This document shows, piece by piece, positions 1 to 64,000 of a stretch of DNA of 64,000 bases. The notes beneath the pieces were generated by a model that was not told the DNA's origin, did not search any database, and worked only from the letters and a program-made list of their open reading frames with translations. This DNA comes from an uncultured Caldilineales bacterium (GTDB lineage: Bacteria; Chloroflexota; Anaerolineae; J102), in the NCBI GenBank assembly GCA_964460135.1, contig CAYWPZ010000001.1, forward strand, positions 7,469 to 71,468, in the 5' to 3' direction. How positions within the stretch are numbered: the first letter of the stretch is position 1; every line of letters starts with the position of its first letter. Both the position numbers and the translations under genes were made by a program.

Positions 1-2026
1 CATCCAGACCGCCTTCATCGACGCCGGCGGCGGCGTATGGTTCGGCGCCAACAATGGCGGCGCCATTCGCGTCGATCCAACCAGTAGACGGATCGACCAC
101 CTGACCAGCGATGACGGTCTCAGCGGCGATAGTGTTTTCGCCATCGCCCAAACGCCCGATGGCGCCATGTGGTTCGGCGTCTATGGCTTTGGCTTGGATC
201 GTTGGGACGGGGAAGATTGGCAGCACTTCAGCCCAGAGGACGGGCTGATCTCCGACAAGGTGCAAGATCTGCTGGCCGATAGCCGCGGCCGGCTTTGGCT
301 CGCAACCGAAGAAGGTGTGTCCATGCTTGAAAACGGGACCTGGCAAAACTTCACCGTCGCGGACGGCCTGGCAGGGCCTGATGTCAACGCCATCTCCGAG
401 GGCCAGGACGGGAGCCTGTGGTTTGCCATCTGGGGCGCAGGCGCCGCCAGGCTGAAGGATGGCGTCTGGACCACCTTCACCCCCCGCGATGGGTTGCTGG
501 CGCCGGGCCTCGACGCTGTTTGGGCCGATCCGAGCAGCGCCCGTGTCTGGTTCGGCACTGTTAGCGGCCTGAGCCAGTTCGATGGCCGCACCTGGCAGAA
601 CTTTAGCGTTGTCAACGGGCTGAACATCGGCCGGGTCAAGGCCTTGCATGCAGATGGCGACCAGGGTCTCTACCTGGGCGTGGCCGAAGGCTTGGCGCAG
701 TTCTCGCCCGACCGCACGCCGCCCGGCATCAGCGTCACCGCCGTCAACGGCGTTGTCCCCGGCGACCAGCGGGCCGAGGCCGCGCCCGGCGACCCCATCC
801 GCATCGACTGGGAAGGCCGCGATCTGCTGACGTCCAGCGAAGAACTCTTCTACCTCTATCGGCTGCTCGGCTACGACGCCGACTGGCAGGCCACGCGACG
901 CCTGCTCGTCACCTATCCGCCTCTGCCCGAGGGCGTCTACACCTTCGAGGTGCAAGCGCGCGACGGTGGGCTGAACTATTCGGCGCCCGCCAGTCTGCAA
1001 CTGATCGTGAAACGCCGCCCGCTGATGATTTGGCTGCCCGTGACCGGTGAGGTGCGAGCAGAAATCGTCTTTGTCATCGTCTCCATCCTCGGCGCCTTGG
1101 CTGCCCTGGGCGCCTATGCCATCTGGAGCACACTGACGCGGCGGGCGATGACACGCCAGGCGGTCGAGCGTCGCTTCAATCCCTATGTCGCCGGCAGCCC
1201 GATCCGCGAAGAGACAATGTTCTACGGCCGCGCCCAAGTCCTGCGCGAAATCGAATCAGCCCTGCACAAGAACAGCGTCATGATCCACGGCGAACGACGC
1301 ATCGGCAAGACATCGTTGCTCTACCAGCTCTTGCAGCGACTGGACGGCAAAGTGGACGGCGGCTACCGCTTCCTGCCCATCTTCGTCGATCTCGAAGGCA
1401 CACCAGAGTCGCAATTCTTCCACCGCCTGATGGAAGCCGCCCTCGATGCCGTGCACCACCAGTTGCCCGAGCTGCCACACAACCAGGACCTCTTCTACTC
1501 GCATCTCGACAGCGGCGAAGCCTACGAAGACCGCTATTTCCGTCGCGATCTGCGCAGCCTCCTCGACCACTTGCGCCAGCATTTCGGCCAACAGCCGCGC
1601 CTCATCCTCCTGCTGGACGAGGCCGACATCATGAACACCTACAACACACTCACCCAACAACAATTCCGCCGCATCCTGCAAGACACGTTTGCCCAAAACG
1701 TGGGCGTCGTCGTGGCCGGCGTCAACATCAGCAAAGCCTGGGATCGGGTCGAGTCGCCGTGGTACAACATGTTCATCGAGATGCAAATGCCCCCCTTCGA
1801 CCGCCCGGAAGCCGAACGCCTGATGCGCGAGCCGGTGGCCAAATTCTACCGCTGGGACAAAGACGCCATCCACTATGTCTTTGCCCAGAGCCAGGGTCGC
1901 CCGCACCGCATCCAACAGATCTGCCTCGAGGCCGTCAACTGCATGCTCGACGAGAAACGTCAGCGCATCCAGATGAGTGATGTCCAACGGGCCTATGAAC
2001 GCATCCTGCAAGCAGAAAAAACCTGA
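1..2026 (+). CDS. 5'-partial sensor protein: two-component-regulator propeller repeats + Y_Y_Y domain, one TM helix, C-terminal AAA+/STAND-type P-loop NTPase
   Basis: Open frame from position 2 with no stop, so the gene starts upstream of the window. The N-terminal part is propeller-like repeats (GxWxGT, DGLxxxxV motifs) ending in a Y_Y_Y-like segment (YLYRLLGYDADWQ). A hydrophobic TM segment (VFVIVSILGALAALGAYAIW) follows, then a Walker A (GERRIGKTSLL) and Walker B (LILLLDEAD). Confidence 0.7.
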   Translation, partial: IQTAFIDAGGGVWFGANNGGAIRVDPTSRRIDHLTSDDGLSGDSVFAIAQTPDGAMWFGVYGFGLDRWDGEDWQHFSPEDGLISDKVQDLLADSRGRLWLATEEGVSMLENGTWQNFTVADGLAGPDVNAISEGQDGSLWFAIWGAGAARLKDGVWTTFTPRDGLLAPGLDAVWADPSSARVWFGTVSGLSQFDGRTWQNFSVVNGLNIGRVKALHADGDQGLYLGVAEGLAQFSPDRTPPGISVTAVNGVVPGDQRAEAAPGDPIRIDWEGRDLLTSSEELFYLYRLLGYDADWQATRRLLVTYPPLPEGVYTFEVQARDGGLNYSAPASLQLIVKRRPLMIWLPVTGEVRAEIVFVIVSILGALAALGAYAIWSTLTRRAMTRQAVERRFNPYVAGSPIREETMFYGRAQVLREIESALHKNSVMIHGERRIGKTSLLYQLLQRLDGKVDGGYRFLPIFVDLEGTPESQFFHRLMEAALDAVHHQLPELPHNQDLFYSHLDSGEAYEDRYFRRDLRSLLDHLRQHFGQQPRLILLLDEADIMNTYNTLTQQQFRRILQDTFAQNVGVVVAGVNISKAWDRVESPWYNMFIEMQMPPFDRPEAERLMREPVAKFYRWDKDAIHYVFAQSQGRPHRIQQICLEAVNCMLDEKRQRIQMSDVQRAYERILQAEKT

Positions 2027-2071
2027 TCCCGCCCTCTCCCCCCCCACCACTCCACACCCCCAGGAGTGCTC

Positions 2072-3397
2072 ATGATGTCTCCTTTCCCCCCTCACAACCC
2101 CTATGTCGTCGGCAGCTGGGTCAATGGCCCCGCCTACTACGGGCACATCGGTCTGCGCTTCAACCTCCTCTACGACCCCAACCGCCAGTTGTGGGTGGTT
2201 GGCACCCGGCGCGTGGGCAAGACCTCGCTACTGCGCCAGCTCATAACCGACGCCGGCCCTGAATTCGTGCCCCTCTACTGGGACATGCAAGCCTGCCAGA
2301 GCGCCGATGACCTGAACAACGAACTGAACTACAGCCTGGAAGAGCGAGCGCCCATCCTGCGCCAAATCGGCGTCGACGTCGACTCGCTGGCCAACCAGGA
2401 CTTCCGCCAGGCGCTCCAGACCGTCTCGCTGGCTGCCGCCGCCCACAACCGCCAGATCCTGCTCCTCATCGACGAACCAGAGGCCCTGCTCACCATTGGC
2501 GACGATCAGGACATGATCCTGCGGCGACTGCGCCTGGTCTTCCAGCGCCAGCCGAACCTGCGCGTGGTGCTCACCTCGACCAAGGTCTTCTCCCGCATCC
2601 AGACGCTCACCCAACACTGGCTCACCTCCTCATTTCTCCAGGACTTCTCCCCCCGCAACCTGTCGAGCATGGAGCCGGTGGAGTCGGAGGCCCTCATCCG
2701 CCAGTCGCAGGGCCAGCGCGTCGATGTCGACGCCAAGACCATCGCCCTCATCCAGCGCCACACCAACCACCACCCCTATCTCGTCCAGTGGCTGTGCCGC
2801 AAGCTCTACCAAGAAAACAACAGCCTGCGCCACCCCGACGAACACGACCTGCAAACCGACGCCACCCTGAACGGCCTGTGGGAGATCACCTACAAACACC
2901 TCTCCCCAAGCGAGCGCTGCATCCTCCTGCACCTGGCGTCCGCTGGCCCCAACCAGACCGAGGACGAAGCCGGATTGGCCGCCGCCCTCCACCTGCGCCC
3001 TTCCGACGCCCATCTCTATCTTTACGCCCTCACTCGCCTGGGGTATACTCGCATCAATGATGGTCAGGTTGGCATTGGCAACACCTTCTTTGCGCAATGG
3101 CTGCAAACCCATGCCGCTTCGCTGCCCATCGACGACGCCGAGATCGCCGATTCGCTGGTCAAAGAAGTAGCTTCGACCGGCCACCAGCAAGAAAAGGCAT
3201 TCTGGCAACAACAATTGCAGATCTTCCGTGTCAATCTGGCCCGGCTTGAGGTCCAGGCCGCCAACTACGGCCTCACCGTCCCGCTCTCCCTCCAAAACGA
3301 GATCGACTTTCACCTGCGCAAGGTCGCCGACTTGGAGGGCCGGCTCGACGGCCTCAACGAAAGCCCCCTCTCCCGTTCGGCTCCGGCGCCCGGATAG
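2072..3397 (+). CDS. AAA+/STAND-type P-loop NTPase with C-terminal coiled coil, paralog of the ATPase domain of the upstream gene
   Basis: ATG at 2072 preceded by AGGAG. Walker A GTRRVGKTSLL, Walker B ILLLIDEPE. The N-terminal motif NPYVVGSWV..YYGHIG parallels NPYVAGSPI..FYGRAQ in the upstream gene. The C-terminus is rich in Q/L heptads. Confidence 0.7.
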   Translation: MMSPFPPHNPYVVGSWVNGPAYYGHIGLRFNLLYDPNRQLWVVGTRRVGKTSLLRQLITDAGPEFVPLYWDMQACQSADDLNNELNYSLEERAPILRQIGVDVDSLANQDFRQALQTVSLAAAAHNRQILLLIDEPEALLTIGDDQDMILRRLRLVFQRQPNLRVVLTSTKVFSRIQTLTQHWLTSSFLQDFSPRNLSSMEPVESEALIRQSQGQRVDVDAKTIALIQRHTNHHPYLVQWLCRKLYQENNSLRHPDEHDLQTDATLNGLWEITYKHLSPSERCILLHLASAGPNQTEDEAGLAAALHLRPSDAHLYLYALTRLGYTRINDGQVGIGNTFFAQWLQTHAASLPIDDAEIADSLVKEVASTGHQQEKAFWQQQLQIFRVNLARLEVQAANYGLTVPLSLQNEIDFHLRKVADLEGRLDGLNESPLSRSAPAPG

Positions 3398-3434
3398 CCG
3401 TCCCCCAAAACGGAATTCAGCGCCCACTCTCTGC

Positions 3435-3470
3435 AAGATGCTGCTCCCCACAGGGCAGCATCTTCATTTG
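3435..3470 (+). terminator. Rho-independent terminator candidate after the NTPase gene
   Basis: 10-bp stem AAGATGCTGC / GCAGCATCTT with a 10-nt loop, followed by CATTT. Confidence 0.5.
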
Positions 3471-3486
3471 CACCACAAGGTTCCTC

Positions 3487-4584
3487 ATGTCCATCCAACT
3501 TGTCGATCTAAAAGCTCAATACGACACCATCCGTCCGGCCATCGACGCCGCCATCACCCGCGTGATCGAAAACACCGCCTTCATCATGGGCAAAGAAGTG
3601 ACAGCTTTCGAACAGGCCTTCGCCGACTATTGCGGCGTCAAACATGCCCTGGGCGTCTCCAGCGGCACCTCGGCCCTGTTCCTCACCCTGGCCGGCTACG
3701 GCATCGGCCCCGGCGACGAAGTCATCACCACTCCCTTCACCTTCTTCGCCACCGGCGAAGCCATCTCGCAGACCGGCGCCCGTCCCGTCTTCGTCGATAT
3801 CGACCCTGTCACCTACAACATCGACCCCGCCCGCATCGAGGCCGCCATTACACCCTACACCAAGGCGATCATGCCCGTGCATCTGTTCGGCCAGCCCGCC
3901 GACATGGATGCCATCGACGCCATCGCCAAACGCCGCCGGCTGTTGCTGATCGAAGACGCCGCCCAGGCCCACGGCAGCCGGTACAAGGGCAAGCGCGCCG
4001 GCAGCCTCAGCGACGCCGCCTGCTTCTCGTTCTACCCCAGCAAGAACCTGGGCTGCTACGGCGATGGCGGCGCCGTCCTCACCGACGACGACCACCTGGC
4101 CGCGCGCGTGCGCTCGCTGCGCGACCATGGCCGCACCACCAAATACGAACACGCCGAACTGGGCTACGGCCACCGACTCGACGGCATTCAGGCCGCCATC
4201 TTGTCGGCCAAACTGCCGCATCTGGACGAGTGGAACGCCGGCCGCCGCCGACTGGCCGCCCGCTATGATGAACTGCTGGCCGATTCGCCGCTTGTCACCC
4301 CCCGCCACCTGAGCGAAACCGAGCCGGTCTATCATTGCTACGTCATCCGCACTGCCCAACGCGACCACTTGCTCAAGACCCTGCACGCCGCCGGGATCGG
4401 CGCCGGCGTCCACTACCCCATCCCCCTCCACCTGCAACCGGCCTACCGCTACCTCGAACTCGAACCCGACAGCTTCCCCATCTCCGAACAGGCCGCCGGC
4501 GAAGTCCTCACCCTCCCGCTCTACGCCGAAATGACCGACGAGCAGCAGGACGAAGTAGTCGCCGCCATCCGGGGCGCAGTCTAG
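3487..4584 (+). CDS. DegT/DnrJ/EryC1/StrS family PLP-dependent sugar aminotransferase
   Basis: Whole-length family resemblance, including the conserved FSFYPSKNLG lysine region and a GDEVITTPFTF block. Confidence 0.88.
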   Translation: MSIQLVDLKAQYDTIRPAIDAAITRVIENTAFIMGKEVTAFEQAFADYCGVKHALGVSSGTSALFLTLAGYGIGPGDEVITTPFTFFATGEAISQTGARPVFVDIDPVTYNIDPARIEAAITPYTKAIMPVHLFGQPADMDAIDAIAKRRRLLLIEDAAQAHGSRYKGKRAGSLSDAACFSFYPSKNLGCYGDGGAVLTDDDHLAARVRSLRDHGRTTKYEHAELGYGHRLDGIQAAILSAKLPHLDEWNAGRRRLAARYDELLADSPLVTPRHLSETEPVYHCYVIRTAQRDHLLKTLHAAGIGAGVHYPIPLHLQPAYRYLELEPDSFPISEQAAGEVLTLPLYAEMTDEQQDEVVAAIRGAV

Positions 4585-4614
4585 AAGTCAAGCACACCGC
4601 GCACGACGCACCCC

Positions 4615-5568
4615 ATGCCCACGCTCTCCGTTCTTATCCCGGCCCACAACGAGGCCGAAAACATCCACGAGCTTGTCGCTCGCACGGCCCAGGCCTTCGC
4701 CGCCCTGGAGGTGGCGGGCGAATTGGTGTTGGTGGACGACGGCAGCACGGACGGGACCGCCGAGCAGGTAGAAACACTTCAAGCCGGTCACCCCTGGTTG
4801 CGGCTGATCCGCCACCGCCGCAACCGGGGTCTCACCGCCGCCCTGCGCTCTGGCTTCCGCGCTGCCCAGGGCGATTACATCCTCTTCCTCCCCGCCGACC
4901 TGGAATCGGACCCGGCCGAGGATGTGCCCAAGCTCTACCACAAACTCCTGGAAGGCTACGACGTGGTTTCGGGCTGGCGACAGGGCCGCGACGATGGCAA
5001 ACAACTGGCTTCCGGCATCTACAACGTTGTCAGCCGGCGTCTGTTCGCGGTGCGCGTCCACGACGCCAACTGGATCAAGGGCTTTCGCCGTGAGGTCATC
5101 GCCGCCCTGCCGCCCTTGCGCTCGGACTGGCACCGCTTCCTGCTTCACATCGCCGCCGACCAGGGCTTTCGGGTGGGAGAGACGCCCACGAACTGGTATC
5201 CGCGCAGGGCCGGGCGCACGCATTTTGGCTTCAGCCGCATCCCCATCTCGCTGCTCGATGTCATCGTCATCCGCTTCTTGCTCACCTTCAGCTCGCGGCC
5301 CATGCGTTTCTTTGGCGGCCTCGGCCTGAGCTCCTTCGCCATCGCCGCTTTCACCACCCTCTTCCTTGCCTACCTCTGGTTCTTCCAGGAACAGACGCAG
5401 AAACGGCCGGTCTTCTGGGCCGCCCTCTTCCTGGCCCTGGCCGGGCTGCTGTTCTTCCTCGTCGGCTTCCTGGCCGAACTCATCGTCGCCCAGGGCGACC
5501 GCCTGAGCGAGTTGGAAGAACGGTTGGCAGAGGTGGATCGGGAGACAGGGGGACGGGGAGACAGGTAG
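4615..5568 (+). CDS. GT2 family polyprenol-phosphate glycosyltransferase (GtrB/ArnC/DPM1-like) with C-terminal TM helices
   Basis: N-terminus LSVLIPAHNEAENI, then a VDDGSTDGT DxD-region, plus two C-terminal hydrophobic helices. Confidence 0.85.
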   Translation: MPTLSVLIPAHNEAENIHELVARTAQAFAALEVAGELVLVDDGSTDGTAEQVETLQAGHPWLRLIRHRRNRGLTAALRSGFRAAQGDYILFLPADLESDPAEDVPKLYHKLLEGYDVVSGWRQGRDDGKQLASGIYNVVSRRLFAVRVHDANWIKGFRREVIAALPPLRSDWHRFLLHIAADQGFRVGETPTNWYPRRAGRTHFGFSRIPISLLDVIVIRFLLTFSSRPMRFFGGLGLSSFAIAAFTTLFLAYLWFFQEQTQKRPVFWAALFLALAGLLFFLVGFLAELIVAQGDRLSELEERLAEVDRETGGRGDR

Positions 5569-5606
5569 ACCGGGAGACCAGTTGCCACTTGCCACCCGCC
5601 ACCCCC

Positions 5607-6824
5607 ATGCGCCTCGGCGTCCTCACCCACAACTACCCGCGCTTCGACGGCGACTTCTCCGGCCATTTCATCCAGCAACTGTGCGAAGAACTGGCCCGGC
5701 AGGGCGACGAGGTGCACGTGCTGGCGCCGTTCGACGCCGCCTACCGGCCCCAAATCCTGGCCGGAGCCAATCCCAAGCTACATCTCTATCGCTATGCCTG
5801 GTCCGATGGCGCCCACAAACTGGGCTATATGCGGACGATGGCGGCCGATATGCAGATGCGGCTGAACACCTACGCCCTCAGCCCGCTGCTCTTCGCCCGC
5901 GGCATCCAGACCACGCTGCGGGTAGCCCGCCAACAGCGGCTGCAATTGCTCCATGCCCACTGGGCTTTGCCCAACGGCTTCATCGCCGCCGTCGTCAGCC
6001 GCCGTCTGCGCCTGCCGTTGGTGGTCAGCATCCCCGGCAGCGATGCCCTGGTGGCGGGGCAGAATCCCCTGTTCCGGCGCATGGCGCGCTTCGCCTTCGC
6101 TCAGGCCGCCCTGATCACCGCCAATGCTGAGGTCTTGGGCGAGGTGGCGGTAGAGGAACTGGGCGCGGACCCGGCCAAATTCGAATTGATCATCTACGGC
6201 GTCGATCCCAACCGGCTGCAGCCTGATCCCACCGGCGTGGCGGCGCTCCGTCAACGCTTGGGCATCCCCGCTGGCGCCTTCGTCTTTCTGGCCGTGGGGC
6301 GCATGGTCTACAAGAAGGGTTTCGACATCCTCTTGCATGCCCTGGCCCAGTTGGGCGAGGCCGGCCAGGGCTGCCATACCATCCTCGTGGGCGAGGGCGA
6401 TCTCTGGCAGGAGTGGCAGGAGCTTGCGCGCACGCTAGGGCTGGCCAACCTGCACTGGGTGGGCAACATCCCCACCGACCAAATGTCCGCCTTCTACAAC
6501 GCCGCCGACGCCCTGGTGATGCCCAATGTGCGCCGGCCGGCCACCGGACTGGGGGTGACGGTGTTGGAGGCCATGGCCTGCGGCAAAGCCATCATCGCCA
6601 GCAACACGGCCGGGAACACCCTGGTGGTAGAGCCGGGCGTCAACGGCCTGATCACCCCCGAAGGCGACGCCCCGGCCCTGGCCGCGGCCATGCTCGATCT
6701 CGCTGGCGACCCTGCCCGCGCCCAACGCCTGGGACAGGCCAGCCGCCATCTGATCGAGACCCGCTTTGGCTGGCCGCACCTCGCCGCCCACTATCGGCAG
6801 CGGTTCCAGGCCATGTTGCCCTGA
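5607..6824 (+). CDS. GT4 (group 1) glycosyltransferase
   Basis: GT-B layout with a C-terminal EX7E-like region (GLGVTVLEAMACGKAIIAS). First in-frame ATG at 5607; the ORF-track start at 5589 is a TTG. Confidence 0.8.
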   Translation: MRLGVLTHNYPRFDGDFSGHFIQQLCEELARQGDEVHVLAPFDAAYRPQILAGANPKLHLYRYAWSDGAHKLGYMRTMAADMQMRLNTYALSPLLFARGIQTTLRVARQQRLQLLHAHWALPNGFIAAVVSRRLRLPLVVSIPGSDALVAGQNPLFRRMARFAFAQAALITANAEVLGEVAVEELGADPAKFELIIYGVDPNRLQPDPTGVAALRQRLGIPAGAFVFLAVGRMVYKKGFDILLHALAQLGEAGQGCHTILVGEGDLWQEWQELARTLGLANLHWVGNIPTDQMSAFYNAADALVMPNVRRPATGLGVTVLEAMACGKAIIASNTAGNTLVVEPGVNGLITPEGDAPALAAAMLDLAGDPARAQRLGQASRHLIETRFGWPHLAAHYRQRFQAMLP

Positions 6825-6959
6825 GTTTGTTCAGCCAGACGCCACCTGCTCCAGGTCGCCAAGGATCACTCTCGCCGGTGGGGGGAACTCATCGATGATG
6901 AAAAGAAGCCGGTCGCGAGACATGCACACGGCGCCGCCAAATCGCTACCGGCAACTTCG

Positions 6960-8537
6960 CTATCTCGCCAGCATCACATCCACCGTCGCCAACAGCGTTG
7001 TGCTGTCGGCGGCCGGATTGAAGCTGTAGATGGCAATGCGGCCGGGGCGAGCTGTGCGGGGTTTGCGCAGGCCGAACTTCACCTGCCACTTGCCCTCGGA
7101 GGCCGCCTCATCCGCACTGACGCGGCTGCGCGCCTGCCCCAGCACCGTCCCCGCCAGATCCTCGACCCGCACCAGGATGGTCTCGTCCTTCATCCCCAGC
7201 GCCGTGCCGCTCACCTGCACCGAGCCTCTGAGCGTCGTCCCCGGCGCCGGCGATGCGACGACGACGACCTTGCCCGCGCTTGGCCCGGCCAGGGCCACAT
7301 TCACCCAGGTCAGCAGGGCCAGGCTGCCGTCGGCCGGATTCTCGCTATAGACGGCCACCCGGCCGGGTGCAGCCGTTGGCGGGTCCTGGAAGGGAAGCTC
7401 GACGGCGAAACCGCCCTTTGCGCCCATTTCGGCGGCGTCGATGACCACTGCCACCGCGCCCATAACCTCCCCGGCCTCGGTCTCGACCCGCACGATCACT
7501 TTGTTCTCGAACGCGCCCTCGGCCTCGCCCGCCACCTGCACCCTGCCGCTCAGGGCGGTGCGGGGCAGTGGGCTGAAGATCGCACCCGTGGGACCAAAAG
7601 CGCCGGTCGGGGATGCGTTGGCGGCAGGCGAAGGGACGACAGGGGCGGGTTGGGCGGAAGGGGTGGCGGCCGGGTCAGACGTCTCCACGGGCGGGGGATC
7701 GAGCAGATCGATGCGGCGGGCCAACAGACGCCGGCCGTTGTAGTCGGGCGCGGCAAAACGCAGCTCGCCCCAGACGCGCACCCGGCCCTGATAGTCGGTC
7801 AGGCTTTGCAGCAAAGTCAACACTTCGGCCCGGTTGCTATCGATGCCGTGTTGGTTGCCTCCCTCGCCGGCAAAGTAGTCATCGAACGGCATCCCCGGCG
7901 GCAACTTGACGATGCGCCCCACCCAGCCATCGGCCTGCTGCGAGCGCGGGCGCGGCAGCCGGGCCGAGACGACGGTGACGACGATGCCCTCATCGCCCAC
8001 TTCGCCCCACCAACGCGCGTCGTTGCCGGCGTTGGCCAGGACGGCAGGGCTGACCAGGCGACCATCGACCAGATAGGGGGCGCCGACAACGATCTGCCAG
8101 GGGGTAGCGGCAAAGCCGGCCGCCGCCTGCACCAGTTCGGCCTCCAGCTCAACGTCGGCAGGGGCAAAAGCGGCATTGGCTGGCAGATCCAGCCGGTAAG
8201 CGCCCCGCACGTAGTCCAGGGCGAGGTCACGCACGGCCGCGGGGGCGAGGATGCTGGTAGGCAGGGCGGGCGGGGACGGCTCGGTGGGCGGGACAGGGGC
8301 CGGCCCGGTGATGGCCTGGCTGGCCGTGATCGCCTCGCCGCTCTGCACCAGGGGCAGCGTCAGGGTCGAAACCTGGGTGGAGGTGATGCCGACAGGCGTC
8401 GCCGGCTCGGCGGCAGGGGGCAGGGCAGGCGTCTCGGCGGTGGGCGCCGGAGATCCTGCCGGCAGCGAGCCGACGCAGGCGCTTAGCGCCGCCGCCAGCA
8501 ACACAGCCATGAGGCCAAGCAAGAAAGTGCGTCGCAT
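6960..8537 (-). CDS. Secreted lipoprotein with GerMN-like region and two Gmad2-type Ig-like repeats
   Basis: Signal peptide with lipobox MRRTFLLGLMAVLLAAALSAC. Start ATG at 8537 behind GGGAGG. Two repeated ~90-aa modules (..RVAVYSENPADGSLALLTWVNV / ..RIAIYSFNPAADSTTLLATVDV). Confidence 0.6.
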   Translation of the reverse strand: MRRTFLLGLMAVLLAAALSACVGSLPAGSPAPTAETPALPPAAEPATPVGITSTQVSTLTLPLVQSGEAITASQAITGPAPVPPTEPSPPALPTSILAPAAVRDLALDYVRGAYRLDLPANAAFAPADVELEAELVQAAAGFAATPWQIVVGAPYLVDGRLVSPAVLANAGNDARWWGEVGDEGIVVTVVSARLPRPRSQQADGWVGRIVKLPPGMPFDDYFAGEGGNQHGIDSNRAEVLTLLQSLTDYQGRVRVWGELRFAAPDYNGRRLLARRIDLLDPPPVETSDPAATPSAQPAPVVPSPAANASPTGAFGPTGAIFSPLPRTALSGRVQVAGEAEGAFENKVIVRVETEAGEVMGAVAVVIDAAEMGAKGGFAVELPFQDPPTAAPGRVAVYSENPADGSLALLTWVNVALAGPSAGKVVVVASPAPGTTLRGSVQVSGTALGMKDETILVRVEDLAGTVLGQARSRVSADEAASEGKWQVKFGLRKPRTARPGRIAIYSFNPAADSTTLLATVDVMLAR

Positions 8538-8566
8538 CGTCCGTCCACCGCCTCCCGGTTGCTCCT

Positions 8567-9715
8567 TCATTTAGGGCTCATCGGCATGATCACATGCACG
8601 TACTCTTCCTCGCCCGCCCCCACCGGCCGGATCACGCCCGGACGCGAGGCCGAGATGACCTCGAAGACGACTTCGGGCGTCTCGACGACCGCCAGGACAT
8701 CGATCATGAACTTGGCGTTGAAGGCCGCCTGCACCGATTCGCCCTCCACCAGGGCATCGACTTCGGCTTCGTTGTCGCCCATCTCGCTGCTGGTGGCCGT
8801 GAGGACGATCTTGCCCGGATCGCCGGGAACGATGCTGAGGCGGACGATGTTGGCGGCGTCGCGGGCAAAGAGATACGACAAGCGCATGGCCTTGAGAAAC
8901 TCGGCCGTGTTGACGACGACACGGGTGTTGTAGGAGGTGGGGACGATCTTGTTGTAGTCGGGGAAATTGGCCTCGATCAATTGGCTGACCAGATCGACGC
9001 CAGGCAGATGGAACATGATCTGGTTGCGCGCTTCGGTGATCGTCACCTGCACGCCATCGTCCTCGCCCAAGTCGACGGCGCCGAGGATGCGCGAAAGCTC
9101 GGTCAAGGCCCGCGCCGGCACGATCACCCCCACGGCCGCCGGCGCTGGTTCTTCCAGAAGGGTGGAGCGCACGGCCAGCCGGAAACCATCGGTGGCCACC
9201 AGCCGCAGTCTTTCACCATCCAGTCGGGTGTAGACGCCGGTCAGGGTGGGGCGGCTTTCGTCGCTGGCGGCGGCAAAGGCCACCTGGTCGATCATGCGCC
9301 GAAACTTGTCCGGCGGCAATTCGGTGGCCGGCAGGCCGGTCTCGCGGCGATGGGTGGGGATGATCGGGAACTCGGAGGCGTCGATACCTTTGATGTTGGC
9401 CTCGTTGCGGGCGCAGCGCAGGTGCAGCGTCTGGGTGCGCACATTCAATTCCATATCGATCCGCTCCTTGGGGAGCGACGCAACGAAATCGCTGAGCAAG
9501 CGCGCCGGCACCGTGATCGCACCCTCCTCCTCGATCATCGCCCCGATCCAGCAGTTGATCCCAATCTCCATGTTCATGGCCGAGAGTTTGAGCTGCGATT
9601 GATCGGTTTCGAGCAGAATGTTGCTCAGGACCGGCAAGGTGCTGCGTGTGGCCACGGCGCGGGCAACGATGGCGAGTCCTTTGGCCAAGTTTTCTTGCAA
9701 AACTGAAATGCGCAC
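8567..9715 (-). CDS. dnaN: DNA polymerase III beta subunit (sliding clamp)
   Basis: Full-length DnaN similarity (N-terminus RISVLQENLAKGL.., three-domain length ~382 aa). GTG start at 9715 with GGAGGT 7 nt upstream. Confidence 0.9.
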   Translation of the reverse strand: MRISVLQENLAKGLAIVARAVATRSTLPVLSNILLETDQSQLKLSAMNMEIGINCWIGAMIEEEGAITVPARLLSDFVASLPKERIDMELNVRTQTLHLRCARNEANIKGIDASEFPIIPTHRRETGLPATELPPDKFRRMIDQVAFAAASDESRPTLTGVYTRLDGERLRLVATDGFRLAVRSTLLEEPAPAAVGVIVPARALTELSRILGAVDLGEDDGVQVTITEARNQIMFHLPGVDLVSQLIEANFPDYNKIVPTSYNTRVVVNTAEFLKAMRLSYLFARDAANIVRLSIVPGDPGKIVLTATSSEMGDNEAEVDALVEGESVQAAFNAKFMIDVLAVVETPEVVFEVISASRPGVIRPVGAGEEEYVHVIMPMSPK

Positions 9716-10424
9716 GGAATGACCTCCGAACAAAAACGATGAAGGGGATAAGGAAGCCCGACAAAAGAGAGAATCAGTATACCAAAGCCACGCACAAACC
9801 GGGAAATGGCCGCTGAACTCTTGCGGTGTCATCGGCGTCAGCCAGCCATCGTTCGCACCTGATCAGGCGATGTTAACATCTCCTAACCCTGACCTTAAAA
9901 CCTATGCTCGTTCATTTCTCCTCCGGCAATGGCCTCGGTCGGGCTATTTTGTGCCAGCGCGCCCCGCAGCCACTAATGCTAGGCCCCGTTTGGACGCCCG
10001 CCTTTCGTGCCTGCCTTGTGCTTGACGATAACAAGGGGTGGCTGAGCCAAAGCCTCACGGTGCGAATCATTGCGCCGGGCCGTCCCCTCTGCTATGATCC
10101 CGCCTACGTCCGGTCAGACAAGTGTCTTCGTTCCCTGGCGAAAGAACCGGCCGGCGCAGGCGCACAACCGCTGCGTGCAGGCGTGTTGGCAGCAGCAAGC
10201 GGCAGGCGCCAGTAACAGGCGCCCCCCTCGATTGAACATAATCTGTGGCTACGGCCGAATCCAAACCGATTCAGGCTGCCAGCCGCCGGTCGCGTGTTGC
10301 CTGATCACGGTCGCCATCCTCCCCCACCTTCTCCCGGCCCCCGCCGGACCCTTTCGCCCCCCCTGGCCCACTCATTTTGGAGCGCATCTTTTCGCCTCTC
10401 CAGGCAACCTCAGGACTTGCCATC

Positions 10425-11786
10425 ATGGATCTCTCTCAACGTCCAGAAACCATTTGGCAAGCCGTGTTAGGCGAACTGCAACTTTCTTTGCAACGACCCG
10501 TTTTCGACAACTGGCTGCGCGATACGCAAGCGATTGCCTATGAAGATGGCTGCTTCATCATCGCCGCCAAGAGCGCGTTTGCCCAGGCATGGCTGGAGCA
10601 ACGCATGAAGGGCATGCTCAAGCAACGTTTGCAGCGTCTGTGTGGGCGTTCGGTCGATCTGCGCGTTGTTGTGCGCGCTGACCCTGCGCCCGCGCCCGAC
10701 CAGAACACCGACGAGCCGCCGCTCTTGCAGCCTCAGACCGATGGGGGTCGCTATCGCAGTCCGGCGCCGGTGTCTGCTTCTTCGCTCAACACCGCCATGA
10801 CCTTCGACAGCTTCATCGTCGGCAGCGGCAATCATTTCGCCTATGCCGCGGCCCAGGCTGTCGGTCAGGAACCCGGCAACCGCTACAACCCTCTTTTTCT
10901 CTATGGCGGCGTCGGCCTGGGCAAGACCCACTTGCTTCACGCCATCGGCAACCATGCCGCCCGCGCGGGCTATGCCTCTCGCTATGTCACGGCCGAGACC
11001 TTCACCAACGATCTGATCGAGGCGATACGCACCAAATCGAATGTTGCCTTTCGGCAACAATACCGTGAAGTCGATATCCTCCTCATCGATGATGTCCAGT
11101 TCATCGAAGGCAAACCAAGCACTCAAACCGAAGTCTTTCATACCTTCAACACCCTTTACGCCACCAACAAACAGTTGGTCATCGCCAGCGACCGACCGCC
11201 GCAATCCTTCCCGCAGTTCGACGATCGCTTGCGCTCTCGTTTTGCCGGCGGTCTGACCGTCGACCTGCAGCCGCCCGACCTTGAGCTGCGCGCTGCCATT
11301 CTGCGCGACAAAGCGTTCGGGATGGGTGTGAGCATTGCCGACGATGTCCTTCGCTTCATTGCCGAGCAGAACCGCAGCAACGTGCGCGAATTGCAGGGCG
11401 CCCTCAACCGCGTCGTCGCCTTTGCCCGCCTGGTGCTGCGGCCCATCGATCTCTCGCTGGCGCAAGAAACGCTCAGCGAAAACGATGTCTGTCTCAACCG
11501 CGATCCGCAGTCGGTCTTGCAGGCGGTGGCGAGTGAGTTTCGCGTGGCCCCGGGCGAGCTAACCGGCCCCCGACGCTCATACAACATCGTCGTGCCTCGC
11601 CAGGCGGCGATGTACCTGATGCGCGAGGTCTGCCAGCTCTCCTTCCCCCAGATCGGCGAATTCCTGGGCGGTCGCGACCACACGACCGCCATGCACGGCT
11701 GCGAAAAGATGGCGCAACGATTGGACGAAGACGCCGAGCTCCGCAGTCGCCTCGAACGGGTGCGGATGCGCCTGCGACAATCGTAA
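10425..11786 (+). CDS. dnaA: Chromosomal replication initiator DnaA
   Basis: AAA+ Walker A GGVGLGKTHLLHAIGN, sensor motifs, and a C-terminal DNA-binding domain (..PQIGEFLGGRDHTTAMHGCEKM). ATG at 10425. Confidence 0.95.
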   Translation: MDLSQRPETIWQAVLGELQLSLQRPVFDNWLRDTQAIAYEDGCFIIAAKSAFAQAWLEQRMKGMLKQRLQRLCGRSVDLRVVVRADPAPAPDQNTDEPPLLQPQTDGGRYRSPAPVSASSLNTAMTFDSFIVGSGNHFAYAAAQAVGQEPGNRYNPLFLYGGVGLGKTHLLHAIGNHAARAGYASRYVTAETFTNDLIEAIRTKSNVAFRQQYREVDILLIDDVQFIEGKPSTQTEVFHTFNTLYATNKQLVIASDRPPQSFPQFDDRLRSRFAGGLTVDLQPPDLELRAAILRDKAFGMGVSIADDVLRFIAEQNRSNVRELQGALNRVVAFARLVLRPIDLSLAQETLSENDVCLNRDPQSVLQAVASEFRVAPGELTGPRRSYNIVVPRQAAMYLMREVCQLSFPQIGEFLGGRDHTTAMHGCEKMAQRLDEDAELRSRLERVRMRLRQS

Positions 11787-11811
11787 GGGCTTTCCACGCC
11801 TGAATACAAAG

Positions 11812-11840
11812 GGACAGGCTTGGCGCCTGTCCCCTTTTCG
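11812..11840 (+). terminator. Rho-independent terminator after dnaA
   Basis: 9-bp stem GGGACAGGC / GCCTGTCCC, loop TTGGC, followed by CTTTTC. Confidence 0.7.
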
Positions 11841-11848
11841 CGTCCGGC

Positions 11849-11901
11849 TGTGGAAAACCCGCCCAAAACTGTGGAAAACCCGGCCCAAAAGTGGAAAACC
11901 G
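11849..11901. promoter_or_regulatory. Cluster of three DnaA-box-like 9-mers (TGTGGAAAA = reverse complement of TTTTCCACA) spaced exactly 21 bp apart; candidate oriC element
   Basis: cTGTGGAAAAcc at 11849, cTGTGGAAAAcc at 11870 and aGTGGAAAAcc at 11891. These match the TTWTNCACA DnaA-box consensus with two-helical-turn phasing. Confidence 0.6.
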
Positions 11902-11909
11902 GCCCCTGT

Positions 11910-12551
11910 TCAGCGCCCGGACGCCGCTTTCCCCTGGCTGTAGTAGGCCATGTGCTGAAGTTGGGCCACCGGGTCCACATACTGCACATGGACATTGGCC
12001 GGCGTCGTCAAGGTGATGGGCGCATAATTCAGGATCGAGGAGATGCCCAACCCAATCAGCGCGCTCGCCACCTCTCTGGCCGCAGCCGGGGGCACGGCAA
12101 TGATGGCGATCTCGACGGCCTGCGAGCGCACGACCTGCTCGAGGTCTTCCATGCCGTGAACCCGGAACGCACCCAGCATCGAGCCGATCTTGGCCGGGTC
12201 GTTGTCGAAAACGCCCACGATCTCAAAACCGTTGTCGGCGAAACGATGATAGTGCACCAGCGCGTGCCCCAGATCGCCGGCGCCGACCAACACCATCCGC
12301 CACTCGCGATCGACATTGAGGATTTCAGCCAGCTGCTCGCGCAGGTAGGCGACGTTGTAACCCGTCCCTTGCTTGCCAAACTCGCCGAAATGGGAGAGGT
12401 CTTTGCGAATTTGCGCCGAGCTGATGCCCAGTCTGTCGCCTAACTCCTGTGACGAGGTGATCTGGCGGCCTTCGGCAATGAGATGGTTCAGAACCCGCAA
12501 GTAGATGGGCAAACGTCCAACGACGATGTCGGGAACAACGGGACGGGGCAT
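11910..12551 (-). CDS. rex: Redox-sensing transcriptional repressor Rex
   Basis: N-terminal winged helix ([13 protein letters not shown]) followed by a Rossmann NADH-binding motif VLVGAGDLG. Start taken at the ATG (MPRPVV..), 9 nt inside the GTG given by the ORF track. Confidence 0.88.
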
Positions 12552-12615
12552 TGCATTCACTCCTGGTCAGCGGCGACGCCCAACAGCGTCTCGCACAAGG
12601 TCGACGCCATCAGCA

Positions 12616-12630
12616 CAAAGCTTGTGCTGA
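12616..12630. promoter_or_regulatory. Perfect 15-bp palindrome GCACAAAGCTTGTGC in the rex/yip1 divergent promoter region
   Basis: Seen directly in the sequence. It has TTGTG/CACAA arms like Rex-family operators but a different spacing from the canonical site. Nearby sequence TTGTGAAATATGG..TAGCACAA. Confidence 0.35.
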
Positions 12631-12747
12631 GATTGTGAAATATGGCATAGTTCATCATAGCACAAATGCCGGCTCAGCCCAAACCCAATCTGGTTGCGCA
12701 AGGCCAATGTTGCGCAACCCTCTTGCTTCTCAAACGTACAACGACTT

Positions 12748-13497
12748 ATGACGAACTTCGCCGCCCCCGACCTGCGTCCGCTCAACCCCTTTCATCTTCT
12801 CATCGACATCATCGCCGCCCCCGGCGAAGCCCTGCGCCGCCTGAGCCAGGTGCAGACGCGCAGTTGGTGGCTGCCGGCGCTCCTCTCGCTGCTTGCCGCC
12901 TTTGCCTACCTGGGCGTGACCCTGGAAGAGACAGCCGCCGAGGCCGCCAAACAAGCCCAGGTGCAGATGGGGACGATGTCGGCGGAACAGGCGGCGGCGG
13001 CAGCGTCGATGATCGAGCGCGTCACCTCACCCGCTTTCATCTTCGGCAGCGGCGCCGTCGCCACGGTCCTGGGCCTGCTGATCGCTTGGGGCCTGGCCAG
13101 CCTGGTGCTGTATCTCGGCGCTTCGCTGGCCGGCGGTCAGGTGAAGATCGGCCGCCTCTGGCCGGCCATCGTCTGGATTTGGCTGCCTTTCGCCCTGCGC
13201 GGCTTTTTGCAGACAGCCTGGAGCGCCGCCAATGGCAGCCTCATCCACTACCCCGGCCTGTCTTTCTGGTTCGCCACCGGCGATACAGCCGTCGATCAGA
13301 CGCGCCCCCTGTTCGCCCTGGCCGCCCAGGTCGATTTGTTCAGCCTCTGGCATGTGGCGCTCGTCTATCTGCTTCTCCGCCTGGTGGGGCGGCTGGGCGG
13401 CGGCGGTGCCTTCGCCATCACCCTGGCCTATGTCGTCATCAATCTGGGGGTGCGGCTGCTCCCGGCCCTGGTTGGCGGCGCCTTCAGCCTCGGATGA
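12748..13497 (+). CDS. Yip1-family multi-pass membrane protein
   Basis: Five hydrophobic helices and Yip1-like organisation. ATG at 12748. Confidence 0.6.
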   Translation: MTNFAAPDLRPLNPFHLLIDIIAAPGEALRRLSQVQTRSWWLPALLSLLAAFAYLGVTLEETAAEAAKQAQVQMGTMSAEQAAAAASMIERVTSPAFIFGSGAVATVLGLLIAWGLASLVLYLGASLAGGQVKIGRLWPAIVWIWLPFALRGFLQTAWSAANGSLIHYPGLSFWFATGDTAVDQTRPLFALAAQVDLFSLWHVALVYLLLRLVGRLGGGGAFAITLAYVVINLGVRLLPALVGGAFSLG

Positions 13498-13545
13498 GGC
13501 CGGCCCCGGCTGCTTTGGCGAGATACCGGAAGCCAGATGACATAT

Positions 13546-13582
13546 TTTTGTACATGTTTTGTCGATAATTAAGTTATATTTT
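13546..13582 (+). promoter_or_regulatory. AT-rich promoter-like tract upstream of the efflux operon
   Basis: Locally AT-rich (ttttgtacatgttttgtcgataattaagttatatttt) within a 68% GC background. Contains TTGTAC/TTGTCG -35-like and TATATT -10-like hexamers, but the spacing is ambiguous. Confidence 0.3.
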
Positions 13583-13649
13583 CCTGCTCAACATCCCTTG
13601 CCCCTTTGCCGGCCGTTGGCCGCGGGGCTGCGCTCGAGGTTTACTGACC

Positions 13650-15092
13650 ATGCGTCGTCTTCTCATTGCTCTCCTCATCCTGGTCGTCGTCGGCGGCGTC
13701 TCTTGGGTCGGCTATCAGGCAACTGCGGCCGAAAAAGAACCGCCGCCGCCCGATTACGAGGTCTACACCGTCGGCCAGGGCGATATTGCCGCCACCGTCA
13801 CCTCCACCGGCTCAGTCGAAGCAGCGGCCGAGGTCAATCTTGTCTTCCGTGGCAGCGGCGCCGTGGCCGAACTGAATGTACAACCGGGCGACCAGGTGAG
13901 CGCCGGTCAGGTGCTCGCCCGGCTCGACAGCCAGGATCTGCTGCTGGCCCAACGGCAGGCGGAGGTAGGGCTGCGATTGGCCAAAGCACGGTTGGCGCAG
14001 GCCCAGAAACCGGTCGAAGCCCTTGATCTGGCCGCAGCCGAGGCCGGGCTGGAATCAGCGCGCGCCGGGCTGGCCGCGGCTCAGGCCGGCTATCAGGGCC
14101 TGCTGGCAGGCGCCACCGCCGCCCAACGAAAATCGACCGAGGCCGGGCGCGAGCAGGCGCGGGTGGCGCTGGAGGCCGCCCAAGCCGCTTATGATCAGAT
14201 TGCCCACCTGCCCAACGCCGGCATGTTGCCGCAAGCAGTACAGCTTCAGCAGGCGACGATCCAATACGAAGTGGCCAAAGCAAATGTCGAAGCGGCCCTG
14301 GCCCCCGCCGCCTCCAGCCAGCGCGCCTCGGCCCTGGCCCAAATCGCGCAGGCGCAGGCCGCCGTCGCCCAGGCGCAGGCCAGCGTCGAGAAGCTCAAGC
14401 GCGGTCTGTCGGCCGAAGACCTGGAAATCTTGCAGGCCCAGGTCGAACAGGCGCAGATTACGGCCGAACAGTCCGCTCTGGCGCTGAAAAACACCCAGAT
14501 CGTCGCCCCCATCGCTGGGGTGGTGGGGGCTGTCAATATCCGCGTCAACGAAATCCCCACCCCCGGCGCCGCCGCCATCGTCCTCACCGACCCCAGCGGC
14601 TATCATATCGACCTCGACGTCGATGAGATCGACATCGGCAAGCTACAACTCGGCCAACCCGCCGACATCACCATCGACGCCCTCGATAATGCCCAGCTGC
14701 GCGGGCGCGTGAGTCGCATTGCCCCGATTGCGGGCAACGGCAATCCTCTCTCCGGCGGCAGCGTCGTCACCTATCTGGTACGCATCGACCTCGATGCGTC
14801 TGATTTGCCCCTTCGCTCAGGCCTAACCGCCACGGTGGCCATCACCACCGAAGAGGCTCGCAATGTGGTGTTGCTACCCAATCGGGTCATGCGCCTGGAC
14901 CGGCAGACGGGCGCAACCTATGTCGAAAGGCTGGTAGACGGCATTCCGCAGCGAACCGATGTCAAGGTCGGCCTGCGCAACGAACAGTTCAGCCAGGTTC
15001 TTTCCGGCGTCGCCGTTGGCGACCAGTTGGCCGTGCGCCGCACCGACACCGGCGAGGCCATCCGCCAGCAGTTCTTCGGTGGAGGCGGCTGA
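13650..15092 (+). CDS. HlyD/MacA-family periplasmic adaptor (membrane fusion protein)
   Basis: N-terminal TM anchor, a long Ala/Gln-rich coiled-coil hairpin, and a C-terminal beta-barrel region (..VVLLPNRVM..). Confidence 0.85.
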
Positions 15093-15096
15093 GACG

Positions 15097-15900
15097 ATGA
15101 GCGCTAGCACAGGCCCGGCCCCCAAGCCGGTAATCGAAATCAAAGAGGTAACGAAAATCTACCAGATGGGCGAAGTGGAGGTGCGCGCCCTCAACGGCGT
15201 CTCACTCAGGGTGCTGCCCGGCGAGATGGTGGCGATCATGGGGCCTTCTGGCTCCGGTAAATCGACGCTGATGAACGTGCTGGGCGCCCTGGATGTGCCG
15301 AGCAGCGGCAACTACTGGCTGGACGGCCAGGATGTGGCCCACATGACCGATGATCAACTGGCCGAGGTGCGTAACCGCAAGATCGGCTTCGTGTTCCAGA
15401 GTTTCAACCTGCTGCCCCGCACCAGCGCCCTGGCCAATGTCGAACTACCGCTCATCTATGCCGGGGCGCGCGACCGTCGCGCCAAGTCGACCGCGGCCCT
15501 GCAACGCGTGGGGCTGGGCGACCGCCTGCACCACCACCCCAACGAGCTTTCGGGCGGACAACAGCAGCGCGTCGCCATCGCCCGCGCCCTCATCAACGCC
15601 CCCAGCATCATTCTGGCCGATGAGCCAACCGGCAACCTTGACTCGAAAACAGGGGCCGAGATCATGCACATCTTCCAGGAGCTAAACGAACAGCAGGGGA
15701 TCACGATCATCTTCGTCACCCACGAACCCGACATCGCCGAACACACGCGGCGCATCGTCCGCCTGCAAGATGGGCTGATCATCAGCGACAACCCCGTGAA
15801 ACACCCGCGACGCGCCGGCGAGACTGCCTACACCCGCCGGGCGCGCGACCTGATCGAAAACGGCGCCGTCGAGGTCGCGGCCGGCCAGGAGCAACCATGA
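15097..15900 (+). CDS. ABC transporter ATP-binding protein, MacB/LolD type
   Basis: Walker [10 protein letters not shown], signature [15 protein letters not shown], Walker [12 protein letters not shown]. The stop overlaps the next gene's start (ATGA). Confidence 0.9.
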
Positions 15901-17153
15901 GTCTGACCGAATCCTTCCGCATCGCCTTGCGGGCGCTGACCGCCAACAAACTGCGTTCGATCCTGACCATGCTGGGCATCATCATCGGCGTGGGCGCGGT
16001 CATCGCCCTGATGAGCGTCGGCCAGGGCGTGCAAAAGCTGGTGACCGAACAACTGCAAAGCGCCGGCTCGAATCTCTTGATCGTCATCCCCGGCAACCTG
16101 GAGGAGGCGCAAGGCCCTGGCAGCCTGCGCCGCAACCGGCCCGACAAACCCCTGACCATCAACGATTGGCGGGCGATCAACGACCCCCTGCAGGTGACCG
16201 ATGTCTTGGCGGCTGTGCCCGAACTGGACGGCGGCGGCGACGTGGTGCGCGGAAAGAACAGCCTGCGCACGACCATCACCGGCACCACCGCCGCTTTCGG
16301 CCCCGTCCGCAACTATGTGGCTGCCCAGGGGCGTTTCATCGACGACGACGACCTGGCCGCCGAAGCCCGCGTCGTCGCTTTGGGCAGCAAAGTGGCCGCG
16401 TCCTTGTTCAGCCAAAATGAAGACCCCATCGGCCAGTCGATCAAGATCAACGGCATCCCCTTCCGCGTGGTGGGGGTGATGGAAGAAAAGGGCGGCGGCG
16501 GCTTTGGCAGCTTCGACAACCAGATCTTCACCCCGCTGACAACCGCCCACAAGCGCCTCTTTCCCAACCTGCGCAGCCAAAGCGGCGAACCCGTGCTCTC
16601 GTTGGTCATGGTCAAAGTCAGCGCCGAGGAGCATCTGGAGGATGTGGCCCGCCAGATCGAGGAACTTCTGCGCTCTCGCCACGAGATCACCTATCTCGAC
16701 GCCGATGACTTCACGGTCATCAACCAGGCCGACATCCTTGACATCTTTGGCAGCATCACCGGCGTGCTCACCACCTTCCTGGGCGGCATCGCCGCCATCA
16801 GCCTGTTGGTGGGCGGGATCGGGATCATGAATATCATGCTCGTCTCCGTCACCGAACGCACGCGTGAGATCGGACTGCGCAAAGCCGTGGGAGCCAAGCG
16901 CCGCCACATCCTCACCCAGTTTCTGGTCGAGGCCATGGTGCTCAGCATCATCGGCGGCGTCATCGGCATGATCCTGGGTTTTGTTGGCGCCCAGGCGCTG
17001 GCCGGCCTGTCCGAGGACCTGGAAGCGGTCGTCACGATGCAGGCCGTGCTCCTGGCCACCGGTTTCAGCGCCCTCGTCGGCCTCTTCTTTGGCATCTACC
17101 CGGCCCTGCGCGCTTCGCAACTGCACCCCATCGACGCCCTGCGCTACGAATGA
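15897..17153 (+). CDS. ABC transporter permease, MacB/FtsX-like
   Basis: N-terminal TM, a large periplasmic domain and a C-terminal FtsX 4-TM bundle (..[16 protein letters not shown]..). Confidence 0.88.
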
Positions 17154-17166
17154 CGTGAGGCGTGAA

Positions 17167-18906
17167 ATGAAGTCGAATCAAAAGCGCAGCATCGTGCTGC
17201 TGGTGTTAGCAGCGGCCATGCTTTTGGCCGGCTGTCGGGGCGAGGCGGGTGATCTGGCGGGATCAGCCTCCGGGCGGGCAACCACGCCGGCCGCCTTCCC
17301 CACTCTGCCGGTTCTGCCCACGCGCGCCCCTGGCCTTGTCCCGGCCACGGTCACACCGGCCCTCGCGCCTGAGCCAGGCCCGCCGCCTACCACACCCACC
17401 CCACCCCCGCCAACCCCGCCGCCCACGCCCGACCCCTCCAACCCTCTGCTGCTGCCCGGCGTCTATGTCACTGCCGCCAGCGTCGCTCTGGCGAGCGCGC
17501 CGGGCGGGCCGGGGATTGCCTCGGCGCCGGCCGGAACCCGGCTGGGTCTGCTGGGGCGCAGCGAGGATGCCGCCTGGGTGCATGTCCTGTATCAGCCTGA
17601 CTCCGCCCAGCCCCCCGTCTCTGGCTGGGTGCGGGCCGCGGCTGTCACCGCCTTCACCGATCTGGCCGACCTGGCCCCAGTCGAGCAAATCGGCGCCCCC
17701 TCTGCCATCGCCATCCCGGCCGCCGCAGGAAGCACAACCGCCGCTGTCCTCGCCAACCGCCTGAATCTGCGGGCGGGGCCAGGCGCCGGCGAACGTGTGC
17801 TGGGCGTGCTCATACAGGGAGAACAAGTGCAGGTGTTGGGTCGCAGCGACGATGGCGTCTGGTGGCAGGTGCAGACGGCTGACGGCGACCGGGGGTGGGC
17901 GGCAGCTCGTTATCTGCAACCCGGCGGCCGGGTCGGGGCGGCGATGGCCGTTCGCCTGCCCAGCACGGCTGGATGGGGTCGCATCGTCGTTCAAGAGCGC
18001 AGCGGCGGCGACATCTACATCAGCGACGGCGATGGCTCTGCCCTCCGTCGCCTGAGCCGCGGCCTCGACCCCGCCCTCAGCCCTGACGGCCGCCAAGTGG
18101 CCTTTGCCCGCTGGGATGAGCCGCGCGGCCTCTGGTTGATCAACAGTGACGGCAGCGGCGAACGGCTTGTGTTTGGGGCCAACCGCGCCCGTTCCCCGGC
18201 CTGGAGCGCCGACGGCGGCAGCATCGTTTTCGAGCAGTCGGCCGGGAGCAAGGTATGCCGCCAGTCGCCCTTTGGCTGCCTGAGCGACGATGAGTTGCGG
18301 CAGGTCTTGGGCGGAGAGTGTCGCGAAACGCCGTTTGGCCGCTTTTGCATCGGCGATTTCCCGCTCAGCAACCTGGAATTTACCACCCTGGTGCGGCTCG
18401 ATCTGGCCACCGGCAGCGCCCGCAATCTGCCTGCGAGTGATTCGGCTCGCGCCCCGACCATGCGCCCCGGCAGCCAGAGCGTTGTTTATGGCGACAAAGA
18501 GGGCCTCGCCGCCACCCAGACGACCGGCGACGCCCCGCCGGTTCGCATCCTGGCCGACGCCCGGCCGCATGGGGCCGTGAGCTTCAGCCCGGATGGCCGC
18601 TATCTCTTTGGCAGCCGGCGCGATGGCGATAGCTGGAACATCTGGCGCTGGACTGCCGATGGCGGACAGGCGACGGCCCTGACACAGCCTCCGGCCCTGC
18701 GCTCTGCCCCCGTCGACAATGTGGCCCCCACCGTCAGCGCCGATGGCCGCACGATCCTCTTCCTCAGCAACCGCCGCGGGCGTTGGGAGCTATGGCAAAT
18801 GGGGCCGGATGGCGAAAACCAACAGCTCTTTGCCCCAAGCGCCCTCTCTGGCCTGAACTTCGAATACGACTTCAACCACGAACGCGTGGCCGATTGGGGC
18901 AGTTAA
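17167..18906 (+). CDS. Lipoprotein with Pro-rich linker, two SH3b-like domains and a TolB-like (PD40) beta-propeller
   Basis: Lipobox LLAGC and a P/T-rich linker. SH3b-like segments (..VQVLGRSDDGVWWQVQTADGDRGWAAARYL..). Repeated SPDGR / SADG PD40 motifs. Confidence 0.65.
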   Translation: MKSNQKRSIVLLVLAAAMLLAGCRGEAGDLAGSASGRATTPAAFPTLPVLPTRAPGLVPATVTPALAPEPGPPPTTPTPPPPTPPPTPDPSNPLLLPGVYVTAASVALASAPGGPGIASAPAGTRLGLLGRSEDAAWVHVLYQPDSAQPPVSGWVRAAAVTAFTDLADLAPVEQIGAPSAIAIPAAAGSTTAAVLANRLNLRAGPGAGERVLGVLIQGEQVQVLGRSDDGVWWQVQTADGDRGWAAARYLQPGGRVGAAMAVRLPSTAGWGRIVVQERSGGDIYISDGDGSALRRLSRGLDPALSPDGRQVAFARWDEPRGLWLINSDGSGERLVFGANRARSPAWSADGGSIVFEQSAGSKVCRQSPFGCLSDDELRQVLGGECRETPFGRFCIGDFPLSNLEFTTLVRLDLATGSARNLPASDSARAPTMRPGSQSVVYGDKEGLAATQTTGDAPPVRILADARPHGAVSFSPDGRYLFGSRRDGDSWNIWRWTADGGQATALTQPPALRSAPVDNVAPTVSADGRTILFLSNRRGRWELWQMGPDGENQQLFAPSALSGLNFEYDFNHERVADWGS

Positions 18907-19030
18907 CCCCTCAAGCCACCCCTTGTAGTAACGACTTTAGTCGTTATCCCGCGTAAGAGCGAATGAATTCTACGTGCAAGAACGAACGAATGAATTCGTT
19001 ACTACGTACTACGGCCCATGAGCAGAGCAT
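18907..19030. repeat. AT-richer convergent intergenic spacer with hairpins and short repeats
   Basis: Hairpin TAACGACT-tt-AGTCGTTA (18929-18946). Palindrome AACGAAT-ga-ATTCGTT (18985-19000). CGAATGAATTC occurs twice, and ACTACGT is repeated. Confidence 0.45.
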
Positions 19031-19816
19031 TCATCGCCTTCGCACCCGCGTCATGGCGGCTGCCGGCAAGGGCGAGAAGGTACGGAAAAGACTGACGCCG
19101 AGGTAGAGTGCGAAATAGCCCGCCGTGAGAAGGATGAGCAGGGTCGGCGTTTGCGGATACACGATCAAGAGCGCTACGGTCGCCAGCCCCCAGCCAGCGG
19201 TGAGGACGAGCATGAGTATTTTGGGGCCGCGCGTGGCGAAGAGATGGTCGGGCCGGGAAAGGTAGGCGTATTTGATCGGAACGAAGACGAGAGCGGCCAG
19301 AACCAGGGTGATGATGGCGTTCACACCCGGCGCAAAACCCCAGATGAAAAGGTAAAAGACGAGGATGTTCCAGTAGCTAGGAAAGCCCTTGAAGAAGTGG
19401 TCTTCGGTCTTGGCGTCAACCTGTGAAAACTGAAACAATGAGGCCAGGACAACCACACCGGCCACAGGCAGGCGCCAGGCTACGGGCAGCAGCGGGCCGA
19501 CCAGCATGAAGAAGGCCGGGGCGACGACGTAGGTGGTGAAATCCACCAGGTTGTCCAACAGTGCCCCATCCAGCCAGTGGCTGAACTCGTGGGTGCGCAG
19601 CCGGCGGGCCAGGGTACCGTCGAAGGAATCGATCGCCACGGCGCCTCCCATCAGCCAGAACGCCATCACAAAATCCTGCCTGTGGATGAAATAGAGCGCA
19701 AAGAGGCCAAATACGCCGCCGCTGGCGGTGATGAGATGAAGCAGCCAGATGCCGAGACGGTGGCGAGGAGTGGCGGAGAAGACGGAATCTGAACCGGCGG
19801 GAAGGGTAGCTGACAT
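19031..19816 (-). CDS. CDP-alcohol phosphatidyltransferase family protein (phosphatidylcholine-synthase-like spacing)
   Basis: Motif DSFDGTLARR-x12-GALLDNLVD (DGx2ARx12Gx3Dx3D) and 7-8 TM helices. ATG at 19816. Confidence 0.6.
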   Translation of the reverse strand: MSATLPAGSDSVFSATPRHRLGIWLLHLITASGGVFGLFALYFIHRQDFVMAFWLMGGAVAIDSFDGTLARRLRTHEFSHWLDGALLDNLVDFTTYVVAPAFFMLVGPLLPVAWRLPVAGVVVLASLFQFSQVDAKTEDHFFKGFPSYWNILVFYLFIWGFAPGVNAIITLVLAALVFVPIKYAYLSRPDHLFATRGPKILMLVLTAGWGLATVALLIVYPQTPTLLILLTAGYFALYLGVSLFRTFSPLPAAAMTRVRRR

Positions 19817-19980
19817 GGCAGGTTGATCGAACGAGCGGGAAGGGGCGCAAAACGATAGGCCGGGAGCATAGCACAGCCGGGCGCAGGGGGCCAAGCGTCC
19901 AGGTGGGTCAGGCAGGCAGGTGCAGCGCACGTTCCGGCCTCGCTTTCGGCTGCGCGGTGTGCGCTGCACCTGACCTGGTC

Positions 19981-21204
19981 TCAGGCGCCGAAGCGCTCCA
20001 GCCGGCCGGCGTAGCCCATGGCCCAGGGGATCATCTCGGTGGCATGGAAGAGGCCCAGCGCGCCTTGCTCGGCAGCTCGTTCGCCGAACGAGGTCACACC
20101 GTCGGGCATCACATCCGCCCCCCAAAAGAGGGTGGGGACCGGATGGTAGGAGTGGCTGCGCAGTTTGGCCGGGGTGCTGTGGTCGCCGGTGACGATGAGG
20201 ACGCCGGGGCCGAGCGCCAGCAGGTCGGGAATGACGGCGTCGACGGCCTCGATCTCGTGCGCTTTGGCCTCGAAATTGCCATCTTCGCCGTAGCTATCGG
20301 TCTTCTTGATGTGGATGAAGAAGAAATCGTAGTCGTTCCAAACGCGGGCCAGGGCGGCGATCTCGTGCTGAGGGCGGTCGCCCTCGAACTCGATCACGTC
20401 CATTCCCACCAGCCTGGCCACGCCCTTGTACATTGGGTAGACGGCGATGGCGGCGGCGCGCAGTTTGTAGAGATCAGGGAAGCGGGGCAGGCCGGGGTCT
20501 TTGGCCAAGCCGCGCAGGTTGAGCGAGTTAGCGCGCGGCTCGGCGGCGAGGACGCCCCGCGCCTGCGCCACCCATTTGTTCAGGAGGGCGGCCGTCCTCG
20601 CTCCCTCGGGCGCGCCGCTGCGGTCCTCCACCGGCAGCGGCGCTTTGCCCGTCACCAGGGGGTCGGTCTCGGTCAGCTTGCCGCCCAGACCAGGCCCGCG
20701 TACGATGAGGGCGAAGCGATGCTCTTTGACCGGTTCGACGAAGACCTGGTAGCCATCGTCGGCCAGGCTGGTGTTGGCCTGCAAGAGGGCGCAGAGCCGG
20801 ATGCATTCATCGCTGCCGATGCGGCCGGCGCGGCGGTCGCTGATGACGCCTTCGCTGGTAGCGGTGGCGAAGTTGCCGCGGGCGGCCAGGTCATCCGGGC
20901 CCAGGTCGAACCCGATCCCCAGCGCCTCCAGGACGCCGCGTCCGATCTCGAAGCGGATGGGGTCGTAGCTAAAGAGGCTGAGGTGGGCGGGGCCAGAGCC
21001 AGGGGTGACGCCCGATCGCACGGGGATGGAACGACCGCTGCTGCCCTCGAGGGCCAGGCGGTCAAGATTGGGGGTGTGGGCGCTTTCCAGTTCGGTCAGG
21101 CCGCCGGCGTGCAGGGGCAGGCCGCCGAGTCCGTCCATCACCAGTTGGACGATTTTGCTGTTGTTCTTCTGCGCCAGTTCGGCGTAAACGGCATGGTCGA
21201 TCAT
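19981..21204 (-). CDS. apgM: 2,3-bisphosphoglycerate-independent phosphoglycerate mutase, archaeal type
   Basis: N-terminus IVQLVMDGLGG, a central phosphopentomutase-like core, and C-terminus ..LIVTGDHSTP. ATG at 21204 behind GGAGAAAAC. Confidence 0.85.
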   Translation of the reverse strand: MIDHAVYAELAQKNNSKIVQLVMDGLGGLPLHAGGLTELESAHTPNLDRLALEGSSGRSIPVRSGVTPGSGPAHLSLFSYDPIRFEIGRGVLEALGIGFDLGPDDLAARGNFATATSEGVISDRRAGRIGSDECIRLCALLQANTSLADDGYQVFVEPVKEHRFALIVRGPGLGGKLTETDPLVTGKAPLPVEDRSGAPEGARTAALLNKWVAQARGVLAAEPRANSLNLRGLAKDPGLPRFPDLYKLRAAAIAVYPMYKGVARLVGMDVIEFEGDRPQHEIAALARVWNDYDFFFIHIKKTDSYGEDGNFEAKAHEIEAVDAVIPDLLALGPGVLIVTGDHSTPAKLRSHSYHPVPTLFWGADVMPDGVTSFGERAAEQGALGLFHATEMIPWAMGYAGRLERFGA

Positions 21205-21268
21205 TTGTTTTCTCCGTTTTTCTGAAAACCCTGCAAGGTAGACAATTACAGTTTCGAAGACCTTCAGG

Positions 21269-21283
21269 GTTTGTGACACAAAC
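21269..21283. promoter_or_regulatory. Perfect palindrome GTTTGTG-A-CACAAAC upstream of apgM
   Basis: Seen directly in the sequence, 65 bp upstream of the apgM start, in the same region as the msiK terminator. Confidence 0.35.
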
Positions 21284-21284
21284 G

Positions 21285-21319
21285 AAAGGGGATGGACGAA
21301 AGCGCCCATCCCCTTTTGC
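21285..21319 (-). terminator. Rho-independent terminator of the MsiK-like gene (hairpin flanked by A/T tracts on both sides)
   Basis: Stem GGGGATGG / CCATCCCC with a 10-nt loop. Flanked by AAA on one side and TTTTGC on the other; on the minus strand it is followed by TTTCGTTTG. Confidence 0.7.
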
Positions 21320-21337
21320 ATCTGGCAGCGAACGATC

Positions 21338-22444
21338 CTAGATGATGGCCACTTCGGTCTTGGGATCGAAGAGGTGCATGTAGTCCATGTTGATGTTCAG
21401 GTCGAGCGTGTCGCCGCTGCGCACACGGGTGCGCGGGTCGACGCGGGCCATGAACTGCTTGTCGCCGGTGAGCAGATAGACGAAGATCTCGTTGCCCATC
21501 AATTCGGTCACGTCCACTTTGGCCTGCATGGGGGCAGCCGTGAAGCCGGGGGGTGTGTATTGGGCGTTGTGCAGGTCTTCGGGGCGGATGCCAAAGATGA
21601 CCTGTTGGCCGCGATATTTGCGCGCGGCATCGGTCTTGTTGGCGGGAACGGCCAGCCGGAAGGAGCCGCCATCGACCACCAACCGGCCGCTGTCGCTTTC
21701 TTCGACCAGGGTGGCGTCGAAGAAGTTCATGCTGGGGCTGCCGATGAAGCCGGCGACGAAGACATTGCCGGGGTGATCGTACAGCGTCTGCGGCGTATCC
21801 ACCTGCTGGAGGATGCCGTCTTTTAGCACGGCGATGCGGCTGGCCATGGTCATGGCCTCTACCTGGTCGTGGGTGACGTAGATGAAGGTGGTGCCCAGCT
21901 GTTGGTGGAGCCGAGAGATATTGGCCCGGGTTTCCACACGTAGCTTGGCGTCCAGGTTGGAGAGCGGCTCGTCGAAGAGGAAGACCTGCGGATGGCGGAC
22001 GATGGCGCGACCAACGGCGACGCGCTGGCGCTGGCCGCCCGAAAGTTGTTTGGGCTTGCGGTCGAGCAGGTGGCTGATGCCCAGAATATCGGCGGCTTCC
22101 TTGACCTTGCGGTTGATCTCCTCTTTGGGCGTCTTGCGCAGTTTGAGGCCAAAGGCCATGTTGTCGAAGACGCTCATATGTGGATAGAGGGCGTAGGACT
22201 GGAAGACCATGGCGATGTCGCGGTCCTTGGGCGGGACGTCGTTCACCACACGGTCGCCGATCTTGATCGTGCCGTCGCTGATTTCTTCCAGGCCCGCCAG
22301 CAGGCGGAGGGTGGTCGATTTTCCGCAGCCCGAGGGGCCGACGTAAACCATGAATTCCTTGTCGGCGATGTCCAACACCAGATCGTTGACGGCGATAACA
22401 TCACCCCAACGCTTGAAAACGTGATCGTAAGTGACACTGGCCAT
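21338..22444 (-). CDS. Sugar ABC transporter ATP-binding protein, MalK/UgpC/MsiK family, encoded without adjacent permeases
   Basis: Walker A GPSGCGKST, signature LSGGQRQRVAVGRA, Walker B FLFDEPLSNLD, and a C-terminal TOBE regulatory domain. ATG at 22444 behind AAGGAG. Confidence 0.9.
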   Translation of the reverse strand: MASVTYDHVFKRWGDVIAVNDLVLDIADKEFMVYVGPSGCGKSTTLRLLAGLEEISDGTIKIGDRVVNDVPPKDRDIAMVFQSYALYPHMSVFDNMAFGLKLRKTPKEEINRKVKEAADILGISHLLDRKPKQLSGGQRQRVAVGRAIVRHPQVFLFDEPLSNLDAKLRVETRANISRLHQQLGTTFIYVTHDQVEAMTMASRIAVLKDGILQQVDTPQTLYDHPGNVFVAGFIGSPSMNFFDATLVEESDSGRLVVDGGSFRLAVPANKTDAARKYRGQQVIFGIRPEDLHNAQYTPPGFTAAPMQAKVDVTELMGNEIFVYLLTGDKQFMARVDPRTRVRSGDTLDLNINMDYMHLFDPKTEVAII

Positions 22445-22773
22445 GAGGTTTGACTCCTTGCGAGTACGAAAATGCAGACTGAAGCAGAACTTTGCGGTCG
22501 CCAAAACGGACCCAGACGCCGGGAGGTCGAGTTACTGGCTCGGCGCCTGCCGTGGCCTTCACGTCCGGTTGCCCCCGTCTGGCGGGCATCTGTGCCAAAA
22601 CCGTCTATCAGACTGCACGAATGGGTCGAAGCATACTGCGCTGTGTGTGGCAAAACGATGGCACGGTGATGAATAGGCGCCTCCCGCGTGAGAGTAGGAT
22701 GGTCGTCGCCTGCCGGCGGCGGCTGCGGGTGTGATGCGTTTTCGCAGCAATGGGGGCATTATAACCGCGCTTC

Positions 22774-22785
22774 TTGTGATCACAA
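22774..22785. promoter_or_regulatory. 12-bp perfect palindrome TTGTGATCACAA in the 520-bp msiK/trxA divergent intergenic region
   Basis: Seen directly in the sequence. It shares TGTGA/TCACA arms with the palindromes at 12616 and 21269. Confidence 0.3.
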
Positions 22786-22966
22786 AATGAAGCTGCCAAC
22801 GGTCACCAAAGCACGGGCAGGGCGCTCTGGGCAAGCAGGCGGGCATCGCGAGACGGGCAAGGTAAGAAGGCGTTGGCATCGCCCATCCATACGTTTGTGC
22901 GTTGCCGCCAGCCTGGCGGCCCGTCCACCGCACTCATTTCAACCCTTCATCGAGGAGCAGCCGCCA

Positions 22967-23293
22967 ATGGCAAAACCCTTCCCCGTCACCGATCAAGATT
23001 TTCAGCAGAAGGTGCTGGATAGTTCTGGCACCGTCCTCACCGATTTCTGGGCCGAGTGGTGCGGCCCCTGCAAGATGATCGCACCCGTGCTCGACCAAAT
23101 TGCGCAGGAATACGATGGCATGCTCAGCGTGGCCAAACTGGATGTTGACGAGAACAACAGCACCGCTATGGCCTACGGTGTGTTCAGCATCCCCACGCTA
23201 ATCGTGTTCAAGGACGGTAAACCCGTCGATCGCATCGTCGGCTACCAACCCAAAGACAGATTGCTGAGCAGGATCAAGCCGCACCTATCCTGA
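22967..23293 (+). CDS. trxA: Thioredoxin
   Basis: WCGPC active site, 108 aa. ATG at 22967 behind GAGGAG. Confidence 0.93.
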
Positions 23294-23310
23294 GACGGCT
23301 CTGCGCTCAG

Positions 23311-23347
23311 GCAAACGCCGCCGGAAAGCGGCGGCGTTTGCTTTTGG
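23311..23347 (+). terminator. Rho-independent terminator of trxA
   Basis: 13-bp stem GCAAACGCCGCCG / CGGCGGCGTTTGC with loop GAAAG, followed by TTTTGG. Confidence 0.8.
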
Positions 23348-23413
23348 CGCTACAGCCGACACCTAACCCAAATCACTTCGAGCAGAACCTTTGTTTTCAA
23401 ACTGACTTCGGTT

Positions 23414-24172
23414 TTAGCTGCGCAGGATGCGGACGGCATGGAAGCAGGCGCCAAAAAAGAGAAACAGGCTGAGATGCACGGCCAGGGCCACCCCCAGCCC
23501 GTAGGCGAATAGCCGGAACACGTTCTGCATCAGCGCCTCCCAACGGGGCGGGAAGGCGGGGACAAAACCAAACAGAAAGAGGATGAACAGGACAAGGGCC
23601 AGGTAGAGCACCATTCGTTGCACCGGGGCGCGGTCGCTGGCGCTGAGAAACATGGCATCGCTAATCGTGAACAAGAGATAGATGAAAAGAGCGGCGTTGG
23701 GCTGTTCCAGTCCTGCAACCAACGCCGCGCCCACATCTTGCCAGCGCCCCGCCTGCCAGCCCGCGCCCAACAACCTGACATCCACCAGGTAGATGGCGAG
23801 CCACAGCGTAAAAAAACTGCCGGCCAACAGGGGGGCGAGGCCGATCAGCGTGTGCTGCCACAAGCCGCCCCCGCGCACATCCACTGCGCCCAACTGGAGC
23901 GTGCGTTGGGCGGTGAACTTGGGCAGGATGCTGAATTGCCCCGTCCTCACCCCCACCAGTTTGGCCATCGCCCAGTGGCTGGCCTCGTGCAGCAGCGTGC
24001 CGGGCAGGATGAGCAGGGCATAGATGCCGACGGCGATGTTCTGGTTGCGCGTCAGGAGGTAGAGCAGCGAAAGCACATAGTAGGTCAGGCGACGACTGAC
24101 CAGCCACAAACCGAACAGCAGGGCCAGGCTCCAGACCAGGGGCGCCCACGAACCGAACATGGCAGTGCTCAT
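23414..24172 (-). CDS. Multi-pass membrane protein with HExxH motif (putative zincin-like membrane metallopeptidase, DUF3267-like)
   Basis: LLHEASHWAMAKL (HEASH) within a ~6-TM protein. ATG at 24172. Confidence 0.5.
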   Translation of the reverse strand: MSTAMFGSWAPLVWSLALLFGLWLVSRRLTYYVLSLLYLLTRNQNIAVGIYALLILPGTLLHEASHWAMAKLVGVRTGQFSILPKFTAQRTLQLGAVDVRGGGLWQHTLIGLAPLLAGSFFTLWLAIYLVDVRLLGAGWQAGRWQDVGAALVAGLEQPNAALFIYLLFTISDAMFLSASDRAPVQRMVLYLALVLFILFLFGFVPAFPPRWEALMQNVFRLFAYGLGVALAVHLSLFLFFGACFHAVRILRS

Positions 24173-24219
24173 GGCAGCTGCGCAGACCGGGGCAAGGCCG
24201 CGGCCTGCGCAGCCATCGT

Positions 24220-24990
24220 TCAGAATCCTCTCGCCCGCGCCGTTTCTTTCACCATCGTGATGAATGAATCGGCGCTCAGGCTGGCCCCACCGACCAGAGC
24301 GCCATCGATTTCAGGCTGGAGCATGAAGTCGTAGATGTTTTTGGCGTTGGCACTGCCGCCGTATTGGATGCGGATGGCCTGCGCCGTGGCTTCGCCATAC
24401 AGGTCAGCCACGACGCCGCGAATGCTGACGCCGATGATGCGGTTGGCGTCGGCTGCGGTTGCGGTCAGGCCGGTGCCGATGGCCCAGATCGGCTCGTAGG
24501 CGATGACCAGTCCCGCCGCCTGTTCGGCGCTCAAACCGGCCAGGGCCGCCCGCATCTGGCTGCCTACAAAGGCGTCGGTCTCGCCGCGTTGGTTCTGTTC
24601 CAGGCTCTCGCCCACGCAGATGATGGGGGTGATGCCGTGCGCCAGCAGCGCCTTGGTTTTCTTGTTCACCCATTCGTCGGTCTCGCCAAAGAGGGCGCGG
24701 CGTTCGGAGTGACCGACGATACCGTAGCTTGCCATCCCGGCCAGCATCCCCGCCGACACCTCGCCGGTGAAAGCGCCTTTCTCTTCGAAGTAGACATCCT
24801 GAGCACCCACGCCCACGTTTGTCCCGGCCAGCGCTTGGGCCGCCGGATAGAGGGCGGGGAAAGGTGGGCAGACGACGATCTCGACGCTGGCGATGTCGCC
24901 GACGCCGGCGCTAATCTCGCGCACCAGGTCGATCGCTTCAGGGATCGCCTTGTTCATCTTCCAGTTGCCAGCAATGATTGGTTTGCGCAT
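24220..24990 (-). CDS. tpiA: Triosephosphate isomerase
   Basis: N-terminus [10 protein letters not shown] and TIM signatures ..[13 protein letters not shown]... ATG at 24990. Confidence 0.93.
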
Positions 24991-25089
24991 AGTTGGTTAT
25001 TGGGTATTGGTAATTAGTTATTGGCAATTGGTAATTGATATTTCGTGTTGAGTATTAGCGATTACGCAAGACGTATTACTCGTCACTCA
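24991..25089. repeat. Heptanucleotide tandem array (~14 units, ATTGGTA-like, decaying toward 25089) that exactly fills the spacer between the small ORF stop and the tpiA start
   Basis: Heptamers TGGTTAT TGGGTAT TGGTAAT TAGTTAT TGGCAAT TGGTAAT TGATATT TCGTGTT GAGTATT AGCGATT ACGCAAG ACGTATT ... Confidence 0.75.
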
Positions 25090-25380
25090 TCACGTTTCAC
25101 GCACCACCTCTCCACCTGCCACTTCTTCATGAACCAGCTTTTTTCGCGCATCGAAGCGCAGATCCAGTTCGATGCGCTGGAAACAGCGATTCTGGCCGCT
25201 GCCGACGATGACTTTGTGGACGCTGTAGCCGCCAGAGTCGTAGTCGATCGAGAGGTCGTTGTCGAGATTGACGCGGACAGGGATGATCTCGCCGCAGCGA
25301 CGACACCGAACCTGTAGGCGATAGCCGCGGTCAGGGGCGGCAGCAGGGGAGGGGGAGAAGAGGCGGCGAAGGAAGTTCAT
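25090..25380 (-). CDS. Small hypothetical protein (96 aa) with CxxC..C zinc-ribbon-like spacing, sitting between pgk and tpiA
   Basis: ATG at 25380 with AGGAGG 10 nt upstream. Placed inside the gap-pgk-tpiA operon, and its codon usage is consistent with the neighbours. Contains RCRRCGE and NRCF. Confidence 0.45.
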   Translation of the reverse strand: MNFLRRLFSPSPAAAPDRGYRLQVRCRRCGEIIPVRVNLDNDLSIDYDSGGYSVHKVIVGSGQNRCFQRIELDLRFDARKKLVHEEVAGGEVVRET

Positions 25381-25388
25381 GGCGCAGT

Positions 25389-26564
25389 TCAGGCCTCCTG
25401 GAGCACGGCCACGCCGGGCAGGATTTTGCCTTCCAGGAATTCGAGCGAGGCCCCGCCGCCGGTGGAAACGTGCGTCATCTTGTTGGCCACACCGGCCTTC
25501 TTGACGGCGCTGGCGCTATCGCCGCCGCCAATGACGGTGGTGGCGTCGAGCGTGGCCAGGAGGCGAGCGATGGCGAAGGTGCCCTCGGCAAATTTCGGCA
25601 TCTCGAACACGCCCATCGGCCCGTTCCAGACGACCAGTTTGGCCGTTTCGAGCACACGGGCGCAGGCGGCGATGCTCTTGGGGCCAATGTCCATGATCCG
25701 CCAACCAGGGGGCACTTTGTCTACATCCACAACCTGGCTGTTGGCTTCGGCTTCGAATTTGTCGGCCACGACGGCATCCACCGGCAGCAGCAGCCGGTCG
25801 CCAGCCTTTGCAAGGATGGCCCTGGCGGTGTCGATGGCGCCAGACTCGACCAGGCTATCTTGCATGGCAAAGCCCTTGGCAGCCAGGAAGGTGTTGGCCA
25901 TGCCGCCGCCGATGATGACGGCGTCGGCCTTGCTCAACAGGTTCTCGACCACGGCGATCTTGTCGCTGATCTTGGCTCCGCCCAGAATGGCCACATAGGG
26001 GCGGGCCGGGTTCTCGGTGGCGCGGCTGAGATAGTCCAGTTCCTGCTCCATCAAAAAGCCACAGACGCCGGGCAGACATTGGGCGATGGCTTCGGTGCTG
26101 GCATGGGCGCGGTGGGCCGAGCCGAAGGCGTCGTTGACGTAAATGTCGCCCAGGACGGCCATTTGCTGGGCCAGGCTGAGGTCGTTCTTCTCCTCGCCTT
26201 TGTGAAAGCGAGTGTTTTCCAGCATGAGGACATCGCCCGGCTTGAGGGCTGCGGCCATCGCTTCCACATCGTCGCCGATGCAGTCGGGGGCCATGAACAC
26301 AGGCCGGCCCAGGAGTCTGGCCAGGGCTTCGGCGGCAGGCTTGAGGCTGAATTCGGCCTCGAAACCGTTGCCTTTGGGCCGGCCGAGGTGGCTGAGAAGG
26401 ATGAGTGATGCGCCCTGGTCGAGTACATGCTGGATCGAGGGCAGGGCGGCGCGGATGCGTTTGTCGTCGGTGACGACGCCGTTCGCCATCGGCACATTGA
26501 AGTCCACGCGCATAAGCACGCGTTTGCCGCGGAGATCGACCTCGCGAATGCTTTTCTTTGCCAT
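25389..26564 (-). CDS. pgk: Phosphoglycerate kinase
   Basis: N-terminal region [12 protein letters not shown] and a conserved C-terminal domain. ATG at 26564. Confidence 0.93.
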
Positions 26565-26581
26565 GTGTTTGCTCCGGGAAT

Positions 26582-26732
26582 GGTAGACAAGTAGACAGGC
26601 AGACGAGTAGAGAAGGGCGGGTCGCAAGCGGCAAGATAGACGGGCAGTGCGCGAACGCACCTTTGCCGCCTTGCTCGATTCAGAGATTTTGCCGCGTTAC
26701 CCTGTCTACCTATTCCTTGTCTACTTGTCTAC
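26582..26732. repeat. gap-pgk intergenic region carrying GTAGACA-type heptamer repeats that form a long-range inverted repeat (arm 26582-26599 vs arm 26701-26732)
   Basis: GGTAGACAAGTAGACAGG is complementary to CCTTGTCTACTTGTCTAC and CCTGTCTACC about 100 nt away. The arms lie right after the gap stop and right before the pgk start. Confidence 0.6.
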
Positions 26733-26739
26733 ACGATTG

Positions 26740-27801
26740 CTAAAGACCTCTATCAGCCATGAACTTGGCCAAGTCGGCGGTGCGGACGCTGTAGCCCCAT
26801 TCGTTGTCGTACCAGGTGACGACTTTGATGAAGTCGCCCTTTTCTTTGCCCAGCACCGAGGTGAAGGGGAGGTCGACCGACGAGCTGTGCGGGTCGCCCT
26901 TGAAGTCGATGCTCACGAGCGGCTCGTCGACAGCGGCCAGGATGCCCTTGAGGGGACCGGCGGCGGCAGCGCGGAAGGCCTGGCGCAGTTCCTCGGTGGT
27001 GCAGGGTTTTTCAATCTGGGCGGTGAAGTCGACCACAGAGACGGTGGAGGTGGGCACACGGAGGGCGTAGCCATCGAACTTACCCTTGAGATCGGGAATG
27101 ACGAGGGCCACGGCTTTGGCGGCGCCGGTGGTGGTGGGGATGATGCTCATGGCGGCGGCGCGGGCGCGGCGCAGGTCGCTATGGGGCAGGTCGAGGATCT
27201 TCTGGTCGTTGGTGTAGGCGTGAATGGTGGTCATCAGGCCGCGCACGATGCGGTAGTTATCGTGGACGACTTTGGCCGCCGGGGCCAGGCAGTTGGTAGT
27301 GCAGGAGGCGTTGGAGACGACGTGGTGCTGGCCCGGGTCGTACATGTCGTTGTTGACACCCATGACGATGGTCAGGTCTTCGCCTTCGGCCGGGGCCGAG
27401 ATGATGACCTTTTTGGCGCCGCCGCGGGCGATATGATTTTCGGCGCCCTGCACGACCTTGCCTTTTTTGTTGACCCCGTCCTTCTTGATCGTGAACAGGC
27501 CGGTGCTTTCGACCACGATCTCCACGCCCAGGTCGCCCCAGGGGATTTTGCCGGGGTCGGTCTCTTTGAAGACCTTGAGCGCTTTGCCATCCACGACCAG
27601 GGTGTCTTCGCCCTCGGCCACGACCGTGCCATCGAAACGGCCGTAGTTCGAGTCATACTTGAGCAGATGGGCCATGGTCTTGAGGTCGCCGATGTCGTTG
27701 AAAGCGACGACTTCGAGGTCGCCGGGATAGAGATCGCGAATGGCTTTGAAGACCTGGCGCCCGATGCGCCCAAAACCGTTGATGCCGATACGGACAGTCA
27801 T
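26740..27801 (-). CDS. gap: Glyceraldehyde-3-phosphate dehydrogenase (type I)
   Basis: N-terminus [11 protein letters not shown] and the active-site region ..[12 protein letters not shown]... ATG at 27801 behind AGGAGAA. Confidence 0.95.
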
Positions 27802-27842
27802 TTTTGTTCTCCTATGAAGATGGGGATTGTGTTCAGAATGTG

Positions 27843-27897
27843 CTGCCTGGCATGTTGCCAGGCAGTAGGATAGTCGGCTTGCCCGGTTCTGGCAAGC
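27843..27897 (-). terminator. Two hairpins downstream of the PBP gene / upstream of gap
   Basis: CTGCCTGGCA-tgt-TGCCAGGCAG (27843-27865) and GCTTGCC-cggttct-GGCAAGC (27877-27897). Confidence 0.4.
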
Positions 27898-28001
27898 TTC
27901 ACAAAGCGGCAGTGTTCAGCTTCGTGTTATTATGACACAACTGGGCGAGGGTGGGTATGATTTTCGTCACATTTTGCACAAAGCCGACTTCGCCCGGCCA
28001 G

Positions 28002-30620
28002 CTATTCCACCCGAAACGACACCACCGGCGAGAGGATTGGCTGCTCGTCGTCGCTGCGGCCCACCGCCTGCACCGTGTGCGACCCCGGCGCCAAATCCCA
28101 CCAAGCCGACCAGGGCCAGGCCCCCACTTCGGCGATGGCGACGCCGTCCACGATGTAGGCAACCCCGATCAGTGGCGCCTCGCCGATGTAGCTGATGGCA
28201 AGTTGCAGGCGCTGGGCCTGGGCCGGCAGGCGCGGGTCGATCAGATAGGTGGCGCTGGCGCCAGGGCTGAGGAGTTGGAGAGTCTGACCTGCCTGCACCG
28301 AGGAAAGCGCGGGCGGTGGGCGACGGAGAGGGGGCAGAGAGTGGAGATCGGCGGGCGCCAGGAGCAGGCCCTCTTGCTGCGCCCAGTCGCGCAGCAGGGG
28401 TGGCGGGTTCCAGGCCACCCGCTGGCCCAGGGCAGCGGCCGGGGTGCCGGCCAAGGCTGGTTGGCCGCTGCGCAGGTCGATGGCGATGCGCTGGTATTGG
28501 TCGTCGGCGCGGGTGGGTTCCGTGCCGGCGATGAAGAGTTCGCGCCGCACTTGGGGGCAGTCGGGCGCGGCCAGGAGGCCGGAGGGGGTGCAGATATCGC
28601 GCTCGACCAGATCATCAGAGCGGAAAAAGGGCCGCACGGGCAGGGTCTTGTGGGCGACGGTCATGAAATCGCGCCAGATGGGGGCGGCGCCGTCGATGCC
28701 GCTGGCCCCGTACATGGGGGTGTTGTCGGCGTTGCCCACCCACACCCCGGCCAGCAGGTCGGGGGTGAAGCCGATAGTCCAGTTGTCGCGCCAGTCGGTG
28801 GTGGTGCCGGTTTTGGCGGCGGCGGGGCGTTCCAGGCGCAGCGGGCTGGAGAAGCCGAAACTGGCGGCGCGGGCGTCATTGTCGGCGAGGATGTCGGTGA
28901 CCAGGTCGGCGGTGTGGGGGTCGAGTACGGCGGGGAAGGCGACGGCGGTAGGCAGGTTCCAACCGGCAGGGTTGTAGACCTGGCGGCCGTACAGGCCGGC
29001 GTCGAACAGCAATTGGCCCTCCCGGTCTTCGATGCGGGCAATGGCGAGGGGCTGCACCGGCTGCCCGGCGTGGGCGAAGGGGGCGTAGGCAGCGGTCAGT
29101 TCCAGCAGATTGACCTCGCCCCCACCCAGGGTCAGGGCCAGGCCATAGCGCTCGGCGGCGCCAAAGGTGGTGATGCCGTGGCGTCGGGCTTGGGTCAGGA
29201 GGGCATCGATGCCGATGGCCTCGAGCGTCCGCACGGCGGGGATGTTGTAGGAATTGGCCAGGGCGGCGCGCACCGAGACGGGGCCATGAAACCGCTGGTC
29301 GTAGTTGAGCGGTCGGTAGGGGTCGCCTTCGCGGGTGATGAAAGTGGCAGGGACGTCGGCCAGGACGGTGGCGGCGGTGAAGGGGTCGCGTCCGGCGGCG
29401 GCGCTGAGGCCGGGGTCAAGGGCGATGGCGTAGGTGAGCGGTTTGAGGGCCGAGCCGGGTTGTCGCCAGGCAAGGGCGGCGTTGAGGGCGCCGGAGATGT
29501 GGGCGGCGAAGTAGTCGGGGCTGCCGACAAAGGCGAGCAGGGCGCCGGTGACAGGGTCGAGGGCGACGAGGGCGGCGTTCTCGGCCCGGCGCTGGATGGG
29601 TAGGTCGGGGCCGGGGCGGTTCATCTCGGCCAGACGGCGGCGGATGGCGGCCTCGGCCGCTTGCGTCAGGGGCAGATCGAGGGTGGTGGTGATGCTCAGG
29701 CCGCCCCTAGCAAGGTGGTCGCGGCCGAGCGCCCGCTCGACCTGACCCTGCACATAGAAGACGAAGTGCGGGGCGCTGATGGGAAAGGGTGTGGCGGCAA
29801 AATGAAGCGGTTCGGCGGCGGTGCGGCGGGCCTCATCCCGGTCGAGATAGCCGGCCTCGACCATGAGGTGGAGCACCTGCTGCTGCCTGGCCCTGGCGGC
29901 GTCGGCGTTTTCGATCGGGTTGTAGGCCACGGGGGCCTGCGGCAGACCGGCCAGGAGTGCGCATTGGGCCAGGTCAAGCTCGGCGGCCGGGCGGCCAAAG
30001 TAGGAACGAGCGGCGGCCTCGATGCCGGTGGCAAAATGGCCGTAGTAGATGTTGTTGAGGTAGAGGGCCAGGATTTCGTCTTTGGCCAGGTGGTGCTCCA
30101 GGCGCCAAGCCAGCAGGGCCTCGCGCAGTTTGCGGCGCAGGCTGCGTTCGTAACGCTCGCTTTCGTCCAACAGCAGCAGCCGGGCGAGCTGCTGGGTGAG
30201 GGTGGAGCCGCCCTGGACGACGGCGCCATGACGCCAGTCGGCCCAGGCCGCACGCAGGATGGCGAGAAGGTCGACGCCGGGGTGTTGGTAGAAGCGTTTG
30301 TCTTCGGTGGCGATGGTGGCCTGACGGCAGGCCAAGGGCATGTCGGCGAGAGAGATGGGCTGGTAGTTGCCACGCGCCGGGTCGGCGATCTCGTAGAGGA
30401 GCAGGCCGTTGCGGTCGAGGATACGGGTGGCGGGGACGGCGGGGGCCGCCATGCGGTCGAGGCCGGGCAGTGGGCCGAAGAGCAGTGGGCCGAAAAAGAG
30501 GAGGGCGAGACCACTCCCCAGCGCCAACAGGATGACGGGCGCCAGCAAGAGCAGCCGGCGGCGGGCGCGATGCCGGCCGGCGGACGGCAGGCGGTTGGCG
30601 GCGTCAGTCGGCGCCGGCAA
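28002..30620 (-). CDS. Penicillin-binding protein 1C-like (PbpC): glycosyltransferase + transpeptidase + PBP1C C-terminal domain
   Basis: TM helix RRRLLLLAPVILLALGSGLALLF. GT51 motifs (..ATEDKRFYQHPGVD.., RKLREALLAWRLE). Transpeptidase SxxK-like region. C-terminal beta-sandwich domain. The start is uncertain: there is no in-frame ATG between the SGNH gene stop and the TM helix, so the start is provisionally placed at the TTG at 30620, overlapping the SGNH gene by 17 nt. Confidence 0.8.
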   Translation of the reverse strand: MPAPTDAANRLPSAGRHRARRRLLLLAPVILLALGSGLALLFFGPLLFGPLPGLDRMAAPAVPATRILDRNGLLLYEIADPARGNYQPISLADMPLACRQATIATEDKRFYQHPGVDLLAILRAAWADWRHGAVVQGGSTLTQQLARLLLLDESERYERSLRRKLREALLAWRLEHHLAKDEILALYLNNIYYGHFATGIEAAARSYFGRPAAELDLAQCALLAGLPQAPVAYNPIENADAARARQQQVLHLMVEAGYLDRDEARRTAAEPLHFAATPFPISAPHFVFYVQGQVERALGRDHLARGGLSITTTLDLPLTQAAEAAIRRRLAEMNRPGPDLPIQRRAENAALVALDPVTGALLAFVGSPDYFAAHISGALNAALAWRQPGSALKPLTYAIALDPGLSAAAGRDPFTAATVLADVPATFITREGDPYRPLNYDQRFHGPVSVRAALANSYNIPAVRTLEAIGIDALLTQARRHGITTFGAAERYGLALTLGGGEVNLLELTAAYAPFAHAGQPVQPLAIARIEDREGQLLFDAGLYGRQVYNPAGWNLPTAVAFPAVLDPHTADLVTDILADNDARAASFGFSSPLRLERPAAAKTGTTTDWRDNWTIGFTPDLLAGVWVGNADNTPMYGASGIDGAAPIWRDFMTVAHKTLPVRPFFRSDDLVERDICTPSGLLAAPDCPQVRRELFIAGTEPTRADDQYQRIAIDLRSGQPALAGTPAAALGQRVAWNPPPLLRDWAQQEGLLLAPADLHSLPPLRRPPPALSSVQAGQTLQLLSPGASATYLIDPRLPAQAQRLQLAISYIGEAPLIGVAYIVDGVAIAEVGAWPWSAWWDLAPGSHTVQAVGRSDDEQPILSPVVSFRVE

Positions 30621-31386
30621 CCCGGCCGGCGTTGCCGCTGGCGAGGCGCGGGAAGTAGGTGAGTCCGTCGCCTGCGTAATGCCAGTAGTAGGCGGACAGG
30701 AAGGCGTCGGCGATGCGCCGGTGGCCGAGGTCATTGGGGTGAAAGCCATCGCCATGAAAATCGGGCGGGAAAGGGTTGGGCTGGTCGGGTGAGGAGAGGC
30801 CGTCGGGCCGATCGACCGTGGCCGCCCAGAGGTCGGCCACAGCCAGGCCGCGCGCTTCGGCTTCCTGTCGGATCCAGCCGTTGTAGATATGCGCCCGCGC
30901 CCGGCGTTCTTCATCCCATCCGACCCAGGGCGTGACGCCAACAACGATCTGGGCCTGAGGTGCGAGCTGGCGGAAACGGTCGAGCATGGCGCCGTAGTGG
31001 GCCTGCCATTCGTCTGCGGGCACTTGTTCGCAAGTCGGGCTGGGCAGGATGTCGTTGACGCCCAGTTCGATGAAAAGGATGGTGGGCGGGGGCAATTGTT
31101 CCAGCCGCTCCCAGCGCGCCTCTAGCCGGCCGAGCGTACACATACCCTCCCAAAAGAGCAGGCGGATCTGGCCGGGGCGCTGGTCTTGAAGGCTGGTGAA
31201 GACATGATGGCGGAACATGGCGGCCTCGCTGCTGGCATAGAGGCCGCGGGTGATGCTGTCGCCGATGATCCAGACGGCATTGAGCGGCGGCGGTTCGTCG
31301 GCCTCGATCTGGCAGGCTTGCAGCCCAGCCATCAGGACGAATAAAACCAGGAGTGCATGGAGCCAAAGACGGCGCCGGCGGGGCAT
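30604..31386 (-). CDS. SGNH/GDSL family hydrolase (secreted)
   Basis: Signal peptide, GDSITRG block I, GVND block III and C-terminal DGFHPNDLGH block V. Confidence 0.85.
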   Translation of the reverse strand: MPRRRRLWLHALLVLFVLMAGLQACQIEADEPPPLNAVWIIGDSITRGLYASSEAAMFRHHVFTSLQDQRPGQIRLLFWEGMCTLGRLEARWERLEQLPPPTILFIELGVNDILPSPTCEQVPADEWQAHYGAMLDRFRQLAPQAQIVVGVTPWVGWDEERRARAHIYNGWIRQEAEARGLAVADLWAATVDRPDGLSSPDQPNPFPPDFHGDGFHPNDLGHRRIADAFLSAYYWHYAGDGLTYFPRLASGNAGRVAGAD

Positions 31387-31392
31387 AGGTTC

Positions 31393-32136
31393 CTATGGTT
31401 GGCGGCCGCCCCGCCGGACGGCGATGATCTCGGCCATGATGCTGACGGCGATCTCGGCGGGCGTCTCGGCGCGGATGGCAAGGCCGATGGGCGCATGGAC
31501 GCGTTCCAGCAGGGTGGGAGCGATGCCCTGTTCGCGTTCCAGCAGGTCGAAAACGGCGCGGATGCGACGCCTGGAGCCGATCATTCCGATATAGGCAAGC
31601 GGCCGGTCGAGGATGGTGGTCAGGCACTCCACGTCCAGGCTGTGCCCGCGCGTGACCAGGACGACATAGGTTTCTGGGTCGGCAGCCAGGGCGCTCACGG
31701 TCTGGCGGATGTCGGCGGCGATGACGTCGGCGGCGCGCGGGAAACGGCTGCGGTTGGCAAACTGCGCCCGGTCATCGATGACGATGACGCTGAAATCGCA
31801 CAGCGCGCCCAGTTCGCACAGCGGGACGGCGATGTGGCCGGCGCCGACGATCAAGAGGCGGGGCGGCCGTTGTTGCACCTCCACAAAGATATCGATCCCT
31901 TGGTCGAGGTAGCGGAGCAGCCGATGGCGGCCTTCGGCCAACGTCTGCACGGCGTCAGCCAGCGCCTGCGCTTCCAGCTCCCCCAAGCCCAGGCTGCCTT
32001 GCGGCGGGCGATCGAGCCAGATGATGGCCCTGGCCCCCACCTGCTCGCGCCGCGGGCTGCGAATGACCCTCGCCAGGGCCACGGGTTCTTTTTGCTGGAG
32101 CGATACGGCCAGGGCCTCGAGCAAGGCAGCGGACAT
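31393..32136 (-). CDS. XdhC/CoxI-family accessory protein
   Basis: N-terminal XdhC_CoxI domain, plus a Rossmann-like domain with LLIVGAGHIAVPL. ATG at 32136 behind GAGGGA. Confidence 0.8.
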   Translation of the reverse strand: MSAALLEALAVSLQQKEPVALARVIRSPRREQVGARAIIWLDRPPQGSLGLGELEAQALADAVQTLAEGRHRLLRYLDQGIDIFVEVQQRPPRLLIVGAGHIAVPLCELGALCDFSVIVIDDRAQFANRSRFPRAADVIAADIRQTVSALAADPETYVVLVTRGHSLDVECLTTILDRPLAYIGMIGSRRRIRAVFDLLEREQGIAPTLLERVHAPIGLAIRAETPAEIAVSIMAEIIAVRRGGRQP

Positions 32137-32141
32137 AGACC

Positions 32142-32774
32142 CTAGTCCCTCAGGTAGGGGTTGCTGCGGCGCTCGCGGCCGACGGCGGTGAAGGGGCCGT
32201 GGCCGGGAAAGAGGGTGTAGTCGTCGGGCAGGGTGAGGATCTGGCTCTGGATGGCGGCGATGAGCTGAGGATAGCTGCAACCGGGGAAGTCGGTGCGACC
32301 GATGCCGCCGGCAAAGACGGTGTCGCCCACCCAGGCGCGACGACCGGCGTGGTCGATGAAGATGACGGAGCCAGGCGAGTGGCCGGGGACATGACGGATC
32401 TCGAAGCTGGTTTCGCCCAGGCGGAGATCATCGCCCGGCGCCAGAAAGCCATCCACCGGCGGCGGCGGCCCCCACTTGCGCCCCAACCAGGCGGCAGTGG
32501 CCTCGGCCGCCCAGCCCAACACGGGCAATTCGTCTTGATGCAGGTGGAAGGTGGCGCCGGTGGCGGCCTGCACCTGCGGCACGGCCAGGACGTGGTCGAA
32601 ATGGGCGTGGGTGTTGATGATGCGGGTCACCCGTGCGGATGCGCGCCTGACCAGATCGAGGATGTCATCGGCCTCGTCGCCGGGGTCGATGAGCAGGGCC
32701 TCGTGGCTGGCCTCGTCCACGAGCAGAAAGCAGTTGACTTCAAGGAGGCCGACGATCAGGTGATGAGTTTGCAT
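32142..32774 (-). CDS. MBL-fold metallo-hydrolase (glyoxalase II-like)
   Basis: Motifs THAHFDH, GHSPG and GDTVF. ATG at 32774. Confidence 0.85.
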   Translation of the reverse strand: MQTHHLIVGLLEVNCFLLVDEASHEALLIDPGDEADDILDLVRRASARVTRIINTHAHFDHVLAVPQVQAATGATFHLHQDELPVLGWAAEATAAWLGRKWGPPPPVDGFLAPGDDLRLGETSFEIRHVPGHSPGSVIFIDHAGRRAWVGDTVFAGGIGRTDFPGCSYPQLIAAIQSQILTLPDDYTLFPGHGPFTAVGRERRSNPYLRD

Positions 32775-32808
32775 GGCTGCGTTCAGAGAAGGTGGTTTCG
32801 CGACGAAG

Positions 32809-32858
32809 TATAGCACAGGCGCGGCTGCCTTTGACGCCGTTACAGCCGCTGTGCTATA
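32809..32858. promoter_or_regulatory. 50-bp near-perfect hairpin/inverted repeat in the divergent MBL / GT-C promoter region
   Basis: TATAGCACAGGCGCGGCTG...CAGCCGCTGTGCTATA: 19-bp arms with one 2-nt bulge and a 15-nt loop. Confidence 0.45.
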
Positions 32859-33003
32859 GATGGCTGGCCACGGCAACGATGGTTGGTTGATCGAGAAACG
32901 CCAGGCGTGAGAGGTCAAGATCGCTGCCACCTTCTCGCGCCTCTCGCCCCAGGCTTCGCGACTGTTCTTGTACCGCCGCAGTAAGGATGCCAGCGCCCGC
33001 ACC

Positions 33004-35256
33004 ATGATTCGAAGTGTCTTCAAGCTGCCGGCCTCAGCGCTCGTTCGACGAGGCTGGGCCCTGGCGGTGTTGGTGGCCTTGCCGGCGCTGGCGCCTTTGC
33101 TGCGGCAGGGTTTCTGGGCCAGCGACGACGGTCGCTTTCACGTCTATCGCCTGGCCGCCCTGGCCGCAGCCTGGGGCCAGGGTGTGCTCCACCCCCGCCT
33201 GTTCCCCCAGTTCGGCTTTGGCTACGGCCAGGCCGTGCTGAATTTCTATTCGCCGGCGGGCTATTGGCCGGGGGCGCTGCTGAGCTGGCTGGGGTTCTCG
33301 CCCGCCGCCGCCGCCGAGATCACGATAGCCATCGGCTTCCTTCTGGCCGCCCTGGCCGTCTTTGGCTGCGCCCAGGCGCTGTGGGGGGCATGGGCAGGGC
33401 TGGCGGCGGCGGCCGTCTATACCTATTTCCCCTACCATCTGGCCGACGCCTATCTCCGCGGCGCCCTGCCCGAACACCTGGCCTTCATCTTCCCGCCGCT
33501 CATCTTCTGGGCCTATGCCGCCGCTTTCGAAAGAGAGACTGCCGGCGCCGACCACCGGCCGGCCGGTCTGGTTCCATCGCCGGCTGCCATCCCCCCGCTT
33601 CTGGCTGCCAGCCTGGCTTTGGCCGCCCTTGCCCTCGTGCACCACCTGAGTTCGCTGCTGCTGGCGCCGGTCGTGCTCGCCTTCGTGCTGGCGCTGGCGG
33701 CCAGCGGCAGGCAATGGCGGTTGCTGGCGGGGGTCGGCGGCTCCCTGGCGCTGGCGGTAGGACTCAGCGCCGGCTATTGGCTGCCGGCGCTGGTCGAACG
33801 GAGCAGCGTGGGGCTGGCAGCAGGAGCCTCGCGCGGGTTCGAGCATCATTTGCTCGAACCGACAGGGCTGGTGCAGCGGTCATGGGCTTACCTCTATCCT
33901 GCCGCCGGCGGCTACATCGTCTATCCTCTGAGCTGGCTGACGGCGACCCTGCCGCTCGTGGTCTTGCTCCTGCTCATCCTGCGCTGGCGAGGGAACGCCC
34001 GACCCGCCCACACACCCCAAATCGTCTTTCATCTCGGCCTTTTTGCCGTCACCGTCTTTCTGATCACTACCGCTTCGCTCTGGCTCTGGTTTCCCCTCAC
34101 GCCCGTCCTGGGCCAACTGCAATACCCCTGGCGCTTTCTGATCCTGACCGCCGTCGCCCTGGCTGTGGTCGCGGCGGCGATCATTCCCCTCCAGTCCCGC
34201 CTGCGGCCGGCACTGGTCGTCGCCGTGGTTGCGGCAGCAGCCCTTGTCGTTGGCATGGGGCGGCTGTCGTTGCCGCCGCTGGAACTGCCGGCCGGCCAGG
34301 TCTGGTCGCCGCAGCGGATGTGGGACGAAGATGCCGCGGCGGGACAGGTGGGCGCCACTTGGACGGGCGAGTTCCTGCCGGCGACGGTGAGCGAGCAGAG
34401 GTGGGCGCTCGGCCGCCGGCGCGAGGGTGCCAGCGACGGTCCCGCCCTGACAGGGCCGCTGCACCTGCGCCTGGTTGCGGAGGGTCTGAACCGCTGGCAA
34501 TTCGAGGTCGAGACGCCAACGCCGCTGTCGTTGCGCCTGCATCAGTTCCACCAACCGGGCTGGAATGCCCGCATCGATGGCCGCCCTGCCGCCGCCTTTG
34601 CCAGCGGCGAACTGGGCCTGGTGACGGTGGACATCCCGCCCGGCCTCCATCAGGTTGCCTTGCGGTTCGGCTCGACGCCCGCTCGGCTTGCCGGCGCTCT
34701 GACTGCCTTCGCATCGACGTTGCTGTGGGCGGGATTGGCCTGGCGCCAGGGCAGAAAGGATCGCGCCCTGCGCTCCGCCGCCGCCCTGCTGCCGATCCTG
34801 GCCCTGGCGCTGGCGCTCAACGGCCTGGGCATCGGCCGCCGAACCCACACCCCGCAGCCCATCCAGGCCCAACTGGCGGATGTCGCCCAGCTGATTGGCT
34901 GGGAGGCGCGCCCCGGGCGCGAGGCCGAGGCGCTTGATGTGACCCTCTATTGGCTGGCCCTGCGCGACGCCGGTGTGGATTACAAAGTGTTCGTCCACCT
35001 GCTGGATGGAAACGGCCAGGTTGTCTCGCAGCACGACGGCGACCCGGTCGGCGGCTACACTCCCACCACCCGCTGGCGTCGCGGCGAGATCATCGCCGAC
35101 AGCCACCGCATCCCGCTGCCGGCAGGCACGGCGGCGGGCGAGTACGGTCTGAAGGCGGGGATGTACGAATTGACAGCGGGCGGGCCGGCCAACCTGCCGG
35201 TCGAGCCATTCACGGTCGATGGCCGGATCGAACTGGGAACGGTGGAGGTGAAATAG
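33004..35256 (+). CDS. GT-C fold membrane glycosyltransferase (ArnT/PMT/GT39-like) with C-terminal extracytoplasmic domain, paralog 1
   Basis: About 13 TM helices. Acidic dyad in the first loop (FWASDDGRFHVYRL). C-terminal ~110-aa module shared with the genes at 35257 and 38345 (..DYKVFVHLLDGNGQVVSQHDGDPVGGYTPTTRWRRGEII..). Confidence 0.7.
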   Translation: MIRSVFKLPASALVRRGWALAVLVALPALAPLLRQGFWASDDGRFHVYRLAALAAAWGQGVLHPRLFPQFGFGYGQAVLNFYSPAGYWPGALLSWLGFSPAAAAEITIAIGFLLAALAVFGCAQALWGAWAGLAAAAVYTYFPYHLADAYLRGALPEHLAFIFPPLIFWAYAAAFERETAGADHRPAGLVPSPAAIPPLLAASLALAALALVHHLSSLLLAPVVLAFVLALAASGRQWRLLAGVGGSLALAVGLSAGYWLPALVERSSVGLAAGASRGFEHHLLEPTGLVQRSWAYLYPAAGGYIVYPLSWLTATLPLVVLLLLILRWRGNARPAHTPQIVFHLGLFAVTVFLITTASLWLWFPLTPVLGQLQYPWRFLILTAVALAVVAAAIIPLQSRLRPALVVAVVAAAALVVGMGRLSLPPLELPAGQVWSPQRMWDEDAAAGQVGATWTGEFLPATVSEQRWALGRRREGASDGPALTGPLHLRLVAEGLNRWQFEVETPTPLSLRLHQFHQPGWNARIDGRPAAAFASGELGLVTVDIPPGLHQVALRFGSTPARLAGALTAFASTLLWAGLAWRQGRKDRALRSAAALLPILALALALNGLGIGRRTHTPQPIQAQLADVAQLIGWEARPGREAEALDVTLYWLALRDAGVDYKVFVHLLDGNGQVVSQHDGDPVGGYTPTTRWRRGEIIADSHRIPLPAGTAAGEYGLKAGMYELTAGGPANLPVEPFTVDGRIELGTVEVK

Positions 35257-36996
35257 ATGGGCGGTCGGCGATCCTTCCTCCTCATCCTGGCCCTCTACCT
35301 GGCCCTGGCAACGGCCTATTCGTTGTCATTGCCTTTGGGCGAGGCCCCTGACGAAGCCGACCACTTTGCCTACGCCCGCCATCTGGCGCTAAACCGCAGC
35401 CTGCCGCAAGGCGCCGCCATCACCCAGGGCAAGCATCCGCCACTCTACCATGCCGCCGTCGCCGCCGTGGGCGCTTGGACGGGCATGGATTTCGACTGGC
35501 TGCGTTCCAATCCCGACGCCTTCCCCCTCGGCCCGGCGGCTCCGCCCAACTTCTTCGTCCACACCAATCTGGAGGCATGGCCCTGGCAGGGGGGGCCGCT
35601 GGCGATGCGGCTGGGCAGGCTGCTTTCGGTGCTGTTGGGTGCAATCACGGTCTGGGCTGCATGGCGTCTTGGTCGTGATTGCTTTGCGGGCGCGATGGAG
35701 GCCGGTCTGCTTGCGGGCGTCTTTCTAGCCACCCTGCCCGGCTTCCTGTTCATCAGCGGAGCCGTGAACAACGACAATGCCGCCGGCGCTTGCGGCGGCC
35801 TGGCCCTGGTGATCATGGCGGCCATAATCGGGCGAGGCCTGAGTCTCGGTCGCAGCATCGGGCTGGGCCTGGTTCTGGGGCTGGGGTTGCTGTCGAAGGT
35901 GGGGACGCTGGCCCTATGGCCGCTGGCAGCCCTGGCGATGGTGGGTGGGCTGTGGCCCGAACGACGGCAGGCGCGGGCCTGGTTGCGGGGGCTGGGGCAC
36001 CTGGTCGTCGGCCTGGGGGTGGGGACGCTGGTCGCCTCGCCCTGGCTGCTGCGCAATTGGCGGCTCTATGGCGACCCTCTGGGCTGGGAATTGGTGCGGG
36101 CCACAGTCGACCAGCGCGCCTCGCCGCTTGGTTTTGCCGATCTTGTCTGGCTGGCGAAAGGGTTGTTTGGCTACTTTTGGGGGCGCTTTGGCGCCGTCGG
36201 CCAGGTGCGTTTGCCCGCCTGGGCCTATCTCGTGGCCCTTGTCTTGAGCCTTTTCCTGCTGGCCGGCGCCGTCATCTTTTGGCGCCGCCGCCTGTCCGAC
36301 TATGGCGCCCGCTTCTCGGTTGCGCTCCTCGCCCTGGCGCCCCTGCTGACCCTGGCCTCGATCGTGCAGTACTCGACCATCGCTCTGGGTACCGACCAGG
36401 CGCGGCTTATGTGGCCGGCGGCGGCTGCCCTGGGCGCCTGGGCGGGGGCAGGGCTGGCCGGTTGGGCCGAGGCGCTGCGCTCGCGCCGTTTGCTGCCGAT
36501 CGCGAGTGCGGTGGTGATGATGACCTACGCGCTGGCCGCCCTCTTGCTGGCGCTGCGCCCGGCCTTTGCGCCGCCGCCGGCCGTCGCTTCACTGGCCGCT
36601 GCCGAAAACCTGGCCTCATTCGGCGATGATTTCGACCTCGTTGCCGTCCAACTGCCCGATCGCCCCCTGGCTGTTGGCGAAACAGCCGCCATCACCCTGT
36701 TTTGGCGGGCGCGACGGCCGCTGGGGGCAGATCTGCGCCCGGTGGTGCGTCTTGTCCATCAGGATGGCTGGCTGGCGGCCGAGCGAGATCATAGCCCGGC
36801 CCAGGGTCGCCTCAGCACCGACCGCTGGCCGGCGGGGGAGGTCATCGCCGACACGTTGACGCTGGCGCCCAACCCGGCCGGCGGCGGTGAATTTGCCCTG
36901 TGGCTGGGGGTGAGACCGTTCCGGGGGGAGTGGTTGGTCGCTCGGCCGGCCGCCGATGGTGTGTTCGTGCGGCTGGGCAGCCTCCACTTCGAATGA
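35257..36996 (+). CDS. GT-C fold membrane glycosyltransferase, paralog 2
   Basis: ATG at 35257 behind GGAGG. First-loop GEAPDEADHFAYARH. 11-12 TM helices. The C-terminal module is related to paralog 1. Confidence 0.7.
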   Translation: MGGRRSFLLILALYLALATAYSLSLPLGEAPDEADHFAYARHLALNRSLPQGAAITQGKHPPLYHAAVAAVGAWTGMDFDWLRSNPDAFPLGPAAPPNFFVHTNLEAWPWQGGPLAMRLGRLLSVLLGAITVWAAWRLGRDCFAGAMEAGLLAGVFLATLPGFLFISGAVNNDNAAGACGGLALVIMAAIIGRGLSLGRSIGLGLVLGLGLLSKVGTLALWPLAALAMVGGLWPERRQARAWLRGLGHLVVGLGVGTLVASPWLLRNWRLYGDPLGWELVRATVDQRASPLGFADLVWLAKGLFGYFWGRFGAVGQVRLPAWAYLVALVLSLFLLAGAVIFWRRRLSDYGARFSVALLALAPLLTLASIVQYSTIALGTDQARLMWPAAAALGAWAGAGLAGWAEALRSRRLLPIASAVVMMTYALAALLLALRPAFAPPPAVASLAAAENLASFGDDFDLVAVQLPDRPLAVGETAAITLFWRARRPLGADLRPVVRLVHQDGWLAAERDHSPAQGRLSTDRWPAGEVIADTLTLAPNPAGGGEFALWLGVRPFRGEWLVARPAADGVFVRLGSLHFE

Positions 36997-37029
36997 GATG
37001 GCGCCGCTTGCAGGCGCGGTCTTGCCGGC

Positions 37030-38313
37030 CTACTGCCCCTGGGCCAGGAGTCCCTGCTCGTACAGGAAGCCGGCCAGCGTTTCGGCGGCAAGGCGGTGGC
37101 CGGCCTCGTTCCAATGGCCGTTGATGGGGAAGTGCAGGCGGGCGCCATCGGCAGCCAGGAAGACGGGAACCAGATCGAGGGTGGGGATGCCGGCCCCAAC
37201 AAGGATGCGCAGCGCCTCGCGCCGGGGCTGCTCGACCGACCAGTCCTTTCCTTGCATGCGCGGGTAGCGGGCCTCGATGCGTTGCCATTCGCCGGCGTAG
37301 ATCTCCTCTTGCGAGTTGGCCAGGACGACAGCGAACCCGGCGCCCATGCCTCGCGCCTCTGCCTGTATCTCCATCAGCAGGGCGGCGGTGAGGTCGAAGG
37401 CGGACTGCCAGGCCGGCGCGACCGGCGCCTGGTAGACGCCGAAGACGAGGGGAACGTAGTCCGGGCCTTGTGCGATGAGGGTGGTCTCTTTGCCGGGGCG
37501 GATGATGCCGGTGCGGGCAAGACGGGCGGCCAGACGGGGCGCAGCAAGGCGCAGGCGGGGATTGGCCCAGCGGTAGAAGGCAGAATGGCGATGGAGCCAG
37601 TCGCCCAGACCGGTGAGCCGACCGGGGGGGATGGGCGCCGAACGTTCGGCGGAGACGACGGTGTTTTCGGATGGCGGCGGCGGCGCCTGGGCCGGGTCGA
37701 AGGGGAAGTCTTCGAGGACGAGCCGGCCATCCTGGAGGTGAAAGAAGGGTTTCAGGTTGGCGCCCATGTTGGCCGCTTCGAGCGGGCGGAAGTTGTTCAT
37801 GAAGTCGTTGCGGGGGTAGAAGGCCAACACGACCAGATCCGGCCGATAGCGGCGGCCTTGTTCTCGCAGCCACAACAGTTCTTGATCAGTGCCCCAGCCC
37901 TGCACCCCGGCGGCGATGACCTCGGCCCGAAGCCCCCTCTGGTTCAGGATCTGCCCCAACTGCTGGTGAAAGGCGTCCTGCATCTCCACCTGCATGGCCT
38001 CGACGAAAGAATCGCCGAGGACGAGGATGCGGTAGACGCCCGCGGGTTTGTCGTAGCCGATGGCAGCCGGGCTGCGCAGCCCCAGGCTGTTGATCTCCAC
38101 CCGGCTATCGTACTCGTAGTTCTCGTCGTAGCTGCGACCGCTGGCGCCAGGCTGGAGCGACCAGCCGGTGATGGGGTCGGGCGTTTTCCAGAACCAGCCG
38201 GCCGGCTCGACCGGTGTGGGCGCAGCCAGCCGGAAGATGATCTCGATGGCGACGAGGACGACGATAATGTTGACGAGGACAAAGAGGCCGAGTTTGAGCG
38301 CTTTGCGGGGCAT
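37030..38313 (-). CDS. Membrane-anchored SGNH-like hydrolase (AlgX/AlgJ-type fold), candidate glycan O-acyl esterase/transferase
   Basis: N-terminal TM, then a block-I-like VLGDSFVEA and a late HWNEAGH block. ATG at 38313. Confidence 0.55.
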   Translation of the reverse strand: MPRKALKLGLFVLVNIIVVLVAIEIIFRLAAPTPVEPAGWFWKTPDPITGWSLQPGASGRSYDENYEYDSRVEINSLGLRSPAAIGYDKPAGVYRILVLGDSFVEAMQVEMQDAFHQQLGQILNQRGLRAEVIAAGVQGWGTDQELLWLREQGRRYRPDLVVLAFYPRNDFMNNFRPLEAANMGANLKPFFHLQDGRLVLEDFPFDPAQAPPPPSENTVVSAERSAPIPPGRLTGLGDWLHRHSAFYRWANPRLRLAAPRLAARLARTGIIRPGKETTLIAQGPDYVPLVFGVYQAPVAPAWQSAFDLTAALLMEIQAEARGMGAGFAVVLANSQEEIYAGEWQRIEARYPRMQGKDWSVEQPRREALRILVGAGIPTLDLVPVFLAADGARLHFPINGHWNEAGHRLAAETLAGFLYEQGLLAQGQ

Positions 38314-38344
38314 GGAGCGGGTCTGGGGGGTGAAGGGTTCGCAG

Positions 38345-40783
38345 TCAATACCGCAGCGCCGGCTGCAGGCGGATGACTTGACCAAACGGTTGGCCGGAGG
38401 GGGCGATGAGCTGGATGCCGAGAGTGTGGTTGCGGCCGCTGGCCAAGTCGGGCGGGAGGGGGAGGCTGATCTCGCCGCGCCAGGGCTGGCCGGGTTGCCA
38501 CAAGCCGGTGGGAAAGGTCGGGCCGGCGAGCGGGAAGCGGCCGAGAGCGCGGCCATCGAGCAGCAATTCGAAGTTGTAGTCGCCGCCGGGCGGTTGGTCG
38601 GCGCGCCACCAGGTGCTCAGGTGCAGCGAGTCGCCCGCCGCCAGCGGCGTCTCGGGGGCATGGTCGAAGCCCTGTTTGAAGCGGTCGTGGCCGAGGAAGG
38701 TGAAGGGGCCAAGCGGGACGGCGACGCGATGGGCGATGGGCAGGATGGCGACCGGCGGCGCCGCTGCCGGGGGGTCGATGCGAAGCGCCCCAAGCTCCAG
38801 GTGATCGCCGACGCCAGCCTCTGTCGGGATGGGGAGACGGTCGCCGGTGGCGGCGTCGTAGACGGCCAGGATGAGGCGATGGCTGCCGGGTGGGGTGGCG
38901 AGGGGGATGGCGAGGCCGTAAGGGTCGGTGATTTCGTCGCCGGGGCGCCAGCCGCTGGTGGGGCGAGCGCCGCCAACCGGCTCGGAATCCACCTGAGCCG
39001 CCACCTGGCCCACGGCATCGAGCAGTTGCAGGGTGATTTTGTAGTTGGCGCCGGTTTCGGCCAGGCTGCGCCAGTTGAGGAGGACGCGGGCAATGTCGCC
39101 GGGCTGCACCGGGCCAGGACTGACGCCGATCCCGGTCAGGGCAAAGGCCGGGCCAACGGGGACGGGCGCGGAAAATAGCCGGAGATCGGGCGGGGATTCG
39201 GCGCTGTAGGCCACGAAGCGCAGGTTGCCCACCCAGACGTCCCAGGCCTGGAAGGCGTGCGCGGCCAGATAACGCTCGATCAGCCGCTCGGGATCGGCCT
39301 GTTCGCTGGCCCAGTAGATGGCGAAGACCCGGTCGGCGGCGGCGAGGATGCGGTCGATCTCGGCCAGGGTGGCGGCGGCGTCGAGGGGGCGGGCGCGCGG
39401 CAGGGGATAGACGGGGGCCGGGCCGTGGTCGTACTGGCCGAAGGCGTCGGCCTGCCCCGGCGCCAAGAGGATGACGGCGTCTTCTGCGCCGGCCAGCGCC
39501 CGCAGATAGGCGGCCAGGCCGCGGTAGTCGTCGCGGGCGATGGTGGGGTCGTGGTAGTAGCGAGCGAGGGCAGGAACGGCGGGGAGGACGAGGAGGAGGA
39601 GCAGGGGCAGGTGGAGGAGGGAGCGCGACCAGGTCGCACCAGGCAGGCAGAGGCGAGCCGCGATCAGGCGAACGATTCGAGCGTTGCCGAGCGCCAGCAG
39701 GAGCAGGTAGGCGGGGGCGGCGAGGAGGAGGAATTTGAAGAAGACGGGGCTGAAGATGCGAAACACGAGCATGGCCGCCAGCGGCGCCAGCAGCCAAAGC
39801 AGGGGCAGGGCAGCGGCGGAGCGGCGATGAGGGAGGCGGGCAGGGGGCAGGACGGCGGCGATCAGCAACCCACTCGCGATCAACGCCGAGACGGCTAGCA
39901 GGATGAGCGGCCCCGAACAGAGGGTAGGCCCGCAACTAAAGAGGCGGAAGGTTTCTGCCAGGGCCTGGCCGGGGCCGAGTGAGACGGCAGGCGAGGGCCA
40001 GGTGCGCAATTGGCGCAGGGCGATGGGCAGCCACGGCGCATAGAGCAGGGCCGGGATGGCCTGCAAGACAAACCAGCCGAGCCTGGTTGCGCCGGGCGTT
40101 TGCTGACGGCGACGAGCCTGCCACAGCCAGAGGAGGAAGACGCAGTTGAGGGCGAGGAGGTGAATGGGAAAGGCGTAGTGGGTGTAGAGGCCGAGAGTGG
40201 CAAAGGCGATGTAGAGGACGGCCGCCGGCAGACGGGGGCGCTGGGGTTGGGCCAACAGGGCCAGGGCCAGGCCAGTGAAGGCGGCGCACGCGGTCAGGAG
40301 CTCGTACATGCGCGCTTCCTGGCTGTAGTAGATCAGGAAGGGATTGACCGCCGACAGGAAGGCGGCAGCCAGGCCCAGGCCCACCCCGCGCAGATGCAGG
40401 CCGAGGACGAACATGACGGCCACCACAACCACACCCAGGACGGCCGATAGGCCCCGCGCCCCCGTCTCGCCCAGGCCGAAGACGCGACCCCAGCCCGCCA
40501 GTAGCAGGTAGTAGGCAGGGGGGTGGATGTCGGCGGCAGCGGCGGCGAGGATGGCGGTGGGTTCTCGTCCGGCCAGGACGACCGAATTGCCCTCGTCGGC
40601 CCAAAAGCTCTGCCCGGCCAGCAGGTAGAAGCGAAGGACGGCGGCGAGGATGAGGATGAGGAGCAGGAGGAGGAGGGCGGGGCGCGAGATTGGCTCCGTC
40701 GCTGGCCGCCGGGTCTGTGGCAGAGGCGACGGCGAGGGAGGGGATGGTCTGGCGGGCGCAGCGGGCGATGGCAGAGGGGACAT
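38345..40783 (-). CDS. GT-C fold membrane glycosyltransferase, paralog 3, with two tandem copies of the shared C-terminal module
   Basis: Pro-rich N-terminus. FWADEGNSV first-loop motif. About 13 TM helices. Two C-terminal modules (..NYKITLQLLDAVGQVAAQVDSEPVGGARPTSGWRPGDEI..). Confidence 0.65.
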   Translation of the reverse strand: MSPLPSPAAPARPSPPSPSPLPQTRRPATEPISRPALLLLLLILILAAVLRFYLLAGQSFWADEGNSVVLAGREPTAILAAAAADIHPPAYYLLLAGWGRVFGLGETGARGLSAVLGVVVVAVMFVLGLHLRGVGLGLAAAFLSAVNPFLIYYSQEARMYELLTACAAFTGLALALLAQPQRPRLPAAVLYIAFATLGLYTHYAFPIHLLALNCVFLLWLWQARRRQQTPGATRLGWFVLQAIPALLYAPWLPIALRQLRTWPSPAVSLGPGQALAETFRLFSCGPTLCSGPLILLAVSALIASGLLIAAVLPPARLPHRRSAAALPLLWLLAPLAAMLVFRIFSPVFFKFLLLAAPAYLLLLALGNARIVRLIAARLCLPGATWSRSLLHLPLLLLLVLPAVPALARYYHDPTIARDDYRGLAAYLRALAGAEDAVILLAPGQADAFGQYDHGPAPVYPLPRARPLDAAATLAEIDRILAAADRVFAIYWASEQADPERLIERYLAAHAFQAWDVWVGNLRFVAYSAESPPDLRLFSAPVPVGPAFALTGIGVSPGPVQPGDIARVLLNWRSLAETGANYKITLQLLDAVGQVAAQVDSEPVGGARPTSGWRPGDEITDPYGLAIPLATPPGSHRLILAVYDAATGDRLPIPTEAGVGDHLELGALRIDPPAAAPPVAILPIAHRVAVPLGPFTFLGHDRFKQGFDHAPETPLAAGDSLHLSTWWRADQPPGGDYNFELLLDGRALGRFPLAGPTFPTGLWQPGQPWRGEISLPLPPDLASGRNHTLGIQLIAPSGQPFGQVIRLQPALRY

Positions 40784-40970
40784 CAGGCGGCGGGATGATG
40801 CGGGGGGCGGGGGCCGCCCGCCCGTGGAACGGAGCGGGCTAGGGGTGGAAGGCCCTACGGGCCTGAGCGCGCAGCCGCAACATTGTACCTGTGTTGTCCC
40901 AGTTTTCGAGAGTTGGTCATGTTGGCAAGTCGTCGTGGATGATTCAAGATGGCGCCCGTCCAAAAGGCCA

Positions 40971-40999
40971 TTGACCCCCCCGCCGCCTTGTGTTATCCT
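40971..40999 (+). promoter_or_regulatory. Sigma70-like promoter for alaX
   Basis: TTGACC - 17 bp - TATCCT. Confidence 0.5.
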
Positions 41000-41025
41000 G
41001 GTCTCATCCTGTATACTCCTTCGCT

Positions 41026-41058
41026 AGAGCCGGGTCGCCAGACCCGGTCTCTTTTGTT
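41026..41058 (+). terminator. Terminator-like hairpin plus U-tract inside the alaX leader (attenuator candidate)
   Basis: CCGGGTC-gcca-GACCCGG followed by TCTCTTTTGTTGCC, immediately before the ATG at 41062. Confidence 0.4.
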
Positions 41059-41061
41059 GCC

Positions 41062-42303
41062 ATGAACTCATCCGTCCCTCCGACCCACAAGCTATATTGG
41101 AGCGATCCCCATCGCCGACGCTTCCAGGCCCGGGTGTTGGCCCGCCAGGAAGGGGAACGCCCGGCCCTCATCCTCAACCGCACGCTGTTCTATCCCACCG
41201 GCGGCGGGCAGCCTTGTGACGAAGGCAGGCTGGGGGGGGCCACGGTGGTTGGAGTCGAACAGGAGGACGGCCTCATCCACCATTTCGTCGATCACCTGCC
41301 CGACCCTGCCGACGAAATCGCCGGCGAGATCGACTGGCCCCGCCGCTGGGACCACATGCAGCAGCATAGCGGCCAGCATTTGCTCTCGGCCGCCTTCATC
41401 GTCCGGCTCGACCGCCCTACCCTCAGCTTTCACCTCAGCCCGGATACCGTCACCATCGACCTGCCCGGCCCGCCGCCCGCCGCCGCTGCCATCGACGATG
41501 TGCTGGCCCACGCCAACGCCATCATCGCCGCCGATCGACCCATCCACAGCTATGTCGTCGCCCCCGCCGAAGCCGCCCGCCTGCCGCTGCGCAAAGCGCC
41601 GGCGGTGGAGGGGCCGGTGCGGGTGGTCGAGATCGAGGGCGTAGATTGGTCGGCCTGCGGCGGCACCCACGTCCGCAGCACCGCCGCCATCGGCCACCTG
41701 GCCATCATCCGGCTAGAGCGCCGCGGCGACGCCACCCGCGTTTACTTTGCGGCCGGCGGCCGCGCCCAATCGGACCACCTGCGTCGGCTAAACATCACCC
41801 AGGCGCTGGCCGAGCAGTTCAGCGCCGGGATCGATGACTTGCCGGCCCTGGTGGGACGGCTCCGCCATGAACTCGACCAGGCGCAGAAAGCGCTCAGGCA
41901 GGCCCAGAACCAGCTGGTGGCGGCCGAGGCTGCGCGACTGTGGGTGCAGGCTCCGGTTCAGAACGGCGCCCGTCTCATCCACTGCCAGCTCGGACCTGAT
42001 TCGGGCCTGGACATGCGCCGTCTGTTGGCCGCAGCCCTGGCCCTGGGCGGTTGCCTGGGCGTGATCGGCCAGACAGAAGCAGGCTCGGCGCGCTGGGCGG
42101 CAGGCCGCGCGGCCGAGTACGACCTGGACCTGCGCCGCCTGCTGCCCCTGCTCTCATCGCTGCCCGGTGTACGGGGCGGAGGCAGCCCCGACTTCATCCA
42201 GGGCAGCGTCGATCCGACCGTCCTGCCCCTCTTGCTCGACACGCTTGCCCACTCACTTGCCGCCGCCATGACCGGCCAGACCGATGTACGAACTAGCCCC
42301 TAA
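41062..42303 (+). CDS. alaX: Alanyl-tRNA editing protein AlaX (trans-editing domain homolog of AlaRS)
   Basis: tRNA_SAD N-terminal region, zinc motifs HMQQHSGQH and CGGTH. Confidence 0.8.
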   Translation: MNSSVPPTHKLYWSDPHRRRFQARVLARQEGERPALILNRTLFYPTGGGQPCDEGRLGGATVVGVEQEDGLIHHFVDHLPDPADEIAGEIDWPRRWDHMQQHSGQHLLSAAFIVRLDRPTLSFHLSPDTVTIDLPGPPPAAAAIDDVLAHANAIIAADRPIHSYVVAPAEAARLPLRKAPAVEGPVRVVEIEGVDWSACGGTHVRSTAAIGHLAIIRLERRGDATRVYFAAGGRAQSDHLRRLNITQALAEQFSAGIDDLPALVGRLRHELDQAQKALRQAQNQLVAAEAARLWVQAPVQNGARLIHCQLGPDSGLDMRRLLAAALALGGCLGVIGQTEAGSARWAAGRAAEYDLDLRRLLPLLSSLPGVRGGGSPDFIQGSVDPTVLPLLLDTLAHSLAAAMTGQTDVRTSP

Positions 42304-43183
42304 CATCTTTGCCGAGACGACCTACCATCACAGCAACCCCGGTTTCGTGGTCACAGCCGACGGCGTCATCTGCATCGACAGCCCGCTGATCCCGGTGGAG
42401 GCGCGGGCCTGGCGTCAGGTGATCGCCGAAACCAGCCACGACCTGCCCATCCTCTATGTCATCGTCACCGACCACCACCGCGGCCACTGTCTGGGCAGCC
42501 AATGGCTGAGCGAGACTGTCATCGCCCACGAGCAAGCCTGGCGCCACATGCGCAACTACGGCGAGAATTTCAAGCAGCGGGTGCGCGACAGCTTCAAGCG
42601 CAAACCCGATATTCGCGCCCAATTCGACGACTTGCGCATCGTCGTCCCCACCATCACCTTCATCGATAACATGACCCTGGTTCGGGGCGGGCCGGGGCGG
42701 CCAGGAGCGGCCGGCGAGGAGGGGGCGGAGCGAGATAAGATCATCCGCATTCTGCATGTGGGCGGACACACGCCCGCCACCTGTCTGGTATGGCTGCCGG
42801 TTGACCGTGTGCTGTTTGCCGGCGACATCGTCTGGATCGATCAGCACCCGTTCATGACCCAGGCCAATTCGAGCGAATGGCTGCTGGCGCTGGAGTACAT
42901 CCGCCGCCTGCAACCGACTTATATCGTCCCCGGCCACGGCCCCATCTGCGACTTGTCTGCTCTTGATCGCCTGAGCGAGTACCTGAGCTTCCTGCGACAA
43001 CGAGCGCTCGATCTTTTCCTGGCCGGCCGCACCAAGCAGGAGACGGCCAGCCTGCTCATCCCCGAACTCAAGCCCTGGTTCCCTATCCCGCCCGAACGCT
43101 CGCCCAAGATCGAATCGCAGATCCGCTCCGGCATCGGCCGGGTGTACGACGAGCACCGCCGCCAGCACCTGGCCAGAGCCTGA
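42284..43183 (+). CDS. MBL-fold metallo-hydrolase
   Basis: Motifs VTDHHRGHCLG and GHGP. It overlaps the alaX 3' end by 20 nt. Confidence 0.75.
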   Translation: MYELAPNIFAETTYHHSNPGFVVTADGVICIDSPLIPVEARAWRQVIAETSHDLPILYVIVTDHHRGHCLGSQWLSETVIAHEQAWRHMRNYGENFKQRVRDSFKRKPDIRAQFDDLRIVVPTITFIDNMTLVRGGPGRPGAAGEEGAERDKIIRILHVGGHTPATCLVWLPVDRVLFAGDIVWIDQHPFMTQANSSEWLLALEYIRRLQPTYIVPGHGPICDLSALDRLSEYLSFLRQRALDLFLAGRTKQETASLLIPELKPWFPIPPERSPKIESQIRSGIGRVYDEHRRQHLARA

Positions 43184-43225
43184 GGCGCTCGAACGGCCCA
43201 TCCCCCCGGCTCCGTCTCACCAGCC

Positions 43226-44191
43226 ATGGCCCGCGCTGTCACCGTCCCAACTCGCACGCCCGCCGACGAGTTACGTTCCCTGCTCGATCAGAGCGAGAGA
43301 CTGGCCGTCGGTATGGCCGGGGCCTCGCCCGACCAGGCCCGGCAATTGTTGACCGCGCTCGATCGCATTGTCATTCTCTTTCCCGAATTGGAGGCGGCCG
43401 GGGTTGATCTACAGCCAGAGCGAGGCCGCTGGCAGGGCGTGCAGGGGGCGGTGCGACGACATCGCCGTAGCCTGCAGGCAGCCCTGAAGCCCGCCGGCGG
43501 CTTGGCGACCGCCCGCGCCCAACAGCCCACCCCCCCGCCTACCGCCAATTGGTGGTGGCAGACCGACCTCATCCTGGCTGCAGAGACGCGACGGAAAACC
43601 CTCACCTGGATGGCGGTCACAGGCGGCCTGATTCTCGCCCTCGCCCTCGGCTACTGGCTCTTCAACCGCCTCTTCCCGGTCGATCCGCTCGTCGCCGAGC
43701 TCTATCGCCTCCGCAACGAAGCGCAGCAGGCTCTGATCGAGGGCGAGCTGGCGCCGGCGTTGGCCGCCTACGAGACCGCCGCCGCCCTCAGCCCGGACGA
43801 CCCCGAAACCCTGGCCTGGCTGTCGGCCCTGTACGACGCCGCCGGGCGAGACGCCGACGCTGAGGCTGCACAGGCGCAGCTACGCCCCCTACGGCCCGCT
43901 TTCGAGGTCGATTCGCTACTGGCGTCGGCCTACCTCGGCCTGCGATGGCCGGACGAGGCCAAAATCTACATCGACCAGGCCCTTGCCGCCAACCCCAGCC
44001 ACGTCATTTCCCTCATCACCGCCGCCGACATCAGCCAAGCGCGCGGCGAGATTCAAGAAGCCATGACCTATCTCGAACGGGCCGACGAGGCTGCCGGCGC
44101 CCAAAGCCTCTTCCGTGAGCAGGCCGTCATCCGCGTCCGCCTTGCCCAATTACTCCAACAGCCGCTGTTGCCCACGCCGGCGGGGGAGTAA
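43226..44191 (+). CDS. TPR-repeat membrane-anchored protein
   Basis: One TM helix (LTWMAVTGGLILALALGYWLF) and TPR-like Ala-rich repeats. Confidence 0.55.
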   Translation: MARAVTVPTRTPADELRSLLDQSERLAVGMAGASPDQARQLLTALDRIVILFPELEAAGVDLQPERGRWQGVQGAVRRHRRSLQAALKPAGGLATARAQQPTPPPTANWWWQTDLILAAETRRKTLTWMAVTGGLILALALGYWLFNRLFPVDPLVAELYRLRNEAQQALIEGELAPALAAYETAAALSPDDPETLAWLSALYDAAGRDADAEAAQAQLRPLRPAFEVDSLLASAYLGLRWPDEAKIYIDQALAANPSHVISLITAADISQARGEIQEAMTYLERADEAAGAQSLFREQAVIRVRLAQLLQQPLLPTPAGE

Positions 44192-44274
44192 TTGGAGATT
44201 GGTTATTGGTTATTGGAGATTGTGTTTTCCCCATCTGTGTCGTTCATTTCGCAATCCGCAATCCGAAACTCGCA
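44191..44274. repeat. 12 consecutive heptamers (ATTGGAG ATTGGTT ATTGGTT ATTGGAG ... CGCAATC-type) spanning exactly from stop codon to start codon
   Basis: 84 nt = 12 x 7. The start codon at 44275 is in phase with the heptamer array. Confidence 0.75.
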
Positions 44275-44844
44275 ATGCCTCATCCAGACCTCCTCACCCC
44301 CTACCCTGTCCATCTGGCCGGTGTGACGCGCTATCTGCCACGCGTCGAGATCGCCCCCGGCGTCGTCATCGCCATCCTCAACATCCTCGGCGACACCGAA
44401 CTGACCGAAGCTGTGGCCGCGGCACTGGTGCAGCGCCTCCCCACCGGGGCCGAGTTCCTGGTCACGCCCGAGGCCAAGAGCATCCCGCTCTGCTACGCTA
44501 TGTCGGTCAAGAGCGGCCTGCCCTACGCCGTCCTGCGCAAGAGCTTCAAGCCCTACATGCTCGGCTCCATCAGCGAAGAAGTGCTGAGCATCACCACCGG
44601 CGCGCCGCAGAAGCTGTGGTTGGATGGCAAAGACATCGCGCGGGTGCGAGGCAAGCGCGTGGTCATCGTCGATGACGTGATCTCCACCGGCGGCACCCTG
44701 CGCGGGGCCAGAAGCCTGTTGGAGCAAGCCGAGGCCGACGTGATCGCCAGCGTCGCCATCCTGACCGAAGGCGATGAATCGGCCTGGCGAGATGTGATCA
44801 CCCTCGGCAACCTGCCGGTTTGGTTCGACCGCCCAGCATCGTAA
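44275..44844 (+). CDS. Phosphoribosyltransferase family protein
   Basis: PRPP-binding motif VVIVDDVISTGGT. Confidence 0.75.
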   Translation: MPHPDLLTPYPVHLAGVTRYLPRVEIAPGVVIAILNILGDTELTEAVAAALVQRLPTGAEFLVTPEAKSIPLCYAMSVKSGLPYAVLRKSFKPYMLGSISEEVLSITTGAPQKLWLDGKDIARVRGKRVVIVDDVISTGGTLRGARSLLEQAEADVIASVAILTEGDESAWRDVITLGNLPVWFDRPAS

Positions 44845-44852
44845 ATCCTGAG

Positions 44853-44893
44853 GCGTGAAGACCGGACGCTCCGGCTCACGCTTCACGTTTCAC
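44853..44893 (+). terminator. Hairpin after the PRTase gene (7-bp periodic TTCACGN repeats)
   Basis: Outer stem CGTGAAG / CTTCACG, inner stem CCGGA-cgc-TCCGG, followed by TTTCAC. Confidence 0.4.
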
Positions 44894-44906
44894 ACCTCGC
44901 GCTCCC

Positions 44907-45974
44907 ATGTTCGACAAACTCGACCAGATCGAAGCCAGCTACGACGCCCTCGAAGCCCGGATGGGCGACCCGGCCATTGCCGCCGATTATCAGGAAGCGG
45001 CGAAGTTGGCGCGCGAGCAGGCTGAGCTGCGGGACATCGTCGCCAGCTATCGCCAGCTGAAGCGGGTCATGCAGGAATTGGCCGACGCCCGCCAGCTGTT
45101 GGAGGCCGAGGAGGATGCTGATTTCCGGGCGCTGGCCGAAGCCGAAGTAGGCGCCCTGGAAGCCGAACAGGGGCGCGTCGAGCAGGAGCTGCGGGCTTTG
45201 CTGCTGCCGCGCGACCCGCGCGATGCCAGAAATGTGATCGTCGAAATCCGGGCCGGGACGGGCGGCGACGAAGCCGGGCTGTTTGCAGCCGACCTCTATC
45301 GCATGGTCAACCGCTATGCCGAGAAGCGAAACTGGAAGGCGGCGCTGCTTTCGAGCAGCGAAAGCGGCATTGGCGGCTTCAAGGAAGTGATCTTCGAGGT
45401 GCGCGGGGAGGGCGCCTACAGCCGGTTGAAGTACGAATCGGGGGTTCATCGCGTGCAGCGTGTGCCCGAAACCGAGTCGCAAGGCCGCATCCACACCTCC
45501 ACCGCCACCATGGCCGTGCTGCCCGAGGCCGACGAGGTGGAGGTGAACATCGCCCCTGAAGAGATTCGCATCGATGTTTTTCGCGCTACCGGCCCCGGCG
45601 GCCAGAGTGTGAACACGACCGACAGCGCTGTGCGCATCACCCATCTGCCCACCGGCCTGGTGGTGCAATGTCAGGACGAAAAAAGCCAGCTCCAAAACCG
45701 CCAGCGCGCCCTGACCATCCTGCGCGCCCGGCTGTACGATGCCGAAATGCAGCGCCAGCACGAGGCCATCAGCGCCGACCGGCGGGCGCAGGTCGGCTCG
45801 GCCGAGCGCAGCGAGAAAATCCGCACCTACAACTTCCCCCAAAACCGCGTCACCGACCACCGCGTGGGCGTGAGCATCTACAATCTGCCGGCGGTGTTGG
45901 ATGGCGATCTCGACGTCTTCATCGACGAGTTGGCCGCCGCCGATCAGTCGGCGCGGCTGCAGGTGGGGGAGTAG
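44907..45974 (+). CDS. prfA: Peptide chain release factor 1
   Basis: GGQ motif (GPGGQSVNTT) and RF1-type P-x-T region (RVQRVPETESQGRIHTS). Confidence 0.93.
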   Translation: MFDKLDQIEASYDALEARMGDPAIAADYQEAAKLAREQAELRDIVASYRQLKRVMQELADARQLLEAEEDADFRALAEAEVGALEAEQGRVEQELRALLLPRDPRDARNVIVEIRAGTGGDEAGLFAADLYRMVNRYAEKRNWKAALLSSSESGIGGFKEVIFEVRGEGAYSRLKYESGVHRVQRVPETESQGRIHTSTATMAVLPEADEVEVNIAPEEIRIDVFRATGPGGQSVNTTDSAVRITHLPTGLVVQCQDEKSQLQNRQRALTILRARLYDAEMQRQHEAISADRRAQVGSAERSEKIRTYNFPQNRVTDHRVGVSIYNLPAVLDGDLDVFIDELAAADQSARLQVGE

Positions 45975-46015
45975 GAAGTAGGGAGTATGGAGTATGGAGT
46001 AGGGAGTAGCAGGGA
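45968..46015. repeat. KGGAGTA heptamer x6 spanning the prfA stop and prmC start
   Basis: ggagta ggaagta gggagta tggagta tggagta gggagta, an array of SD-like GGAG units. Confidence 0.7.
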
Positions 46016-46880
46016 GGTTAGGACTGAGCTGGCGGCGGCGACAAAGGTTTTGGCCGGAGCCGGGATCGATGGCGCCCGGCTCGATGCTGAAGTGTTGCTG
46101 GCTCATGTCTTGCGGGTGGAACGCTCCTTCCTCCTCAGCCACCCCACCCTGCCGCTCAGCCTCGCCCAGGCCGCCCTCTATGCTGGCCTGATCCGCCGTC
46201 GCGCCGCTCGCGAGCCGCTGGCCTATCTAAGCGGACGCCGCTGGTTCTACGGCCTGGAGTTTCTGGTCACATCGGCCGTGCTCATCCCTCGGCCCGAGAC
46301 CGAACTGCTGGTCGAGATGGCGCTGGCCTGGCTTGCAGGGCGGCCGGAGGGGGCGACGGTGGTCGATGTCGGGACGGGCAGCGGGGCCATTGCCGTCGCC
46401 CTGGCCGTCCACACACCATCCCGGGTGCGCATTCTTGCCAGCGATAGCTCGGCGGCGGCGCTGGCGGTGGCGCAGGAAAACGCCCGCCAGCATTGCCCCG
46501 GCCGCATCACCTTTCTCTCCGGCGATCTGCTGACCCCGCTCAGCGAGCCGGTCGATCTGATCGTGGCCAATCTGCCGTATGTCGCCGAAGCCAAACGCGA
46601 CGATCTCATGCCCGAAGTGCGCGACCACGAGCCGGCCGCGGCGCTGTTTGGCGGCGAGGATGGCCTGGCCGTGATCGAACGGCTACTTTTGCAGGCCCCT
46701 GCCCATCTGCGGCCCGGCGGCGGCGTCATGTTGGAGATTGGCGCTGGCCAGGGCGAGGCGGCCCGCCTGCTGGCCGGCCGCCTGCTGGCGGGCCGCCATT
46801 TCCCCGCCGCCCGCATCGCCATCCATCCCGACCTCGCCGGCCTCGACCGGGTATTGGTCATCACCCCACCCGCCCCCTGA
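45987..46880 (+). CDS. prmC: Release factor glutamine N5-methyltransferase
   Basis: NLPY (NPPY-type) motif, GxGxG SAM-binding motif (VVDVGTGSGAIAV), and the prfA-prmC arrangement. Confidence 0.88.
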   Translation: MEYGVGSSREVRTELAAATKVLAGAGIDGARLDAEVLLAHVLRVERSFLLSHPTLPLSLAQAALYAGLIRRRAAREPLAYLSGRRWFYGLEFLVTSAVLIPRPETELLVEMALAWLAGRPEGATVVDVGTGSGAIAVALAVHTPSRVRILASDSSAAALAVAQENARQHCPGRITFLSGDLLTPLSEPVDLIVANLPYVAEAKRDDLMPEVRDHEPAAALFGGEDGLAVIERLLLQAPAHLRPGGGVMLEIGAGQGEAARLLAGRLLAGRHFPAARIAIHPDLAGLDRVLVITPPAP

Positions 46881-46884
46881 ACCC

Positions 46885-47697
46885 ATGCCCATCCGCCTCC
46901 TCGCCTGCGATCTCGACGGCACCCTGGCCGACCATCACGGCCATATCAGCGACGAAGCCGTGGCCGCACTCGACCGCGCCCGCGCCGAGGGCATCCTCCT
47001 CGTCGTTGCCACCGGCCGCCTGCCCTTTGTCATCGGCCCGTTTCTTGACCGGCTGGACGTGAGCGCCGAGCCGTTCATCACCGCTCAGGGCGCCCTCATC
47101 GGCCACCGCGATGGCCGCATCCTCCGCCGACTGACGCTCGACGCCGCCATTGCCCGCGAGGCCGCCGCCATCGCCCGGGCTTGGGGCGCAGGCATGGCCT
47201 TTTTCCACGAAGATCAGATCATCGTCGATGGCTACGCCTTTCCGCCGGCGCAGTACGAGGCCTGGTTTGGGCAGCACGGCCGGCTGGAGGCGGCGGCGGC
47301 GGCGCATCTGGATGGCGACCTGATCAAGTTCATGGCCATCCATCCCGATGTCGAGGCCGTCCCGGCGCTGGTCGATGGCTTACGGGCGGCGCTCGGCCCC
47401 CGCGCCGAGATCACCCGCTCGTGGCATCATTTCGTCGAGGGCACCACGCCCGGCGCCGACAAAGGCGCGGCCCTGGCCTGGCTGTGCGCCCGGCTTGGGG
47501 TTGCCAGAGATGAAGTTCTGGCCTTGGGCGACGGCGGCAACGATGTGACCATGCTGCGCTGGGCCGGGCAGTCGGCTGCCCCGGCCAATGGCGACCCGGC
47601 CGCCCTTGCCGTCGCCGGCTGGGTGGCGCCGCCGCTGCTGCCGGGAACATCCCCCCATCCAGCGGCGGCCAGCCTGGCGCATTTCTTGGCCTGGTAG
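46885..47697 (+). CDS. Cof-type HAD-IIB phosphatase
   Basis: DLDGTL motif I and GDGGNDVTM motif IV. Confidence 0.82.
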   Translation: MPIRLLACDLDGTLADHHGHISDEAVAALDRARAEGILLVVATGRLPFVIGPFLDRLDVSAEPFITAQGALIGHRDGRILRRLTLDAAIAREAAAIARAWGAGMAFFHEDQIIVDGYAFPPAQYEAWFGQHGRLEAAAAAHLDGDLIKFMAIHPDVEAVPALVDGLRAALGPRAEITRSWHHFVEGTTPGADKGAALAWLCARLGVARDEVLALGDGGNDVTMLRWAGQSAAPANGDPAALAVAGWVAPPLLPGTSPHPAAASLAHFLAW

Positions 47698-47707
47698 GAG
47701 GCTGCAA

Positions 47708-48043
47708 ATGACCTGGCAAACCTGGCTACTCTTGTTGGGCGCTATCATCACCGAGGTGATCGGTACGGCGGCGCTCCGTTTCACCACTGGCTTTACGAAA
47801 TGGCTGCCGCTGGCCGTGGTCGTCGCCGGCTACGCCGCTTCGTTCTACCTGCTGGCGCTGGTGCTCAAACACGATGTGCCCATCGGCATCATCTATGCCA
47901 TCTGGTCGGGGATCGGCACGGTGGGGATCACGCTGGTGGGGGTGATCTTGTGGCGCGAGCACCTGAGTCTGGGGGCGGTGATCGGCGTCGCCCTGGTGAT
48001 CGGCGGGGTGGCGCTGATCAATTTGAGCAGCCAGTCGCACTGA
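47708..48043 (+). CDS. SMR-family small multidrug resistance transporter (EmrE/QacE-like)
   Basis: 111 aa with 4 TM helices and the conserved TM1 glutamate (IITEVIGTAALRF). ATG behind GGAGG. Confidence 0.85.
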   Translation: MTWQTWLLLLGAIITEVIGTAALRFTTGFTKWLPLAVVVAGYAASFYLLALVLKHDVPIGIIYAIWSGIGTVGITLVGVILWREHLSLGAVIGVALVIGGVALINLSSQSH

Positions 48044-48190
48044 CGAATGCTCATGCACACGCCAGAAACGAGCGATAGTGTTGGACGGCGTGCAGTGCGG
48101 GGGCCTGATCATAGGCTTCGGGGCTGAACTCATCCCGCACTTCGCCGGCATCGAAGTCCGACCACCAGTACATGGCCTTGCGGCGGGGCC

Positions 48191-48224
48191 AGTAACAGTC
48201 AACAATCAACAGTCAACAATCACC
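48191..48224. repeat. RTCAACA heptamer x5 directly abutting the lipoprotein start codon
   Basis: AGTAACA GTCAACA ATCAACA GTCAACA ATCACC|ATG. Confidence 0.7.
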
Positions 48225-48902
48225 ATGCCCACCCGCACACCACGCCCACTCATCGTCCTTTGTGAGGCGGCTGTCTTCGTCGCCCTGCTGGCGCTGGCCG
48301 CCTGCGCACCGGGCGGATGGCTGCCCGTTCCGCCGGCGCCGCTCGCCCCAACGACGGCGCCCCCTGCGGCCACGGCCACACCGGCTGCAGCCACATCATC
48401 ACCAACCATGACGCCTGCCACGACCGACCGCTGGTGCGAAATCAACTTGTGGACGCCCTATCCCTTCACCACGCCGCTGCCTCCCTTTACAGCCACGCCC
48501 ATCGACGGCCTCTATGCCTATTTCGACACGGTGCATGCGGCCAGCCGCACCCCCTGCCGTCGTTGCCCGCCCTATCCGCCCCTGGCCGGCGTCTGGATGC
48601 TGAAGCTGGACAAAGGCATCTTCCGCGTCTTCCATCCCAACACCGGCTGGCGCACGCTCGGCTCGTTCGCGGTCGATGGCGAGCGCGTGACCTTCTTCAA
48701 TGACCCCAACTGCCATCTGGCGGTGGGCGTCTTTGGCTGGCAGGCGGTCGAGGGCGGCCTGAGCATGCAATTGGTGCAGGATGACTGCGAGCTGGGCACC
48801 CGCGCCACGCTGTTCACGGGCGGCCTCTGGCAGAGTTGTCAGCCCCCCAACCAGGAGGCGGCCGTCAGCGGGCACTGGCCGACGCCGCCCGGCTGCGAAT
48901 GA
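48225..48902 (+). CDS. Hypothetical lipoprotein with Pro/Thr-rich linker and Cys-rich domain
   Basis: Lipobox LALAACAPG. The stop overlaps the next gene's start (ATGA). Confidence 0.55.
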   Translation: MPTRTPRPLIVLCEAAVFVALLALAACAPGGWLPVPPAPLAPTTAPPAATATPAAATSSPTMTPATTDRWCEINLWTPYPFTTPLPPFTATPIDGLYAYFDTVHAASRTPCRRCPPYPPLAGVWMLKLDKGIFRVFHPNTGWRTLGSFAVDGERVTFFNDPNCHLAVGVFGWQAVEGGLSMQLVQDDCELGTRATLFTGGLWQSCQPPNQEAAVSGHWPTPPGCE

Positions 48903-51793
48903 AGCCCTCGACCGAGCGCCTCGACGCCCTGGCCGCCGACCTGCGCAAACACAGCAGCGTCAGGCTCCATCGCGACCTGTCCACGCGTCTGCTCTATAGC
49001 ACCGACGCCTCCAACTACCAGATCATGCCGCTGGCCGTCGTCCTGCCCAAGCACGATGACGACGTCCTGGCCACGGTCGAAGCCGGCATCGGCCTCGATC
49101 TGCCCATCCTCGCCCGCGGGGGCGGCTCCAGCCTGGCGGGGCAGGCCGTGGGCGAGGCGGTCATCATCGACTTCAGCCGCTGGCTCAACGACCTGGTGCG
49201 GGTGGATGGCGGCCGGCGTCGCGCCCTCGTCCAGCCGGGCATCACCCTGGATGCGCTCAACCGCCGCCTGGCCGCCTACGGCCTCATGGTCGGCCCCGAC
49301 CCGGCCAGCGCCGACCGCGCCACCCTGGGCGGCGTCATCGCCAACAACAGCACCGGCGCCCACTCCATCCTCTACGGCATGATGTCCGATCATGTCGTCA
49401 GCCTGCGGGCGGTGCTGGCCGATGGCCGCGAGACCCGACTGGCGCCGATCCCCTGGCCCCAGGCCCGCACCCTGGCCGCCGGCCAAGACTTCGAGGCCGG
49501 CCTCTATCGCCGCCTCATCGACCTGGTGCAGATCAACGCCGGGCTGATCGACGCCCACTTCCCGCCCTACTGGCGGCGCTCCGGCGGCTACAACCTCAAT
49601 CTGTTGCGCCGCCAGCTCGACGCCAACGAACTCAACCTGGCCCCGATGCTGGTGGGGAGCGAGGGAACGCTCGGCGTCATCCTGGAGGCGGAGATCAACC
49701 TCGTCCCCGCCCCCCGCCACAAAGCCCTTGCCATCCTCCACTACCCCAGCGCCGCCGCCGCCTTTGGCGCTGTCCCCGGCCTGCTGGAGTTGCATCCTGC
49801 CGCCATCGAACTGCTCGACGGGGTGCTCATCGGCCTGACCCGCGCCAGCCCGGCCTGGAGCAAGCGCCTGACTTTCATCGAAGGCAACCCGGCCGCCGTC
49901 TACATCGTCGAATTCGCCGCCAACGACGAGCGCCTGCTGGACGCGCAACTGGCGGCGCTCGAACGCTACTGGCGTCGACATGGCAGCGGGCAACCGCTGG
50001 TCCCCATCCGCGAGCGGGCGGGCCAGGCCAACGTCTGGCAAGTGCGCAAGGCTGGGCTGGGTCTGCTGGCCTCGATGCGCGGTGACGCCAAACCCACACC
50101 CGGCATCGAGGACGCCGCCGTGCCGGTCGAGCAGCTAGCCGGTTACATGGCCGAGCTTGGCCTCCTGTTGGATGGCCGCGGCGTCGCCTCGGCCATGTAT
50201 GCCCATGCCTCGGCCGGCTGCCTGCACGTGCGCCCCATCCTCAACCTGAAGACCGCAGCGGGCGTGCAAACGCTGGTGGAACTGACAAGCGAGGTCGCAG
50301 CCCTGGCCAAACGTTTTGGCGGCGTCCCCAGCAGCGAGCACGGCGACGGCCTCGCCCGCTCCTATCTCAACCCCGCCTTCTTCGGCCCGGACATCTACGC
50401 CCTCCTCCGCCAGATCAAGGCCATCTTCGACCCGCACAACCTCTTCAACCCCGGCAAGATCATCGCCGGTCCCCCGCCCGACCACAACCTGCGCTTTGGC
50501 CCGAACTATCAGACCATTGCCCTGCAACCAAGCTGGGACTGGAGCGCGGATGGCGGCTTCGACCGGGCGGTAGAGATGTGCAATGGCGCCGCCATCTGCC
50601 GCAAACTCGATGCCGGAACCATGTGCCCCTCGTTCATGGCCCTGCGCGACGAGAGGCACAGCACCCGCGGCCGGGCCAACCTGCTGCGCGCGGCCCTCAG
50701 CGGCCGTCTCCCCGGCGGCCTGGCCGACCCGGCCCTGGTCGAGGCCCTGGACGCCTGCCTGGGCTGCAAAGCCTGCAAGAGCGAATGCCCCTCCAGCGTC
50801 GATATGACCCGCCTGAAGGCCGAGGTCTACGCCCAGAACTACGAACAGAAAGGGATGCGACCGCCCCTGGCGGCTCTGGTTTTTGGCCACATCGACCGCC
50901 TGAGCGCCGCCGCCGGCTTTTTCCCGCCCCTTGCCAACTTCACCCTTGCCTTTCCGCCCACCCGCTGGCTGCTCCGCCGCAGCCTCGGCCTCCACCCTTC
51001 CCGCTCGCTGCCTCGCTTCCACCGCCCCTTTTCGCAGCGGCCCGAAGCCAGAGAACAGGCCAGGCGCCCGGTTTCCCACCCCGTCGCCTTTTTCGCCGAT
51101 ACCTTCACCGAATTCAACGAGCCAGAGCAAGGACTGGCCGCATTGCGCCTCCTGAAGAGCGCCGGTTTCGCCGTGCAGGTGGCGAGGCGACGTTGTTGTG
51201 GCCGGCCGCTGCTCAGCCAGGGGTTGGTGGAGCAAGCCAAAGGCCGGGCGCGGGCCGTGGTGGCGTCCCTCTTGCCCTTCGCCCGCGCCGGCGTCCCCAT
51301 CGTCGGCCTGGAACCGAGCTGCATCCTCACCATCCGCGACGACTATCCCGGCCTCATCCCCGGCCCCGAAACCGCAGCCGTGGCGGCGGGCGTCTGGCTT
51401 CTGGACGAATTTCTGGCCCAGGAACTGGTTGCAGGCAGATTGCAGTGGTCGCCCAAACCCCGACGCCAGCGTTTTCTCGTCCACGGCCACTGCCACCAGA
51501 AGGCGCTGGCCGGCATCGAACCCACCCTGGCTGTGCTCAACGCCATCCCCGGCGCCCAGGCCGAAGCGATCGAGGCAGGGTGCTGTGGCATGGCCGGGGC
51601 CTTCGGCTATACTGCCAACCATTACGACCTCAGCCTGACCATCGCCAACGACCGCCTGCTCCCGGCCCTGCGCGCCAACCCAGGCGCCGTACTGGTGGCC
51701 AACGGCTTCTCCTGCCGCCATCAGATCCACGACCTCACTGCCCGCCCCGCCTTCCACCTCGCCCGCATTTTGGGCGCGGATGAACACGGATGA
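48899..51793 (+). CDS. YdiJ-like FAD-linked oxidoreductase with C-terminal 4Fe-4S and two CCG domains (964 aa)
   Basis: FAD_binding_4 region (PLAVVLPKHDDDV..GGGSSLAGQ), ferredoxin motif CLGCKACKSECP, and CCG domains (CCGRP.., CCGMAG..). Confidence 0.85.
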   Translation: MKPSTERLDALAADLRKHSSVRLHRDLSTRLLYSTDASNYQIMPLAVVLPKHDDDVLATVEAGIGLDLPILARGGGSSLAGQAVGEAVIIDFSRWLNDLVRVDGGRRRALVQPGITLDALNRRLAAYGLMVGPDPASADRATLGGVIANNSTGAHSILYGMMSDHVVSLRAVLADGRETRLAPIPWPQARTLAAGQDFEAGLYRRLIDLVQINAGLIDAHFPPYWRRSGGYNLNLLRRQLDANELNLAPMLVGSEGTLGVILEAEINLVPAPRHKALAILHYPSAAAAFGAVPGLLELHPAAIELLDGVLIGLTRASPAWSKRLTFIEGNPAAVYIVEFAANDERLLDAQLAALERYWRRHGSGQPLVPIRERAGQANVWQVRKAGLGLLASMRGDAKPTPGIEDAAVPVEQLAGYMAELGLLLDGRGVASAMYAHASAGCLHVRPILNLKTAAGVQTLVELTSEVAALAKRFGGVPSSEHGDGLARSYLNPAFFGPDIYALLRQIKAIFDPHNLFNPGKIIAGPPPDHNLRFGPNYQTIALQPSWDWSADGGFDRAVEMCNGAAICRKLDAGTMCPSFMALRDERHSTRGRANLLRAALSGRLPGGLADPALVEALDACLGCKACKSECPSSVDMTRLKAEVYAQNYEQKGMRPPLAALVFGHIDRLSAAAGFFPPLANFTLAFPPTRWLLRRSLGLHPSRSLPRFHRPFSQRPEAREQARRPVSHPVAFFADTFTEFNEPEQGLAALRLLKSAGFAVQVARRRCCGRPLLSQGLVEQAKGRARAVVASLLPFARAGVPIVGLEPSCILTIRDDYPGLIPGPETAAVAAGVWLLDEFLAQELVAGRLQWSPKPRRQRFLVHGHCHQKALAGIEPTLAVLNAIPGAQAEAIEAGCCGMAGAFGYTANHYDLSLTIANDRLLPALRANPGAVLVANGFSCRHQIHDLTARPAFHLARILGADEHG

Positions 51794-51816
51794 CACGGAT
51801 TTATGTGACATGATTG

Positions 51817-51858
51817 GTGGCAAGTGGCAGGTGGCAAGTGCCAGGTGTCAAGTAACAC
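51817..51858. repeat. RGTGGCA heptamer x6 immediately after the ydiJ stop
   Basis: GGTGGCA AGTGGCA GGTGGCA AGTGCCA GGTGTCA AGTAACA. The last units form the hairpin CAGGTG..CACCTG. Same family as the array at 62808 and, in reverse complement, 5581-5606. Confidence 0.7.
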
Positions 51859-51927
51859 CTGCCGCCTGCGACCCGCCCCCGCTCCTTGTCTACCGGTTTC
51901 CTTGCCTACTCATCTACATCCACCCCG

Positions 51928-52381
51928 ATGAATGCCATCGAAGTCCAGGCCCTGCGCTGCGTCTACCAGGCCAAGACGGGCATCCTCCGCCGCGCGGCCA
52001 AGGAAGTCGTGGCGGTGGAGGGCGTCAGTTTTGCCGTCGCGCAGGGCGAGTTGCTTGGCTTGCTCGGTCCCAACGGCGCCGGCAAAACGACCACGATCAA
52101 GATGCTGACCACGTTGCTGATCCCGACCAGCGGCGCCGCAACCATCCTCGGCTTTGATCTGGTCAAGCAGGCCGAGAAGGTGCGCCCGCTATCTCCTGGC
52201 CCCCTACTGGGCTGCCCGCGCCCTCCACGCCACCTCCAGCGGCCAGACTTCGCTGGCCGACGCCGATCTCAGTTGGGCCATCCTCAGCGCCCTCAGCCTG
52301 ATCTACCTCGCGCTTTCGCGCTGGCTATTCCTCCGGATGCTTCATAAAGCCCGCGTCGAGGCGACGTTGGGGGCGATGTGA
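51928..52381 (+). pseudogene. Remnant of an ABC transporter: ATPase N-terminal ~87 aa (Walker A) joined out of frame to a permease-like C-terminal TM tail
   Basis: GPNGAGKTT ... ILGFDLVKQAEKVR, then the frame is lost near 52186. The second frame (52154-52381) encodes ..LSWAILSALSLIYLALSRWLF..., typical of a last TM helix. No Q-loop, signature or Walker B is present. Confidence 0.6.
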
Positions 52382-52458
52382 GCGAGATCGAGGTGTGATT
52401 CGTACAACTGTTCGATTTCGAGTATACTTGGGTACATCTTACTTGGGGTCAGAATTCT

Positions 52459-53457
52459 ATGTCTCAAGAGAGCGACCTGCCGTTCGGGAGCGAGTTCTCT
52501 CCCAGCCAAATCGACTTATCCGAAATCCTGGAAATTGTCGAAACGTACTCGGGGGATGTGCAGGCGTTGCAGGACGCGATCCAGGCTCGCTATTTCAGCG
52601 CACACGGCGGTGGAAGCGCCCGCAATCAGAAGACCCTGGCGATGAACTGCCGGCTGGGGATGAAGGCATACGGCATCATCGACGAGACAGCCACGATCAC
52701 AGCCTTTGGACGCAGGCTCTATCGAATCAGAGAGAATGGGCCGGCCTTGTACACCCTTCTGGCCAGACACATCCTGCTGCACTTGAAGGGCATGACGTTG
52801 GTGCAATGCATTCAAGATATGACGGCGGCCGGCGAGGAAGTCAATTTGACGACGCTGCGCCAGGCTTTGGCCGAGCGCGGCATCCACTATCCGGCGGGTG
52901 GCAAACATCCCAGTATGATGCGTTTGTGGCTTGTCAAAGCAGGCGTGTTTGTGGGCGCTCGTTGGCAGGTGGACAACCTGAGATTGAAAGAAGTGCTGGG
53001 CATCAACCCAGCCGACTTCGACACCCTTGCCCCTCTGACAGCCGCACAACGTTGTTTCTTGCTGGCGCTGGCCAATACAGGCCTCAGCACGCCGCAGCCG
53101 GCGAATGAGATTGCCCGGCTCGCTGCGGCAACTTATGGCGTTCGCTTCCCCGAGAAGAGCTTGCCCAAACTCGTGCTCAACGCCCTGGTCGAGGCTGGAT
53201 ACATTACCGCCACGAAGACGACCGAAGGTCGCGGGGCGAAACCCTTCCTGGTGTCACCCACCGAAAAACTGGTCCACGATGTGGTCGAGCCGCTGCTAGA
53301 ACAGATGAAGTCGCAGACGGATATGAAGCTGGTTCAGTTGATGCGCAAACCGCTTGCCGACGTCCTCGCCGAGCTTGACGCCCAAGACCGGTATATCGCT
53401 GGATTGGCGCTCGAAGCTCCTCCATCGTCATGGTCGATCGACGCGACCTCGATCTGA
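52459..53457 (+). CDS. Hypothetical 332-aa protein on the low-GC island; candidate restriction endonuclease or specificity partner of the adjacent methyltransferase
   Basis: ATG at 52459. Local GC is about 55% against a 68% background. It lies directly upstream of, and co-oriented with, the beta-class MTase. No family motif is recognisable by eye. Confidence 0.45.
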   Translation: MSQESDLPFGSEFSPSQIDLSEILEIVETYSGDVQALQDAIQARYFSAHGGGSARNQKTLAMNCRLGMKAYGIIDETATITAFGRRLYRIRENGPALYTLLARHILLHLKGMTLVQCIQDMTAAGEEVNLTTLRQALAERGIHYPAGGKHPSMMRLWLVKAGVFVGARWQVDNLRLKEVLGINPADFDTLAPLTAAQRCFLLALANTGLSTPQPANEIARLAAATYGVRFPEKSLPKLVLNALVEAGYITATKTTEGRGAKPFLVSPTEKLVHDVVEPLLEQMKSQTDMKLVQLMRKPLADVLAELDAQDRYIAGLALEAPPSSWSIDATSI

Positions 53458-53550
53458 TCCGAAACAAGCCAGTGCACATCGTCGACGCGTTCAACCGCGA
53501 AGCAAGTCATGCGATGACTCTCAAGAAGCTGGAAATTTAGCGAGGAAGTC

Positions 53551-54688
53551 ATGAGCGCCGAACACACGTCTACAGCTACCCTTTTCCTCGAAACCAGCCT
53601 CGGAAAAATCTATCAGGGCGATTCACTCCGCTTTCTCGCTGATCTGGAACCTGCCAATGCCGATCTGATCATAACCAGCCCTCCCTTCGGTTTGGTCAGG
53701 AAGAAAGAATATGGCAATGTCGAAGCCAACCAGTATCTAGACTGGTTCAAACCCTTTGCTGCACAATTTCACCGTGTGCTGAAGGAAACGGGCAGTCTTG
53801 TGATCGACATCGGCGGGGCCTGGAATCCGGGAACGCCGACGCGCAGCCTCTATCACTTCAAGCTGCTGATCATGCTTTGTGAGGAATTCGGCTTTCATCT
53901 CGCCCAGGATTTCTACTGGTGGAATCCTTCCAGGCTGCCCACGCCCGCCGAATGGGTGACAGTACGCCACATTCGCGTCAAAGACGCCATTGATACCGTT
54001 TGGTGGCTTTCCAAGACCCCCCTGGCCCAAGGCGAGCAATCGGCGTGTGCTGCAACCCTACAGCAACAGTATGCAAGAACTGCTCAAAAAGGGCTATCGA
54101 GCCAAAAAACGCCCCTCCGGCCACGACATCAGCGATAAATTCGCGGTGGACAACGGCGCTGCTATCCCTCCCAACCTGATCGCCATTCCAAATACCGAGA
54201 GCAACAGCCACTACCTCCGCTATTGTCAGGAACGAGCCATCACACCTCACCCCGCCCGCTACCCTGCCGCCCTGCCCGAATACTTCATTCGTATGCTGAC
54301 CGATAAAGGCGACCTGGTGTTCGATCCATTTGCCGGCAGCTGCGTCACCGGCGAAGTCGGCGAACGGCTTCAGCGACGCTGGTTGTGCGTTGAACTGGTC
54401 GAAGAGTACTTGCTCGGCGCCCGCGGTCGATTCGAACAAACTGGCATTCCCGAACCGGAGATCAAAACCGCAAGCGATGGGGATGACAACTATTATCGCA
54501 TGCCGCACCCTGGCATCCTCTGGAACGGCGCCACGGAGACGCCATTGGCTGCCGATGGCGGCAAGGCGCGGCATTTTTCCGGCGATCCGGCCAGAAGCGG
54601 CAGCCGGACGACGCCAGCACATGCTCCTCCAAGTCGCTCCTCCGCTCCCCTTCTCGACCTGCTTCGAGAGCAAACGTCTGATGCCTGA
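53551..54688 (+). pseudogene. Beta-class N4-cytosine/N6-adenine DNA methyltransferase (SPPF motif IV before FxGxG motif I), interrupted by a +1 frameshift in a C6 homopolymer (54017-54022)
   Basis: Frame 1 (53551-54138) carries IITSPPFG. Frame 2 (53990-54688) carries VFDPFAGSCVTG. Removing one C from gaCCCCCCtgg gives a continuous ..[20 protein letters not shown].. product. ATG is preceded by GAGGAAG. Confidence 0.7.
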
Positions 54689-54718
54689 TCAGTTCACTCA
54701 TCATCTCATCTTGCCCCG

Positions 54719-54768
54719 CCTCTCCGCCTCCCTCCGCATCTTCTTCTCCGGCGCCTGGCTCTCCCACA
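54719..54768. repeat. 50-bp direct repeat, left copy
   Basis: cctctccgccTccctccgcatcttcttctccggcgcctggctctccCaca, 48/50 identical to the copy at 55472-55521. Confidence 0.85.
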
Positions 54769-54798
54769 GACGCGGGTGAGAACGGCAGCGGCGGAGCC

Positions 54799-55116
54799 TC
54801 ATGCTGCCGCAGTGAGCGGCCGAATGCGGAACAATTCATCACTATGGCGCTGTTTGGATTCCCACAGGTCTCTTGCATGTTGCGCATTCAACCAGAATTC
54901 GGGAGAATTTCCGAAGAGGCGCGACAAACGTAGCGCCATCAACGGCGTCATGGAGCGCTCCTCTCTCAACAGTTCGTGAATCGTCTGCCGCGACACGCCC
55001 AGTTCCGCTGCCAGCGCACTGGCCGATAGCCCGTAGTCCGGCATGAAATCCTCGCGCAGCATCGCGCCAGGATGTGTTGGTGGAATTTGACGAGGCTCGT
55101 TATTTGCGAATGACAT
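54799..55116 (-). CDS. higA: HigA-family antitoxin (XRE-type HTH)
   Basis: Sequence ..LSASALAAELGVSRQTIHELLREERSMTPLMALRLSRLFGNSPEFWLNAQ.. ATG at 55116 behind GAGGAGAAAG, 10 nt after the higB stop. Confidence 0.85.
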   Translation of the reverse strand: MSFANNEPRQIPPTHPGAMLREDFMPDYGLSASALAAELGVSRQTIHELLREERSMTPLMALRLSRLFGNSPEFWLNAQHARDLWESKQRHSDELFRIRPLTAAA

Positions 55117-55126
55117 GGCTTTCTCC

Positions 55127-55408
55127 TCAATGATAATCGGTGACTTCGACATCGAAAGCGTCGCCGTCCACGAAACGAAAGCAAATGCGCCACTGATCAT
55201 TGATGGCGATCGACCACTGGCCTTCTCGGTCTCCCTTCAAGGCGTGCAAGCGGTTGCTCGGCGGTACTTTGAGATCATTCAAGTTCTGTGCCAGATCGAT
55301 GTACTCCAGCCTTCGCAGCGCCAGCTTCGCCAAATCTGGCGGCAGCCGCTTTGACTTGCCGCTGACATACAGCCGCTGCGTTTCTCTGTCAGCGAACGTC
55401 TGAATCAT
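55127..55408 (-). CDS. higB: HigB toxin (RelE/ParE superfamily)
   Basis: 93 aa, [14 protein letters not shown]...[21 protein letters not shown]. Toxin-first order as in HigB-HigA. Confidence 0.85.
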
Positions 55409-55471
55409 AGCCGAATGGTAATCCGTCACGTGACACCTGTCAATCCCCTCGCCCACCCTTTCCATGCCCAA

Positions 55472-55521
55472 CCTCTCCGCCCCCCTCCGCATCTTCTTCT
55501 CCGGCGCCTGGCTCTCCTACA
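55472..55521. repeat. 50-bp direct repeat, right copy
   Basis: cctctccgccCccctccgcatcttcttctccggcgcctggctctccTaca, about 100 bp upstream of rtcB. Confidence 0.85.
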
Positions 55522-55621
55522 TCAGCCTGTTTCGCAGGGCGCGGCCGGCTTCGGGCTGTTCAGCTGGTTCGAGACCATCGCCAAGCGAGTGACTTCAGCC
55601 AAGCCAAAAATCGATCAAACT

Positions 55622-57073
55622 ATGGTCGCCCGCAAAGACCTGCGCCAAATCAACCCCTACCTGTACGAGATTGCCTGTGAATTTCGCCAGGATATGCGCG
55701 TCCCCGCCCGCATCTACGCCGACGAAGCCATCTTGCAGGCGGCCCTGCGCGACCAATCCATCGACCAATTGGTCAACACCGCCACCCTGCCCGGCATCGT
55801 CCAATATGCCCTGGCCATGCCCGACATCCACCAGGGCTACGGTTTCTCCATCGGCGGCGTGGTGGCCACCCGCGCCGATGACGGCGTCATCTCGCCCGGC
55901 GGGGTGGGTTATGACATCAATTGCGGCGTCCGGCTGCTGGCCTCGGACATGGAGGAGGGCGAAGTGCGGCCTTACATGGAAGATCTGGCCACCGCCCTCT
56001 CCCAAAAAATCCCCAGCGGCGTCGGCGTCGGGGGCTTCATCCGCCTCAGCGACCAGGAGATGGAGCAAGTGCTGGAAACCGGGGCGCGCTGGACGCTGAA
56101 GCGAGGCATGGCGCGCAAAGAGGACCTCATCCACACCGAAGAAGAAGGCTCGATGCCCGGCGCTCGCGCCGACAAAGTCAGCCGCGAGGCCAAGAAACGC
56201 GGCCGGGATCAACTCGGCACCCTGGGCGCAGGCAATCACTTTGCCGAGATCGATGTCGTCGATGAGATTTTCGACCAGGAACTGGCCCGCGCCTTTGGCC
56301 TCTTCCCCGGCCAGGTCGTGCTGCAAATCCATTGTGGCTCGCGCGGGCTGGGACACCAGGTCTGTACCGATTATGTCAACACCTTCCAGGCCGTCGTCAA
56401 ACACTACGGCATCGTCCTGCCCGACCGCCAGCTGGTGTGCGCGCCGGTGAAATCGGCCGAAGGGCAAGATTACATCGCCGCCATGGCTGCCGCCGCCAAC
56501 TTTGCCTGGGCCAATCGCCAGGCCCTCAGCCACCAGGCCCGGCAGGCATTCGCCGATGTGTTGGCCGGCAAAGTACGCGGCTACGACCTGCGCCTGGTCT
56601 ACGACATCGCCCACAACATGGCCAAGCTGGAGACGCACGAGGTGGAGGGCCGCAACCTGCGGGTCTGCGTCCATCGCAAGGGCGCCACCCGCGCCTTTGG
56701 CCCTGGCAGCCCTGTCCTCCCGCCCGACTATCGCCAGGCCGGGCAGCCGGTGTTTGCGCCGGGCAGCATGGGCACGGCCAGCTATGTGCTGGCTGGCACC
56801 GAAGGCTCGATGCGCCAGACCTTTGGCTCCACCTGCCACGGCGCCGGCCGCCAGATGAGCCGCGCCGCCGCCAAGAAACAGGTGCAGGGCGGCAGGCTGA
56901 AGCACGAACTGGAAGAGGGCGGGGTGGTGGTGCGCGCCGGCAGCCTGGCCGGGCTGGCCGAAGAGGCCCCCATCGCCTACAAGGACGTGAGCCGGGTGGT
57001 GGATGTCGTTCACAACGCCGGCATCGCCCGCAAAGTGGCCCGGCTGCGGCCGATCGGCGTCGTCAAAGGCTGA
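55622..57073 (+). CDS. rtcB: RNA-splicing ligase RtcB
   Basis: N-terminus aligns with archaeal and bacterial RtcB (..[38 protein letters not shown]..). The C-terminus ..[20 protein letters not shown] aligns as well. Confidence 0.92.
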
Positions 57074-57079
57074 ACGAGC

Positions 57080-58747
57080 GTGTTAGCAGCGCTGGCCCTG
57101 GCCCTGCTGCTCCTGTCCGGGCCGGGTGAAACGGCCGGGAGCATAGTTGCACCTGTGATTCCGGGCCAGGTGCTGGTGGCTGTCGCTCCGGCCGAGGTGA
57201 CGGCAGCGCCGTCTCTGGCCCTCAGAGCCTCGCCCATCGATGGCGTCTTTGTCGTCGCCGTCCCTTTGGGCCACGAGAGGGCCTGGGCCGAACGATTGGC
57301 CGGGCAGCCGGGTGTGCGCTGGGCCGAGCCGAACTATCGGGTGCAGGCGTTGGGCCAGCCAAATGACCCGCTCTGGCCGCAGCAGTGGTGGCAGGCCGCC
57401 ATCGCGACGGCGGTCGCCTGGCAGATTTCCCACGGCGACCCGGCGACGGTGGTGGCTGTGGCCGATACCGGCGTCGATCTCGACCACCCTGACCTCGGCC
57501 GGCTGTGGATCAACCCCGGCGAAATCGCCGCCAACGGCCTGGACGACGATGGCAACGGCAAAATCGATGACCTTCATGGCTGGCACTGGTTTGTGGCCGG
57601 GGATGGCTCGCTACATGAGGATGCCGACATCCAAATCCCGACCGAGAACGACCCCGTTCCCACCACCACCGCCTTTCATGGCATGCATGTGGCCGGGATC
57701 ATCAATGCCGCCGCCGACAATGGCCGCGGGGTGGCAGGCGTGGCCCGCGGCCCACAGATCATGCCGCTGCGTGTGTTGGATCAATTCGGCCTGGGCAGCA
57801 TGGCGCAGGTGGCTGCGGCCGTGCGCTATGCCGCCGACAACGGCGCCACGGTCATCAACCTCAGCCTGGGCGGGCCGGCGAATTCGCAAGTGTTGGCCGA
57901 GGCGGTGGCCGCAGCCACGGCAGCCGGGGTCAGCATCGTTGCCGCGACCGGAAACGCGGCCGGCCCGGTCTACTATCCTGCCGCCCTGCCCCAGGTCATT
58001 GCCGTGGGCGGCGTGGCCGCGGATGACAGCCTCTACACCCGCTCGAATCGCGGCCCAGAGGTCGATCTCGTCGCCCCGGCCGTAAACATCCTCAGCACCT
58101 GGGCCTCGTCCAAGCGGGGGGGCTATCACACCCTGACCGGGACCTCGATGGCCGCGCCCCAGGCAGCCGCGGCCCTGACCCTGCTGATGGGCCTGCGCCC
58201 GGCCGCCTCGACCGAACAACTGCGCCGGTGGCTCTATGAGACCGCGTTCGACCTGGGCCAGCCGGGACGCGATGAGCAGTTCGGCTGGGGTCGCTTGCGG
58301 CTGGATCAGGCCGTGAATGCGGCCGCTTTCGGGCTGGCGCTCTCGGTGCGCGCCAATGCACCCGCGGCAGCGCCCGGCGCGATGGTGGGGCTGCGGGCCG
58401 AGGTGCGGGACGAGGCCGGGGCATTGGTGGGCGGTGGAGTGCCGATCACCCTCACCTGGCCGGGCGAATCCCGGCTGGTTCTGAGCGATGGCGGCGTGGC
58501 GCAGGCCGAGGCGCGGCTGCCGTCCGAGCTGCAAGCCGGCGAGACCATCACCCTCACCGCCGCCTGGAACGGGCAGGTGGCTACGGCCGCCGTTCGCATC
58601 GACCCGCCCCCCACCCGGACCCCCACACCTTCGCCCGACCCCACGCCTACGCCCACCCCCGCGCCTGGTTTCCGGTTCTATTTGCCGCTGCTGTCAATCG
58701 GCGATCACGCCCCGGTTTTCACTTCTGGGCCGGCTGCGGACAGATGA
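57080..58747 (+). CDS. S8-family (subtilisin-like) secreted serine peptidase with C-terminal Pro/Thr-rich tail
   Basis: Catalytic Asp block (VAVADTGVD), His block (HGMHVAG) and Ser block (GTSMAAPQAAAA). GTG start with a signal-peptide-like N-terminus. Confidence 0.85.
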   Translation: MLAALALALLLLSGPGETAGSIVAPVIPGQVLVAVAPAEVTAAPSLALRASPIDGVFVVAVPLGHERAWAERLAGQPGVRWAEPNYRVQALGQPNDPLWPQQWWQAAIATAVAWQISHGDPATVVAVADTGVDLDHPDLGRLWINPGEIAANGLDDDGNGKIDDLHGWHWFVAGDGSLHEDADIQIPTENDPVPTTTAFHGMHVAGIINAAADNGRGVAGVARGPQIMPLRVLDQFGLGSMAQVAAAVRYAADNGATVINLSLGGPANSQVLAEAVAAATAAGVSIVAATGNAAGPVYYPAALPQVIAVGGVAADDSLYTRSNRGPEVDLVAPAVNILSTWASSKRGGYHTLTGTSMAAPQAAAALTLLMGLRPAASTEQLRRWLYETAFDLGQPGRDEQFGWGRLRLDQAVNAAAFGLALSVRANAPAAAPGAMVGLRAEVRDEAGALVGGGVPITLTWPGESRLVLSDGGVAQAEARLPSELQAGETITLTAAWNGQVATAAVRIDPPPTRTPTPSPDPTPTPTPAPGFRFYLPLLSIGDHAPVFTSGPAADR

Positions 58748-59191
58748 CGCCGCCGCCGCGCTCGCTCATGTGTACTTCGTAGATCTGGCCGCCCGCCTCT
58801 ACCACGGCCAGATAGCCGGGCGTTGGTACGGGGCGACGGCTGCTGCTCGGCCCACAGCCCAGGCTGGCATCTGGCCAGACGACGGCCTTGACGCCGCGCA
58901 CGCTGACTTCAGTCCGTGCGATTTTGAGGAAGCGAGCGGCGATGCGTTGGGCGGCGCTTTTCGCTCGTTGCAGCTCGGCTTCAGAGGTGGCCGGGGCCAC
59001 CGGCTGGCCGATGGTTTCGGGCTGAGGTTCGGCGGGGGTAGGATCGTCGCGCGGGGGGATGGCCGCGCCGACGGGCGAGGGGATGGCCGCCGGAGTTGGC
59101 AAGAGGGTGGGGGTCACAACCTCCACTGCCGCCGGGATGGGCTGGCAACCTGCCAGCACACCCAGAATCAGGGCAAGGGTCGCTAGTCGCA
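58719..59191 (-). CDS. Hypothetical lipoprotein (start uncertain, GTG at 59191 proposed)
   Basis: Signal peptide with lipobox (M)RLATLALILGVLAGC. Its 5' end overlaps the 3' end of the zinc-ribbon gene in another frame, and its 3' end overlaps the S8 peptidase gene by 29 nt. Confidence 0.4.
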
Positions 59192-59878
59192 CAGTAGCCG
59201 CCCACAGATGGGGCACGGGGTCAGGGCGTCGCCGTGGGCCTGCTGGCGAACGGCGGTGGGCAGGCTGGCGCCGCAGCCGCCGCAATTGCCGGCCTGCACC
59301 CTGGCCACGGCCAGCCCACTGTGTTTCTGGCGCAAATCCTCGTAGCGTCTGAGCTGGTCGGGGGACAGTTTGCCGGCGGTGGCCTCGCGCTGGCTCTTGG
59401 TCTGGCGGGCGTTGGCAATCAGCGCCGCCCGCTCGCTCTGGAGCTCCCTTTCTTGCTGTTGCCAGGCGGCCGCTTGCAAGCGCAGCGTCTCTTCCGCCCG
59501 TTGCAGATTGTTCTCGGCCTGCTCCAATTCGAGAATGGCCTCGAACGCCCCCTCTTCCATGCGCGCCAACTGTCGCTTGAGCATGTCTACATTCTGTTGC
59601 AGCGCCACCTGTTCCCGCGCATCCCTCCCCTTGCCGCCGTACAGCTGCTTCTCTTGCGCCTTGATGCGCGCTTGCTGATCGACCACGGCGCTTTCCCGCT
59701 GCCGGCGCTCCCGTCGCCAATGCTCGGCGTTGGTTACGGCCTGATCTCTTGCTGCTCGTCCTGCCCGCAATGCTTCTGGCTCCTGTAAGGCCGTCTGAAG
59801 CTCGGCATAGCGATGCCGGTCGGCGTCGAGGGTGGTGTCGATGGTCTGGAGGGCGGCTAACTGGTCGATCGGACGCAT
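59183..59878 (-). CDS. Coiled-coil protein with C-terminal C4 zinc ribbon (COG1579-like)
   Basis: Long heptad-rich region, then CGGCGASLP...CPICGRLL. ATG at 59878 behind AGGGAG. Confidence 0.7.
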   Translation of the reverse strand: MRPIDQLAALQTIDTTLDADRHRYAELQTALQEPEALRAGRAARDQAVTNAEHWRRERRQRESAVVDQQARIKAQEKQLYGGKGRDAREQVALQQNVDMLKRQLARMEEGAFEAILELEQAENNLQRAEETLRLQAAAWQQQERELQSERAALIANARQTKSQREATAGKLSPDQLRRYEDLRQKHSGLAVARVQAGNCGGCGASLPTAVRQQAHGDALTPCPICGRLLCD

Positions 59879-60058
59879 CCTGGCGCTCCCTGAGTCAGAT
59901 AAAAAGTCCCACGCGAAGACGATGAGCATTGTAGCATGGTCATCGTCGCCTGCCTAGCGGTCGGGGTCGTGCATCTCAGTGGGCTGAGAGTGCCCTTGGG
60001 GTTGAACATCCAGACGGCTCGAGAGTGTGATCACTCCCCTTCGCAAGCCAGATCACGT

Positions 60059-60087
60059 TTGACGCCACTATCACTGTATGCTATCAT
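60059..60087 (+). promoter_or_regulatory. Sigma70-like promoter upstream of the sugar ABC transporter operon
   Basis: TTGACG - 17 bp - TATCAT, about 70 nt upstream of the ATG at 60156. Confidence 0.5.
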
Positions 60088-60155
60088 CCCTGTTATCGTT
60101 CACGGAAAGGCAATCATTCCGGGAATGAGACCCGAAGCATCCGCAAGGAGTTGCC

Positions 60156-61658
60156 ATGAACGGAAACAACACCCGGTTTTCCCTGCGAGTCGAGCATGTC
60201 TCCAAGGCCTTCCCCGGCGTGCAGGCGTTGGCGAATGTCAGCCTGGAGGTGAACGGCGGGGAAGTGTTGGGGCTGGTAGGAGAGAACGGCGCCGGCAAAT
60301 CGACGCTGATCCAGATTCTGTCGGGCGCGCTCATACCCGATAACGGCAGGGTGCTGATCGACGGCAAGGAAATGACTTTCCGGCACCCGCGCGAGGCTGA
60401 GGCGGCAGGGGTCAGCCCGGTGTATCAGGAGCTGAGCCTGGTGAACAACCTGAGCGTGGCCGAGAATATCTTCGCCGGGCGACAACCCACCGGTGCGGCG
60501 GGGTTGATCGATGTGGGGGCCATGAATCAGGCGGCGCAGGAGCTGCTGTCGCAATTTCAGGTTGATTTCAGCCCCGCGACCAAAGTGAGCAATCTGTCCT
60601 TGGGTAATCAGCAACTGGTCGAGATCGTCAAGGCCATGTCCCGCAATGCCCATCTGCTCATCCTCGATGAGCCGACCTCGTCGCTTTCGTTGCAGGAGGC
60701 GGGGCTGTTGTTCGAGCGGCTGCGGCAGCTCAAGCAGCAGGGGCTGGCGATCATCTTCGTCTCGCACCACCTGGAAGAGGTGTTCGAGGTCTGCGATTGC
60801 ATCAGTGTGTTGCGCGATGGCAAGTATGTGGGCACGGTCAAGGCGGCAGAGTCGAGCGAGCACGAGATCGTGAGCATGATGGTGGGCCGCGATATCGGCG
60901 AGTTGCAGCGCCAGGACGAGACGGCGGGGGCAGTGGCGCTGGAAGTAGCCGGCCTGACCCGCAAGGGCGTATTCGAGGATGTCAGCTTTGCCGTGCATGC
61001 GGGCGAGGTGCTGACTTTCTTCGGGCTGGTGGGGGCGGGACGCAGCGAGGTGGCGCGGGCCATCGTGGGCATGGATGTCGCCACCGGCGGCGCAATCAGG
61101 GTCAAAGGCAGACAGACACGGCCCGCCCACCCTTCCGACGCCATCAACCTGGGGCTGGCCTATCTTTCGGAGGACCGCAAGCGCGAGGGGTTGTATCTGG
61201 ACAAGACGATCAAAGAAAACTTCCTGGTCACCAACCTGCGGCGGGTGTCGCCGGGCGGCTGGCTGAGGTGGCGGGCGCTGCACGAACTGGCTGCAAAGTA
61301 CGCTCGGCTGCTGGATGTGCGCACGCCCAGTCTCGATCAACGGCTGCGGAATCTGTCGGGCGGCAACCAGCAGAAGGTGATGCTGGGGATGTGGCTGGCT
61401 ACCGAGCCGGATGTGCTGATCGTGGACGAACCGACGCGCGGCATCGATGTGGGTACCAAGCAGGAGATTCACCGCCAATTGCGCCAATTGGCCGCCGCGG
61501 GCAAGGCAGTCATGGCGATTTCGTCCGATTTGCCTGAGACGCTGATCATCAGCGACCGCATCGCCGTCATGCGCAAGGGCCGGCTGGTGGGCATCATTCC
61601 CCAGGCCGAGGCCAGCGAAGAGCGGATCATGCAGATGGCGGCCGGTGTGGGGACGTGA
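60156..61658 (+). CDS. Sugar ABC transporter ATP-binding protein with duplicated ABC domains (CUT2; RbsA/MglA/XylG-like)
   Basis: Two Walker A sites (GENGAGKST; GLVGAGRSEV) and two signature motifs (LSLGNQQLVEI; LSGGNQQKV). RBS AAGGAG. Confidence 0.9.
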   Translation: MNGNNTRFSLRVEHVSKAFPGVQALANVSLEVNGGEVLGLVGENGAGKSTLIQILSGALIPDNGRVLIDGKEMTFRHPREAEAAGVSPVYQELSLVNNLSVAENIFAGRQPTGAAGLIDVGAMNQAAQELLSQFQVDFSPATKVSNLSLGNQQLVEIVKAMSRNAHLLILDEPTSSLSLQEAGLLFERLRQLKQQGLAIIFVSHHLEEVFEVCDCISVLRDGKYVGTVKAAESSEHEIVSMMVGRDIGELQRQDETAGAVALEVAGLTRKGVFEDVSFAVHAGEVLTFFGLVGAGRSEVARAIVGMDVATGGAIRVKGRQTRPAHPSDAINLGLAYLSEDRKREGLYLDKTIKENFLVTNLRRVSPGGWLRWRALHELAAKYARLLDVRTPSLDQRLRNLSGGNQQKVMLGMWLATEPDVLIVDEPTRGIDVGTKQEIHRQLRQLAAAGKAVMAISSDLPETLIISDRIAVMRKGRLVGIIPQAEASEERIMQMAAGVGT

Positions 61659-61715
61659 TGTCGGATGGAGTGAGGTTGTAGCGATTGATGATCTTGGTTG
61701 ATTGTGGACGGAATG

Positions 61716-61756
61716 ATCACGAATGGCACGAATGGACGAATGACACGAATTCTCGA
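61716..61756. repeat. CACGAATGG 8/9-mer tandem repeat x4 in the ATPase-permease intergenic region
   Basis: cacgaatgg cacgaatgg acgaatga cacgaattc. It shares a CGAATGAATTC-like core with the 18959-18997 element. Confidence 0.6.
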
Positions 61757-61820
61757 TACGCAATACAGAATAGACCCCTAAACGAACAATTCCCTTCCGA
61801 AAAAACACGGAGAGCAAAAC

Positions 61821-62807
61821 ATGACGACTTCAGAAACCACCATGCAGGTATCGACAAAACCATCGCTCGGTCGGCGCCTGGTCGAGCAGCGCGAGATCAG
61901 CATTTTTTTGGTCGTACTTTTCGGGGCGATCCTGCTGTCGTTGCTCTCGAAGAATTTTCTGAATCCGGCCAACCTCAGGACACTCGTGCTGGGGCTGTCG
62001 TTCGACGCCATCGTAGCTGTGGGCATGACGGTGCTGATGGTGTCGGGGGGCTTCGATCTCTCGGTCGGTTCGGTGCTGGCCTTGGCCGGCGCGGTGGCGG
62101 GCTATGGCATCGTGTTGCTCAAGCTGCCCGTGCCGGTGGGCATCGCCGCTGGTCTGCTCACGGGTGTGTTGGTAGGGCTGATCAACGGTCTACTCGTCTC
62201 CAAAGTGCGGGTGAACCCCCTCATCGCCACGCTGGGCATGATGCAGATCGCCCGTGGGGCGGTGTTCTTGCTGACGTCCGGCCTCGGCATCCCCAACTTG
62301 CCCGATTCGTTCAACCAGATGGCGCAGGGCAAGGCGCTGGGCTTCCAGTATCCGGTCTATTTCATGCTGGTCATTGTCATCGTCGGCGACCTGTTGCTGC
62401 GGCGCTCGCGTTTCTTCCGCCAGAGCTATTTCGTGGGCGGGAACGAGCGCAGCGCCCGGCTTTCGGGCATTCGCGTCGGCCAGGTTCAGATCAGCAACTA
62501 CATCATCACCGGCTTGATGGCGGCGGTGGCGGGCTTGCTGCTGACGGCGCGCATGGGCACAGCTTCGGTGTCGGCGGGCCTGGGCGTCGAGCTGCGGGTG
62601 GTGTCGGCGGTCGTCATCGGCGGGGCCAGCCTGGCCGGCGGCGAAGGCACGGTGCTCGGTTCCATCTTTGGCGTAGCCCTGATGGCTTTGATCAACAATG
62701 GTCTCAATCTGCTGGGCGTCAACCCGTATTGGCAAAACATCGTCATCGGCGCCGTGCTGGTGATCGCTGTCGCCGCCGATGCGCTCAGCCGTCGCAATCG
62801 GGCATGA
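61821..62807 (+). CDS. Sugar ABC transporter permease (RbsC/BPD_transp_2 family)
   Basis: About 9 TM helices and the conserved region ..TGLMAAVAGLLLTARMGTA... Confidence 0.88.
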   Translation: MTTSETTMQVSTKPSLGRRLVEQREISIFLVVLFGAILLSLLSKNFLNPANLRTLVLGLSFDAIVAVGMTVLMVSGGFDLSVGSVLALAGAVAGYGIVLLKLPVPVGIAAGLLTGVLVGLINGLLVSKVRVNPLIATLGMMQIARGAVFLLTSGLGIPNLPDSFNQMAQGKALGFQYPVYFMLVIVIVGDLLLRRSRFFRQSYFVGGNERSARLSGIRVGQVQISNYIITGLMAAVAGLLLTARMGTASVSAGLGVELRVVSAVVIGGASLAGGEGTVLGSIFGVALMALINNGLNLLGVNPYWQNIVIGAVLVIAVAADALSRRNRA

Positions 62808-62856
62808 AGTCGCAAGTGGCAGGTCGCAAGTGGCAGGTCGCAGGTGGCAGGTCGCA
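62808..62856. repeat. RGTSGCA heptamer x7 immediately after the permease stop
   Basis: AGTCGCA AGTGGCA GGTCGCA AGTGGCA GGTCGCA GGTGGCA GGTCGCA, followed by a CTTTTCGTT stretch and a distal complementary CCACCTGCCACCC at 62927. Confidence 0.7.
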
Positions 62857-62979
62857 AGCTTGTCCTTTTCGTTGCCCGCAAGTCAGGCTCTGAGTGAAAC
62901 GGAGGATCGCCGATCAAAAACAACTTTCCACCTGCCACCCTTTTCTCTCTCACCCGTTCCCTTGAAGGAGGAACAAAAA

Positions 62980-64000
62980 ATGTCAAAACGAACGCTTTTT
63001 TCGATGCTGTTGATCGGTCTGCTCGTGGTCGTGTTGGCCGCTTGCGCCGCCCAGCAGCCGGCCCCGGCCGAGCAACCAACCCAAGCCCCAGCCAAGGAAG
63101 CCACCCAGTCCCCGGCTGAAGACGCGACGGCCGCCCCAGCCGCCGAAGAACCATCCGGCGAAAAGCAAACTTACTACGAGGTCAACGCCCTGATCAACCT
63201 GCCGTACTTCATCGACCATCAGGTGGGCCTCTACTATGCCGGCAAGGTCTTCGATGTCAACGCGCCGCACGTTGGCCCGGTGGACTATGACATGACGGCC
63301 ATGGTCAACACCATGGAGCAGGCCATCGCCACCAATCCGCAGGGTATCAACATCGTCGGCTTCGACCCAGCCCTCAAGCCCTCGATCGACGCCGCTGTGG
63401 ATGCCGGCATCCCCGTCGTCACCCTCGACGCCGAGGTTTATGGCTCCAAGCGCCTGACCTTCTTGGGCACCGGCAACTACAACGCCGGTCGCGTGGGCGG
63501 CAAGCTGCTGGCCGAGGCCATCGGCGGCAAAGGTAAGGTGGCGCTGCTGACCAAAGTCGGACAGAGCAATCTGGAGGAGCGCATCCAGGGCTACAAGGAT
63601 GAATTCGCTGAGAACTACCCCGATATCGAATTGGTGCAGATCATCGATGACCAGTCCAATTCGGCCATTGCTGCTGACGGCCTCAAGGCGGTGCTGCAGC
63701 GCGAGCCGGACCTGGCGGGCGTGGGCTGCGTGGAAGCGGCGGGCGGAGTCGGCGCAGCTACGGCTGCTAACGAGCTGGGTTTGAAAGGCAAGCTGGTCAT
63801 CGTCTCGATGGATCGCGACGACGGCACCCTCCAATTCATCGAAGATGGCACCATCTACGCCTCGGTGGCGCAACAGAGCGCGCTGATGACCTTCGTCGGC
63901 ACCATGCTCATGCACGGCTTGCACAACAACCCCGTGCCCATCGTGGCCGACAACAAGACTGCCGGCGTCGTGCCCATGCCCGAAAGTGTGGACACCGGCG
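62980..64000 (+). CDS. Sugar ABC transporter substrate-binding lipoprotein (periplasmic binding protein type I, RbsB-like); 3'-partial
   Basis: ATG at 62980 behind GAAGGAGG. Lipobox LVVVVLAACA. PBP-like alternating beta/alpha pattern. The frame stays open to the window end. Not in the ORF track because no stop falls inside the window. Confidence 0.8.
   Translation, partial: MSKRTLFSMLLIGLLVVVLAACAAQQPAPAEQPTQAPAKEATQSPAEDATAAPAAEEPSGEKQTYYEVNALINLPYFIDHQVGLYYAGKVFDVNAPHVGPVDYDMTAMVNTMEQAIATNPQGINIVGFDPALKPSIDAAVDAGIPVVTLDAEVYGSKRLTFLGTGNYNAGRVGGKLLAEAIGGKGKVALLTKVGQSNLEERIQGYKDEFAENYPDIELVQIIDDQSNSAIAADGLKAVLQREPDLAGVGCVEAAGGVGAATAANELGLKGKLVIVSMDRDDGTLQFIEDGTIYASVAQQSALMTFVGTMLMHGLHNNPVPIVADNKTAGVVPMPESVDTG

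Follow-up and report, generated by a model that had tools for sequence, protein, structure and literature searches.

Gene content of the locus

The locus lies within a window of 64 kb, the whole stretch of DNA analyzed here, from a Caldilineales-like bacterium of the Chloroflexota, and consists of four genes, A, B, C, and D, whose products have 750, 579, 427, and 812 amino acids, respectively (Table 1). Independent gene calls on three metagenome contigs with identical proteins gave the same four products. The start ATG of B directly abuts the stop codon of A. Gene C, which encodes an SGNH-type enzyme, occupies the interval from B to D; it is convergent with B and lies downstream of D. The statement in the initial annotation that this gene sits between the glycosyltransferase genes is thus correct for the B/D interval, but C is not interleaved among all three. 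A scan for promoters and terminators was uninformative, except for a single weak promoter-like site upstream of D. No Rfam families and no tRNAs were found in the window.

Table 1 Features of the locus and of other genes in the window discussed in the text
Feature	Position	Strand	Description and basis
Gene A	33004..35256	+	Putative membrane glycosyltransferase with GT-C fold; PF10131 (PTPS_related) on record for most close homologs
A acidic motif, D41-D42	33124..33129	+	First extracytoplasmic loop; putative catalytic or metal-binding site
A extra beta-sandwich, aa 487-555	34462..34668	+	Between core and TM hairpin; secondary structure of AF2 model
A TM hairpin, aa 559-607	34678..34824	+	Arg/Lys-rich connecting loop
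A C-terminal module, aa 618-750	34855..35253	+	Beta-sandwich; AF2, BLASTP, and profile matches
Gene B	35257..36996	+	PMT_2/GT39-like GT-C glycosyltransferase
B first-loop motif PLGEAPDEADH	35332..35364	+	D32-E33 codons at 35350-35355; translation
B C-terminal module, aa 455-579	36619..36993	+	BLASTP and profile matches
Gene C	37030..38313	-	SGNH / AlgX-AlgJ-like enzyme with N-terminal anchor
C block GDS	38008-38016	-	Conserved
C block NGHW	37111-37122	-	Asn for motif Asp
Gene D	38345..40783	-	PMT_2/GT39-like GT-C glycosyltransferase with middle domain and two modules
D first-loop motif FWADEGNS	40583..40606	-	D63-E64 codons at 40592-40597; translation
D middle domain, aa 410-535		-	Conserved
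D module copy 1, aa 545-672	38768..39151	-	BLASTP and profile matches
D module copy 2, aa 700-812	38348..38686	-	Most divergent of the four copies
DegT gene	3487-4584		Flanks GT2; Pfam; ArnB/PseC-like
GT2 gene	4615..5568	+	Candidate donor-forming enzyme; two C-terminal TM helices; resembles ArnC, PgfS, and AglJ
GT4 gene	5589-6824		Flanks GT2; Pfam
SMR gene	47588-48043

Membrane cores of A, B, and D

Each of the genes A, B, and D encodes a polytopic membrane protein, and translation confirmed the acidic motif of its first loop (EL1), as had been noticed at the outset. Their polytopic transmembrane (TM) cores superpose on the fold of solved GT-C enzymes, and all three carry the acidic EL1 motif of the GT-C superfamily (Pfam clan CL0111). 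A GT-C fold or family assignment therefore covers A, B, and D, and not an unrelated transporter family, which the initial annotation had named as an outcome that would speak against its reading. Its description of the three proteins as paralogs did not hold, however. BLASTP revealed no significant similarity among the TM cores. High scores of full-length hhalign comparisons were driven by the shared C-terminal module and were set aside as evidence on the cores; the comparison was hence redone on trimmed cores, which related B to D (96.5%, E 8.5e-10) but not A to D (21.7%) or A to B (0.9%). Only the modules are homologous across A, B, and D, and at the level of sequence comparison 'paralogous' is too strong a term for their cores.

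By its sequence matches, A appears to belong to a GT-C family other than that of B and D, namely PF10131. A itself scores below the Pfam cut-off for this family (17.7 versus 26.4 bits). Among its 120 closest homologs, which share 50-72% identity with A, the majority have a recorded PF10131 domain, and some orthologs additionally carry PF09586 (YfhO). The arabinofuranosyltransferases AftA and AftD are among its closest fold matches. PF10131 has no characterised member and its function is listed as unknown (PMC7801869). Residues D42, G43, H46, Y48, and R49 of A are invariant in 36 homologs. Behind the TM core (aa 1-418), a loop leads to a first beta-sandwich, after which come a TM hairpin and, at the C terminus, the module. 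Two-domain fold matches of the beta-sandwich region include GH2 enzymes. Given the Arg/Lys-rich loop of the hairpin, the positive-inside rule would place both flanking domains on the outer side of the membrane.

In B, residues P26, L27, E29-E33, D35, and H36 are invariant (36 homologs). B itself has no match to PF13231 (PMT_2), but many of its orthologs carry this domain and are named as GT39 family. The B profile also matches yeast STT3 (E 6.5e-6), and the match covers the 'SYDNEA' region of STT3 with the invariant N172-D173 of B. D passes the PMT_2 threshold (27.5 bits, cut-off 26.1) and has a partial match to TIGR03663, while its search against PDB sequences returned only a chance match. 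At least 80 loci orthologous to D are present in Chloroflexota MAGs; the motifs DE, DIHPP, and YSQEARMY are kept among the orthologs, and W61, D63, E64, and G65 are invariant in 35 of them.

A shared C-terminal module outside known families

The C-terminal module of about 115-130 amino acids occurs in exactly four copies in the 64 kb, as determined by a six-frame scan: one each in A and B and two in D. Composition-corrected BLASTP linked A (residues 631-750) to the first D copy (552-670) with an E value of 1e-17, A to B (469-552) with 1e-10, B to a D module with 3e-7, and A to the second D copy with 3e-3. Profiles built from orthologs in other genomes only, without any sequence of the window, likewise tie all four copies together with E values of 1e-10 to 1e-29; the D2-type profile matched A (2.5e-14), B (6.5e-10), and D1 (3.6e-14), and the D1-type profile matched the A module with 1.3e-29. 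The two approaches rule out a compositional artefact as the cause of the likeness, the other outcome that would have spoken against the initial annotation, and its claim of a shared module, present once in two of the proteins and twice in the third, is borne out. The AF2 model of the module, a beta-sandwich with a pLDDT of 95.4, further supports a real shared fold.

Each of the four types of module is monophyletic; identities are 49-59% within and 23-33% between types, which indicates that the types are old and were maintained by selection. We therefore reject a recent shuffling of this domain and gene conversion among its copies. The number of modules per protein varies from one to two across D orthologs and from none to two across B homologs, and reaches four in other carriers, which fits an accessory, non-catalytic domain. 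The module profile matched 27,952 clusters at 50% identity (E<=1e-3), and the module is very common in Chloroflexota. It is found on several GT-C subfamilies: six of the nine top carriers scanned have an N-terminal GT-C domain (PMT_2, TMEM260-like, PTPS_related, or YfhO). Short proteins that seemed to consist of the module alone proved to be pieces of A-type proteins left by gene calling, one example being the split gene at locus L001.

No model of Pfam-A (2025 copy) or NCBIfam 20.0 covers the module. Comparison of 50 module sequences with Pfam at E<=1 yielded nothing but scattered matches below threshold (Rv2993c-like_N, MG2, DUF4832), which places the module outside known families. Profiles of the module, A, and D had no meaningful match among PDB sequences, and a literature search found no description of the module. 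Its fold neighbours include carbohydrate-binding domains and, as is typical of carbohydrate-binding modules (CBMs), it is a beta-sandwich joined to a carbohydrate-active enzyme. A long loop (QHDGDPxGGxTPTxRWxxGE) contains strongly conserved polar and aromatic residues, with P61 and W71 invariant. By analogy, we infer that the module may bind carbohydrate.

The SGNH/AlgX-like enzyme

C has a single N-terminal TM helix (aa 8-26) and retains the GDS, ND, and HW blocks, all of which are conserved in the alignment with the homologs from L013 and L088; blocks I-III align to SGNH esterases. It thereby resembles the AlgX/AlgJ/PatB-type SGNH-like O-acetyltransferases and SGNH esterases, which share the N-terminal anchor, GDS, ND, and a C-terminal (D)-x-HW. 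C differs from the AlgX/AlgJ/PatB type, however, in that NGHW replaces the D-x-HW of its relatives, Pfam scores remain 0.5 bit below the cut-offs (Lipase_GDSL_2, 32.4 versus 32.9; ALGX, 26.0 versus 26.5), and no MBOAT (AlgI/PatA-like) partner was present among the approximately 50 window ORFs scanned. The membrane-anchored SGNH/AlgX-like enzyme proposed initially is in line with the anchor and sequence blocks, with the family matches just short of the thresholds. The metagenome scan recovered a single distant locus with a relative of C (L088), and the SGNH neighbourhood can thus not be generalised.

Genomic context

A and B are the only conserved pair of the four-gene cluster, with overlap or abutment of the two genes maintained at the loci L005, L006, and L007. 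None of the D orthologs in 80 genomes adjoins A or B. The usual neighbour of D is a metallo-beta-lactamase (MBL) gene. L013 is the sole other genome with the SGNH gene next to D, and the A-B pair of that assembly is on a separate contig. The observed arrangements D-MBL, D-C-MBL (L013), and D-C-[B,A]-MBL (window) point to a secondary insertion. As judged from gene order, the four-gene cluster of the window is a lineage-specific juxtaposition that arose by rearrangement. Relatives possess arrays of three to five module-bearing genes, most of them with a GT-C Pfam domain or a match to the A or B core.

The initial annotation had further connected the cluster to a block of DegT, GT2, and GT4 genes. 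The block exists according to Pfam, and its GT2 has near full-length, sub-cutoff NCBIfam matches, with the best likeness to PgfS and ArnC, and two TM helices (about aa 236-254 and 269-287) in the architecture of polyprenyl-phosphate sugar synthases. The link to A, B, and D, however, is without comparative support. The block is 26 kb away from the cluster, beyond dnaN/dnaA, an ABC exporter, and glycolysis genes, and homologs of DegT or GT2 were near A-B or D in none of the approximately 85 loci fetched from other genomes. Genes for a flippase or a polyprenyl-phosphate sugar synthase are absent beside the cluster, and no GT2 or GtrA/SMR gene is within it; an SMR gene is located at a distance of 7 kb. 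A GT2 synthase, a flippase, and a GT-C enzyme were thus not found co-located or co-conserved as a three-component system. Locus L001 has B-like and A-like genes immediately preceded by a GT2 and a GT4 gene, but this GT2 is not orthologous to that of the window.

Proposed function and alternative explanations

We consider it probable that A, B, and D are extracytoplasmic envelope glycosyltransferases of the GT-C type that depend on polyprenyl-phosphate sugars, with the module as an acceptor-binding or spacer domain. Use of a lipid-linked donor is suggested by family membership. The first outer loop (DD, DE, and DE, respectively) and the TM core would together form the site at which each enzyme takes a sugar from a donor linked to polyprenyl phosphate. 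This sugar would then be passed on to an acceptor outside the membrane, presumably a polysaccharide of the envelope or a protein that is secreted or anchored. One or two Ig-like beta-sandwich modules would directly follow the last TM helix of each core, and Arg/Lys-rich loops before the last TM helices suggest that these modules are placed outside. There, the most likely task of the module is to bind the acceptor polymer or to keep it near the active site, a role proposed by analogy with the CBMs at the C termini of EmbC, AftD, and GT136 ORF12, for which it was demonstrated. A and B, as a conserved and translationally coupled pair, probably act on the same substrate, whereas D would be a separate unit. 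The SGNH/AlgX-like enzyme may acylate or deacylate an envelope polymer and would be only loosely associated.

The nature of the acceptor is one point at which other explanations compete. The enzymes could be protein O-glycosyltransferases, comparable to actinobacterial Pmt, the streptococcal Pgf GT-C enzymes, or TMEM260, with a module that recognises protein acceptors instead of glycans. The PMT_2/GT39-like character of B and D, the fusion of the module to TMEM260-like cores, and the similarity of the window GT2 to PgfS and ArnC are all in line with this proposal, yet the fold matches of A include AftA and AftD and the arrays of several different GT-C genes are reminiscent of assembly lines for polysaccharides, embCAB among them, so that we regard protein O-glycosylation as rather unlikely. 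It is improbable, in our view, that the module is a purely structural Ig-like spacer or oligomerisation domain without substrate binding, which lifts or orients the enzyme in the wall or mediates A-B or homo-oligomer contacts, as the conserved polar/aromatic loop with its two invariant residues is more typical of a ligand site and Wzt-type carbohydrate-binding domains are close fold neighbours of the module.

The initial annotation had proposed that the four genes and the DegT/GT2/GT4 block form one dedicated pathway. The presence of envelope-glycan-type genes within one 64 kb window, including a GT2 similar to polyprenyl-phosphate sugar synthases and an ArnB/PseC-like DegT, speaks for this proposal, as does the gene order in L001. 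This reading is very doubtful, because D orthologs in 80 genomes are without A, B, DegT, and GT2 neighbours, the different arrangements around D argue for a secondary insertion, the A-B pair is on another contig in the L013 assembly, and the GT2 of L001 is no ortholog of the one in the window. A more far-reaching scenario, to which we assign a low probability, is that the module defines a new carbohydrate-binding family, spread across the phylum, whose presence tags the machinery for a Chloroflexota envelope glycopolymer. A and B would then form a heteromeric complex, in which the modules pass the growing polymer between the active sites. Such a heteromer of two GT-C subfamilies with the same module could be likened to EmbA-EmbB or Pmt1-Pmt2.

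Comparison with known systems

The succession of a polytopic GT-C core and extracytoplasmic beta-sandwich domains is shared with mycobacterial EmbA, EmbB, EmbC, and AftD, and the clustering of several GT-C genes with embCAB; in Emb and AftD, the CBM binds the acceptor polymer, which for EmbC and AftD is arabinan (PMC11127046). In contrast to the Emb/Aft proteins, A has an additional TM hairpin between two beta-sandwich domains, and neither the cores nor the module, which belongs to a different family, have detectable sequence similarity to their counterparts. GT136 ORF12 of Citrobacter youngae, which functions in a three-component periplasmic pentofuranosylation system, is likewise a GT-C enzyme with an Ig-like C-terminal domain after the last TM helix; this CBM binds the unmodified acceptor O-polysaccharide, and the donor is polyprenyl-phosphate-linked (PMC11127046). 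It differs from the proteins described here in its sequence family, in the adjacent genes for donor synthase and flippase, and in its single CBM copy, as compared to one or two modules here and up to four in relatives. The ArnT/PMT_2 (GT83/GT39-like) and YfhO/PF10131 families (CL0111) share the EL1 acidic motif, HPP-type motifs, and Pfam matches, but ArnT, Pmt, and YfhO are without this module as far as the module profile against PDB sequences shows. The carbohydrate-binding domain of the Wzt O-antigen ABC transporter is, unlike the module, cytoplasmic and attached to an ATPase; the two have no sequence-level homology, and their fold likeness is no closer than that to GH2 Ig-like domains.

A GT-C core with a C-terminal beta-sandwich is a familiar design, and the finding is real but ordinary: as the architecture repeats a known theme, it adds a family and not a principle. 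To our knowledge, little is understood of the envelope of filamentous Chloroflexota (Anaerolineae, Caldilineae), and no pathway for a glycopolymer has been established in these bacteria. Their genomes contain GT-C arrays that are tagged with one shared, predicted outward-facing domain. With about 28,000 matching clusters and yet no Pfam-A or NCBIfam model, this module is a useful annotation target and may provide a handle for the acceptor polymer.

Results

A beta-sandwich module of about 115-130 aa recurs at the C-termini of three membrane proteins (A, B and D) encoded beside an SGNH/AlgX-like protein (C). The initial annotation had read this group as three paralogous GT-C glycosyltransferases with a shared module and an interleaved SGNH enzyme, and independent gene calls (three metagenome contigs, identical proteins) reproduced its coordinates for all four genes. 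The ATG of B lies directly 3' of the TAG stop codon of A, as judged by translation, and C follows D after 31 nt, convergent with B. By hydropathy, A, B and D each contain many TM segments, and C has one N-terminal anchor.

Coordinates of features in the window, in proteins A and D and at loci of other genomes
Feature	Position	Strand	Remark
Gene A	33004-35256	+	750 aa
Gene B	35257-36996	+	579 aa
Gene C	37030-38313	-	427 aa
NGHW of C	37111-37122	-	last block
Gene D	38345-40783	-	812 aa
MBL gene (metallo-beta-lactamase fold)	32142-32774	-	beyond A
DegT/GT2/GT4 block	3487-6824
A, TM core	aa 1-418		AlphaFold2 model
A, conserved loop			AlphaFold2 model; after TM core, before first beta-sandwich
A, first beta-sandwich	aa 487-555		AlphaFold2 model
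A, TM hairpin	aa 559-607		AlphaFold2 model
A, module	aa 618-750		AlphaFold2 model
D, modules D1 and D2	aa 545-672, 700-812
Secreted-type proteins	16981-18906, 6960-8570	+, -	SH3_3 and PD40 beta-propeller repeats, and Gmad2 Ig-like domains
dnaN, dnaA	8567-11786	-, +	divergent
XdhC, SGNH/DUF459, PBP run	28002-32280	-	operon-like
SGNH/DUF459 gene	30604-31332		17-nt overlap with PBP start
SMR/EmrE-family protein	47588-48043	+	small membrane protein
Low-GC stretch	52000-56000		GC 0.58-0.60, about 0.68 elsewhere
ORF in low-GC stretch	52459-53457		without family match
N6/N4 DNA methylase fragment	53551-54138		short; in low-GC stretch, just upstream of RtcB
L005, A-B type cluster beside menaquinone-type genes	15981-20811
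L089, A-B type cluster beside menaquinone-type genes	6726-7580, 15317-16513
L001, split A-like and B-like genes	8275-10534, 3579-5388		each called in two pieces

In composition-corrected BLASTP, residues 631-750 of A matched D (552-670; E 1e-17), B (469-552; E 1e-10) and, weakly, a second stretch of D (718-784; E 3e-3), while B matched D with an E-value of 3e-7. Profiles built solely from orthologs of other genomes, with the window sequences left out, connected all four copies: the D2-type profile recovered A (E 2.5e-14), B (6.5e-10) and D1 (3.6e-14), and the D1-type profile recovered A (1.3e-29). AlphaFold2 models the module of A as a nine-strand beta-sandwich (mean pLDDT 95.4). Together, these results argue for a shared fold rather than similarity of composition alone. 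Scanned in all six frames, the 64 kb window yielded exactly four copies, one each in A and B and two in D, as initially counted. Scans of Pfam-A and NCBIfam gave no covering model, and the module profile had no significant match among PDB sequences.

A, B and D are all GT-C enzymes, split over two distinct families. In Pfam, D exceeds the PMT_2 cut-off and A scores below that of PF10131, a member of the GT-C clan with function listed as unknown (PMC7801869) that is present in most of the 120 homologs of A; the full-length model of A reached pLDDT 87.3 and pTM 0.90. Many B orthologs carry PF13231 and are annotated as GT39 family, and the B profile matches the TM3-4 region of yeast STT3 with the second acidic motif (E 6.5e-6). 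The acidic first-loop residues (D42 of the D41-D42 motif in A, D32-E33 in B, D63-E64 in D) are invariant across homologs. With the modules trimmed off beforehand, hhalign matched the cores of B and D at 96.5% (E 8.5e-10), A and D at 21.7%, and A and B not at all. Of the proposed paralogs, B and D thus have related cores, A is tied to them at fold level only, and the sequence feature common to all three is the module. The Arg/Lys-rich loop connecting the TM hairpin of A (WRQGRKDRALRS) would, by the positive-inside rule, place both of its beta-sandwich domains outside the membrane; Arg-rich loops just before the last core helix predict the same location for the modules of B and D.

Searching 1.84 billion representative proteins with the module profile retrieved 27,952 clusters with E<=1e-3, 20,027 of them with E<=1e-10, and all named carriers are Chloroflexota. 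The top carriers span 900-1,400 aa with 3-4 tandem copies; a Pfam scan found an N-terminal GT-C domain (PMT_2, TMEM260-like, PTPS_related or YfhO) in six of nine and none in the other three. Homologs of A always have one copy (n=120), those of B none (24 proteins), one (83) or two (13), and D orthologs one (6) or two (29). When 60 modules were placed in a neighbour-joining tree, types A, B, D1 and D2 formed four separate clades, with 49-59% identity within and 23-33% between types. The copies are therefore old, were passed down with their host proteins and do not stem from recent shuffling or gene conversion. One D ortholog (L011, JAAENL010000473.1; 54% identity) lies on a contig of 3.7 kb whose bin is assigned to Halieaceae (Gammaproteobacteria), unlike the other matches, nearly all from Chloroflexota; this contig is probably mis-binned. 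The split genes of L001, a 1.9 Mb Anaerolineae contig, look like frameshifts, possibly from assembly errors, which explains why an initial search with the module yielded nothing but short 'proteins'.

The cluster is a unit only in part. A and B form a conserved pair: they are neighbours in three other Chloroflexota genomes (L005, L006, L007), where the stop codon of one gene abuts or overlaps the start codon of the next. D is a separate unit: neither A nor B was found beside D orthologs across 80 species-level genomes. In relatives (L001, L005, L007, L089), three to five genes with the module stand in arrays, and most of these genes have a GT-C domain in Pfam or match the core of A or B. Three genes recur beside D orthologs: upstream, one for a GH5-like protein (45 loci), one for an SH3_3 protein (34 loci) and, downstream, one for an MBL (24-29 loci, L010, L013 and L054 among them). 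In the window, C, B and A separate D from the MBL, which shares 81% identity over 140 residues with the MBL following D in L010; this displacement implies insertion or rearrangement. Most relatives have the order D-MBL, and L013, whose assembly has the A-B pair on another contig, has D-C-MBL; the order in the window is D-C-[B,A inverted]-MBL. The juxtaposition of the four genes is therefore specific to this lineage, and their arrangement here is secondary. SH3_3 proteins also adjoin the A-B pair in L006. In two different genomes (L005, L089), A-B type clusters adjoin futalosine-pathway and menaquinone-type genes (CofH_C radical SAM, UbiA, VitK2_biosynth).

C has GDS, ND and C-terminal HW blocks and scores 0.5 bit under both the Lipase_GDSL_2 and ALGX cut-offs of Pfam. 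In its L013 ortholog and an L088 homolog the last block is D-x-HW, as in AlgX/AlgJ-type enzymes, whereas in the window genome Asn replaces the putative triad Asp. No MBOAT partner was found among about 50 window ORFs scanned against Pfam. Elsewhere, a second SGNH/DUF459 protein is encoded with XdhC and a class A PBP with a BiPBP_C tail; the SGNH/DUF459-PBP pair could place a peptidoglycan-modifying esterase alongside a synthase.

Given the divergent dnaN and dnaA genes, the replication origin region of the chromosome probably falls within the window. The low-GC stretch may be acquired DNA.

Discussion

The initial observation was confirmed, and its interpretation as a lipid-linked glycan pathway is partly supported. 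In the best-supported model, polyprenyl-phosphate donors would supply the sugars that A, B and D attach to an extracytoplasmic acceptor of the envelope, and the module would bind or position this acceptor. Three-component glycosylation by GT-C enzymes is a well-established process for LTA, WTA and O-antigens (PMC5836110, PMC8035078), and GT-C cores with a C-terminal module are a known kind of architecture. The role proposed here is that of the C-terminal CBMs of GT136 ORF12, EmbC and AftD: the Ig-like CBM of ORF12 was shown experimentally to bind unmodified O-polysaccharide, and the same acceptor-binding role is described for EmbC and AftD (PMC11127046). The ORF12 CBM was dispensable with the enzyme expressed from a plasmid (PMC11127046). 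Alternatively, the module could be a purely structural Ig-like spacer, or the acceptor a protein rather than a glycan.

It was also proposed that A to D act in a single seven-gene pathway with the DegT/GT2/GT4 block. The block exists; its DegT is PseC/ArnB-like, and its GT2 matches PgfS, ArnC and AglJ over almost its full length, below the cut-offs, and has two TM helices at its C-terminus, the architecture of a polyprenyl-phosphate sugar synthase. However, it lies 26 kb from the cluster, beyond dnaN/dnaA, an ABC exporter, glycolysis genes and the class A PBP, and no DegT or GT2 homolog occurred near A-B or D in about 85 loci fetched from other genomes, which leaves the link possible but unsupported. 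The SMR/EmrE-family protein in the window best matches Qac/EmrE efflux models, all sub-cutoff; ArnE/ArnF-type flippases belong to the same superfamily.

The module represents a domain family that is large and uncurated and that typifies the GT-C enzymes of Chloroflexota.

Follow-up and report, generated by a model that had tools for sequence, protein, structure and literature searches.

Probable remains of two independent insertions, a restriction-modification pair and a higBA cassette, in an ABC-2 exporter operon of an Anaerolineae-like Chloroflexota bacterium

Gene content of the locus

The window analyzed here is a stretch of DNA of 64,000 nucleotides. The segment at positions 52382-55521 and the genes beside it contain the features given below, for several of which the reference is a related Anaerolineae contig (L001).

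51886..52190, + strand: 5' stub of an ABC-2/DrrA-type ATPase gene that retains just the Walker A region and stops at the junction of a 1300-nt deletion
52188..52381, + strand: ABC-2 permease 1, 3' tail; its frame differs from that of the ATPase stub
52459..53418, + strand: restriction endonuclease remnant, N-terminal 320 codons, with predicted winged-helix DNA-recognition modules
53419..53420, + strand: endonuclease deletion junction; 2 nt stand for 291 nt of L001 (2652-2942)
53421..53540, + strand: 3' end of the endonuclease gene, 39 codons and a stop, in a frame that differs from that of the N-terminal part
53551..54688, + strand: pseudogene of an M.PvuII-like beta-class (putative N4-cytosine type) DNA methyltransferase, with an extra C within 54017-54022
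54711..54768, + strand: 5' end of permease 2, repeat copy 1, with a TTG start; 22-codon open reading frame ending at 54779
54769..55463, - strand: inserted higBA cassette, exactly between the two repeat copies
54799..55116, - strand: higA antitoxin gene, helix-turn-helix protein of 105 aa (TIGR02607, 98.4 bits, cut-off 47.7; PF01381)
55127..55408, - strand: higB toxin gene, 93 aa (PF05015, E 1.9e-20)
55415..55443, - strand: promoter-like site TTGACA-17-TACCAT upstream of higB, from a consensus scan only
55464..55592, + strand: permease 2 start, repeat copy 2, running on into what is left of permease 2; 651 nt are missing internally at about 55546
55622..57073, + strand: RtcB RNA ligase gene, native right flank, intein-free (PF01139, E 1e-173)

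Five deletions or insertions separate the window from L001 in the base-level map. The ATPase stub matches only residues 45-95 of PF00005 and residues 40-100 of TIGR01188 (drrA), and window positions 52069-52190 align with L001 positions 1-122 at 96.7% alignment identity. The alignment resumes at 52188, which corresponds to L001 position 1423, so that L001 positions 123-1422 (1300 nt) are missing from the window; the junction contains a GCT microhomology. The permease 1 tail ends in ...ARVEATLGAM, as does permease 1 of L001. The first-pass annotation, made from the sequence alone, had described the remains of a sugar ABC transporter, an ATPase stub and a permease tail joined out of frame, and had proposed that the site was remodelled. 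The fusion and the remodelling agree with the 1300-nt deletion relative to L001, but the transporter is an ABC-2/DrrA-like exporter and does not import sugars. On the other side, window positions 55462-55546 and 55546-55587 correspond to L001 positions 4272-4356 and 5008-5049, respectively. The operon is no longer intact: of its ATPase gene the Walker A stub survives, of permease 1 the tail, and of permease 2 two fragments. The RtcB protein of the right flank shows 96% amino-acid identity with the exteins of L001 RtcB.

The restriction-modification genes

The open reading frame of 332 aa was first annotated as an unidentifiable protein. As annotated, it has no match in Pfam, NCBIfam or PADLOC, and an exact-sequence lookup found nothing. 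Its identity came from a homology search and not from profile libraries: judged by its homologues, it is a gene of known kind, a restriction endonuclease whose Mrr_cat nuclease domain is gone. Intact relatives have about 456 aa and are widespread (1994 homologues at E <= 0.001), and neither PADLOC nor NCBIfam offers a model for the family. A sequence search against PDB gave no match among solved structures, and fold comparison gave matches at the domain level only.

The Mrr_cat domain covers residues 318-431 of the protein P0001 (Pfam). The stretch of L001 that has been lost (2652-2942, a net deletion of 289 nt) encodes endonuclease residues 323-419, the core of Mrr_cat. The catalytic residues E349, D351, Q365, Q367 and K369 are invariant across 48 homologues and all lie within the deleted stretch; the catalytic domain of a Type II restriction-modification endonuclease is therefore lacking from the window copy, in which residues 323-419 are deleted. 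The annotated frame continues past 53418 out of frame up to 53457, and residues 420-457 of P0001 are found by tblastn at 53421-53534 in the other frame.

The methyltransferase gene is broken as well. Its two halves lie in differing frames; both match PF01555, each above the gathering threshold, and they match PADLOC PDLC03323 at positions 11-162 and 151-300. A run of cytosines that is C5 in L001 and ACTCCC in a further homologous locus (L004) is C6 in the window; this additional C interrupts the frame, and the first open reading frame stops at 54138, ahead of AdoMet motif I. The motif SPPF (about 53677-53688) precedes FAGSCVTG (about 54329), which is the order of the beta class. The class given by the first-pass annotation was thus correct (PF01555, with SPPF and then FAGSCVTG), but the split of the reading frame into two had gone unreported. 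The orthologous methyltransferase of L001 matches M.PvuII (PDB 1BOO) with E 8e-104 over residues 14-302. Once repaired, the window protein differs from this L001 orthologue at about 15% of positions, as counted from the alignment. N4-cytosine would be the modified base, to judge by the SPPF motif and by homology to M.PvuII. Palindrome avoidance did not point to one recognition sequence: strong depletion was seen for GGGCCC, CCCGGG and CTCGAG, and mild depletion for CAGCTG (13 observed vs 21.6 expected).

Since the methyltransferase is a pseudogene, the restriction-modification half of the segment presumably defends nothing any more, and the pair as a whole is probably non-functional now. Lineage-specific substitutions in the endonuclease are 23 synonymous and 13 non-synonymous in the window vs 18 and 8 in the L001 lineage, and those in the methyltransferase are 24 and 9 vs 22 and 6. 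The relative-rate test of the two lineages gave no clear non-synonymous excess, and the changes are still mostly synonymous. Substitutions that are mostly synonymous and similar to those of the L001 lineage indicate that the decay of these genes is recent.

The higBA cassette

The HigB/HigA pair of the first-pass annotation was recognized by profile searches, HigB by PF05015 (73.5 bits, cut-off 27, with the whole profile covered end to end) and HigA by TIGR02607 (98 bits). The gene higB (55408-55127) lies upstream of higA (55116-54799) with a gap of 10 nt. The promoter-like site of higB overlaps the palindrome GTCACGTGAC and falls within the part that is conserved among higBA relatives. At least 380 metagenome relatives of HigB were confirmed, 80 of which, retained for comparison, are 71-84% identical; the full-length relatives show 72-84% identity. 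In a comparison with 80 related loci, DNA similarity was limited to 54805-55445, and no transposon-like ends were found outside it.

The insert of 695 nt contains higB, higA and their promoter region and nothing else. It is bracketed by a 57-nt direct repeat (54712-54768 and 55465-55521; 53/57 identical), both copies of which map to the permease 2 start in L001 (4275-4331). The cassette is likely the sole module that is still active; HigB would act as a ribosome-dependent mRNase and HigA as antitoxin and repressor.

Base composition and mobility genes

The segment 52382-55521 has a GC content of 57.4% against a window mean of 65.4%, and it is the lowest-GC 3.1-kb stretch of the window, as windows of the same length average 0.654 with a standard deviation of 0.030. 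Its 400-nt windows have GC minima of 0.52-0.55, and the flanking genes have GC 0.66-0.70. The dip described earlier is therefore real, but it is milder than the figure of about 53% given for it. The weaker GC3 bias also holds (0.60-0.72 in genes of the segment vs 0.81-0.86 in the flanks).

The absence of an integrase or tRNA gene, likewise noted earlier, was confirmed: no integrase or transposase domain was found by Pfam in the 18 open reading frames scanned (about 41-60 kb), and no tRNA gene is present in the whole window. Within the scan, the open reading frames 44203-44886, 44883-46142 and 48078-48902 had no Pfam match; those at 57080-58747 and 60156-62807 lay outside it. By these searches the locus does not qualify as an integrase-mediated genomic island, which would have an integrase or recombinase gene and a tRNA or att target. 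Its cargo is of restriction-modification and toxin-antitoxin type, as had been supposed, without an integrase or tRNA gene.

Related genomes and independent datasets

In L001 the two permease genes of an intact operon enclose an intact restriction-modification pair, and higBA is absent from the site. The window pair is 85% identical to that of L001, a divergence like that of the flanks. An empty site, in which permease 1 and permease 2 are adjacent, was found in five more distant relatives (L005, L008, L009, L010 and L011), as the first-pass annotation had asked. The empty site, the lowered GC and the lowered GC3 bear out the foreign origin of the segment. A recent arrival in this genome does not stand, as the pair occurs at this site in L001 too, likewise with lowered GC, and DNA identity to that genome is 85-93%. 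Relatives with the same genes, context and GC had been named as evidence that would speak against the island, and L001 provides this in part.

In L006 the same spacer is occupied by an EcoRV-like system, in which PF02086 is accompanied by PF09233 (EcoRV, E 5e-100 for the latter), and in L007 by two small genes that match PemK weakly as a pair. No target duplications were found around these two inserts. The cargo of the spacer is thus a PvuII-methyltransferase-type pair (window and L001), an EcoRV-type system or a MazF-like pair, and higBA lies about 60 nt further on.

The endonuclease homologue adjoins a PF01555 methyltransferase in five unrelated contexts, as the endonuclease does in the window, and no integrase was found beside the pair in those five. 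DNA similarity between L001 and L004 is confined to the two coding regions; neither in L001 nor in the comparison of L001 with L004 were flanking repeats or conserved ends of the unit found. The search for a relative closer than L001, by which the steps could be dated, found none.

The C6 run, the endonuclease junction and the repeats are identical in JGI 3300037501, JGI 3300043177 and Logan SRR12686701. The same strain was recovered by lookups of HigB, an S8 peptidase and the 195-aa methyltransferase fragment. Window position 52794 is a common breakpoint of three contigs, for which a mixture with intact alleles might account.

History of the locus and alternative explanations

The segment is very probably the wreck left after an ABC-2 exporter operon, in an Anaerolineae-like Chloroflexota bacterium, received two independent insertions and decayed. 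Comparison with L001 and the empty sites shows that a two-gene Type II restriction-modification unit entered the short spacer that separates the two permease genes, in an ancestor common to the window and L001 organisms. This unit consisted of a modular endonuclease (winged-helix modules and a C-terminal Mrr_cat PD-(D/E)XK domain) followed by an M.PvuII-like, putatively N4-cytosine-type methyltransferase. In the window lineage, higBA then entered the first 60 nt of permease 2 as a bare operon with a promoter-like site of its own, duplicating 57 bp of its target. Decay followed, in which the net deletion of 289 nt took the nuclease core of the endonuclease, the insertion of one C broke the methyltransferase, and deletions of 1300 nt and 651 nt ruined ATPase/permease 1 and permease 2, respectively. 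The endonuclease was presumably lost ahead of the methyltransferase, because the opposite order is lethal. The higBA insertion presumably came before the decay of the transporter; by cutting permease 2 off from the operon promoter, it may have begun that loss. Recombination between the 57-bp repeats could have removed higBA from L001, in which case L001 did not lack it from the start. The position of the pair common to the window and L001 could alternatively reflect homologous exchange of the whole operon and not vertical descent.

In the reading that corresponds to the first-pass annotation, the segment would be one composite, recent and functional defence island, with an uncharacterized effector, a methyltransferase and HigBA inserted in a single step beside the ABC transporter. 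The uniformly low GC of the three modules (0.58, 0.57 and 0.57) and the absence of mobility genes would suit such an island, but L001 has the restriction-modification pair at that site minus higBA, and the 57-bp target duplication belongs to higBA alone, so the two units are separate insertions. The pair is moreover as diverged from that of L001 as the flanks are (85% identity), which speaks against recent arrival, and function is contradicted by the missing nuclease domain and the frameshifted methyltransferase. A single functional island is thus very improbable. It is slightly harder still to believe that the organism has an intact restriction-modification system and that the deletion and frameshift are artefacts of assembly or sequencing: a C6 homopolymer is a classic site of error, but both the C6 run and the 289-nt junction recur at 100% identity in contigs of three separate datasets, and a loss of 289 nt cannot be a base-calling error. 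The same homopolymeric tract might be taken for a phase-variation switch that turns methylation on and off. Phase-variable tracts usually have 8 or more bases, and C6 is too short for efficient slippage; the homologous run of L004 is interrupted (ACTCCC), the length of the run is constant in all three independent samples and the partner endonuclease is dead, which together leave this explanation next to no credence.

Retention of the 332-aa remnant as a stand-alone sequence-specific DNA-binding protein, one that might serve as a regulator, for example, or block the former recognition site, is unlikely, if less so than the preceding explanations. The 320 codons are open, with no further stop or frameshift, the cleavage module has been cleanly removed from the predicted winged-helix modules, and three samples share the allele. 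However, nothing points to selection acting on the truncated form in particular, and the deletion is probably simply young, because the substitution counts are in line with those of the intact L001 lineage. The adjoining genes are in decay, and the new C-terminal 12 residues are frame-shifted and have no counterpart in intact homologues. The segment consists of old insertions of known kinds that are now decaying; this is ordinary decay of selfish genes and not a new defence system.

Comparison with known systems

The methyltransferase is a clear homologue of M.PvuII (PDB 1BOO), with the beta-class order in which SPPF lies ahead of FxGxG. The locus differs from the PvuII system in that the endonuclease of the window family is not related to the small R.PvuII but is a modular protein of about 456 aa that carries Mrr_cat at its C terminus, in that no C-protein gene is present at the window locus, and in that the methyltransferase copy of the window is frameshifted. 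The endonuclease appears to resemble Mrr, FokI, BpuJI, PaqCI and R.BspD6I, which combine winged-helix modules with a PD-(D/E)XK domain, at the domain level only. It differs from typical Type IIS systems in pairing with a single methyltransferase and, as far as can be told, is not methylation-dependent; unlike in these modular enzymes, the cleavage domain is wholly lost in the window copy. The HigBA unit resembles type II toxin-antitoxin systems of its kind in its PF05015 toxin upstream of a TIGR02607 antitoxin, compact operon, promoter-like site and palindrome, and by sequence it would be without notable difference from them.

Defence-gene hotspots between conserved core genes have been described in pan-genome studies of E. 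coli and Pseudomonas. The present locus is similar in that one spacer between conserved genes holds varied cargo, or none, in related genomes (about nine genomes sampled); it differs in being operon-internal, with no tRNA gene or integrase beside it.

Insertion with long target duplication is a class treated by Furuta, Abe and Kobayashi (2010; PMC2853133) and reportedly by Nobusato et al. (2000). Such inserts are flanked by direct repeats of >30 bp that are single copy in the uninserted genome, are <20 kb, are without a mobility gene and hold endonuclease and methyltransferase genes (PMC2853133), and in PMC2853133 and PMC3874152 the class is described for restriction-modification units only. 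The higBA insert has such repeats (57 nt, single copy in L001), is small (695 nt) and contains no mobility gene, so its structure resembles this class; it holds no endonuclease and methyltransferase genes and formally falls outside the definition. At this locus the unit with a duplication of >30 bp, single copy in L001, and no mobility gene is a toxin-antitoxin unit; the restriction-modification unit is without a flanking duplication.

Biological meaning

The apparent mystery of the locus is resolved in that its "unknown defence protein" is a restriction enzyme without its nuclease domain, in an old, decaying island. The window copy provides a clean natural case of the death of a restriction-modification system, by deletion of the nuclease domain and frameshift of the methyltransferase. 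That copy is dead; the intact family, which combines a modular Mrr_cat endonuclease with an M.PvuII-like methyltransferase, could merit characterization. Selfish modules pile up here at one operon-internal spot without a recombinase. It is possible, though less likely than not, that throughout this lineage of Anaerolineae the short spacer between the two permease genes receives addiction-type modules without the help of an integrase. If that were so, the route of long target duplication would move toxin-antitoxin cassettes too.

A decayed restriction-modification system

The segment 52382-55521 is foreign DNA made up of two units. Its components, all of known kinds, are a Type II restriction-modification system in decay, a HigBA cassette and an operon reduced to pseudogenes.

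Features of the segment
52459-53418: endonuclease remnant, P0001 residues 3-322 (tblastn)
53421-53534: P0001 residues 420-457 in a different frame (tblastn), with a stop at 53538-53540
53551-54138: methyltransferase ORF, N-terminal half of PF01555
53990-54688: methyltransferase ORF, C-terminal half of PF01555, overlapping the former in a different frame
54712-54768: 57-nt direct repeat, copy 1
54769-55463: higBA cassette, exactly between the repeats
55465-55521: 57-nt direct repeat, copy 2 (53/57 identical to copy 1)

The 332-aa ORF had no match in the Pfam, NCBIfam or PADLOC profile libraries and was considered unidentifiable in the first-pass annotation. A homology search (1994 proteins at E <= 0.001) identified it as a truncated Mrr_cat restriction endonuclease. 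Among the matches listed, most are ~456 aa long with a C-terminal Mrr_cat restriction-endonuclease domain (PF04471), and the top match is 87% identical across the first 96% of the query. The tblastn placement of P0001, an intact homologue, indicates that two bases have taken the place of 97 codons, leaving the gene 289 nt shorter. The Mrr_cat domain of P0001 spans residues 318-431 (Pfam) and the deleted part is the nuclease core; E349, D351, Q365, Q367 and K369, invariant in 48/48 homologues, all fall within it. In an AlphaFold model of the intact homologue (pLDDT 82.5), helical and winged-helix modules extend to ~residue 330 and are followed by an alpha/beta nuclease fold. The ORF in the window is thus what remains of a modular restriction enzyme that has kept its predicted recognition half and lost its cleavage half. 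The intact family has no PADLOC or NCBIfam model, and none of the solved structures matches it in sequence; the window copy is dead.

The two methyltransferase ORFs cover positions 11-162 and 151-300 of one and the same PADLOC model for Type II methyltransferases. The frame break is one extra C, as seen by comparing the window (AAGACCCCCCTGG) with L001 (AAGACCCCCTGG), a related Anaerolineae contig carrying the intact pair at the same site, and L004 (AAGACTCCCTGG), another contig with the pair. Dropping one C recovers a 21-residue stretch colinear with the L001 and L004 methyltransferases. The assignment to the beta class was correct, the motif order being SPPF, then FAGSCVTG, and the intact L001 orthologue matches the N4-cytosine methyltransferase M.PvuII (1BOO) with an E value of 8e-104. 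The product is predicted to be inactive, as the first ORF ends ahead of the AdoMet-binding motif.

Remodelling of the operon

The gene order in L001 (Logan ERR13256239) is ABC ATPase, ABC-2 permease 1, endonuclease (458 aa), methyltransferase (381 aa), ABC-2 permease 2, NOV_C-domain gene, RtcB with an intein, and S8 peptidase. Compared with L001, to which it is 85-97% identical (blastn map), the window is missing 1300 nt between ATPase codon ~100 and a point close to the permease 1 end, 291 nt of the endonuclease gene, 651 nt of permease 2, the NOV_C gene and the 1527-nt intein, and has gained higBA. Microhomology at the deletion junctions is 1-3 nt only. The transporter, previously taken for a sugar ABC system, is ABC-2/DrrA-like instead; a true sugar ABC ATPase is encoded to the right of it, at 60156-61658.

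The intein (PF14890) occupies L001:6607-8133 and is missing at window 55919-55924, with exteins 96% identical. The NOV_C-domain gene (L001:5050-6303), between permease 2 and RtcB, has a very low GC content (0.45-0.49) and matches the C-terminus of TmtA weakly in PADLOC. Only 34 nt (55588-55621) stand in its place in the window, so this position is a second variable spot directly adjoining the first. The longest ORF over RtcB (55415-57073, 552 aa) reads in frame through the permease 2 remnant; by comparison with L001, the true start is 55622 (MVARKDL...).

Assembly error is very unlikely to account for the lesions, since exact-protein lookups recovered contigs from three datasets (JGI 3300037501, JGI 3300043177 and Logan SRR12686701) that are 99.9-100% identical to the window and jointly include the methyltransferase C6 run, the junction of the endonuclease deletion, and higBA with its two repeat copies. 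Three contigs from independent datasets (L103, L104 and L105) all start exactly at window 52794, within the endonuclease remnant, and two of them stop at 54280 or 54281. These shared ends may reflect co-existing strain variants breaking the assembly graph.

Composition and occupancy of the site

A sliding-window profile gives a GC content of 0.66-0.72 for the flanks and a drop to 0.52-0.62 at ~52.2-55.8 kb. The segment has a GC content of 0.574 against a window mean of 0.653 and is the lowest 3.1-kb stretch among same-length windows across the 64 kb (mean 0.654, sd 0.030). GC3 is 0.60-0.72 in its genes; the adjoining genes, for FAD oxidase, RtcB and S8 peptidase, have 0.81-0.86. Elsewhere, 1-kb windows also reach a GC content of ~0.59-0.61. 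The dip thus exceeds local variation and is real, although the earlier value of about 53% overstated it. The sugar-type ABC importer at 60156-62807 (500-aa double-ABC ATPase and RbsC-like permease) is moderately low in GC (0.58-0.61), so some native genes also dip below the window mean.

Several GC-rich palindromes are far scarcer than expected in the whole window (observed vs expected): GGGCCC (2 vs 26.6), CCCGGG (7 vs 32.8), CTCGAG (7 vs 24.5) and GGATCC (1 vs 6.1). Their scarcity suggests that other systems exert, or once exerted, restriction pressure. The depletion of CAGCTG is only mild (13 vs 21.6).

A genome-collection scan with permease 2 placed the lineage in Chloroflexota/Anaerolineae. 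An empty site was found in five relatives.

Contents of the permease 1/permease 2 spacer
L005, L008, L009, L010, L011: empty, permease genes 20-60 nt apart
Window, L001: Mrr_cat endonuclease and M.PvuII-like methyltransferase
L006:8076-9957 (Anaerolineae MAG): EcoRV-like system, D12-class methyltransferase and EcoRV-family endonuclease (PF09233, E 5e-100)
L007:9307-9808 (Caldilineales MAG): small gene pair, one member of which matches PemK/MazF weakly (E 4e-4, short of the Pfam threshold)

All three inserts have a GC content below that of their flanks. L009:7544-10807 holds a tandem duplication of the permease pair (permease 1, permease 2, permease 1', permease 2') after a single ATPase gene.

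At least five unrelated neighbourhoods contain the endonuclease-methyltransferase pair, and in none does an integrase or transposase lie beside it. DNA similarity between copies stops at the coding-region limits, and no repeats flank the pair. At L102:5029-8520, a 72-aa RHH protein, possibly a controller, precedes the pair, which has a short UvrB-like fragment on one side and a topoisomerase/gyrase A-like gene on the other; the pair may have disrupted a gene there. The absence of integrase and tRNA genes was borne out: ARAGORN found no tRNA gene anywhere in the window, and a Pfam scan of 18 ORFs at ~41-60 kb, other than the S8 peptidase gene, gave neither an integrase nor a transposase domain. 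The scanned ORFs matched AlaX-like, metallo-beta-lactamase, TPR, PrmC, HAD, FAD-oxidase, RtcB and CT398-like domains, and three had no Pfam match. The S8 peptidase has PF00082 in an identical copy (L015).

The higBA cassette

HigB (93 aa, PF05015) and HigA (105 aa, TIGR02607) are both intact, in the usual toxin-first order. By consensus scan, a putative promoter (TTGACA-17-TACCAT) lies just upstream of higB and overlaps the palindrome GTCACGTGAC. This cassette is likely the only module now active in the segment. Each repeat copy aligns to the first 57 nt of L001 permease 2; copy 1 now starts a 22-codon ORF and copy 2 a 42-codon permease 2 remnant. At least 380 higBA relatives were confirmed by tblastn, of which the 80 kept have 71-84% protein identity. 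Their DNA similarity is confined to 54805-55445, and the comparison revealed no transposon ends. The structure matches "insertion with long target duplication", which has repeats longer than 30 bp and no mobility gene and which PMC2853133 and PMC3874152 both describe for restriction-modification units only, but the cargo here is a toxin-antitoxin cassette.

History and significance

The proposal of one mobile island stands as to foreign origin but not as to a single unit. The restriction-modification unit is older than the split between the window and L001 lineages. Substitutions specific to each lineage were polarised with L004. The synonymous/non-synonymous counts for the window and L001 branches are 23/13 vs 18/8 in the endonuclease and 24/9 vs 22/6 in the methyltransferase, respectively. 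Substitutions are thus still mostly synonymous and alike in both branches, which points to inactivation that is recent relative to the split. Viability of a restriction-modification host requires endonuclease failure before methyltransferase failure; on this biology, the endonuclease would have been lost first and the methyltransferase after.

The locus is of modest interest in two respects: among the few relatives sampled, different addiction modules have used one operon-internal spacer repeatedly, and a long-target-duplication structure surrounds a toxin-antitoxin cassette.

Follow-up and report, generated by a model that had tools for sequence, protein, structure and literature searches.

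R.PvuII, the restriction endonuclease of the PvuII system, is small (157 aa), homodimeric and of Type IIP. Type IIS enzymes usually act at asymmetric sites and cut a set distance away from them, with both strands methylated by a pair of methylases or by a fused one, and Mrr of E. coli combines a winged helix with an Mrr_cat domain. Here we compare with these systems a locus in a 64,000-nucleotide stretch of DNA (the window) from an uncultured Caldilineales bacterium, in which an ORF of 332 aa precedes the gene for an M.PvuII-type methylase (M). The ORF is very probably the truncated remnant of the restriction-endonuclease gene (R) of a two-gene Type II restriction-modification (R-M) module, left by ordinary R-M decay, a reading built on demonstrated homology, deletion, frameshift, conserved R-M pairing and folds.

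A truncated endonuclease gene and a frameshifted methylase gene

The ORF begins with an ATG at 52459 and ends at 53457 on the forward strand (332 aa, by ORF listing and by reading of the sequence), and a gap of 93 bp separates it from the next co-oriented ORF, which starts at 53551 and carries the SPPF motif of a methyltransferase (MTase). An earlier note on this DNA had given the same arrangement, and its coordinates and motif are confirmed. G+C content is 0.56–0.60 at 52–56 kb and 0.66–0.71 on either side, a dip that fits the foreign island which the note had proposed. Used as a query, the 332-aa ORF found nothing significant in Pfam, NCBIfam, PADLOC or PDB sequences, in agreement with the observation that no nuclease motif is visible in it by eye. 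Within 52100–54900 a promoter scan found no sigma-70-like promoter, and terminator-like sites occurred at chance level.

The protein had also been called unrecognisable and a candidate novel nuclease, and here the searches led elsewhere. About 1,994 homologues were retrieved from a 5.8-billion-protein collection, and the best 120 of these are 67–87% identical to the ORF and almost all about 455–472 aa long with a C-terminal PF04471 (Mrr_cat) domain, a standard PD-(D/E)xK nuclease domain. Complete homologues measure about 456 aa, and the window ORF aligns to their first ~320 residues only; over these N-terminal 320 residues it is 60–87% identical to complete PF04471 homologues. A HMMER search of 1.84 billion cluster representatives gave 486 clusters, with the match ending near query residue 320 in every long hit. 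P0001 (458 aa) is the closest homologue, at 87% identity, and its Mrr_cat domain spans residues 318–431 and scores 35 bits against a Pfam cutoff of 21 bits. Residues E349, D351, Q367 and K369 (P0001 numbering) are at least 90% conserved in a 68-sequence family alignment, and the D...QxK of the family has an arrangement typical of Mrr-type PD-(D/E)xK sites.

The metagenomic contig that encodes P0001 (L001) is syntenic with the window at ~85% nucleotide identity. Its genes stand in the order ABC ATPase, ABC-2 permease, R (1687–3063, 458 aa), M (3068–4213, 381 aa), ABC-2 permease, NOV_C, RtcB and S8 peptidase. By blastn, window 52188–53417 corresponds to L001 1423–2651 and window 53420–54661 to L001 2943–4174, both at ~85% identity, and alignment with mafft places a single 289-nt gap between these two segments, which span R and M. 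The reading frame of R shifts at this point, since 289 is not a multiple of three, and the deletion takes E349, D351, Q367 and K369 with it. The features of the two genes are as follows:

52459–53418, + strand: 5' part of R, codons 1–320, homologous to P0001 residues 1–322; tandem winged-helix region and helical linker
53418–53421, + strand: junction left by the 289-bp deletion, which took out the counterpart of L001 2654–2942 (residues ~323–419, Mrr_cat core), by blastn and mafft
53419–53457, + strand: out-of-frame tail of the ORF, PPSSWSIDATSI and a stop; 12 unrelated residues, product of the deletion
53421–53540, + strand: stranded 3' end of R, last 39 codons and stop, in another frame than the ORF, by three-frame translation and alignment to L001
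53551–54688, + strand: M, a beta-class (SPPF before FxGxG) N4/N6 MTase gene of M.PvuII type with a +1 frameshift, by profiles and the L001 orthologue
54017–54022, + strand: C6 homopolymer with an extra C; the intact L001 orthologue has C5

The 12-residue tail has no counterpart in any homologue retrieved by the searches. The α-β-β-β-α-β core domain described by the family profile is absent from the window ORF, as is the catalytic D...(E/Q)xK, with D351, Q367 and K369 lying inside the deleted segment. The ORF thus shows no motif because its nuclease domain was deleted, not because its fold is new; it descends from an Mrr_cat restriction endonuclease, yet it lacks what defines that family. That R must be inactive, unless the frameshift in M is repairable, had been deduced in the earlier note from the broken state of M, and the cause can now be named as a frame-shifting deletion that removed the nuclease domain. 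The appropriate annotation for the ORF is pseudogene or truncated R gene. That it might be an entire new nuclease whose fold had escaped notice was also considered and was rejected, as homologue matches all stop near residue 320 and L001, the syntenic relative, contains the 289 bp that the window lacks.

The methylase gene is split into two overlapping ORFs, 53551–54138 and 53990–54688, which match positions 11–162 and 151–300, respectively, of the PADLOC Type II MTase model PDLC03323. The two ORFs are therefore two halves of one model, and the M gene is frameshifted. The first ORF carries ...IITSPPFGL... and matches Pfam N6_N4_Mtase at 3.2e-17, while DPFAGSCVTG is found in the second, so that both motifs are present, not in one frame. 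Deleting one C in silico yields a continuous M protein of ~380 aa in which SPPF is followed by DPFAGSCVTG. The frameshift already noted in M is accordingly a +1 slip at the C6 run, which is C5 in L001. Compared with M.PvuII (PDB 1boo), an N4-cytosine MTase, the M orthologue of L001 gave E = 8e-104 and ~57% identity over 290 aa with one 3-residue indel. The frameshift could have arisen by slipped-strand mutation and might then be reversible, or it could be a sequencing error at the homopolymer, in which case M would be an active orphan.

The parent family, its folds and its methylase partner

No NCBIfam model covers the full-length homologue, and neither Pfam nor NCBIfam has a model for the 320-residue N-terminal region by itself. 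RefSeq labels family members of ~456 aa plainly as 'restriction endonuclease', for example WP_240094596.1 from the Roseivivax marinus plasmid NZ_CP090156. Literature searches on PvuII/Mrr/m4C and on CAGCTG/m4C/REBASE found no characterised member of the family. One cluster representative of 540 aa (P0128) bears a further ribbon-helix-helix domain at its N-terminus, which may be a built-in regulator. Several metagenomic members (P0004, P0012, P0016/P0031, P0025 and P0091) carry independent frameshifts or truncations, all inside the nuclease domain and with the recognition region intact; inactivation at the nuclease domain is thus recurrent in the family, although sequencing error may account for some of these cases.

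The AlphaFold2 model of P0001 (pLDDT 82) is predicted to be divided as follows:

residues ~20–95: winged-helix-like unit 1
residues ~96–175: winged-helix-like unit 2
residues ~195–270: winged-helix-like unit 3
residues ~271–330: helical linker
residues ~334–455: α/β domain

In the model of the window protein (pLDDT 78.5) the winged-helix units and the linker are kept, and the tail is disordered (pLDDT <50 at residues 319–332). The earlier note had been prepared to give up the endonuclease reading for a protein assigned elsewhere and without a nuclease fold. The structure models do show the ORF, as it stands, to be of winged-helix type and free of such a fold, which leaves its origin as an R gene unaffected. 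Comparison with Type IIS structures (FokI, 2fok; N.BspD6I/R.BspD6I, 2ewf and 2p14; BpuJI, 5hlt; PaqCI, 8em1) indicated that the modelled winged-helix region resembles the recognition domains of BspD6I, BpuJI, PaqCI and FokI, with the following pair of values for each structure match:

N.BspD6I: 9.2; 170
BpuJI: 8.8; 162
PaqCI: 8.7; 165
FokI: 7.8; 174

Recognition and cleavage lie in separate domains, as they do in Type IIS enzymes. The ancestral enzyme thus appears to be modular in the manner of FokI at the level of the fold, a likeness in the models that falls short of establishing it as a member of the Type IIS class.

To examine the genomic setting of the family, one genome per GTDB species was scanned, which gave 268 relatives, and the neighbourhoods of the best 80 of the 268 were examined. 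These 80 come from Chloroflexota, Alpha-, Beta-, Gamma- and Deltaproteobacteria, Planctomycetota, Acidobacteriota, Verrucomicrobiota, Bacteroidota, Firmicutes and Cyanobacteria. An M.PvuII-like gene adjoins the R homologue in 78 of the 80 loci; it usually follows R on the same strand after 4–54 bp, and in some loci it lies upstream. Of the two remaining loci, one is on a contig that stops directly after R. The other (L012) belongs to a Candidatus Competibacteraceae MAG and has a full-length R at 6001–7359, with no M.PvuII-like methylase in the 6 kb to either side; its methylase could be distant or of another kind, or its R could be inactive. The same pair is present on the Roseivivax marinus plasmid NZ_CP090156, where RefSeq names the two products 'restriction endonuclease' and 'site-specific DNA-methyltransferase', and an archaeal relative (28% identity) on a Haloplanus plasmid is likewise flanked by methylases. 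In a cluster representative of 879 aa (P0178), N6_N4_Mtase, the winged-helix region and Mrr_cat are naturally fused into one protein. Adjacency in 78 of 80 genomes and this fusion bear out the suggestion that the ORF occupies the position of a Type II R gene. The genes that flank the module in the window are shared with L001 only; the other loci have just the two-gene R-M module in common with the window and differ in their flanks, as expected of a mobile R-M unit.

A conserved, adjacent cognate MTase gene, which marks Type II R-M systems, is thus found in the window, in 78 of 80 loci, on the plasmid and in the fusion, and an MTase gene intact in one frame is not found in the window. By gene content and conserved linkage the module is classed as a Type II R-M system of which neither gene is intact in this genome, and it would be expected to have behaved as one.

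The same linkage bears on a different view of the family, in which the nuclease depends on modification (Type IV, Mrr-like) or is otherwise unconventional and simply accompanies a methylase. Such a view draws on the Mrr type of the nuclease domain and on the matching winged helix and Mrr_cat layout of E. coli Mrr. Type IV genes stand alone without a cognate methylase, however, and here the tight co-oriented linkage to one methylase family in 78 of 80 loci and the M-R fusion are signatures of a cognate R-M pair. Moreover, a nuclease that attacked DNA modified by the enzyme encoded next to it would kill the cell, and the N-terminal region is three times the single winged helix of Mrr and resembles Type IIS recognition domains. 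We consider a Type IV or unconventional enzyme very unlikely.

The preferred explanation, decay of a Type II R-M module, has led us to propose the following model. In the intact enzyme of ~456 aa, an N-terminal array of three winged-helix-like units would read the DNA site and, beyond a helical linker, the C-terminal Mrr-type PD-(D/E)xK domain (D351...Q367-x-K369) would cut the DNA, while the partner M.PvuII-like methylase would add N4-methylcytosine and so shield the sites of the host. A modular endonuclease with a winged-helix reader, an Mrr-type cutter and m4C protection is the most likely mechanism, as judged from the models. The 289-bp deletion removed the catalytic core and shifted the frame, leaving an ORF that consists of the recognition region and 12 nonsense residues and that is incapable of DNA cleavage. 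After the loss of R the methylase gene would have been dispensable, and the +1 slip in the C run would have followed.

Apparently recent lesions in a decaying neighbourhood

The age of the two lesions was approached through dN/dS between the window and L001, which gave the following values:

R N-terminal part: 0.16
stranded R tail: 0.29
M before the frameshift: 0.16
M after the frameshift: 0.22

A signature of purifying selection therefore remains in segments that can no longer be translated. The ORF departs from family-conserved residues at 5 of 168 positions, and intact members do so at a mean of 3.6 ± 3.1. Since dN/dS is low in all segments and deviations at conserved sites are normal, both lesions look recent when set against the ~15% divergence from L001. 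A cell that loses methylation with its endonuclease still active dies, from which we infer that R was lost before M; the cell would tolerate a broken methylase because the nuclease went first.

An undecayed N-terminal region is also expected if selection has continued to act on the truncated protein, kept for its own use as a regulator, as a dominant-negative or immunity factor when further copies of this R-M system come in, or as the 'specificity partner' that had been suggested for it. The frame is open from the native ATG across all 320 homologous residues, conserved positions are kept as in intact relatives, and the winged-helix region is predicted to fold alone at the pLDDT of 78.5 given above. 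In addition, a few relatives of ~324–346 aa (P0191, P0192, P0166, P0124 and P0250) have no detectable nuclease domain, although these are perhaps fragments made by contig ends or frameshifts, like P0004, P0012, P0016, P0025 and P0091. What weighs against a useful fragment is that dN/dS is as low in the untranslatable parts, the R tail and M after the frameshift, so that good conservation simply reflects the recency of the lesions. Exact-sequence look-up of the truncated 332-aa protein in public assemblies returned no record, and decay is general in the surroundings, where the ABC genes have suffered deletions as well. Retention of the fragment for a function of its own is highly improbable, and we prefer to regard it as a remnant of R.

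The decay extends to the transporter operon around the R-M island. The window lacks 1300 bp that L001 has there (L001 123–1422; window 51886–52381, junction near 52188–52190), a deletion that joins ~95 codons from the start of the ABC ATPase gene to the last part of the first ABC-2 permease gene, and this operon is dead too. Downstream of M, HigA (54799–55200) and HigB (55127–55492) lie on the minus strand between 57-nt direct repeats (54712–54768 and 55465–55521) that are 93% identical and that both correspond to the start of the second ABC-2 permease gene (L001 4272–4356). HigBA at 54712–55521 looks like a cassette insertion with target duplication. The rest of the second permease gene and the NOV_C gene of L001 are missing from the window. 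The RtcB gene of L001 (6304–9288) holds an intein of ~1.5 kb at 6607–8133 (Pfam Intein_splicing), and the RtcB gene of the window (55622–57073) is intein-free, with a clean junction at ~55919–55924.

These rearrangements also bear on whether the lesions are artefacts of assembly or sequencing in an organism whose R-M system is in fact intact and active. A single additional C within a C6 run is typical of homopolymer errors, and the source is perhaps a metagenome-assembled genome. A clean internal deletion of 289 bp with colinear flanks, however, is atypical of sequencing error, and the same 4 kb contains the 1300-bp deletion, the HigBA insertion with its 57-nt repeats and the loss of the permease gene. 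Several structural differences within the same 4 kb point to real genome decay, and we regard an artefactual origin of the lesions as extremely improbable.

Comparison with described restriction enzymes and methylases

Genuine decay of an R-M module turns an apparently unrecognisable protein into a matter of routine annotation, namely a pseudogenised R beside a pseudogenised M on a small low-G+C island within a decaying ABC-transporter operon; an R gene can seem motif-free by eye when its recognition half alone remains. The parent family is large and phylogenetically widespread, with a Type IIS-like architecture, an M.PvuII-like partner and a recognition region without a dedicated Pfam or NCBIfam model, and it is at this family, rather than at the dead copy in the window, that enzymology is worth aiming. 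A more far-reaching proposal, which we put forward only tentatively and consider rather unlikely as a whole, is that the ~456-aa family constitutes an uncharacterised modular class (triple winged helix, Mrr cutter and PvuII-type m4C methylase), a non-homologous alternative to R.PvuII that possibly cuts at or beside CAGCTG-like sites, and that the window allele is a 'reader-only' derivative, possibly a retained DNA-binding protein. Within this proposal the modular, uncharacterised class is far better supported than a retained function of the window allele.

In comparison with the PvuII system, the methylase is a clear homologue of M.PvuII with SPPF...FxGxG in the same order, whereas the partner endonuclease is unrelated to R.PvuII and derives from a modular ancestor of ~456 aa. 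The short gap between R and M in most loci (4–54 bp) also differs from the arrangement with C.PvuII, as it offers no space for a C gene between the two. The recognition site may possibly be CAGCTG, judging by the ~57% identity to M.PvuII. In the window this hexamer occurs 13 times against 21.6 expected, which is unremarkable, and the 923 kb taken from 81 host loci contain 171 copies where 353 are expected, which ranks it 9 of 64 palindromes, many of which are equally depleted. Avoidance of CAGCTG is specific neither in the window nor in the 81 loci, and this counts against the preferred explanation.

The likeness to Type IIS enzymes is one of fold, sequence identity being just 7–16%. Unlike those enzymes, this family pairs in most loci with one small single-domain M.PvuII-like methylase, which suggests a symmetric (palindromic) site. 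The combination of a single methylase of this kind with a Type IIS-like architecture is a second point that counts against the preferred explanation.

As regards the Mrr_cat (PF04471) PD-(D/E)xK enzymes, the complete homologues carry the domain above the Pfam threshold together with D...QxK, and the window copy is without the whole domain owing to the 289-bp deletion. Orphan methyltransferases offer a partial parallel: here M is apparently disabled too, which makes the module doubly dead unless the homopolymer frameshift is an error or reversible. With degraded R-M systems the locus agrees in that R is hit in its catalytic domain, with M alongside and within an island of low G+C content.

Follow-up and report, generated by a model that had tools for sequence, protein, structure and literature searches.

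The methyltransferase M.PvuII (PDB 1BOO) belongs to the PvuII type II restriction–modification (R-M) system (CAGCTG) and has the beta-class motif order, in which motif IV (SPPF) precedes motif I. Its partner nuclease, R.PvuII, is 157 aa long. A second group of described systems comprises the phase-variable methyltransferases of phasevarions (type III mod and type I hsd), in which a frameshift lies in a simple repeat within the methyltransferase ORF; these repeats are long, conserved, and length polymorphic. For calling such tracts, PhasomeIt applies a cutoff of at least 9 bases for poly-G/C, and G7 was deemed too common to be informative (PMC5953494). With regard to translation, the motif CC[C/U]-[C/U] is prone to +1 frameshifting, with frequencies as high as ~1% in E. 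coli when it occupies the second codon (PMC4519876). Here, we describe a frameshifted, M.PvuII-like methyltransferase gene and its upstream partner in a 64-kb stretch of DNA, referred to below as the window.

The frameshifted methyltransferase gene

The methyltransferase pseudogene, which is of the beta class, M.PvuII-like, and probably of the N4-cytosine type, occupies positions 53551–54688 on the plus strand and is split between two frames. ORF A (53551–54138, plus strand, frame 1, 195 aa) starts with an ATG that has GAGGAAG 5′ of it, encodes the N-terminal half, in which motif IV (SPPF) lies, and ends in 39 out-of-frame codons followed by a stop at 54136–54138. ORF B (53990–54688, frame 2, 232 aa) carries VFDPFAGSCVTG; its homologous part (54023–54688, plus strand, +1 frame) contains the target-recognition region starting at WPKASN, and then motif I (DPFAGS). 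The two ORFs overlap at 53990–54138. PF01555 (N6_N4_Mtase) was matched separately by each half, both times above the cutoff, with ORF A covering profile positions 2–111 and ORF B covering positions 131–216. Together with the sequence itself, these matches confirmed that motif IV lies in frame 1 and motif I in frame 2, as the earlier note had described.

Intact proteins align with frame 1 as far as ..WWLSKTP and with frame 2 starting at WPKASN; therefore, the lesion lies inside the C run. The sequence at the lesion is TCCAAGACCCCCCTGGCCC, in which CCCCCC was read directly at exactly 54017–54022 on the plus strand, and positions 54010–54030 read TCCAAGACCCCCCTGGCCCAA. On this comparison, the lesion appears to be the insertion of one C into an ancestral AAG ACC CCC TGG (K-T-P-W). 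The earlier proposal that deleting one C from the tract yields a continuous protein held: the one-C-deleted reading gave 378 aa and matched PF01555 over positions 2–216 of 221 in a single stretch (E = 1.3e-39), with a score of 136.8 bits against a gathering cutoff of 26.7.

The repaired protein showed the permuted motif order, with SPPF at residues 43–46 and DPFAGS at residues 258–263, and aligned with M.PvuII (PDB 1BOO_A) over query residues 14–304 and chain residues 11–304 (E = 1.1e-101). It was 65 to 86% identical to thousands of intact homologues of ~370 to 385 aa, several of which were named cytosine-N4-specific methyltransferases by their source. The best homologue scored 754 bits, so the match to intact proteins is far beyond chance. 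The previously suggested M.PvuII-like character was thus supported by homology, and the enzyme is probably an N4-cytosine (m4C) methyltransferase, an assignment whose two sources are the SPPF motif and the homology to M.PvuII. Among 15 aligned homologues, residues W151, W152, S154, P157, W158, P159, K160, A161, N163, R164, R165, V166, L167, Q168, P169, Y170, and S171 were invariant. The repaired methyltransferase retained every position that was invariant across this alignment, including the junction P157, W158, P159, K160, and A161.

The window was also searched for other signals. CAGCTG was found 13 times versus 21.8 expected (z = −1.9) and was no outlier among palindromes. GGGCCC (2 observed versus 26.6 expected) and CCCGGG (7 versus 32.8) were the most depleted palindromes tested over the whole window, a depletion that might stem from additional R-M systems that the genome has or once had. 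A promoter and terminator scan of 52000–55600 returned nothing above shuffled expectation.

The upstream endonuclease gene and related cassettes

The ORF immediately 5′ of the methyltransferase gene (52459–53457, plus strand, 332 aa) is its cognate restriction endonuclease gene in truncated form, as judged from relatives, including the syntenic relative L091 and a Roseivivax marinus plasmid, in which the gene directly preceding the methyltransferase gene encodes an intact ~456-aa homologue. The earlier note overlooked this partner, which is a restriction endonuclease with its catalytic domain deleted. No Pfam match was obtained for the 332-aa ORF, and a comparison of the endonuclease with PDB sequences and PADLOC gave no match. 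Homologues of this ORF measure ~456 aa and have a C-terminal PF04471 (Mrr_cat) domain. In a tblastn search with the closest homologue (P0121, 458 aa), residues 3–322 aligned to 52459–53418 in frame 1 with 87% identity, and residues 420–458 aligned to 53421–53537 in frame 3 (+3), also with 87% identity. The second alignment marks an out-of-frame C-terminal remnant with the original TAG stop (53421–53540, plus strand). The N-terminal 320 residues were kept, and residues 323–419 were gone; as Mrr_cat spans residues 318–431 of P0121, nearly the entire nuclease domain, of the PD-(D/E)XK type, has been lost. A comparison with L091 showed that 291 bp (L091 2644–2934) correspond to 2 nt in the window, which gives a net internal deletion of 289 bp with its junction at 53418–53420 (plus strand). 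Since 289 bp is not a multiple of 3, the frame of the endonuclease shifts.

The intact cassette consists of two genes, encoding a ~456-aa Mrr_cat endonuclease and a ~370-aa PF01555 methyltransferase, in the same order as in the window. Examples are a Chloroflexota MAG (JAYRVO010000079) and the 18.8-kb R. marinus plasmid (NZ_CP090156.1), where the pair is annotated as a restriction endonuclease and a site-specific DNA-methyltransferase. The hosts include Chloroflexota, Proteobacteria, Acidobacteriota, Planctomycetota, and others, and the protein identity between the window and its cassette relatives was 65 to 86% for the methyltransferase and 67 to 87% for the endonuclease. The cassette is very widespread and evidently mobile, and it is apparently uncharacterized.

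To describe the cassette in relatives, we used the 80 best-scoring of 179 matching loci, a choice that favors intact genes. Among these 80, an intact ~456-aa endonuclease homologue with its catalytic domain, which the window lacks, was immediately 5′ of the methyltransferase gene in 43 genomes from many phyla; 21 loci had no endonuclease, and in up to 13 it was damaged. The methyltransferase gene was uninterrupted in 79 of the same best 80, and none of them (0/80) was shifted at the C-tract site. Loss of the endonuclease with the methyltransferase kept is thus common in the family, which indicates that the usual path is loss of the nuclease first, after which the methyltransferase persists alone; in the window, this orphan methyltransferase has now been hit too.

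Several loci illustrate the different states of the cassette. In L091, 4 bp separate the endonuclease gene from the methyltransferase gene; L004 has an intact methyltransferase gene beside endonuclease fragments only; and in P0002, the first ~125 residues of the endonuclease are fused in frame to the methyltransferase. The closest relative of the methyltransferase (86% amino acid and 89.5% nucleotide identity) is P0001, found at loci L004–L009, which have another genomic context, with NUDIX and DNA ligase genes adjoining and only endonuclease fragments upstream. L004–L009 and P0002 represent independent, recurrent losses of the endonuclease, and these loci also show that the cassette moves between sites. 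Between the window and L091, the R-M genes were 85% identical, and the flanking genes were 93 to 96% identical.

The surroundings of the cassette were compared with L091, where the gene order is ABC ATPase, ABC-2 permease, endonuclease, methyltransferase, ABC-2 permease, NOV_C, and RtcB. Relative to L091, the window has a ~1.3-kb deletion with its junction at 52188–52190 (plus strand), at which an ABC ATPase fragment is fused to an ABC-2 permease tail; the missing part, L091 115–1414, consists of ATPase and permease sequence. The first ~100 codons of the ABC ATPase gene are joined to the permease tail within 51886–52381, and a 153-aa ORF at 51886–52347 matched the ABC_tran profile at positions 2–52 only. 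The transporter operon that received the R-M cassette is also dead. Most of the second permease gene and the entire NOV_C gene are likewise missing from the window. A higBA module (HigB/HigA toxin–antitoxin) is located at 54799–55492 on the minus strand, and a 57-bp direct repeat (93% identical, at 54712–54768 and 55465–55521) lies on either side of it. Each copy matches the 5′ end of the ABC-2 permease gene, which is intact in L091, and this suggests that higBA was inserted into the permease gene with duplication of a target segment. The RtcB gene of L091 (6296–8055) has an intein (PF14890), and that of the window (55415–57073, a 552-aa ORF) is without one. As a whole, the neighborhood is decaying.

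Probable decay of the cassette and alternative explanations

The three explanations offered in the earlier note for the split gene were a phase-variation switch, genuine decay, and a sequencing indel, and the endonuclease deletion decides between them. Genuine decay was well supported, the upstream endonuclease having lost its catalytic domain. Very probably, the locus is an ordinary decaying R-M relic, in which a recent +1 C slippage struck a methyltransferase that had become dispensable after the loss of its nuclease. In this scenario, the relic would derive from a mobile type II R-M cassette in which the endonuclease gene directly preceded the methyltransferase gene. The endonuclease would first have lost its catalytic domain through the 289-bp deletion, and the methyltransferase would then have been freed from the need to protect the chromosome. 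Replication slippage in a C5 run may subsequently have added one base (ACC CCC to ACC CCC C), an insertion that cuts the methyltransferase after residue 157, upstream of the target-recognition region and the AdoMet-binding motif I. Both lesions are observed at exact positions, against intact genes in relatives, and the same C6 is present in other assemblies; the order of events and the slippage mechanism are what we infer, and we place the nuclease loss first because losing the methyltransferase before the nuclease would kill the cell.

The substitution pattern was analyzed for the age of the lesions. The dN/dS of the repaired methyltransferase against three relatives was 0.12 to 0.22, the same range as between intact genes, and the pattern was the same upstream and downstream of the C tract. 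Changes unique to the window lineage comprised 8 nonsynonymous and 14 synonymous substitutions, compared with 3/15 and 6/11 in two intact relatives. For the retained part of the endonuclease, dN/dS was 0.09 to 0.15. These low values indicate that both lesions are recent relative to the 10 to 15% nucleotide divergence from the nearest relatives. A single lesion in an otherwise selected-looking methyltransferase also fits a very recent artifact or a partly expressed gene.

An artifact would mean that the true genome has C5 and an intact methyltransferase and that C6 is a sequencing or assembly indel, which we regard as unlikely. Homopolymers are a classic place for indel errors, the methyltransferase gene is otherwise perfect, and its dN/dS resembles that of live genes. 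However, three other contigs (JGI 3300037501, JGI 3300043177, and Logan SRR12686701) were 100% identical over 1.5 to 11.2 kb, C6 included, although the confirmation they provide may be only partly independent, because one of the JGI metagenomes could have been assembled from the SRR12686701 reads. The same 195-aa truncated product was called on all three, and there is a further record of it from an NCBI contig of 100.9 kb. Furthermore, no intact allele above 86% identity was found in a collection of ~15 billion proteins, and shared break points suggest short-read graph assemblies, which seldom miscount a run of six. The 289-bp endonuclease deletion next door is impossible as a homopolymer artifact, and an inactive system is therefore expected anyway. 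With regard to the break points, the L001–L003 contigs all begin at window position 52794, and two end at 54280/54281; the first place lies in the endonuclease gene and the second in the methyltransferase gene, each within a strongly conserved stretch, and both are likely assembly-graph branch points caused by other members of the R-M family in the same communities. A GC3-based scan of the window for other overlapping frame pairs, intended to reveal homopolymer errors across the assembly, had no discriminating power, as it did not flag the known methyltransferase pair itself.

If the C tract were instead a contingency locus, it would toggle the (orphan) methyltransferase between ON (C5 or C8) and OFF (C6) in a phasevarion-like manner. 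The frameshift does lie exactly within a homopolymer, slippage is reversible in principle, and the remainder of the methyltransferase gene is undamaged. Nevertheless, this reading is very improbable, since C6 is well under the lengths used for calling phase-variable poly-G/C tracts and such runs are frequent here: the window, which is 65% GC, contains 35 G/C runs of at least 6 bases, including 16 C6 and 11 G6. The tract is also not conserved. Among 63 relatives with a readable tract, the C run was 2 in 27, 3 in 25, 4 in 6, and 5 in 5, and the K-T-P-W codons varied synonymously and in frame; moreover, the shift occurred in none of the 80 best-scoring loci mentioned above. All four assemblies of the strain have C6, with no tract-length polymorphism at the assembly level, and no ON allele was found in the ~15-billion-protein collection. 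A pattern scan of JGI metagenome contigs, allowing any 3 to 9 bases at the tract, returned distant relatives only (71–74% nucleotide identity, all in frame) and did not return the strain's own contigs, so it has no bearing on C5/C6 heterogeneity. Finally, the deletion in the partner nuclease is irreversible. The suggested phase-variation switch was therefore left unsupported by a tract that is short, unconserved in relatives, and identical in other assemblies, beside a deleted partner, and the sequencing indel was judged unlikely from the identical C6 on the three other contigs and the neighboring deletion.

The inserted C would also create a CCC-C site, which might permit either a trickle of orphan m4C methyltransferase through a +1 slip or low-frequency ON/OFF reversion by slippage. 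Such residual activity is highly improbable; if it were real, methylation would be heterogeneous in an environmental Chloroflexota population. In its purely translational form, ribosomes would slip +1 on CCC-C and produce a low level of the exact wild-type K-T-P-W-P-K, leaving a weakly expressed orphan methyltransferase, with the P-site tRNA-Pro re-pairing from CCC at 54019–54021 to CCC at 54020–54022. The 0-frame ACC CCC CTG does present the CCC-C slippery motif, and a +1 shift restores the invariant sequence exactly. Stimulatory elements, however, were not seen: in the 0 frame, the codon that follows is CTG, presumably a frequent Leu codon given the GC-rich genome, and no Shine–Dalgarno-like sequence lies ~3 nt upstream. 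For codons inside a gene, a background slippage rate well under 1% is expected (PMC4519876). The frameshift occurs in no relative (0 of the best 80 of 179), which argues against a conserved recoding site, and, given this and the lack of stimulatory context, at most leaky read-through is expected. Compared with prfB-like programmed +1 frameshifting, the locus has the slippery site and lacks the stimulators and the conservation among orthologues. We consider translational rescue extremely improbable. A functional two-subunit split methyltransferase was rejected, because both candidate starts of the second half (TTG 53990 and ATG 54071) have no Shine–Dalgarno sequence and a start at 54071 would drop the invariant WPKASN... 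segment from both fragments.

Significance and comparison with known systems

The locus, best read as a decayed R-M cassette, lacks what defines a functional R-M system, a phase-variable methyltransferase, or programmed frameshifting. It is a dead locus rather than a genetic switch, because the partner endonuclease gene is also without its catalytic domain. For annotation, the two genes should be entered as pseudogenes belonging to a single type II R-M cassette and not as two methyltransferase fragments and a hypothetical protein. The locus has little importance beyond its correct annotation, and it cleanly illustrates how R-M systems are expected to decay, losing the nuclease before the methyltransferase. 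When a homopolymer frameshift is found in a methyltransferase, a call of phase variation should wait until one has checked what state the partner gene is in and whether the tract is conserved. The specificity of the cassette might interest enzyme hunters, for whom an intact relative is the copy to study.

Compared with the described systems, the methyltransferase of the window shares with M.PvuII the beta-class order of motif IV (SPPF) before motif I, and the likeness spans the central target-recognition region; unlike M.PvuII, its gene is frameshifted, whereas a functional type II system has an uninterrupted methyltransferase ORF. The partner nuclease of the cassette is of the ~456-aa Mrr_cat type and is unrelated to R.PvuII. 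In contrast to the PvuII system, no controller (C) protein gene was seen adjacent, and the genes are ordered endonuclease to methyltransferase on one strand. The resemblance to phase-variable methyltransferases lies in the position of the frameshift, which is likewise in a simple repeat within the methyltransferase ORF, but the tract of the window is a C6 run that is unconserved and nonpolymorphic among four assemblies. The closest counterparts remain the intact two-gene cassettes of other bacteria, from which the copy in the window differs in that both of its genes are inactivated.
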